Sequence record: SRR20825006_1197
Reading direction: 5' to 3' (one strand)
DNA: 26,963 nt
Made by a program: the position numbers and the translations under genes. This document shows, piece after piece, positions 1 through 26,963 of this stretch; position 1 is the first letter of the stretch, and every line of letters begins with the position of its first letter. Below the pieces are notes generated by a model. That model searched no databases. It was not told where the DNA came from and worked only from the letters and a program-made list of their open reading frames with translations.

Positions 1-1
1 T

Positions 2-3000
2 TTGCACTTGGTGGGACGCACCGGTGGATCCGAGATCACCGTCGACGATTTGCAGACTTCGATTTCGCTGAGCAACCTTTGGTCGGGCGACCCTCAGGCG
101 GGACAATTCGGCGAGGTGCTGGTCCGAGGGGTGCAGCTTTCTTGCACCGTCGACAATGGAACCACTTCGATCGAACAGGATTTGGCAAAGCTTCTCGCCC
201 CAACCGGTGAACCATCCAGTTTCATTCCTCGAGGCACGGTCAAACTACAAGACCTCGAAATTCGGGCGACCGATGCAGCTACCAGCCAAACATGGACTCT
301 GAGCCAATCCCACGCAAACGCGGTCCTCGATGCTTCTCTGTTGGACGTCACCTTTGATGGTGTCTTGAGCCAGCCCGGCGGCGGCGACGGGTCGCTGGCG
401 GGACATGTCAAATTGGCGATGGATCCAGGGAACGTTTCGGCTGACGGTGAGCAGTTGGCGGTTGAGATTGACGCGGATTCGCTGCCGCTGTCCGTTCTCG
501 CGTTGGCCCAGCGACGCTTCCCCAGCAGTGAATTGCCAACCGCCATCACAGGCGATGTCTCGGGGAAAACTCAATTGATCCTGACCGGATCGGGAGAACC
601 AAATCTGGTTTTGCGGCAATTGTATGTTCGGAACTTGGTGGCGGCCGATGCTCAAACCGGGCGGAAGTTGTGGGACAACGAGTTGGCGACGTTCGACGGT
701 GACTTGCAAATTCGCGGCGGACGAGTCAACGCTCGGCAAATTGCCGCCAAGACGGATTTTGCCAGCGTTCAAATGAACGGTTCGTTCCCAGATTCGGTTT
801 CTTTGGCAGGGACGTCAACCAATCCATTGGCTTGGTTGAACCAAGTTGATGCAACCGCAACGGTTCAAGTGGACTTGCCGCGATTGCGACGCGCGTTGCC
901 CGAACTGTTGCCTCTTCGAAACGGAGTCACGTTGGTTGATGGAATTGTCGAGGCTCGCATCGAACCGATCGTGGATGGACGGTCCGCGGCACTTGGCGGC
1001 GAAAACGTTCGACGCCGTCGCTTGATCATCCGCAGCGGCGTCATCCAGGCTCAGTCCGACGGAGGCGAGGTCCGCGTCGCTCCCATTGATGTGTTGGCGG
1101 TCGTCGCCAGTGATTCGCAAAGGCTCTTCGCCGAGCAGTTCGAACTCGAAAGTCCATTCGCCGCGATCAATGGACAGGGCGATTTGCGAAGTGGATCGGC
1201 GAATGTGGACATCAACTTTGGCAAGCTTGCCCGAATCCTGCGTCCCTTGATTGATTTGGACGATCGACGTTTGGAAGGCAACGTCCAAGGCGGACTGCAG
1301 TGGAATGCTCAGAACGATGGACTGTGGCGTTTGCGTGGTGATGGACGGATGACCGGTTTGGCGATCGAACTGACTCCTGGCCAAAGCTTTCAACCATCTT
1401 CGCTACAGTCGCAATTGGACGTGACCGGGCGTTGGCAATCGAGCGGCGGCGGACACCTGTCAGAATTGACCAGCGGAAAGCTGAATGTTCTCGGCAACGG
1501 GCTGGACGCCGATGTCGAGTTGGTGCAGGCGATCTCTGGTCTGGATGCCGACCGATTGATTCCACTTCGAATGAGCGGACAAGGTCAGCTCAATGCGATC
1601 GCGCAAACTTTGGCTCCTTGGATGCCAACCGGCTATGAATCACTTCAAGGCGGTTTCCGGTTCAACGCTCGTGGTGGCATGAGTCAATCCGGTGCAGCGT
1701 TGTTGGAATCGATGGATGCCCAAATCACACAACTCGAAGTGCCCATGTCGGATCAAGTTTGGGAACAAAAACTCGTCAAATTGCATTTTGACGGCAAAGC
1801 GAGTTACCCACAGCAGGACGTGATCATTCGTTCGATGACGGTTGCTGGGGATGCCGCATCCGCCGCGATCCAGGGTGAATGGATCGGTGGGATGACTGAT
1901 ATCGAAGTCGCTTGGCAAGCCGAACTCGAACGATTGCAAAGTAGCGTTCGGGAACGATTGGCAACTCGTCCGCAGGATCCACGGTTGTCGCAATCCAGTT
2001 CGCAAACCCGATCGCTTCAACAAGTCGCCTACCGCAACGCGGCGGCCGGTAGCATCGCATCAAGTGAATGGTTGCTGCGGGGCAAAATGGAAGGCAGCGT
2101 TGTGGCAACGGGCGACCCCGCTGTCTTGTTTCTTGACTCCCACCTAACCGGTCGACAGTTCGAACTGGTCGAGACGGTCCCGCCGACTTCTGTCAATTTC
2201 GGTAGCACCAAGCGTGTTGTTTGGGCCGAGCCCAATCTTCGCATCGACGGTCGAGCTGAATGGAACATGAAGGAGTCATCGCTGCAGGCGAAAGCGATGC
2301 AGATCGCAGGAGATTGGTTTGCGACGACTCTTTCAGGAACCGTCGACTGGAAAGGCGAACAGCAATCGCTGCGTATGGAAGGTCCCGCGAATTTTAAAAT
2401 GGATGAAGTTGCGCGGCGACTCACCGATTTGACCGGCACACCGATCGTCGCCGAGGGAATTCACCCGACTCCTTTGAAATTGCAGTATGTGCAAGGTCCG
2501 AAGGATCAAGTTTCGTTCAACGTGGACGGAAGCCTGGGGTGGGAAAGCGTTGACGCGGCGGGGATGTGGTTCGGACCAGCAGAAGTGCCATTCAAAATGA
2601 CTGAATCAGTTGTTTCCATCGCCCCCTGCACCATTCCGGTTCTCGGTGCCAGTCGCTACGTGCAACAACAATACGGCCCGATCGTCGCACCATTGGATTA
2701 CGACCCGAACGATCCCGCAACCTATCAAGCGGCGAATGCCAACACAGCCGCCAATGGCAGATTGTTGCTGGCGGGAGATGTTCACTACCGCCCCGCAATT
2801 TGGATTGATTTGAAGCCGGGGCCCATCGCGAAGAATGTCCAGCTCACACCTGAGATCACCGGGCAATGGCTGAAGTACATCGCACCGATCGCAGCGGACG
2901 CCGCTCGTGTTGATGGAACGTTCAGTGCAACGCTCGAACAAGGCATGGTTTCGATTGACAACCCGAATCAATCGACAATCCGTGGACGTTTGGAAGTGGA

Positions 3001-3529
3001 TCAAGTTCGTATGAACGCCGGACCGTTGGCAGATCAGGTGATCGCGGGAGCACGACAGTTGCAGTCGCTCGCCGCGTTGGGGTCACGAGCCAACCCACCT
3101 CGCAGTGGTCGTACCTTGATCACGATGCCCGCACAAACGATTGAGTTCAATGTCGCAGGCGGAGTCGTCGATCACCGCGCTCTGCTGTTGGAAATTGATC
3201 GAGCCAAGGTAACCACCAGCGGTCGAGTGACGATGGATGGGCAGTTGGACTTGATCGCTCAGATACCGCTGGACGCATCTTGGATGGGTAGCGACCTGAG
3301 TGCTCTCACCGGTCAGATTATCACCATTCCGGTCAATGGAACTCTGGATCGCCCTCAACTAGATTCGTCGGGCATCCAGCGGATGGTTGCCGATATGGGA
3401 ACGCGTGCGGCTCAAGAAGCCGGTGCGAACTTCTTGCAAGAACAAATCGGCCGAGGTCAGCAGCAGCTCGAGGACAGTCTGAACAAAGGCTTCGAGAAGC
3501 TACGGATCGACAAGTTGTTCGGTCGCTGA
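2..3529 (+). CDS. Large AsmA-like (repeating beta-groove) envelope protein, 5'-truncated by the window edge
   Basis: 1175-aa frame open from the window start. Long runs of alternating hydrophobic/Gly beta-strands. C-terminus 'GRVTMDGQLDLIAQIP...ITIPVNGTLDRPQLD' followed by an amphipathic helix resembles AsmA-like C-termini. True start probably lies upstream. Confidence 0.6.
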   Translation: MHLVGRTGGSEITVDDLQTSISLSNLWSGDPQAGQFGEVLVRGVQLSCTVDNGTTSIEQDLAKLLAPTGEPSSFIPRGTVKLQDLEIRATDAATSQTWTLSQSHANAVLDASLLDVTFDGVLSQPGGGDGSLAGHVKLAMDPGNVSADGEQLAVEIDADSLPLSVLALAQRRFPSSELPTAITGDVSGKTQLILTGSGEPNLVLRQLYVRNLVAADAQTGRKLWDNELATFDGDLQIRGGRVNARQIAAKTDFASVQMNGSFPDSVSLAGTSTNPLAWLNQVDATATVQVDLPRLRRALPELLPLRNGVTLVDGIVEARIEPIVDGRSAALGGENVRRRRLIIRSGVIQAQSDGGEVRVAPIDVLAVVASDSQRLFAEQFELESPFAAINGQGDLRSGSANVDINFGKLARILRPLIDLDDRRLEGNVQGGLQWNAQNDGLWRLRGDGRMTGLAIELTPGQSFQPSSLQSQLDVTGRWQSSGGGHLSELTSGKLNVLGNGLDADVELVQAISGLDADRLIPLRMSGQGQLNAIAQTLAPWMPTGYESLQGGFRFNARGGMSQSGAALLESMDAQITQLEVPMSDQVWEQKLVKLHFDGKASYPQQDVIIRSMTVAGDAASAAIQGEWIGGMTDIEVAWQAELERLQSSVRERLATRPQDPRLSQSSSQTRSLQQVAYRNAAAGSIASSEWLLRGKMEGSVVATGDPAVLFLDSHLTGRQFELVETVPPTSVNFGSTKRVVWAEPNLRIDGRAEWNMKESSLQAKAMQIAGDWFATTLSGTVDWKGEQQSLRMEGPANFKMDEVARRLTDLTGTPIVAEGIHPTPLKLQYVQGPKDQVSFNVDGSLGWESVDAAGMWFGPAEVPFKMTESVVSIAPCTIPVLGASRYVQQQYGPIVAPLDYDPNDPATYQAANANTAANGRLLLAGDVHYRPAIWIDLKPGPIAKNVQLTPEITGQWLKYIAPIAADAARVDGTFSATLEQGMVSIDNPNQSTIRGRLEVDQVRMNAGPLADQVIAGARQLQSLAALGSRANPPRSGRTLITMPAQTIEFNVAGGVVDHRALLLEIDRAKVTTSGRVTMDGQLDLIAQIPLDASWMGSDLSALTGQIITIPVNGTLDRPQLDSSGIQRMVADMGTRAAQEAGANFLQEQIGRGQQQLEDSLNKGFEKLRIDKLFGR

Positions 3530-3585
3530 TCTAGCCGGATATCGCCACTTTGGAACTGCCGTAACGCGTTTGTCGATCCAATGCG

Positions 3586-6426
3586 TCAAACGGTGGCGGA
3601 TGCCAACTCACTCGGAATCCGCGTTTCTAGAACGGCGACAATTGGTTTGTCGGACCTTTCCGGGCGATCAATTTGACGTGGCAGGCAGAGCGTGAACAAA
3701 GTGCCTTCGCCAAGGTCGCTGTGGATTTCCACGGTCCCGCCATGCAACTTGGTGACGACGTCATAGGTGATCGACAATCCTTGGCCGGTGCCTTTGCCAA
3801 CTTCCTTCGTTGTGAAGAATGGCTCGAAAGCTTTCGTTTTGACTTCGTCAGACATGCCGGGGCCATCGTCGCGAATTTCGATGAATACGTGTTGTTCGTC
3901 GAATCTGGTCGCCACTTCGATTTTGCCCATGCCTGAAGATCCATTGTTGGTCACTTCGCCGATGGCGTCCGCCGCATTGATGATCAAATTCAGGAATACC
4001 TGACTGAGTTCAGCCGGCAGGGCATCGATTGTTGGAAGGTTGCTATCGAGTGAGAGTTCAACTTCGGCGACGCACTTCCACCGGTTGCGGCTGAGAATGC
4101 TCGAATCGCGAATCAGCGTGTTGATGTCGGTGTCGCTTTTGGATTGTGATCCTGGATGAGACATGACCCTCATCGCTCGAACGATTTCGACGACTCGTTT
4201 GGCCGCGGTTGAAGTCTCTTCGATCGCCATGGGGAACTGCGAACGAATGAAGTCGAAACGATTTGTCGCGAGGATCTCCGCCACATTTCCCAATCGATCT
4301 TCCCGGTCTTCCGGGCTCATTTCCAGCAATCCTCGGAATGTGTCCGCAACGGTTAGCAAGCGATCGGAGTGTTCTTGCAGGAAATCAATGTTGCCGCCGA
4401 TGCACTGCATCGGTGTGTTGATTTCGTGTGCGATACCGGCAGCGAGTTGTCCGATGGACTCCAGCTTTTGTGCTTGAAGCAGCTTGTTCTCAAGTTTTTT
4501 GTAGACCGTCATGTCCGTCGCACAAGCAACAAAAACCTGCTCCGATTTATGTTCGATCGTGAGAGTTCGGACATGGACGGGATATTGTGTCCCGTCGGAT
4601 CGAACGTGAATCGACTCGTATTCTGCTTCGACCGCCTCACCGTTGATGATGGGCATGAGATGCTCTTTCAATCGCTTGCCATTGGATTCATCCAAGAAGC
4701 TCAAGAGTGTTTTGCCGCGGTATCCAGATTCATCGACGAGCAAGTTTTGACAGGCAGCATGATTGACCTCCAGCAATTCAAAGGTCCGCATGTCGAACAC
4801 GTAAATTTCGCTTGGACATTCAGCTTGGATTTTGGCCAAGCCATTGAGTCGCTCTTCGGCCGCTTTCCGTTCGGTAATGTCGATGTAGGCTCCGACCAAA
4901 CCGACGCTCTCGTCGTCGAGGTTGCGCAGCGGAGTCTTGCTGGCCAAAACGATGAATGATTTCCCATCGGAACGTTGCTTTGCCATTTCCTGGTTCTTGA
5001 TAGGAATCCCGAAATGCATGATCGATTCCTCGAGCACATTTTTGTGTTCACGAGTTTCGGTCTTCCACGGAAGTTCAACGTCGGTTTTTCCCACGATGTC
5101 CGCTTCCGATGACAATCCCATCCATTCCGCGAATGAGCGACTGCAACCCTGGTAGACCCCCGTTTTGTCTTTCCAGAAAAGAGGGATGGGCAAGTTGGAA
5201 AGCACGGAGCCGAGAAAGAGTTGCTCGTTCGCTAAATCGGTTGCCGTTTTGTCAATCGCGTCGACTTGGATTGCGATATCTTGCGATACCTTGCGAGTGA
5301 GAATGAGGAAGACCAATCCCAAGATCGCTCCAGAGGCGAGGTTGATTCCCCAGACGGTTCGAAGTGCTCTGGCAAAGCTCTCGGCGTATCGGTTTTTCAA
5401 CGCCGTTCCGGCTATTGCGAGCTTGCTTCGCTGTTGATCCAGCACGTTCGCGTGCTCGGTCGCAAGTTCGCTGAGGCGTTGACGCTCCGACCGGCTTTCC
5501 GCCAGTGCGAATTGCAAAGCAAGTAGTCCGGGCAAGTGAAGGTTTTGGTTGCCCGTCGTTGCATCGTCTGCAACGCGATCGGACAGTGGATTGAAGATTG
5601 TGGCCTCAATCTGCTCGACCACGTCCAGCTTTCCAAGCTCTTCGGTCGATGCCTTCACGCGTAACAAGAGTGGGCGAATTTGATTTTCGCCCATGTCAGC
5701 CAGTTGGTCGACGTTGGGAGTCGTCATCAATTGGCTAAGGTGAAAACGAAGTTGTTTGATGTCGCCACTGAGTTGGTTGGTCAGTGTCGAACCGGCACAG
5801 TCCTTCAAAATTTCCGCGATTGGCTTTGGATTTTCGGAAAGATGACTTCGCAATCCAAGTGCCAAACGAAGACGTTGAATGCCACGTTGCTTGTCAGCTG
5901 TTTGCAACAGATCAGCGAGGGTCGAATCCAATTCAGCAAAACGTCGTTGAGCCGTCGCGGTGAGATAAGCGTGACGACTTTTCCAGGCTTCCGCTTTGAC
6001 GCTCCAATCCCTATGCGGTTCCGTTGTGATTTGAAGCCGCTCTTCACCCGTGAGGCAAAGCGACGTATTGAGAGAGTCGCAGGTGTTTTGGACCAGTGAG
6101 AGTTCCACTTGCCAGTTGTTGTGTTGATGGTCCGTGTCGTCTGTGCCGGATTTTTTTGATTCCGAGAGTAGTTCGGTTGCTTCGTTGTTGCGGCTGACTG
6201 TTGCTCGGCTCATCGCCAATCGCGCATCATTGACTTGGGCTTCGATCGCGTTAGCTTTTGCGCGACTGTCTTCGTGCCAATTCAGCAGGGCGGTCGCGAT
6301 GACAAAGAACAGAATGCCGCTGCACACCGCCGTGGCACTGAGCCAACGCACCCGGCGTTGAGCATCATGGGCGTTTCTTGATGGTTGTTTCGTCGTTGGT
6401 CGAACGTCGTGATTTGGATTACTCAC
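3586..6426 (-). CDS. Membrane-bound PAS-PAS sensor histidine kinase (NtrB-like), no receiver domain
   Basis: Two TM segments flank a large periplasmic region. Two PAS/PAC domains ('LFWKDKTGVYQGCS...LVGAYIDITERK', 'EIYVFD...FVACATDMT'). H-box 'GQLAAGIAHEINTP', N-box 'QVFLNLIINAADA', G1 'DDGPGM', F 'FEPFFTTK', G2 'GTGQGL'. GTG start overlaps the upstream gene's stop. Confidence 0.95.
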   Translation of the reverse strand: MSNPNHDVRPTTKQPSRNAHDAQRRVRWLSATAVCSGILFFVIATALLNWHEDSRAKANAIEAQVNDARLAMSRATVSRNNEATELLSESKKSGTDDTDHQHNNWQVELSLVQNTCDSLNTSLCLTGEERLQITTEPHRDWSVKAEAWKSRHAYLTATAQRRFAELDSTLADLLQTADKQRGIQRLRLALGLRSHLSENPKPIAEILKDCAGSTLTNQLSGDIKQLRFHLSQLMTTPNVDQLADMGENQIRPLLLRVKASTEELGKLDVVEQIEATIFNPLSDRVADDATTGNQNLHLPGLLALQFALAESRSERQRLSELATEHANVLDQQRSKLAIAGTALKNRYAESFARALRTVWGINLASGAILGLVFLILTRKVSQDIAIQVDAIDKTATDLANEQLFLGSVLSNLPIPLFWKDKTGVYQGCSRSFAEWMGLSSEADIVGKTDVELPWKTETREHKNVLEESIMHFGIPIKNQEMAKQRSDGKSFIVLASKTPLRNLDDESVGLVGAYIDITERKAAEERLNGLAKIQAECPSEIYVFDMRTFELLEVNHAACQNLLVDESGYRGKTLLSFLDESNGKRLKEHLMPIINGEAVEAEYESIHVRSDGTQYPVHVRTLTIEHKSEQVFVACATDMTVYKKLENKLLQAQKLESIGQLAAGIAHEINTPMQCIGGNIDFLQEHSDRLLTVADTFRGLLEMSPEDREDRLGNVAEILATNRFDFIRSQFPMAIEETSTAAKRVVEIVRAMRVMSHPGSQSKSDTDINTLIRDSSILSRNRWKCVAEVELSLDSNLPTIDALPAELSQVFLNLIINAADAIGEVTNNGSSGMGKIEVATRFDEQHVFIEIRDDGPGMSDEVKTKAFEPFFTTKEVGKGTGQGLSITYDVVTKLHGGTVEIHSDLGEGTLFTLCLPRQIDRPERSDKPIVAVLETRIPSELASATV

Positions 6427-7663
6427 TCAGGAGTTCCTCCCATGCGAGTGACTGGCTACCGTCGGCGCCGATCAGAACGGGCCAAACCTTGCTGCTGGCT
6501 TGATGGTCATTGGGACCCAGTGTCAACGGTGCGCCCAAGCCGATGTCGAATTGTCCGAGTTGTTCCAAAGCGGCCGCGATGGATGAGCGACTGATTTCTC
6601 CTTTGATTGAGGTGACCGCCTTGACCAAGATTCGTCCGACGATGTAACCCTCCAGCGACACAAACGACAACGGGAGTTCAGGATCGTAATCTCGCATCGC
6701 GTCGCGGTATTCGCTGACCAGCGGCAGATCACTATCGAAATGAGGAACCACTTGGGTCGCGACAATTCCATTGGCTAGGTCGCCGAGTGATCGTTGCAGA
6801 GCATCAGCGCCCACGAACGAGACCGCTAGAAACTGAGGATTGAAATCATTCATGCGTGCCAAGCGAATCAGCTTTGAGCAGGGCTCGTACGTCCCGACCA
6901 TGATGACCGCTTTTGGTAAAGGCTGGTGCATCAGCAGATCAGCGAGTCCGTCTTCGACTTGAGATGTGTTTCGACGATAGCGACCGTGCGGAACGCTGGA
7001 GACTTTGACGGCTTGATGTCGTCTTATCGCGGCCAAGCCTCCAAAGAATCCGTCGTCGCCGTAACTGTCGTTTTGAGTGAAGAACCCAATCTCTTCAGGC
7101 TTGATGCCTTTTGCGACCAGGGCGTCAACCATCGCGGCGGTCTCTTCTGCGTAGCTGGCTCGGTAGTTGATGACGAACTCGACCGACTCTGTTTTTCTCA
7201 ATGCGCTGGCTCCCGTGAACGCACCAAAGAATGGTGTCTTTGTCTGCTGCGCGATTGGGATGGCGGTGATGGCGGTGGGGGTTCCGACATTACCGACGAC
7301 CGCCAGCACCTCGTGCTCATCGGTCAGTCGATGCATATTCGGAGCTGTGCGCGCCGGTTCGTATCCATCGTCGAGTGCGATGAGCTTTATCGTTTTGGAC
7401 GGAAGACGGTTTTTTGCCTTTGCCTCATCAAACGCGGCCAAGATTCCATGCCGCATGTTGATGCCAAGTTCTGCGGCCGGTCCGCTCAAAGCGGTCGACA
7501 TCCCAAATTTCAACAGCTGCGCATCAACCGGTGTCGCATCAAGCGATTTCGGTGCTGCTCCACTGGCTGACGGCGCGCTAACGCAAAGGACTGCGAAGAT
7601 GGTTGCCAGTGTTAAGTTCTGTTTGAGCGGAAGTGCTCGCGCAGTTGCCCCAATAGTCTTCAT
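6419..7663 (-). CDS. Periplasmic ligand-binding protein, type I (LivJ/branched-chain amino acid-binding-like)
   Basis: Signal peptide; motifs 'GMSTALSGPAAELG', 'LDDGYEPART', 'VGNVGTPT', 'RASYAEE', 'QNDSYGDDG', 'SLEGYI' typical of PBP1 LivJ-like proteins. Confidence 0.9.
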   Translation of the reverse strand: MKTIGATARALPLKQNLTLATIFAVLCVSAPSASGAAPKSLDATPVDAQLLKFGMSTALSGPAAELGINMRHGILAAFDEAKAKNRLPSKTIKLIALDDGYEPARTAPNMHRLTDEHEVLAVVGNVGTPTAITAIPIAQQTKTPFFGAFTGASALRKTESVEFVINYRASYAEETAAMVDALVAKGIKPEEIGFFTQNDSYGDDGFFGGLAAIRRHQAVKVSSVPHGRYRRNTSQVEDGLADLLMHQPLPKAVIMVGTYEPCSKLIRLARMNDFNPQFLAVSFVGADALQRSLGDLANGIVATQVVPHFDSDLPLVSEYRDAMRDYDPELPLSFVSLEGYIVGRILVKAVTSIKGEISRSSIAAALEQLGQFDIGLGAPLTLGPNDHQASSKVWPVLIGADGSQSLAWEELLSE

Positions 7664-8107
7664 GAAAGATTGCCCCCTTAAGTGAAAGACTCACAAGGAA
7701 CCTAGGTTTGGATTCTTTCGCACCACATTGGTGTTAGGTGAATCAATCCTGGGGAGCGGTATACCGAACGTGCTCGTGATGGTCGTGCCGAAAATGGAGG
7801 CGTTTCGGGCTTGGTTGGCTTCAAACATCGCCCGTCCAAAAATTGAGAGTCTCTCAAGTGATCGAACGCCGCGATTGCTGTGGGGCTGGATCTTCCGATT
7901 TTAAGGACAATGAACGGACAAAAGCACACATTGGTCAGCAACCGATTGGGGTGTTCGGTGTCGAATGCACCATTGCGATCGGATTGTGGCGATGCAGACG
8001 GATTGAGACTGTGGCGAGTCAAAGCGAAGTCATCGACATGCGACGAAGGCGGGGAAGCTGGCCATTGTGCCAGCCCCTATTTGCCGTTGTTGTGATACAA
8101 AGACGGC

Positions 8108-10744
8108 ATGAACGCCAACTCGCCTTCGACACCTGAGTCCCTCCCCCCCCGCCCTGCCACGGTCGAGCCTGATCTCGATCGAGACACGTTGGCGGAGGAG
8201 TATTTCGAACTGCTTGCTTACGAGCCGTATCCGGTTCAAGAGGAAGCGTTGCTGGCGTATTTCACGGGGAATACGCAGCGGACCGAAGGCGGTCCAGCCG
8301 CTCAGCATGGTGTGCTCGTGTGTGCGCCGACCGGAACCGGAAAAACGTTGATCGCCGAGGCTGCGGTCTATGAAGCGTTGCGCACCGGCAAACGGATGTA
8401 CTACACGACGCCCTTGATCGCTCTGACCGATCAAAAGCTCGACGAACTCAGAGAGTCGGCCGTGCGGTGGGGATTCTCGCCGGACCAAGTCGGTTTGGTG
8501 ACCGGCAACCGCAGCGTTAATCCAGACGCTCCAGTTTTAGTTGTCGTCGCCGAGATTCTGCTGAATCGTTTGCTCAATCCTGAAGCGTTTGAATTCGACG
8601 ATGTCACTTGCGTGGTGATGGACGAATTCCACTCGTTCAATGATTACGAACGCGGCGTGGTTTGGGAGCTCACGCTCGGGCTGTTACCCAAGCATGTTCG
8701 AACGTTGCTATTGAGTGCGACGGTTGGCAACTCGATGGCATTCACAAGTTGGTTGCGAAACGCCCACGGTCGAAATCTACAGTTGGTGCAAGGCACCGAA
8801 CGAAAGGTCCCGCTTCAGTACGAGTGGGTGGAAGACGACCTGCTGAACGAATTTTGCGAGAAGATCTCGGCGGGTGATGATGAGGAACGGCGGACCCCGG
8901 CACTGTTGTTTTGTTTCAGTCGATCGATGTGCTGGACCAATGCGGAAATGCTCAAAGGCAAATCGCTGATCAACAAAGCACGCCAGAAAGAATTGTCCGA
9001 TATTCTGAATGCATCTGACTTCACCAATGGTGTTGGACCCAAGCTCAAGCAAATTTTGATGCGAGGCGTTGGAGTTCACCACGCCGGGATTTTGCCTTGC
9101 TATCGCCGCATCGTCGAAGAGTTGTTTCAGAAGAAGCTGCTAAGTATTTGTGTTTGCACTGAAACGCTCGCGGCAGGAATCAACTTGCCAGCTCGTAGCG
9201 TGGTTTTGCCGAGTCTGCTGAAGGGGCCTCGAGACAAAAAGAAGTTGGTGGACATCGCATCGGCGCAGCAGATCTTTGGCCGTGCCGGTCGGCCTCAGTT
9301 TGATGATCGAGGTTACGTATTTGCCTTGGCCCATGAGGATGACGTCAAAATCAATCGATGGCGGCAAAAATACGATTCCATTCCGGAGGATACCAAGGAC
9401 CCGGGATTGTTGAAGGCGAAAAAGCAACTGAAGAAGAAAATGCCCAAACGTCGGGCGGGTGAATCGTATTGGACTCAGACACAGTTCGAGCAACTGCAGG
9501 TCGCTAAATCGGCGGATCTATCCAGTCGTGGAAAGGTTCCCTGGAGATTGCTTGCTTACTTATTGTCGAAAGATCAAAACGTTCAGCCGATTCGGGAGTT
9601 GGTGGGGCGCCGATTGATGACGCCTTCACAGATCGACGTGGCACAGAAGGATCTCAATCGGATGCTGATCACGATGTGGTCGGGCGGCTATATCGAGTTG
9701 CAGCCGCCGCCGCGGATTGCTCCCGAACGAAAGCCCACGCCAAAGGGAACCAAACCTGGGCAGCCAAAACCGGGGGCAAATGAGCCCGAGCCGGTCGCGA
9801 CCGGCGGATTGTTTGGTGAGTTGTTGGACGAAATGCGGGCGGCGGAACCTGAAGCGAAGCCCGAGCAATCAGCGGAAGAAAATCAGACGGTCGACGACGC
9901 GGAAGCTCTCGCCAAACGCGGTTATGAGCTCGAGGACTACCGGCCGGAAACGGCCAAGCCAACTGTGCGGCTGGAGCGCTTGGTTCAGCTAAAAAGTGTC
10001 AATCCATTGTTTGGCGTTTTCATGGCGGATCAGTTGGCGGACGCCGATGAACAAGAACGCATCGCGGCACTGGAAAGCATGCTGGAGGTGCCGGGGTCGG
10101 TCGCGAAATTTGCCCGCATGACATCCTACGACATCATCCCGCCAGGAGCATTGGCTCAAAACCGATTGGACGCGTTGCTGTTGCAGCGGGGGTTGGCAAC
10201 GATGGAAGAATTAGGGGGCGGCAAAGAGGAGGAAGAGGAAGAAGTGAAGGACCGTGGGTTTGGGCGAGTGATGTTCGAGGAACCTCGGGTGTGGCCACTC
10301 ACCATCGGCGAAAAACTACTTCGATTGTTTCGGGATGAATTCCCCAAGGTCGATGACGTGCGGGTTCGCCCGGTCTGGATCGTTGGCGAATTGCTTGAGT
10401 TCGGCGGTGACTTCAACAAGTACGTCACAGCGAGAAAGCTGCAAAAGGAAGAGGGCATTCTTTTCAGGCATTGCTTGCGGATGATTTTGCTATGCGACGA
10501 GATGGCAAATGTGCCTCCCAAGGGAACCACGGTGGAGACGTGGGAGGATTGGTTGGATGACATCGCGGACACGTTGACGGAAGCATGCCGGAAGATTGAC
10601 CCGCAAAGCACAGATGAAATACTGAGTCAGTCAGAGTCGCCCCTGACGGATGATTTGACCGGTGGTCGCCGCAACACCGGCAGCAAAAACACCAAGCCAT
10701 TGATCAGCGAATCAGCTGAGAATGAGGAACAATCGACACCATGA
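8108..10744 (+). CDS. Ski2/HelY-like superfamily II (DExH) helicase
   Basis: Walker A 'APTGTGKT', Ia 'TTPLIAL', II 'MDEFH', III 'LSAT', 'GVGVHHAG', V '[13 protein letters not shown]', VI '[12 protein letters not shown]'. Confidence 0.93.
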
Positions 10745-11838
10745 GTTGGGACTATCGACCGCTGCTGAGCGGCCAATCTCGAGATCCTTTTTCGTCCATG
10801 GCTCGCGGGGCTTTGTGGTGTGTCAGTGGATTCTACAACGTCGCCGCTCGACACCGTCGTCGCCAGTACGACAGCGGTAATCGTGAAACCTGCAACGCTG
10901 GGGTGCCGGTCATCAGCGTCGGCAACCTGACAACTGGCGGGACGGGAAAGACGCCCGTCGTCGCAGATTTGTGCCGTCGACTTCGTGCGATGGACTTTCG
11001 CGTGACAATCATCAGTCGTGGCTACGGTGCCAGCGATGGCCGAATGAACGATGAGGCGATGGAGCTTCAAGAACGCCTGCCCGATGTGCCACACGTGCAA
11101 CATCCCGACCGCGTCGAAGCCGCTCGTATCGCGGTGGAAGAGTTGGCTGCGGAAGTCTTGGTCATGGACGATGGGTTTCAACACCGACGTCTACAAAGAG
11201 ATTTGGACATCGTTGTCATCGATGCGACTTGCCCGTTTGGATACGGCCACGTTTTACCTCGTGGGACATTGCGTGAACCTCTCGACAGTGTCACTCGTGC
11301 GGATTGGGTTTTGATCACTCGGGTCGATCAAGTCGATCCTGAAGAAGTCCTGGCGATACGGTCGACGATCGCTCAACATGCTCCCGACTGCCCCGTGCTC
11401 GAAACCGAGCACCGCCCGTCGACGATTCAAAGTTCGGTTGGAGATTGGGAAGCAATTGAGGTCTTGATTGATCAACCAGTCGCATTGGTTTCAGCCATTG
11501 GCAATCCCGATGCGTTTGAGCAAACCGTTTTGGATTGCGGTGCGATCGTGGTCGATCATCTTCGACTGCCCGACCATGATTCATACGAGCGAGCGACTCG
11601 CGAAAAATTGCGTTCTTGGGTCACCAAGTTGAAAGGCGGCCCGCAACCGCCGCAACGTTTGCTGTGCACACACAAGGACGCTGTGAAATTGGCGACGGAT
11701 TCCATCGCCGGCGTGCCTTTGGGCTACATGCCCATCGAACTCGCTTATCGCACTTCCGAAGAACCGCTTCAATTGCGGTTGGAACTGTTGATGGGTGGCT
11801 CGGTGGAAAATCAATCGTCGCGAGACGATTCGGCGTGA
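10741..11838 (+). CDS. lpxK: Tetraacyldisaccharide 4'-kinase (lipid A 4'-kinase)
   Basis: '[16 protein letters not shown]', 'SRGYG', 'DE', '[17 protein letters not shown]', 'LPRGTLRE', 'IGNP', 'PDH', 'THKDAVK' are LpxK signatures. ATGA overlap with the helicase stop. Confidence 0.96.
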
Positions 11839-13028
11839 ATGGTCGCTGCCGAATCGGGTAGCCGTTTGATCTTGGGGCGACGCTGTTTCCGAACTTTTTC
11901 CGGAACCATTCCCCGCATCGCTTCCAATTTTCCGAAGCACAGCAATCGATCATGCGGTTCCAGCGTGCGTTTCAATCGCGGGTTCGGGATCACCGTCGTG
12001 CCCCGGTAGAGCGTCAGCACGTTGATGTCCAATTCTGGCAAACCGGATTCGTCAATGGTTTTGCCGACGTAGTCCGATCCATCGCGGACGTGCAGTTCAG
12101 TCACGCCGTATCCGCGGCTGACGGTCAAACGCTGGCGAACATCGACTTCGGGGAAGTCGACCTGGGCGGACATGTAATCAATGATCGCTCCCGCGATATC
12201 GAGCTTGGTTGCCGATTCAATGCCTTCCAAACCCGGTGAAGAATTGACTTCCATTACCTGCGGACCATTGGTCCCCTCGAGCATGTCGACGCCGGCAACT
12301 CGCAGGCCCATGATTTGAGCAGCCCGGACCGCAGTTTCGGCGTAGGTTTCATCCAAAACCACGGCTTCGGTTTGACCGCCACGGTGAACATTGCTGCGGA
12401 ACTCGTTGCCAACGGCAACACGACGCATCGCGGCGACGACGCGATCGCCAATCACAAATGCCCGAATGTCTTTGCCGCGGCTTTCGGCGACAAACTGTTG
12501 AACCAGAACGTTCTGTTTCGTGCTTTGCAGTGTCTCGATGATTGCTTCGGCGACCTTGACGTTTTCGGCCAGAATCACACCGACACCTTGGGTTCCTTCC
12601 AGCAATTTAATGATCACCGGAGATCCACCCACACGCTCGATTGCGGGAAGAATGTCTTTGCGATCGCGAACGAACGTCGTCTTCGGGATTCCAATTTGAT
12701 GTCGGGACAGAATTTGCAAACTACGAAGCTTGTCCCGCGAATTGCTGATGCCGGCCGACGAGTTGGCACAGAACACATCCATTTGCTCGAATTGCCGGAC
12801 GACGGCGGTACCGAAGTAAGTGATCGATGCACCGATACGAGGAAGCACGCCGTCGTAGTCGCTGAGCTGCTTGCTGCGATAGTACAGATCGGGTTCACCT
12901 TCGGCCAAGTCGATAGCGAACTTCAGCGTGTTGAGAACTTTGGCTTTGATGCCGCGTTGTTCGGCAGCTTCCACCAATCGTCGTGTGCTGTAACAACGTG
13001 GCGAACATGACAGGATGGCAAGTTTCAA
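11811..13028 (-). CDS. rimK: RimK-family alpha-L-glutamate ligase (ATP-grasp) with C-terminal TrkA-C/RCK_C domain
   Basis: '[10 protein letters not shown]', '[11 protein letters not shown]', '[12 protein letters not shown]', '[11 protein letters not shown]', 'FRSNVHRGG', '[12 protein letters not shown]'. Extra ~110 aa '[22 protein letters not shown]...VLTLYRG...PNP...[11 protein letters not shown]' is RCK_C-like. TTG start. Confidence 0.93.
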
Positions 13029-13154
13029 GGGTTTTCTCTCAGGAAGCTGCGAGTTGCTGAAGTTGGGCCACAGGACCCGGCACCGGATGCATCCGATGCG
13101 AGTGCAGAGGCAGTGTCTATCTTTGACCGAGTGAGACGGTCACGTTATGGCGAT

Positions 13155-13688
13155 TCAGTTCAATGGTGGTTCCGTCCCATTGGGACGTTTGCGTCTTCTG
13201 CGGCCAGCCAAAAACGATGCGGCGGAATCGACCAAGAATCGATTTCGAATTGCTTCGCGGCCCACCAACATACGAAAACCCATCGAGTCACGATTGGCGA
13301 GAGTCAAATCCACCATCACTCTGCGTCGTAAGATTTCCAGTGCGGTGCGAATCACGATTCGTTCGCTGACGTTGCCGTTGCTGCTGCGGACATGCCGACG
13401 TTCCAAAATCGGCACGTCGGCTTCGATATGCAGGTCGTCACGGCGCTGGACGGGGTGAATGGAGAAGCGAACACGCTCCACATCGTTCTCGAAATACGTT
13501 TCCACATCAAACGCGTGCAGCGAACTGGATCGTGCACCCGTGTCGATTTTGGCTTTGACGTGCCGAACTTTTAACTCTGGCAATCCAACCCACTCACGCC
13601 ACCCAATTACGACCAACGGGTCTGTTGGCAGTAATTTCGAGCCGGTGAATTCCGTTTCAGGCTGATGAGGGCTAGGATCGTTTGTCAT
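13155..13688 (-). CDS. RimK-associated retropepsin-like protease (RimB-like; often annotated ATP-dependent zinc protease)
   Basis: 'IGWREWVGLPEL', 'AKIDTGARSSSLHA', 'VRSSNG', 'RDSMGFRMLVGREAI'. Lies directly upstream of rimK. ATG at 13688 is preferred over the ORF start at 13763. Confidence 0.88.
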   Translation of the reverse strand: MTNDPSPHQPETEFTGSKLLPTDPLVVIGWREWVGLPELKVRHVKAKIDTGARSSSLHAFDVETYFENDVERVRFSIHPVQRRDDLHIEADVPILERRHVRSSNGNVSERIVIRTALEILRRRVMVDLTLANRDSMGFRMLVGREAIRNRFLVDSAASFLAGRRRRKRPNGTEPPLN

Positions 13689-13988
13689 TGGCCATCGTTG
13701 GTGGGTAGGATCGCGAATGGCTGGTCGAATCAGTCGTGCGTGACAACCTGAACCGTCAGTCATTCAGCGGTGGGCTCTCCATCGATTGAGCGAACACGAT
13801 GAGCGATGGGATGCATGCAGATTGACGATTGAGAGTGCGAAACGTCAAGCGGATCAAAAAACTTTGGCGGCGATCGCGTCTGGGCATCAGACACATTGTG
13901 ACCGATTCGCTATACTCCGAGGGCGTTTTATTCTGATTGTTTGCCGGAAATGTTTTCCGCCCATTGCCCTGCCCCTGGAGTTGAATGA

Positions 13989-14837
13989 ATGTCCGCTGAA
14001 TCATCCGATTCGATCTCGCCCTCCGATTCTCCTCGACCGTTGAAGGGGAAGCGTGCGTTGATCTCGGGAGCTTCACGCGGAATCGGACGCGGGATCGCGT
14101 TGGAAATGGCTCAAGCGGGCGCGTCGGTTACGATAAATTATCATTCGAATCCCGGAGAAGCCGATAGCGTCGTGAAAGAGTGCGAAGCTCTCGGGGTCGC
14201 CGCGTTCGCAATCGGGGCCGACATTTCGGACGCCGACCAAGTCCGAGGTATGGTCTCTGACGCCTGCGAGCAAATGGGCGGATTGGACATTGTTGTTAGC
14301 AATGCCGCTTACAGCGATCGACACTTGATGTTGGAATCCGACATGGATGAGTTCCGACGCACGATCGATGTCAGCATGTGGGGCGCCTTTCATCTGGTTC
14401 GATCGGGTGCCCAGAAGATGGTCGACGGTGGCAATGGCGGCAACATCGTCGTCATCAGCAGTCCTCACGCTCACATGCCGATGCCTGGGGCGATGGCTTA
14501 CAACATGGCCAAGGCTGCGAACGATCAAATGGCGCGAACCGCCGCGGTGGAACTCGCATCGAAACGTATTCGTGTGAACCTGATTCATCCGGGGTGGATC
14601 GACACTCCCGGCGAACGAAAGTTCTTCAAAGAGGAAACTTTGCGTTCCGAAGGTGCCAAATTGCCTTGGGGCCGTCTTGGGCAAATTCGCGAAATCGGTC
14701 GCGGTGCTGTGTTCCTTTGCGACCCTCGCAGTGAATACATCACCGGCAGCACGCTGACGATCGACGGTGGGATCCAATTGCCTTGGCGCGAGATGTATCG
14801 TGTCGAAGAGGCTCGCCGCGAAACGGCGGCAACCTGA
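13989..14837 (+). CDS. Classical short-chain dehydrogenase/reductase (FabG/glucose 1-dehydrogenase-like)
   Basis: 'ALISGASRGIG', 'SNAA', 'ISS', catalytic 'YNMAK', 'IHPGWIDT', 'ITGSTLTIDGG'. Substrate unknown. Confidence 0.93.
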   Translation: MSAESSDSISPSDSPRPLKGKRALISGASRGIGRGIALEMAQAGASVTINYHSNPGEADSVVKECEALGVAAFAIGADISDADQVRGMVSDACEQMGGLDIVVSNAAYSDRHLMLESDMDEFRRTIDVSMWGAFHLVRSGAQKMVDGGNGGNIVVISSPHAHMPMPGAMAYNMAKAANDQMARTAAVELASKRIRVNLIHPGWIDTPGERKFFKEETLRSEGAKLPWGRLGQIREIGRGAVFLCDPRSEYITGSTLTIDGGIQLPWREMYRVEEARRETAAT

Positions 14838-14863
14838 TCACGTCTGGACGAAGACGTGGATCA
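14835..14863. terminator. Hairpin between convergent SDR and metallo-hydrolase genes (possible terminator)
   Basis: TGAT-CACGTCT-ggacga-AGACGTG-g-ATCA: 11-bp stem with a 1-nt bulge. No clear U-tract. Confidence 0.3.
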
Positions 14864-14880
14864 CTGGTCCACGATCAATC

Positions 14881-15651
14881 TTAGAACGCGACGCTCAAAC
14901 CATCCGTCGCGATTTCGATTGGACAGTCAAGCGATTGGCCTTCATCGCCGATTTCCAGTTCAGCGATCGGGTTGATATGCGTGAGCAATAGACGTCGCGG
15001 TTTGGTCTGGCCAGCGATGTCCAATACCTTTCGCAGATAGCAGTGGCCGGTCTTCTCCGCCCACTTCTGATTCTGGTTGTCGAAATTGCACTCATGCATC
15101 AACAAGTCTGCGCCCGACATCCAACGAAGTGATTCTGGGTCATCTTCGCCAAGCGTGTCGGTCGCATAGACCAATACGGCGGGTGGATCTGAGACAGATG
15201 ATTTTGGCCTGGGGGTATGCAGTCGATAAGCCACCGATCCACCGGGATGCTCTTGAGGCCGCCAAGACATCTCCGTTCCATGCAGATCACACGCGGGCTG
15301 ATCGTCAATCGCGTGCCATGTCACCGGGATTGCGACGGGGAAAAGGCTCTCGTGGAACAGGTGTTCTCGAATGGCTGCCAGCTTTTCTCGCTGACCCCAA
15401 ACACGAACATCCTTCACAGGCCGCTGATGCAGGATATCCAACAAGAATGTTAGCCCGACGACGTGATCGAGATGGGCGTGACTGAGAAGGATATCGAGGT
15501 GGTCGGTTTCAATAAGCTTGGGAAGACGAAAGATTCCCGTGCCCGCATCAAGCAGCACGCCGGACTTCGGTAGGAAATAACACGATGTGTGACGAGATTC
15601 GTTGGGATGATACCCAGCCGTTCCCAAGCAATGCACTTCCAGTGTCTTCAT
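14881..15651 (-). CDS. Metallo-beta-lactamase-fold hydrolase, RNase Z/BN-like
   Basis: 'LGTAGYHP', 'LLDAGTG', 'SHAHLDH', 'EHPGGSVAYR', 'YATDT', 'LMHEC', 'GH', 'LTHI'. Confidence 0.85.
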   Translation of the reverse strand: MKTLEVHCLGTAGYHPNESRHTSCYFLPKSGVLLDAGTGIFRLPKLIETDHLDILLSHAHLDHVVGLTFLLDILHQRPVKDVRVWGQREKLAAIREHLFHESLFPVAIPVTWHAIDDQPACDLHGTEMSWRPQEHPGGSVAYRLHTPRPKSSVSDPPAVLVYATDTLGEDDPESLRWMSGADLLMHECNFDNQNQKWAEKTGHCYLRKVLDIAGQTKPRRLLLTHINPIAELEIGDEGQSLDCPIEIATDGLSVAF

Positions 15652-15793
15652 CGAATTTCCAATGCCTTCCCCAATGTCACCATCTCAGAGATGTCGTCCA
15701 AGTGGTCTCATTTGTTCGTCCTGCGATGTATCGCCGGCGAGATACCAAACGTCCTGTCGGAGTCCATTGTCGAATGATTAAACTCTGTTTGAC

Positions 15794-16693
15794 ATGAACG
15801 CCCTACCCGACAAGATCGATGCTGGCACCGCAGTCGTTTGCCGCGATGCCACGGTAACCTATCCCGGCGGTGTGTGCGCCCTCGATCGCATCAATCTGAG
15901 TGTCCGGCAAGGAGAAAGGCTGGCGTTTGTCGGCCCGAGTGGATGCGGCAAGACCACCCTGCTTCGGGTGATTGCCGGGTTGCAACCACTGACCAGTGGT
16001 GTTTGCCAGCGAAGCAACAAGTACCAACGAAGCAATGAGAGTGAGCAGCAAAACTTCGAAGGCAAGCCCAAAAACAGCGACGATGGGAAAGTAGGTCGTC
16101 AGCCGGCCGTTAACCGACGCTCGGTTGCTACATCGTTTGTCTTTCAGCAACCTGCTCTGTTGCCGTGGACCAATGTGCTCAAGAACGTTGCTTTGCCACT
16201 CACTCTGGGACGACGTCGCGAGCGGGCGTCTGCGAAGGATCTGCGTGAGCGTGCGTTGGCGGCTATCGAGGAAGTGCAACTGACCGAAGCGGCGACGCGC
16301 TATCCCCATCAATTGTCCGGCGGCATGAAGATGCGAGCGTCGATCGCTCGGGCATTGGTAACGAGACCTGAGTTCTTGTTGCTCGATGAACCTTTCGCGG
16401 CCCTGGATGACATGCTGAGAAATCAGCTGGGCCGGTTGTATTTGAAGTTGTGGGGGCATCACCGTTTCACCAGCATTTTGGTCACTCACAACATTGCCGA
16501 AGCGATCCAGCTCAGCGAACGTATCTGTGTGATGCATCGCGGAAGCATCGTCAGCGAAATACCCAATCCGCTTACAACATCGAAGCCGCATAAGGACCTG
16601 AGACGAACCAACGAGTTCGCGGAATTCTTTGGCAAGGTCAGCGACGCTCTCGAGAACGCTGCGTCGTCCAATTCGGAAAGGGCGTTCTCATGA
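15794..16693 (+). CDS. ABC transporter ATP-binding protein, NitT/TauT/SsuB family
   Basis: Walker A 'GPSGCGKT', Q-loop 'VFQQPALLPW', signature 'LSGGMKMR', Walker B 'LLLDEPFAALD', 'VTHN'. Confidence 0.95.
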   Translation: MNALPDKIDAGTAVVCRDATVTYPGGVCALDRINLSVRQGERLAFVGPSGCGKTTLLRVIAGLQPLTSGVCQRSNKYQRSNESEQQNFEGKPKNSDDGKVGRQPAVNRRSVATSFVFQQPALLPWTNVLKNVALPLTLGRRRERASAKDLRERALAAIEEVQLTEAATRYPHQLSGGMKMRASIARALVTRPEFLLLDEPFAALDDMLRNQLGRLYLKLWGHHRFTSILVTHNIAEAIQLSERICVMHRGSIVSEIPNPLTTSKPHKDLRRTNEFAEFFGKVSDALENAASSNSERAFS

Positions 16694-17505
16694 GCAGCGA
16701 GGTGCAACGGGGCTCAAAGTCGATTCGCGGAAACCGAAGTGAGTGGGCGTGGACCGCCTTCGCGGTGATCATGGTTGCGGCGTTGGGGATCGCCGCTTGG
16801 CATTTTGTTGTGAAGCTTTTCAATTTACCAAAGCTTCTCTTGCCCACACCCTGGCAAGTCGCGGAGGCGGGGTGGCAACATCGCGACGTCCTGCTGAAAT
16901 CAGGTTGGATCACACTGTGGACTGCAACAGTCAGTTTGTTCGTCGCGGTGATCATCGGTGGTGCCGTGTCGATCTTGTTCAGTCAGTCGCGATTGCTGCG
17001 CCGGGCACTGTTTCCTTATGTGGTGTTCTTGCAAACGGTTCCCATCGTCGCCATCGCTCCATTGCTCGTCATCTGGTCCGGGTACGAATTTCGAACTGCA
17101 GTCATCGCGACCGTGATCATTTGTTTGTTTCCGATCGTCAACAATGTGACCACGGGGCTGACCTCGGTTCGTCCTGAGCACAATGACTTGCTGCGAATGT
17201 ACGGTGCAACGCGATGGCAGCGGCTTTGCCGTGTCCAGATCCCAACTGCGATTCCTTTCTTGGTGCTCGGTGCACGAATCAGCAGTGGATTGGCTGTGAT
17301 CGGTGCAATTGTAGCCGAGTTTTTCGTCAGCAATGGTGCTGACTATGAAGGACTTGGTGCCGTGATGACGGGCTGGCAAGCGCGGACAATGACGGACGCA
17401 TTGATGGCCGCTTTGGCAGTCTCTACGTTGTTGGGTTTGATTCTCTTTGGCGGAGTGAATCTACTGAGTCGACTGTTTTTGAAACGATACCTCCTCGTGA
17501 ATTGA
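16690..17505 (+). CDS. ABC transporter permease, NitT/TauT/SsuC family
   Basis: Multiple TM helices; 'LLPTPWQV', 'QTVPIVAIAPLLVIW', EAA-like 'DLLRMYGATRWQ', 'GAIVAEF'. ATGA overlap with the ATPase. Confidence 0.95.
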   Translation: MSSEVQRGSKSIRGNRSEWAWTAFAVIMVAALGIAAWHFVVKLFNLPKLLLPTPWQVAEAGWQHRDVLLKSGWITLWTATVSLFVAVIIGGAVSILFSQSRLLRRALFPYVVFLQTVPIVAIAPLLVIWSGYEFRTAVIATVIICLFPIVNNVTTGLTSVRPEHNDLLRMYGATRWQRLCRVQIPTAIPFLVLGARISSGLAVIGAIVAEFFVSNGADYEGLGAVMTGWQARTMTDALMAALAVSTLLGLILFGGVNLLSRLFLKRYLLVN

Positions 17506-18551
17506 GTTCACCGATGCAATCGCCTGCCTACTCTGCAACCTTTCGCGTGTCTGAATGGATGCGAAGTTGGTCGTCCATCGGTTGTTTGTTGCTCGTAGTA
17601 GGGACGGGCTGCTCACAAAAACCGGCAGACTCATCTGGCAATGAATCGAATGATTCGATTCGCAGTGTTTCGGTTCAGCTGAATTGGTACCCCGAAGTCG
17701 AGCACGGCGGCGTCTATCAATCAGTCGTCGATGGCACCTACGGGTCGCTGGGGCTCAACGTTGATATTCAGCCAGGTGGTCGAGCAACCCCGGTCGCATC
17801 CGAGCTGGCTATGGGACGCAGCCAGTTTGCGATCACCAATGCGGACGATGTGGTTTTGTTTCGAGCTCAAGGTGCCGACGTGGTTGCCGTCATGGCGGCT
17901 GTTCAAGACCACCCACGATGCATCCTCGTGCGAGCGGATAGTGGTGTCGAAAGCTTGGAGAACTTGTCGGGTTTGACGCTACAACGCCAAGCGGGCCGCG
18001 CGTACCTCACGTTTCTCGAAAAACGTGGCTATTTGAAGGACGTTCGCCAAGTGCCCTATCACAACAGCATCGCGGCGATGGTGACCGATCCGAAAATTGC
18101 GGTGCAAGCCTACAGCGTGGCGGAACCGTTGATCGCAGAACAGCAAGGCCTAGAAGTTCGCACGTTGATGGTTAGCGAGTTGGGGTGGAATCCTTATTCG
18201 AGCGTCTTGGTGACGACCGGCGATATGATTCGAGAATCTCCCGAGGTTGTTCACGCGATGGTGGAGGGAACCGTCGCGGGTTGGAAAAAATTCCTGGATT
18301 CACCCGCACAGGCGAACGCCGCGATTCTCGATGCGAACAAACATGGAATGACCGAAGAGGCATTGCGGTTCGGAGCCGAACAGATGGTTCCGCTCGCAAT
18401 GCCGGGTGGAAACAGCAACGAGGTCGGCATGATGACCGACACTCGATGGCAAGAATTGGTCGATCAGATGATCGAACTGGAGTTAGTCAACGCGGACGTT
18501 GTGAAAGCGGAAGACTGCTTCACGACAGAATTTTTATCTGCTGAGATGTGA
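17502..18551 (+). CDS. ABC substrate-binding lipoprotein, NMT1/THI5-like
   Basis: Lipobox-like 'LLVVGTGC'; 'VQLNWYPEVEHGGVYQ', 'DIQPGG', 'AAVQDHP', 'GWNPYSSVL'. True start may be ATG 17514 or 17559. Confidence 0.88.
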   Translation: MSSPMQSPAYSATFRVSEWMRSWSSIGCLLLVVGTGCSQKPADSSGNESNDSIRSVSVQLNWYPEVEHGGVYQSVVDGTYGSLGLNVDIQPGGRATPVASELAMGRSQFAITNADDVVLFRAQGADVVAVMAAVQDHPRCILVRADSGVESLENLSGLTLQRQAGRAYLTFLEKRGYLKDVRQVPYHNSIAAMVTDPKIAVQAYSVAEPLIAEQQGLEVRTLMVSELGWNPYSSVLVTTGDMIRESPEVVHAMVEGTVAGWKKFLDSPAQANAAILDANKHGMTEEALRFGAEQMVPLAMPGGNSNEVGMMTDTRWQELVDQMIELELVNADVVKAEDCFTTEFLSAEM

Positions 18552-18589
18552 GTCCGCTTTTCGATCTGCCCAACTTCGTGCAGTGCTGT

Positions 18590-19591
18590 TCAAGCAGCCT
18601 GCGAGGTCGACGCTGTTGAAGCTGTAATTGCTTGCATCGCTTTTTCACGCTTCTTCGCCAAACGCCGAGCGATCTTCTCGGGAGGCTTGCGCCAGCGTCG
18701 ATGCAACCACCAGTATTGTTCGGGCGCCAAGTCGATCATCGATTCAAGTTGTTCGTTGTACCATTCGGTCAGTTGGCCGACTGATTGTCCATTCTCTGAA
18801 CCTGTGGCGGGGTCCACGAGGCCCAGCAGTCCCGATTCAAACTGCATCGGTTTGCCATCAACACGGCGTGTGTACACACTCAACATTGGTGCGCTCGCGG
18901 TCAGTGAAAACAGAGCAAGAGCCTTGTGGCATGATGCGGGGACGCCACAGAATTCGGTCCAAAGCCCTTTTTCGCCGGCGTGTTGATCTCCCAAAAGGGA
19001 AAGCATGCCGCCTTCGCTCAAGTGCTTTTCGACGATTGGGGCACAGCCGATTTTATCGACCATGCTTTGGCCCTTCGCACTGCGAAAGTCCTCGACCCAA
19101 TGGTGTAGATGTTGATTGTCCAGACGCCGGGCGATGGTCAGCGTGCCGACTCCCATCACACCCATGGTGTAACCACCAACTTCGAAGTTACCGAAGTGGC
19201 CGGTCACATAGACCGAAGGGCGATCGCTCAACATGTATTGCAACATCGTCCGGTTGCCATGGAAACGCACGTGTCGGTGCCAATTGCTGCGATGCAATCG
19301 TCGCTGAGCCCAGGCGACTTCGCAAACCATCAGCATCAAGTGATGCCACATTGCGAAGGTCAATTCTTTTTGCTTCCGCTGGGGCAGGTTGGGGAAAATC
19401 TTTGCCAGCGTCGTTTGAATGACCTGTTTTCGAACGGGCAGCGGACCGCTCAGGATCGCTGCCACGACACGGCAAAATCGATCGCCCATGTCCAATGGCA
19501 TGACTTGGATTGACGCAACGATCAAACGCACCATCGCATAAGCAATCGCGTCGAGAGCTCGTTGACGCATCAGACGCAGACGCGATTTCAC
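18590..19591 (-). CDS. Lipid A late acyltransferase family (LpxL/HtrB-like)
   Basis: HX4E motif 'TGHFGNFE', 'RRLDN', 'LGDQHAG', 'FCG', C-terminal 'PEQYWWLHRRWR'. Confidence 0.9.
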   Translation of the reverse strand: MKSRLRLMRQRALDAIAYAMVRLIVASIQVMPLDMGDRFCRVVAAILSGPLPVRKQVIQTTLAKIFPNLPQRKQKELTFAMWHHLMLMVCEVAWAQRRLHRSNWHRHVRFHGNRTMLQYMLSDRPSVYVTGHFGNFEVGGYTMGVMGVGTLTIARRLDNQHLHHWVEDFRSAKGQSMVDKIGCAPIVEKHLSEGGMLSLLGDQHAGEKGLWTEFCGVPASCHKALALFSLTASAPMLSVYTRRVDGKPMQFESGLLGLVDPATGSENGQSVGQLTEWYNEQLESMIDLAPEQYWWLHRRWRKPPEKIARRLAKKREKAMQAITASTASTSQAA

Positions 19592-19718
19592 GGTTTCCTA
19601 CCCGGATTCATGACGTTGAGTGGTTTGGCTGGCGTTTCCTGTCCAGCTCGAATTTGCATCGCCGGGGTGGCGTTGTCCAGCAATTTTGACGCAATTCGCC
19701 ATGCGTCGCCAGATGAAT

Positions 19719-20393
19719 TCAACGTCCGCCGAGTACCGTTTTGGATAGAGGAACCATGGGGGCTCGGACCGTGGTTTCAATCACCAGGCGGTTTTCGTCG
19801 CGAAACTCGGTGACGTAACCCGTGATGGTCCAGCGATCATCGTTGGAATCTTCTTCGATTGCGCGTGATATCCGGTCGAGCATGAGGTTTTCGGTCACCA
19901 AGGTCATCGGCACCGCGATGGCTGCCGGAGTGATCGGCAAGTCAGGATCTTCCAGGTTGGTGGAGTCAAACGTTCCGATCCCACGACCAATCGGTTGCTT
20001 CTTTCCGAGCAGCGTTTCTTCTTCTTGATTGGGTTTGCGAGCCAACCCGTGCTGGACCAGTGTGTCCAAATTCTGTTTCCGAACCGCATCTGGTTGCTCG
20101 GGCAGAAAACGCCATCGATGGCCGCTGAGGACGAAGCGTCCCGTGACCGGTCCGACGCGGGTGCCTTCTCGCAAAATCACTCCCGCGGTCGTCAACGGAT
20201 CACCGGCATTCGCCGCACCATTGGACATGGGCGGCATCGTCTGGCGGTTGAAACTGGATTGCCCCGTCCCAACTGGATCCGCGGCGGACACTGCGACCAC
20301 GCCAAGACAAAGAACGAACGGAGCGGCCAGCATCACGTGGGTGGTGAGCTTGCCAGCGATCAAATTCCATTGCGTCAATTGTTTGTTAGGCAT
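19719..20393 (-). CDS. Hypothetical exported protein
   Basis: 224 aa with an N-terminal hydrophobic signal-like segment and a compact C-terminal domain 'ENLMLDRI...RWTITGYVTEFRDENRLVI'. Co-directional with its neighbours. Confidence 0.7.
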   Translation of the reverse strand: MPNKQLTQWNLIAGKLTTHVMLAAPFVLCLGVVAVSAADPVGTGQSSFNRQTMPPMSNGAANAGDPLTTAGVILREGTRVGPVTGRFVLSGHRWRFLPEQPDAVRKQNLDTLVQHGLARKPNQEEETLLGKKQPIGRGIGTFDSTNLEDPDLPITPAAIAVPMTLVTENLMLDRISRAIEEDSNDDRWTITGYVTEFRDENRLVIETTVRAPMVPLSKTVLGGR

Positions 20394-20464
20394 GGATCGA
20401 TCTCTTCACGCGAGGTGCAACGCTGTCATCAACGATGAATTCGTGATCATTCTCAGTGTGAGGG

Positions 20465-20746
20465 TCACTCTCGAGGCATCGCAATCGCGTGCAGGCTGAC
20501 CACGGTACCAACGGCGATCATCGCCAATCCCAACCAGCGTGGCGGGTGAACACGTTTGGTCGGTTTGGGGTGCACCTGCATCAGAAAATTGCTGAATGAA
20601 TCTTGTGCGACCACATTGGACTTCTTTGACATCTTCGCCATCGCTCGAGTCGTTGGTTCGTTAAGAACAAACGAGTCGACCATTCGAAATTGGACGCCCA
20701 GCAATATCAGCAGGACTCCGATCATGAAGTACCGATTTCGATTCAT
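20465..20746 (-). CDS. Small hypothetical membrane protein (two TM helices)
   Basis: 'MNRNRYFMIGVLLILLGVQF...PPRWLGLAMIAVGTVVSLHA'. Start uncertain; the ORF extends to 20770. Confidence 0.7.
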   Translation of the reverse strand: MNRNRYFMIGVLLILLGVQFRMVDSFVLNEPTTRAMAKMSKKSNVVAQDSFSNFLMQVHPKPTKRVHPPRWLGLAMIAVGTVVSLHAIAMPRE

Positions 20747-20917
20747 GTCCATTGCGATCATTCCCATCACGCGTGAAGCCTACGCTCTGAACTGAGCGCT
20801 GCTGGAAATCATCGACTTGGTCGGCGGTCGAGCTCGAACGATCCGACTCAGAATCACGTTGTCGTGAATGACACGAATGATGCAAGCGAATTCAATGAAG
20901 CGGTCGTGACGGTTGCA

Positions 20918-21208
20918 TCACTTGGCAAACAAACCATCGACCAACGAATGAACATTTTCTCGAAACCCCGTCAGGGTTGAGTCGGACAGCAATTCGGATC
21001 GATTGCTCTTCATGATCGCAGCAGCCAACGGTTTGTGCTCCTTCCAATCGTCCAGCGTGTAGTCGCGAATGTCGACGTAAACGTCTTGCAGATTGTTGCT
21101 GATCTTCGGAACCAGGAAAAATCCTTCTTCTCCACGTACCAGGTGGTAATGCATCGAACCGTACATCAGCACGGCCCCGGTCAACATTCCAAAGAAAAAA
21201 CGAGACAT
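20918..21208 (-). CDS. Small hypothetical protein with N-terminal membrane anchor
   Basis: 96 aa; 'MSRFFFGMLTGAVLMYGSMHYHLVR' anchor then 'YVDIRDYTLDDWKEH'. Purine-rich 'AGGAATGG' precedes the start on the minus strand. Confidence 0.75.
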   Translation of the reverse strand: MSRFFFGMLTGAVLMYGSMHYHLVRGEEGFFLVPKISNNLQDVYVDIRDYTLDDWKEHKPLAAAIMKSNRSELLSDSTLTGFRENVHSLVDGLFAK

Positions 21209-21319
21209 CCAACCATTCCTTGACCAACGTTTTCAGAAGCTCAGCCGCTCCCGCTTCCTTCATCGTTCGTCATCGAGTGTCAAAAAGCAAGGGGATCTGC
21301 TGGCGGTCGATGCGTGTGT

Positions 21320-22303
21320 TCAATCTTGTTGGGCGAAATCAACGACACGTTCCGTCACCCTATCAACGACTTTTTTCCTGTCTTCGCAAAGAATCGCGAC
21401 GTGGTCCAATTCGGGATAAAAATCCACGGTGGCCAAGTCATTCCATTGAACACCGGGCAACATTTCAAAGAATTGCTCGGCGTAGTTGTAAATCTCCAAC
21501 GCGCCGCCGGTGTAGATCATGTGCAGGCGGCACCCGCGATTTGCTAGCTGCTGAAACTCCACTTCCGCAGCTTCGCGAGAGGGATACTCACGCAAATCCG
21601 ATCCCATGGGCATGGTCGAGTATTCGGGGCCGGAAGAGTCGGGAAGCAAACGCAGCAACCAATTCATCGCTGAAATTTTTCCGATGACCCGCCGGCTCAG
21701 GCGTTTCCACGCGGCCGATGAGGCGAGTCGTGGCGCGTAATGATGTCGAATCCGATTCCACCGAAAGCGACGCGTGGGGTAGCCGCACGCATCCATCGTG
21801 ATGACGCCGGATACTCGCGAATCTTTTTGCGCGGCGTGAATCGAATCGTCCGCGCCAGAGCACAATCCGAAGAGGATGACCTTTTGAATCCCGTGTTGTT
21901 CTTCGAGCCAATCGATCGCTTCGCGAATTTCATCACTGGCTCGATCGATCGAACGACCGCTGGCCCCAACTGGCAAGCTTTCACCAATACCTGACAAGTC
22001 GAACCGGAACGATGCCACGCCGCGTCGGCCGAGTCGGCGTGCGATGTCAACGTGCAGTCGAAACGGTCCGGCGTTGTGTAACATTCCTGGGGTAACGAAG
22101 ATCACTGCCGTCTTGGCATCCACCGGATTGCTTGTTGGATGGAAAATGCCGACCAAATGGTGATGGCTGCCGAAGACGACTGCTTGTTCTGCAGCGGCAC
22201 GGTCAGTGTGATTGCGTCCGGTTTCATTCCGCTTTGACGGAACCAACGTAGGAACAATGGTGGAGCTGGCGAATGAAGTGGTGGGTACGTTGGTTGGATT
22301 CAT
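21320..22303 (-). CDS. Alpha/beta hydrolase with Cys nucleophile (exosortase-associated hydrolase 1-like; putative aminoacyltransferase)
   Basis: 'RFDLSGIGES', nucleophile elbow 'FGLCSGA' (about 21854-21868), C-terminal His in 'ELDHV'. ATGA overlap with the NRPS-like gene. Confidence 0.85.
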   Translation of the reverse strand: MNPTNVPTTSFASSTIVPTLVPSKRNETGRNHTDRAAAEQAVVFGSHHHLVGIFHPTSNPVDAKTAVIFVTPGMLHNAGPFRLHVDIARRLGRRGVASFRFDLSGIGESLPVGASGRSIDRASDEIREAIDWLEEQHGIQKVILFGLCSGADDSIHAAQKDSRVSGVITMDACGYPTRRFRWNRIRHHYAPRLASSAAWKRLSRRVIGKISAMNWLLRLLPDSSGPEYSTMPMGSDLREYPSREAAEVEFQQLANRGCRLHMIYTGGALEIYNYAEQFFEMLPGVQWNDLATVDFYPELDHVAILCEDRKKVVDRVTERVVDFAQQD

Positions 22304-25050
22304 GATTGCACCTCGATTGCACTGCCGCCATCGAGCTTGTCGACCAGGAGTTGTGTGATGTGCCGAATCGCACCGGGTGATGAGAACGCCGATTCGTTGA
22401 GCTCGGGACGGTCCCAGCCAATTTCGTCGTCCATTTGAATGACGGAGCCAGTGATCGATGAAGGCGAATCATCGATTCCGGGAACCTCATAGTCTTGGCT
22501 GAGCAGCAACGTGGTCGCGGGAGCATCCTGCGATTCATTCAGGTCCAATTTCAACTGACTCAATTGCCGGCGTACCACGTGATTCAGTCGTGTGCCGTAG
22601 GCTTGGTCGATCGAACTCGACTCTCGTGGTCGTGCAAAACGTACTTCGTTAGTGAGCGTTTTTGCGTGAAGTTGGTCGAGGTTTTGAACAAATGTCTCTC
22701 CACAAACAACGGGGTCCCAGAGCAGCCGGTGGTTGATCCCGGTAGCTGCCGAGCACGCCGCCAAGGTTGCTCCCAAACGGATCCCAATTAGAGAGACTGA
22801 ATCAAGCTCGTGTCGCTGACGCATCCAATTCGAGACATCGCGAATGTTTTTCATCATCACGTGCGGCGAGGCTTCCAGTGCGTTGCCGTGCGAGTTACCA
22901 GTTCCCGCGTAATCGAAACGCAGGACATCAAAGCCCTGTTGAGCCAAATGCACGGCAAGCTGCTGCAAATTTCGATAGCTACGCGCGTACTCATGGCCAT
23001 ACGCATGACACAGCACAACCGCTCGGTTCTGTCGTGTTTGTCGCGAGGGTGGCGAGTAGTGCACCGCGAAAAGATCATGTGCACCGCTTGGTAGAAAAAA
23101 CGCTTCCATGACTGGCAAACGATCCCGCTGAGATTGAATCGCTGCTGTCGCTTCGTCCGCTGTCTTTGATTCGTCGCCCAACATCGCTTGAATGTGACGA
23201 GCAGCGAGTTCAATCGTTGGGTTAGCAAAGAAATCTCGAACGGGAAGCTCCAATCCCAACTGGTTCTTGACCCGAGCAACCACCTGGGTCACCAACAATG
23301 AACTTCCGCCGAGCAGGAAAAAGTCGTCGTCAATTCCGATCTGCGGAACCTGCAGGACGGAGCTCCAGATCTCACACAGTTGTCGCTGCAAATCTGATTG
23401 AGGTTCAACGAGGCTTTCCTCGCGGGCCACGACGGCATGGCTGCTATCGGGAAGGCTTTCGCGATCAATTTTTCCGTTGATCGTTTTGGGGAACGATTCA
23501 ACAAAAACGAAACGTGTCGGCACCATGTAAGGCGGCAATTTCTCTCGCAGGTGCTTGGCAATTCGAGCAGCAGTTGCGGGGAGTTCGCTCGACGTTTCTT
23601 TGTTGAGGATGTTGGTAGGAAGTCTGTCTGCACCCAAGCCGATGTGCGCGAGCAATGTGGTTTGCCCATCCATTGATTCGGCGGTCACCAATGCCTCTTT
23701 GACCTCGGAGATCGAAGTCAGTGCGGCTTCGATTTCTCCGGGTTCAATGCGGTACGATCCAAGTTTGATCTGATGATCGACTCGGCCACCAAAGTCGATG
23801 TTGCCATCATCCATCCAGCGGGCGATGTCTCCGGTTCGGTACCAACGTTGTATTTCGCCGTGCGAACTCGGACGTTCAATGAAGACTGCGTGAGTCAGTT
23901 CTGGTCGATTGAGATAGCCGTCGGCCAATGCCGGACCACCGATGAACAGTTGCCCCGTTTCACCCACGGAGACTTCCGCCAAGTCTTTGTCGAAGATCGC
24001 CGCGGAATATCCGGGCAGAGGTTTTCCAATCGGCATGTTGGCACCGGCGAAGTCAGCTTCGGGTACGAATACTGTCGCGGTGACGGTGGCTTCCGTAGGT
24101 CCATAAGCGTTACACCACAAAACATCGTGATCGCAGATGGTTTGCCAACGTCGATAATGATCGACACTCACTTTTTCTCCCGTGACGACCATCAATCGGA
24201 GGCTCTTCGGAACACGAGAACCGGTGGCGACCATCAAATCAACCCATTGATGCCAATAGGCGGTTGCAAGGTGGACGGCAGTGATTCGGAGCGAGTCGAT
24301 GATGTGCGAAAGTTCATTGGCTGAATCGGCTCGTTCGAGCGGTCGCACCACGACGCAGCTACCGCACAACAATGGTGGGAATATTTCTTCGATCGCGATG
24401 TCAAAGGTGAGCGTTGAGAACTGCAGCGTCCGGTCACTCGCATGCAAGCGGTAGACTTCCGTGTCCGCTTCGCAATAGGTCGTCAGTGCAGCGTGATTGA
24501 TTAGCACGCCCTTGGGATTACCCGTCGATCCCGAGGTGTACATGACATAGGCGAGTTGCTCGCCAGTCAGTTTGAAATAGTCTTCTCGTACTGGGGCGGT
24601 GGACGAGTTCTCAGCACGGATCAGATCCGATGCTTCCAACCAGTTGAGAGTCCCGATCGAGTTTTCCGAGCTAGTCGAGGACTCATCGGCATCGAACAAC
24701 GAACGATATTTCGCGTGGCCAAACAGCGTTTTGATTTCAGCGTCTTCCAGCATGAAACGCAATCGCTCGGCCGGGTACTCTGGATCCAAAGGCACAAATG
24801 CCGCACCGGCCAGATGAATCCCCAGCATCGCAGCAATGGCGATGGGACTGCGGTCGACACACATTCCCACTCGATCACCCGGCAGAACGCCGGCGGTACG
24901 TAGTGACTCAGCGATGTGACAAGATTGCAATCGCAGTTCGCGGTAGGTCCACGAGCAATCGTCTTGCACAACCGCAACCCGATCTGGGGTGGATTCGCAT
25001 TGCTTCCAAAACAGATCAATGAATGGCGGGATCGATTCAATTGACTTCAT
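22300..25050 (-). CDS. NRPS-like protein: adenylation domain + PCP + alpha/beta-hydrolase-like domain; no condensation domain
   Basis: A1 'WTYREL', A3 'YVMYTSGSTGNPKG', A4 'FDIA', A5 'NAYGPTE', A7 'YRTGD', A8 'GRVDHQIKLGSYRIEPGEIE', A10 'NGKIDR'; PCP 'DDFFLLGGSSLL'; C-terminal 'RFDYAGTGNS...GIRLGA...LWDPV'. Confidence 0.95.
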   Translation of the reverse strand: MKSIESIPPFIDLFWKQCESTPDRVAVVQDDCSWTYRELRLQSCHIAESLRTAGVLPGDRVGMCVDRSPIAIAAMLGIHLAGAAFVPLDPEYPAERLRFMLEDAEIKTLFGHAKYRSLFDADESSTSSENSIGTLNWLEASDLIRAENSSTAPVREDYFKLTGEQLAYVMYTSGSTGNPKGVLINHAALTTYCEADTEVYRLHASDRTLQFSTLTFDIAIEEIFPPLLCGSCVVVRPLERADSANELSHIIDSLRITAVHLATAYWHQWVDLMVATGSRVPKSLRLMVVTGEKVSVDHYRRWQTICDHDVLWCNAYGPTEATVTATVFVPEADFAGANMPIGKPLPGYSAAIFDKDLAEVSVGETGQLFIGGPALADGYLNRPELTHAVFIERPSSHGEIQRWYRTGDIARWMDDGNIDFGGRVDHQIKLGSYRIEPGEIEAALTSISEVKEALVTAESMDGQTTLLAHIGLGADRLPTNILNKETSSELPATAARIAKHLREKLPPYMVPTRFVFVESFPKTINGKIDRESLPDSSHAVVAREESLVEPQSDLQRQLCEIWSSVLQVPQIGIDDDFFLLGGSSLLVTQVVARVKNQLGLELPVRDFFANPTIELAARHIQAMLGDESKTADEATAAIQSQRDRLPVMEAFFLPSGAHDLFAVHYSPPSRQTRQNRAVVLCHAYGHEYARSYRNLQQLAVHLAQQGFDVLRFDYAGTGNSHGNALEASPHVMMKNIRDVSNWMRQRHELDSVSLIGIRLGATLAACSAATGINHRLLWDPVVCGETFVQNLDQLHAKTLTNEVRFARPRESSSIDQAYGTRLNHVVRRQLSQLKLDLNESQDAPATTLLLSQDYEVPGIDDSPSSITGSVIQMDDEIGWDRPELNESAFSSPGAIRHITQLLVDKLDGGSAIEVQS

Positions 25051-26411
25051 GAGACCACCATTGATGAACCAAACGAGGTGACCGGCGATCCTGTGGATGG
25101 AATGAGTGTTGGCGTGGTTGCGGAAGGATTTGGAAACACTGTTTGCAAGCTTTGTCGAAACAGTTGCAAACCTTGTTGAAGTTGTTGTTCCGGGATGTTC
25201 AGGGCGGGCATGAACTTCAGGACTTCGTCATCGCTGCCACAGGACTCCAGCAGCAAGCCATTTTGAAATGCGGTGTCGATGACCTTGCGAGCCAGATCGC
25301 CACGGCGAACGTCCAGGCCCCAAATCATTCCTCGACCGCGAAGGTCCCAGTTCTCGCTTACGTGTTCCGAAACGATGGACGACAAGAATGCTTGAAGCGT
25401 GTTGCTGCGGACTTGGATGCCATCCACGAATGAGCCCTCATTCCAGTGGTTCAAGACCGCGTTGGCCGCAACGAAAGCTAGGTTGTTGCCTCGGAAAGTG
25501 CCAGTGTGTTGCCCCGGTTGCCATACATCGCACTCGGGGCGAATCATCACCAGCGACAGAGGTAGGCCGCCACCGATGGATTTCGAGAGACATATCAGGT
25601 CGGGCGATAAGCCGGCTTTTTCGAAGCTGAAGAACTCTCCCGTCCGGCCATTGCCAACTTGAATGTCGTCCACAATCAACAGCACATCGTGTTCGCGGCA
25701 TAGCGTTTGGACTCGTTGCAACCATGCATCACTGGCCACGTGAATCCCGCCTTCCCCTTGGATCGTCTCTAGCACGACCGCCGCGGGGAGCGGCATTCCG
25801 CTGCTACGGTCGGTCAGCATTTTTTCGAGCAAGATGGTCGTGTCGAAATCGCCAAGGTAGCCGTCGTACGGGAGAAAGCTGACGTTGTTGTGCGATCCGT
25901 AGTATTCGCTGTGGTAGGACTGGTTCCCTGTTAGTGACAAAGAGCCCAGCGAATGGCCGTGGTACGCATTGGTGAATGCGACCACATGAGAACGTTTGCG
26001 ATGTTGCTTTGCGAGCTTGATCGCCGCTTCCACCGCGTTTGTGCCCGTCGGGCCGGTGAACTGGATCTTGTAGTCCATGGAACGCGGTTTCAGGATCGTT
26101 TGCTCGAACCTGTCCAAGAACTGAGCTTTGGCCTCGGTCATCATGTCCAGCGAATGTTGGATCCCATCATGGGAGACGTAGTCCAACAAAGCTTGCTTCA
26201 CAGCCGGCGGATTGTGACCGTAGTTCAACGATCCAGCGCCGCAGAAGAAGTCGATGAACTGACGACCTTCCGCGGTCGTCAATGTCGAGCCTTTTGCGGT
26301 TTGAAAGACGCTTGGGAAGAGTCGGCAATAACCCCGCACCTCCGATTCCAAGCGTTCAACGGTGTTGGTTGCTGAATCTGAAATGGATGTTGAATGACTC
26401 AACCGAAACAC
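25047..26411 (-). CDS. ectB: Diaminobutyrate--2-oxoglutarate transaminase (EctB-type class III PLP aminotransferase)
   Basis: 'ESEVRGYCRLFP', 'IDFFCGAGSLNYGHN', 'QFTGPTGTNAVEAAIK', 'ETIQGEGG', 'DDIQVGNGRTG', PLP Lys in 'LSKSIGG', 'WQPGQHTGTFRGNN'. ATGA overlap with the NRPS start. Confidence 0.92.
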   Translation of the reverse strand: MFRLSHSTSISDSATNTVERLESEVRGYCRLFPSVFQTAKGSTLTTAEGRQFIDFFCGAGSLNYGHNPPAVKQALLDYVSHDGIQHSLDMMTEAKAQFLDRFEQTILKPRSMDYKIQFTGPTGTNAVEAAIKLAKQHRKRSHVVAFTNAYHGHSLGSLSLTGNQSYHSEYYGSHNNVSFLPYDGYLGDFDTTILLEKMLTDRSSGMPLPAAVVLETIQGEGGIHVASDAWLQRVQTLCREHDVLLIVDDIQVGNGRTGEFFSFEKAGLSPDLICLSKSIGGGLPLSLVMIRPECDVWQPGQHTGTFRGNNLAFVAANAVLNHWNEGSFVDGIQVRSNTLQAFLSSIVSEHVSENWDLRGRGMIWGLDVRRGDLARKVIDTAFQNGLLLESCGSDDEVLKFMPALNIPEQQLQQGLQLFRQSLQTVFPNPSATTPTLIPSTGSPVTSFGSSMVVS

Positions 26412-26571
26412 CTGCGATCAATGAAGAATTGCGAAGAACAAACTGGCATTGAAAGCTAGAACGCCACCCTCTGCCGAACGGATCTGGCCCCGTCAGCCAC
26501 GAAAGTTCTTTGTGGGGACTGGATGCCTTTGTCGGTTGTTCGGATTCTACCGAAGGTGTGGTTGGGAACGT

Positions 26572-26829
26572 TCAACCTTCCTCGGCTTGTTTTCGCCGGT
26601 ATTCCTTACGGTCGTTTTGGTATTGTTCCGGGGCAGGCAACGATTCGGCATTCGGGTCGGTGGAATCGAATAAACGTTGAAGGAACGGGCGGCACCAACC
26701 GCAACCTGTTCCGGCGCCAAAGCACCGTGACAGTTCGCTGACCCGCCGTGGTTTCTCCACCCGAATGAACTGCTCGACTTTTCGCCTCGGGACGTGGAAG
26801 CAAAGGCACAGGTTGTCGTCAGGTTTCAT
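26572..26829 (-). CDS. BFD-like [2Fe-2S]-binding protein
   Basis: C-X-C...C-X2-C pattern: 'LCLCFHV...GAGTGCGWC'. ATG 26829 is preferred over 26862. Confidence 0.85.
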   Translation of the reverse strand: MKPDDNLCLCFHVPRRKVEQFIRVEKPRRVSELSRCFGAGTGCGWCRPFLQRLFDSTDPNAESLPAPEQYQNDRKEYRRKQAEEG

Positions 26830-26888
26830 GAGAGAAATCGATGTGGAGGGGGAAGGCACCAAGTGATGCTATGAGCCAAGCCCTCGAA

Positions 26889-26963
26889 TTGAAACCCGTG
26901 TCTGCGAAATGTCGCCGCTCCGCGGCTTTGGGGGGGGCGTCCGGGACGTCGGGTTGAAACCCG
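26889..26963. repeat. Probable REP-like intergenic repeat element, truncated by the window end
   Basis: TTGAAACCCG at 26889-26898 and 26954-26963; hairpin CGGGT-TGAA-ACCCG at 26950-26963; GC-rich GTCGCCGCTCCGCGGCT at 26911-26927. Confidence 0.45.

Follow-up and report, generated by a model that had tools for sequence, protein, structure and literature searches.

A three-gene, condensation-domain-free unit in marine planctomycetes that may activate and transfer 2,4-diaminobutyrate

A stretch of DNA of 26,963 nucleotides (sequence record SRR20825006_1197, the whole of which is hereafter called the window), whose sequence resembles Rhodopirellula baltica and whose host group is that of the marine planctomycetes, carries on its minus strand three genes, referred to below as the triad. 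They encode an EctB-type transaminase, a protein joining an adenylation (A) domain and a carrier domain to a hydrolase-fold domain (h2), and a separate hydrolase with a Cys nucleophile (CysH). This three-gene arrangement is not a matter of chance. We read it, tentatively and with confidence somewhat short of an even chance, as a self-contained NRPS-like unit for 2,4-diaminobutyrate (Dab) that is devoid of condensation (C) domains, and in which Dab would be moved via CysH to a nucleophile other than water. The gene identities, their genetic coupling, a dedicated EctB, a pocket of the diamino-acid type, and the pairing and occasional fusion of an Arg-elbow domain with a Cys enzyme are all shown by the sequence and its comparison with relatives.

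Gene identities and operon layout

The preliminary description had seen ectB, an A-PCP-hydrolase gene and a Cys-hydrolase gene linked by two ATGA overlaps, and this layout was confirmed (Table 1): both gene borders read ...TCATGAA..., so that ATGA is common to the stop of one gene and the start of the next. The identity of EctB was equally borne out by a score exceeding the equivalog cut-off, the alignment with its relatives beginning at about residue 17. In the A-carrier protein, the Pfam order is AMP-binding, AMP-binding_C and PP-binding, followed by a Hydrolase_4/Abhydrolase_1 tail. Its A and carrier domains both lie over the cut-offs of their NRPS models, with the carrier serines conserved, but the protein has neither the Condensation domain nor the PF00975-type thioesterase of a canonical NRPS module.

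Table 1. Position of the triad genes, their domains and key residues in the window
Feature	Position	Strand	Basis
EctB-type L-2,4-diaminobutyrate:2-oxoglutarate transaminase, 454 aa counted from a GTG start	25047..26411	-	TIGR02407, 653.7 bits (cut-off 552.2); Aminotran_3
ATGA stop/start overlap, ectB / A-carrier gene	25047..25050	-	sequence
A-carrier protein, 916 aa	22300..25050	-	ORF listing
Adenylation domain, residues 1-540	23431..25050	-	TIGR01733, 401.3 bits (cut-off 317.4)
Codon of Glu221	24388..24390	-	
Peptidyl carrier domain, GGSS motif	23191..23382	-	PF00550, 61.4 bits (cut-off 20.8)
Codon of Ser584	23299..23301	-	
Arg-elbow pseudo-hydrolase domain h2, residues 640-916	22303..23133	-	best model TIGR03101
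Codon of Arg758	22777..22779	-	
ATGA stop/start overlap, A-carrier gene / CysH	22300..22303	-	sequence
Cys-nucleophile alpha/beta hydrolase CysH, 327 aa	21320..22303	-	best model TIGR03100
Codon of Cys148	21860..21862	-	
Codon of Asp171	21791..21793	-	
Codon of His301	21401..21403	-	

A Pfam scan of the 22 window ORFs detected no Condensation, Thioesterase (PF00975-type), ectoine synthase or siderophore synthetase domain, as the preliminary description had stated; its further remark that the window holds no exporter also stands, the sole transporter looking like a binding-protein-dependent importer. The same scan retrieved no exosortase or polysaccharide genes. An Rfam scan of positions 18000-26963 gave nothing close to significance, and shuffled controls yielded more promoter and terminator sites than the real sequence.

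Conservation of the triad and comparison with the ectoine pathway

The comparisons start from the nearest genome (G001) and sampled relatives, the family sample of 121 taking a single genome for each genus and including the nearest one. Full-length A-carrier orthologues occur in 9/121 family genomes, and the EctB, A-carrier and CysH genes are adjacent and in the same order in all nine of these Pirellulaceae loci, each from a different genus; within the genus, CysH is present in 11 of the 23 genomes and an over-cut-off EctB in exactly the same 11, the two lying on one contig at a distance that would accommodate the A-carrier gene (11/11), related genomes in such counts not being independent samples. 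The co-occurrence elsewhere on which the preliminary description had made its proposal depend is thus found both between genera (9/9 loci) and within the genus (11/11 genomes). In addition, the EctB orthologues exceed the TIGR02407 cut-off in 5/5 and in 11/11 triad genomes, and the triad EctB is the only one to do so in the former five.

Beyond the three genes, an all-against-all comparison of the flanks recovered no further gene family in more than two of the nine triad loci. Neither an acceptor-related gene nor an exporter is conserved beside the triad in the nine genera, and polysaccharide genes are absent from those flanks. Single neighbours are an aspartate kinase (G080; 245.7 bits, over the cut-off of 208.7), an aspartate-kinase-like gene scoring below cut-offs (G118) and a HetI-like PPTase (G107). 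An LpxL-like gene near the triad was also considered as an AlmG-like partner, AlmG being a member of the LpxL superfamily. It was rejected as a housekeeping gene, being present in 23/23 genus genomes with or without the triad; in the triad-negative ones, it is the only gene of the window that was matched.

With the ectoine pathway (EctABC, with Ask_Ect), the triad has in common that its EctB belongs to the ectoine equivalog family and that, in two genera, an aspartate-kinase-type gene stands beside it. Unlike in that pathway, the triad EctB is coupled to an A-carrier protein and is found without EctC (PF06339) in 5/5 triad genomes, 14 control genomes likewise giving 0, so that the sensitivity of this search is not demonstrated. 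No acetyltransferase, and so no adjacent EctA, was found among the window ORFs scanned or in the triad flanks. The reported lack of ectA and ectC holds in the window, and reaches to the five triad genomes for EctC and to the flanks for EctA. In a 2026 survey, Ask_Ect is mentioned for ectoine clusters and ectC is recorded in Pirellulaceae only for Blastopirellula/Bremerella, Lignipirellula cremea and Stieleria varia (PMC13342039), in agreement with the EctC result for the triad genera.

Adenylation pocket and the Arg/Cys pair

The pocket of the A domain, whose positions were chosen following what we take to be the GrsA convention, reads D-I-E-A-V-T-A-V-T-K, with Glu221 at code position 3. Among the relatives it is kept as D-I-E-A-[IVL]-T-A-V-[TS]-K in 121/121, with variation solely at positions 5 and 9 and Glu221 unchanged throughout (121/121), and Glu at code position 3 is found in just 2 of the 70 other A domains of the comparison set. 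Ser583 and Ser584 of the carrier domain are likewise unchanged in 121/121 relatives; Ser584 is probably the phosphopantetheine attachment residue, the second Ser of GGSS being presumably that of the GGxS motif. The best characterised-family match of the A-carrier region is the lysine-type MxcG, at 427 bits against a cut-off of 2300. The spacing of the pocket residues agrees with the SulA3 numbering quoted in a published study (PMC12042044). That study describes a 'mode 1' of diamino-acid binding whose hallmark is a lone Glu at code position 3; this mode occurs in Pls, PosA, pyoverdine and syringomycin modules and is also common to the other diamino acids Dap, Orn and Lys. The pocket fits a diamino acid, and we infer Dab as the substrate, pocket-based calls being predictive.

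The domain fused to the carrier had been taken for a hydrolase, which was not borne out. Its elbow reads GIRLG, with Arg758 where the nucleophile Ser or Cys would sit; since this residue is Arg, h2 cannot be counted as an ordinary hydrolase, and is instead a conserved Arg-elbow pseudo-enzyme. Arg occupies this position in 120/134 aligned domain rows of the family, the others being nine gaps and five Cys, the latter belonging to second domains of fused proteins, and the AF2 model of h2 (pLDDT 86.8) places it between a strand (113-118) and a helix (120-127, domain numbering). CysH, for its part, is indeed the Cys-hydrolase previously described: it is an alpha/beta hydrolase (AF2 model, pLDDT 78.1) with a GLCSG elbow whose Cys aligns on the Ser of GLSMG in a solved esterase, and Cys148, Asp171 and His301 are conserved in 151, 147 and 148 of 154 aligned domain rows, respectively. 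With Cys at the nucleophile elbow and with conserved Asp and His, a Dab-S-Cys intermediate would be reasonable. Besides, the A-carrier-h2 protein and CysH form a single ORF of 1172 aa in one genome (G029) and are likewise joined in three family representatives (P0012, P0249, P0260). The Arg-domain would work together with the Cys enzyme. To our reading, the new points here include this nature of the fused 'hydrolase' and its union with the Cys enzyme in some relatives, besides the conserved gene order, the co-occurrence of EctB and CysH, the lack of EctC and the nearly invariant pocket. Fold searches with both hydrolase models put generic esterases and lipases on top, without a specific functional lead, and a PDB sequence search with CysH returned distant esterases only. 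DcsB, GrgF and the curacin thioesterase stand lower in the fold-search lists.

Each member of the pair has its best match in an exosortase-A family, TIGR03101 (hydr2_PEP; E 8.7e-25, 87.7 bits, under the cut-off of 202.75) for h2 and TIGR03100 (hydr1_PEP; E 4.8e-25, 88.4 bits, under the cut-off of 168.45) for CysH; 30/30 stand-alone h2 relatives sampled and 27/27 wider-family CysH representatives likewise score under these cut-offs. The Arg/Cys pair is thus remotely akin to the 'hydrolase 2' and 'hydrolase 1' families. In several phyla, it stands at the end of numerous assembly lines for peptides and polyketides, downstream of carrier proteins, and the final modules before it have pocket residues quite unlike those of the triad. 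Single-module cassettes (acyl-CoA dehydrogenase, A-carrier-h2, CysH) adjoin polysaccharide genes in two loci (L090, L107), and polysaccharide Pfam families lie at most two ORFs downstream of CysH in 9/54 loci of the wider family, these context counts resting on 51 to 54 of 80 loci, with the CysH ORF missed in 29/80. The architecture is not unique, the pair belonging to a large family related to TIGR03101/TIGR03100. As for the remark of the preliminary description that it knew of no described pathway of this architecture, the literature searched contained no description of the triad and no function for the pair. Nor are the triad genes mentioned in the accessible main text of the R. baltica stress-transcriptome paper.

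The exosortase-A cassette itself (TIGR03098, a carrier, TIGR03099, TIGR03100 and TIGR03101) is, to our knowledge, catalogued by association and without assigned chemistry, and the literature searched offered no tested function for it. Like this accessory cassette, the triad combines a PLP-dependent enzyme, an enzyme for adenylation and a carrier with two parts of the hydrolase fold, each of the latter best matching its own model. Unlike it, however, h2 and CysH score far under the curated cut-offs, adenylation is by a genuine amino-acid A domain and not by an acyl-CoA ligase (TIGR03098), the PLP enzyme is a transaminase and not a decarboxylase (TIGR03099), the A domain, carrier and h2 make up one protein, and exosortase and polysaccharide genes are missing from the window.

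Possible fates of activated Dab

In the mechanism that we tentatively favour, EctB would convert aspartate semialdehyde into L-2,4-diaminobutyrate, and the A domain would turn Dab into Dab-AMP and load it onto the phosphopantetheine arm of the carrier. The h2 domain, in the usual place of a thioesterase, would recruit or complete the separately encoded Cys-Asp-His hydrolase. CysH would then take Dab as a thioester on Cys148 and pass it to an amine or hydroxyl of an acceptor encoded outside the operon, the candidates being a glycan of the cell envelope, a lipid or some widespread small metabolite. The route through Dab-AMP, Dab-S-PCP and Dab-S-Cys given in the preliminary description is thereby retained, with the gene identities, the pocket and the coupling to EctB on its side, but with the fused hydrolase read as a pseudo-enzyme. 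What we infer is that Dab is the substrate, that it passes through Dab-S-Cys, that its release is not by hydrolysis, and what kind of acceptor receives it. In favour of a non-hydrolytic transfer, plain hydrolysis of Dab-S-carrier would merely burn ATP, and polysaccharide genes accompany related cassettes and some CysH genes of the wider family. Against it, no acceptor-related gene is conserved beside the triad in the nine genera, and in the wider family the pair is also found behind modules whose pockets differ widely from this one, so that it could be simply a two-part thioesterase; moreover, a Dab thioester can cyclise via its own gamma-amine, so that intermolecular transfer must compete with lactam formation.

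As in DltABCD and AlmEFG, a lone adenylation step and a carrier would serve a single amino acid, which in those systems goes to an envelope polymer or lipid and not to a peptide. Unlike DltABCD, the triad has neither an MBOAT protein nor DltD, and its A domain reaches 242 bits with the DltA equivalog TIGR01734, below the cut-off of 559.85; unlike both systems, its putative transfer enzyme is a cytoplasmic Cys hydrolase pair. It is possible, though doubtful, that the Arg/Cys pair is a new carrier-dependent off-loading catalyst, forming amides or esters without a C domain, which in Rhodopirellula and relatives would place Dab onto an envelope polymer or lipid.

Unlikely, but still to be weighed seriously, is an ATP-driven lactam synthase, in which Dab-S-carrier or Dab-S-Cys148 would be released by its own gamma-amine as free 3-amino-2-pyrrolidinone, to serve as a solute or building block. 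Once Dab is activated, closure to a five-membered ring is chemically easy, the conservation of only three genes suits a product that needs nothing but Dab, and the dedicated EctB together with the aspartate-kinase-type neighbour in two genera suggests flux into Dab, as in ectoine clusters; in the same line, the sulfazecin SulM thioesterase is reportedly a Cys-nucleophile release enzyme that forms a ring. Nevertheless, this Arg/Cys pair also works for modules with pockets that cannot be of the diamino-acid kind, so that its general chemistry is not ring closure by a side-chain amine, two conserved hydrolase-fold domains would hardly be needed for a spontaneous cyclisation, and we know of no role for 3-amino-2-pyrrolidinone in planctomycetes.

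We give a rather smaller chance to self-condensation, with CysH acting in the manner of a polyhydroxyalkanoate synthase or of a peptide ligase that works iteratively, to give Dab-Dab, a diketopiperazine or oligo- or poly-gamma-Dab. The flank comparison indicates a self-contained triad, the precursor-supply genes beside it fit a bulk product, and CysH has a PhaC-like Cys-Asp-His hydrolase fold, the catalytic triad of PhaC being Cys-Asp-His. By sequence, however, neither h2 (15.9 bits on TIGR01836, cut-off 365.3) nor CysH (no PhaC match) belongs to the PhaC families. Like Pls, PosA and the poly-Dab/Dap synthetases, the triad has a single A-carrier module with Glu at code position 3, such pockets being characteristic of Pls and PosA, which make cationic homopolymers (PMC12042044). 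Whereas these synthetases carry C-terminal transmembrane helices and tandem C-like domains, the triad protein lacks membrane and C-like domains and ends in a soluble Hydrolase_4-type fold according to Pfam, AF2 and the fold search; when the PDB was searched, PosA chains came well behind other NRPS A domains. Furthermore, no exporter is conserved nearby, and the pair usually terminates multi-module lines, where polymerisation makes no sense.

It is improbable that the substrate is not Dab or that the pair is an editing or hydrolytic thioesterase, EctB supplying for instance polyamine or diaminopropane synthesis. Substrate codes are predictive only and the MxcG match, far under its cut-off, is of the lysine type, but the translational coupling of all three genes, the exact co-occurrence of EctB and CysH in 11/23 genomes, their adjacency in 9/9 genera and the want of a second over-cut-off EctB in 5/5 genomes argue otherwise, and hydrolysis alone would be a futile cycle.

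SyrC (syringomycin) and CmaE (coronamic acid) are aminoacyl shuttles, alpha/beta hydrolases with an elbow Cys. Each works by itself, accepting the aminoacyl group of a carrier protein and handing it to another carrier of the same cluster. CysH, likened to them by description and not by sequence, has its elbow Cys in the same fold and is proposed to take its group from a carrier as well; unlike them, it has an Arg-elbow pseudo-enzyme as its partner, in some cases within one polypeptide, and the surroundings of the triad hold no second carrier. Delivery of Dab by such a shuttle to the carrier of an assembly line whose genes lie elsewhere in the genome, as the preliminary description had allowed, has these precedents and strong Condensation matches elsewhere in 4/5 triad genomes tested (in the nearest genome, within a 3666-aa open frame about 420 kb from the triad), but is weakened to a very slight chance by a 99% complete genome (G107) that keeps the triad with a best Condensation match of 32.9 bits in a 490-aa frame, by the lack of an assembly line linked to the triad in any of the nine genera, and by the position of the Arg/Cys pair elsewhere at the ends of lines and not between them.

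Returning to the transfer of Dab by the Arg/Cys pair, the triad would represent, in a well-studied marine model group, a dedicated Dab pathway apart from those of ectoine, siderophores and peptide antibiotics, which may yield a solute, a polymer or a modification of the cell surface. Its release unit would combine a live Cys enzyme with a dead Arg partner. Genome-mining tools keyed to C and TE domains will overlook or mislabel systems of this kind. With one substrate and three genes, the triad is probably the easiest place to work out the chemistry of the pair. If envelope transfer of Dab were true, it would be the equivalent, in planctomycetes, of D-alanylation or lipid A glycylation, and the triad would be the simplest model for the chemistry of the whole exosortase-type hydrolase 1/2 family.

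The operon and the substrate of its adenylation domain

The DNA of the window is planctomycete: the 916-residue protein of the triad matches one recorded for Rhodopirellula baltica at 98% identity, and the whole neighbourhood of the three genes is common to the window and the nearest genome compared (G001). The triad consists of three ORFs arranged head to tail, encoding EctB, an adenylation (A)-carrier protein with a hydrolase-fold C-terminus (A-carrier-h2), and a Cys-nucleophile hydrolase (CysH), with an ATGA overlap at both junctions. The preliminary description had reported this arrangement, as well as the lack of a condensation domain, a canonical thioesterase and a siderophore synthetase in the window. 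Both points are borne out by the ORF coordinates, the family scores, the junctions and Pfam scans of the 22 window ORFs, in which no condensation domain, PF00975 thioesterase, ectoine synthase or siderophore synthetase was found, so that the genes and their linkage are solidly established. In addition, the adenylation domain is complete (TIGR01733), and the Cys of the CysH motif aligns with the serine nucleophile of an esterase of known structure. An LpxL-like gene near the triad was rejected as a pathway partner, as it is a housekeeping gene.

Features of the window and their family assignments
Feature	Position	Strand	Family match or description
EctB (triad gene 1)	25047-26411	-	TIGR02407, 653.7 bits vs cut-off 552.2
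A-carrier-h2 (triad gene 2)	22300-25050	-	TIGR01733, 401.3 bits vs 317.4; PF00550; alpha/beta-hydrolase-fold C-terminus
CysH (triad gene 3)	21320-22303	-	alpha/beta hydrolase with GLCSG
101-aa ORF	20465-20770	-	small protein, two hydrophobic helices; no Pfam family
RimK-type ATP-grasp ligase with TrkA_C domain	11811-13763	-	adjoins putative ATP-dependent zinc protease (PF05618)
DEAD-box/DUF3516 helicase gene	8108-11838	+	overlaps lpxK start by four bases
Open frame of at least 1175 aa	2-3529	+	runs off window start; no Pfam family

Elsewhere in the window, the small membrane protein of 101 residues is 100% identical in G001 and 97% identical in another genome, G532, whose neighbouring genes are only 64-86% identical to those of the window, a conservation that is unusually strong for an unnamed protein. 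The coupling of a helicase gene with the lipid A kinase gene lpxK is odd.

Regarding the substrate, the triad's own EctB is the sole EctB above cut-off in all five triad genomes. No EctC match was found in these five genomes, control genomes being equally devoid of one, which leaves the sensitivity of this search unproven. In a survey from 2026 that covers 163 type strains of planctomycetes (PMC13342039), the only Pirellulaceae with ectC are Blastopirellula/Bremerella, Lignipirellula cremea and Stieleria varia. The ten residues of the A-domain pocket are D-I-E-A-V-T-A-V-T-K, and they are invariant across 121 relatives (45-98% overall identity), save that position 5 varies among I, V and L and position 9 between T and S. 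The positions at which they were read are the usual ones, which we take to form the specificity code. They are spaced in accordance with the SulA3 numbering given in PMC12042044. According to section 14 of that paper, one Glu alone at position 3 defines "mode 1" diamino-acid binding, a mode that the homopolymer synthetases Pls and PosA share with pyoverdine, sessilin, jessenipeptin and syringomycin modules, and that takes substrates ranging from Dap to Lys. The pocket thus described supports a preference for a diamino acid and, since the dedicated EctB points to L-2,4-diaminobutyrate (Dab), Dab is likely the substrate of the A-carrier protein rather than being destined for ectoine.

The Arg domain and its Cys partner

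The second protein had been described as an A-PCP-hydrolase; the hydrolase fold stands, the active hydrolase does not, as the domain following the carrier reads GIRLG and has Arg758 at the nucleophile elbow. In the AF2 model (pLDDT 86.8), this residue lies between strand and helix, as in a canonical elbow. Of 134 aligned domain rows, drawn from 121 family members, 120 have the Arg, five have Cys, in each case in the second domain of a fused protein, and nine have a gap. Among 80 shorter or stand-alone relatives, the Arg is present in 74 of 85 rows. As for CysH, Cys148 is kept in 151, Asp171 in 147 and His301 in 148 of 154 rows (150 representatives, 50% clustering). A-carrier-h2 and CysH are fused as a single 1172-aa ORF in one genome (G029) and also among the representatives (P0012, P0249, P0260), and two-domain Arg+Cys proteins of 445-472 aa were found as well. 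Taken together, these data suggest that the carrier-side "hydrolase" is a conserved pseudo-enzyme, and the two are read as one functional unit made of a presumably dead Arg partner and a live Cys-Asp-His enzyme.

Among family models, the Arg domain comes closest to TIGR03101 (hydrolase 2, exosortase A system-associated) and CysH to TIGR03100 (hydrolase 1), both at E ~1e-25 and well below cut-off, and all sampled relatives also fall below these cut-offs (30/30 and 27/27, respectively). The Arg domain and CysH represent sister families of TIGR03101 and TIGR03100 rather than members. An exhaustive search retrieved 352 representatives with E no higher than 1e-30, a number that rises to 3249 when E may reach 1e-10. 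In some of them (P0302, P0324, P0376, P0384), the Cys-hydrolase fold is the N-terminal domain of a large polyketide synthase, with the architecture hydrolase-carrier-KS-AT-carrier or, in one, hydrolase-ligase-carrier-KS-AT-...-aminotransferase. A scan of species genomes yielded 80 loci from Myxococcota, Gammaproteobacteria, Acidobacteriota, Gemmatimonadota and others, 63 of which hold an A or carrier domain. Within the 51 loci where ORF picking kept the CysH gene, the Arg domain lies directly upstream of it in 31, as part of an A-carrier protein in 12 and as a stand-alone protein in 19, and an A or carrier domain lies at most two ORFs upstream, likewise in 31. Among other planctomycete families, one locus (L067 of G397, 6969-13855) encodes in a row a condensation-A-carrier protein, an Arg protein, a Cys protein, a stand-alone thioesterase and a sulfotransferase, the last two forming a combination reminiscent of terminal-alkene-forming release. 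The terminal A domains of these assembly lines have quite different pockets, of three recurrent types and none with Glu at position 3, which argues for the Arg/Cys pair being a general off-loading device.

A second single-module cassette, in which an acyl-CoA dehydrogenase accompanies an A-carrier-Arg-domain protein (904-933 aa) and a Cys hydrolase, is present in Acidobacteriaceae and an Elusimicrobia genome (L089, L090, L107). Polysaccharide genes adjoin it in two loci, with a polysaccharide deacetylase in L107, and a low-molecular-weight phosphatase, a porin and a sugar transferase in L090. More broadly, in 9 of 54 loci at least one of the two sizeable ORFs that come next after CysH matches a polysaccharide-type Pfam family.

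Distribution and neighbours of the triad

In a sample of 121 Pirellulaceae genomes (one per genus plus the nearest genome), nine contain a full-length A-carrier-h2 orthologue; in a further eight, only the A-carrier part is matched, within large synthetases. The preliminary description had proposed to look for the triad and its recurring neighbours elsewhere: the three genes are adjacent and in the same order in all nine orthologous loci, and none of the other gene families is shared by more than two of the nine flanks. An aspartate kinase gene lies directly upstream of ectB in G080 (L027, 2409-3899; TIGR00657, 245.7 bits vs 208.7), while CysH is directly followed by an aspartate-kinase-like gene below all cut-offs in G118 (L023, 5938-7749) and by a HetI-like phosphopantetheinyl transferase gene in G107. 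These neighbours fit the proposed pathway, and the aspartate-kinase-type genes, flanking the triad in two genera, recall the specialised aspartokinase of ectoine clusters.

Within the genus of Rhodopirellula, CysH occurs in 11 of 23 genomes, and exactly these 11 have an EctB above cut-off, always on the same contig and with a gap that suits the A-carrier gene. The other 12, mostly 93-100% complete, have neither. Since these genomes are related, hence not independent, and local gene order is wholly different in the triad-negative ones, this pattern may go back to a single gain or loss, or to a small number of them. Among 401 sampled genomes of the phylum, a close CysH was found in G001 only, with weaker relatives in other families.

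Proposed activation and fate of diaminobutyrate

On the basis of homology and comparative genomics, EctB would convert aspartate semialdehyde to Dab, which the A and carrier domains would turn into Dab-AMP and then Dab-S-carrier. Dab would next pass to Cys148 of CysH, which would either dock on the Arg domain or be completed by it. Because the operon would spend ATP to no purpose if Dab were simply hydrolysed off, release must form a new bond, and we infer that Dab would be transferred to an acceptor encoded elsewhere. This transfer is the reading that we tentatively favour, since the Arg/Cys pair handles a wide variety of acyl and aminoacyl groups, single-module relatives would make no sense if they had no acceptor, and some relatives occupy polysaccharide loci. 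Two points count against it: no acceptor-like gene is conserved beside the triad in the nine loci, and activated Dab readily closes on itself. They keep two rivals serious, namely release as a lactam, which both points favour and which we consider unlikely overall, and self-condensation to a dipeptide, diketopiperazine or oligomer, which would equally dispense with an acceptor-like neighbour and seems rather improbable. A shuttle carrying Dab to a distant assembly line is very doubtful, as G107 keeps the triad, yet its best condensation match reaches only 32.9 bits.

The triad works like the SyrC/CmaE shuttles, as compared by description, and like the Dlt/Alm aminoacylation systems, but is not placed in either group, and it falls short of the DltA model. 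The Glu-at-3 pocket is shared with homopolymer synthetases, whose membrane and C-like domains are missing from the triad, and the gene logic with the exosortase-A accessory cassette, although the two hydrolase folds of the triad fail both family cut-offs. In the open-access literature covered, no account of the triad and no tested function for the Arg/Cys pair was found. The triad is rated as a single-module system of NRPS-like type whose transfer unit has a hydrolase fold, and in Pirellulaceae it would represent the Dab-specific, single-module form of the Arg/Cys pair.
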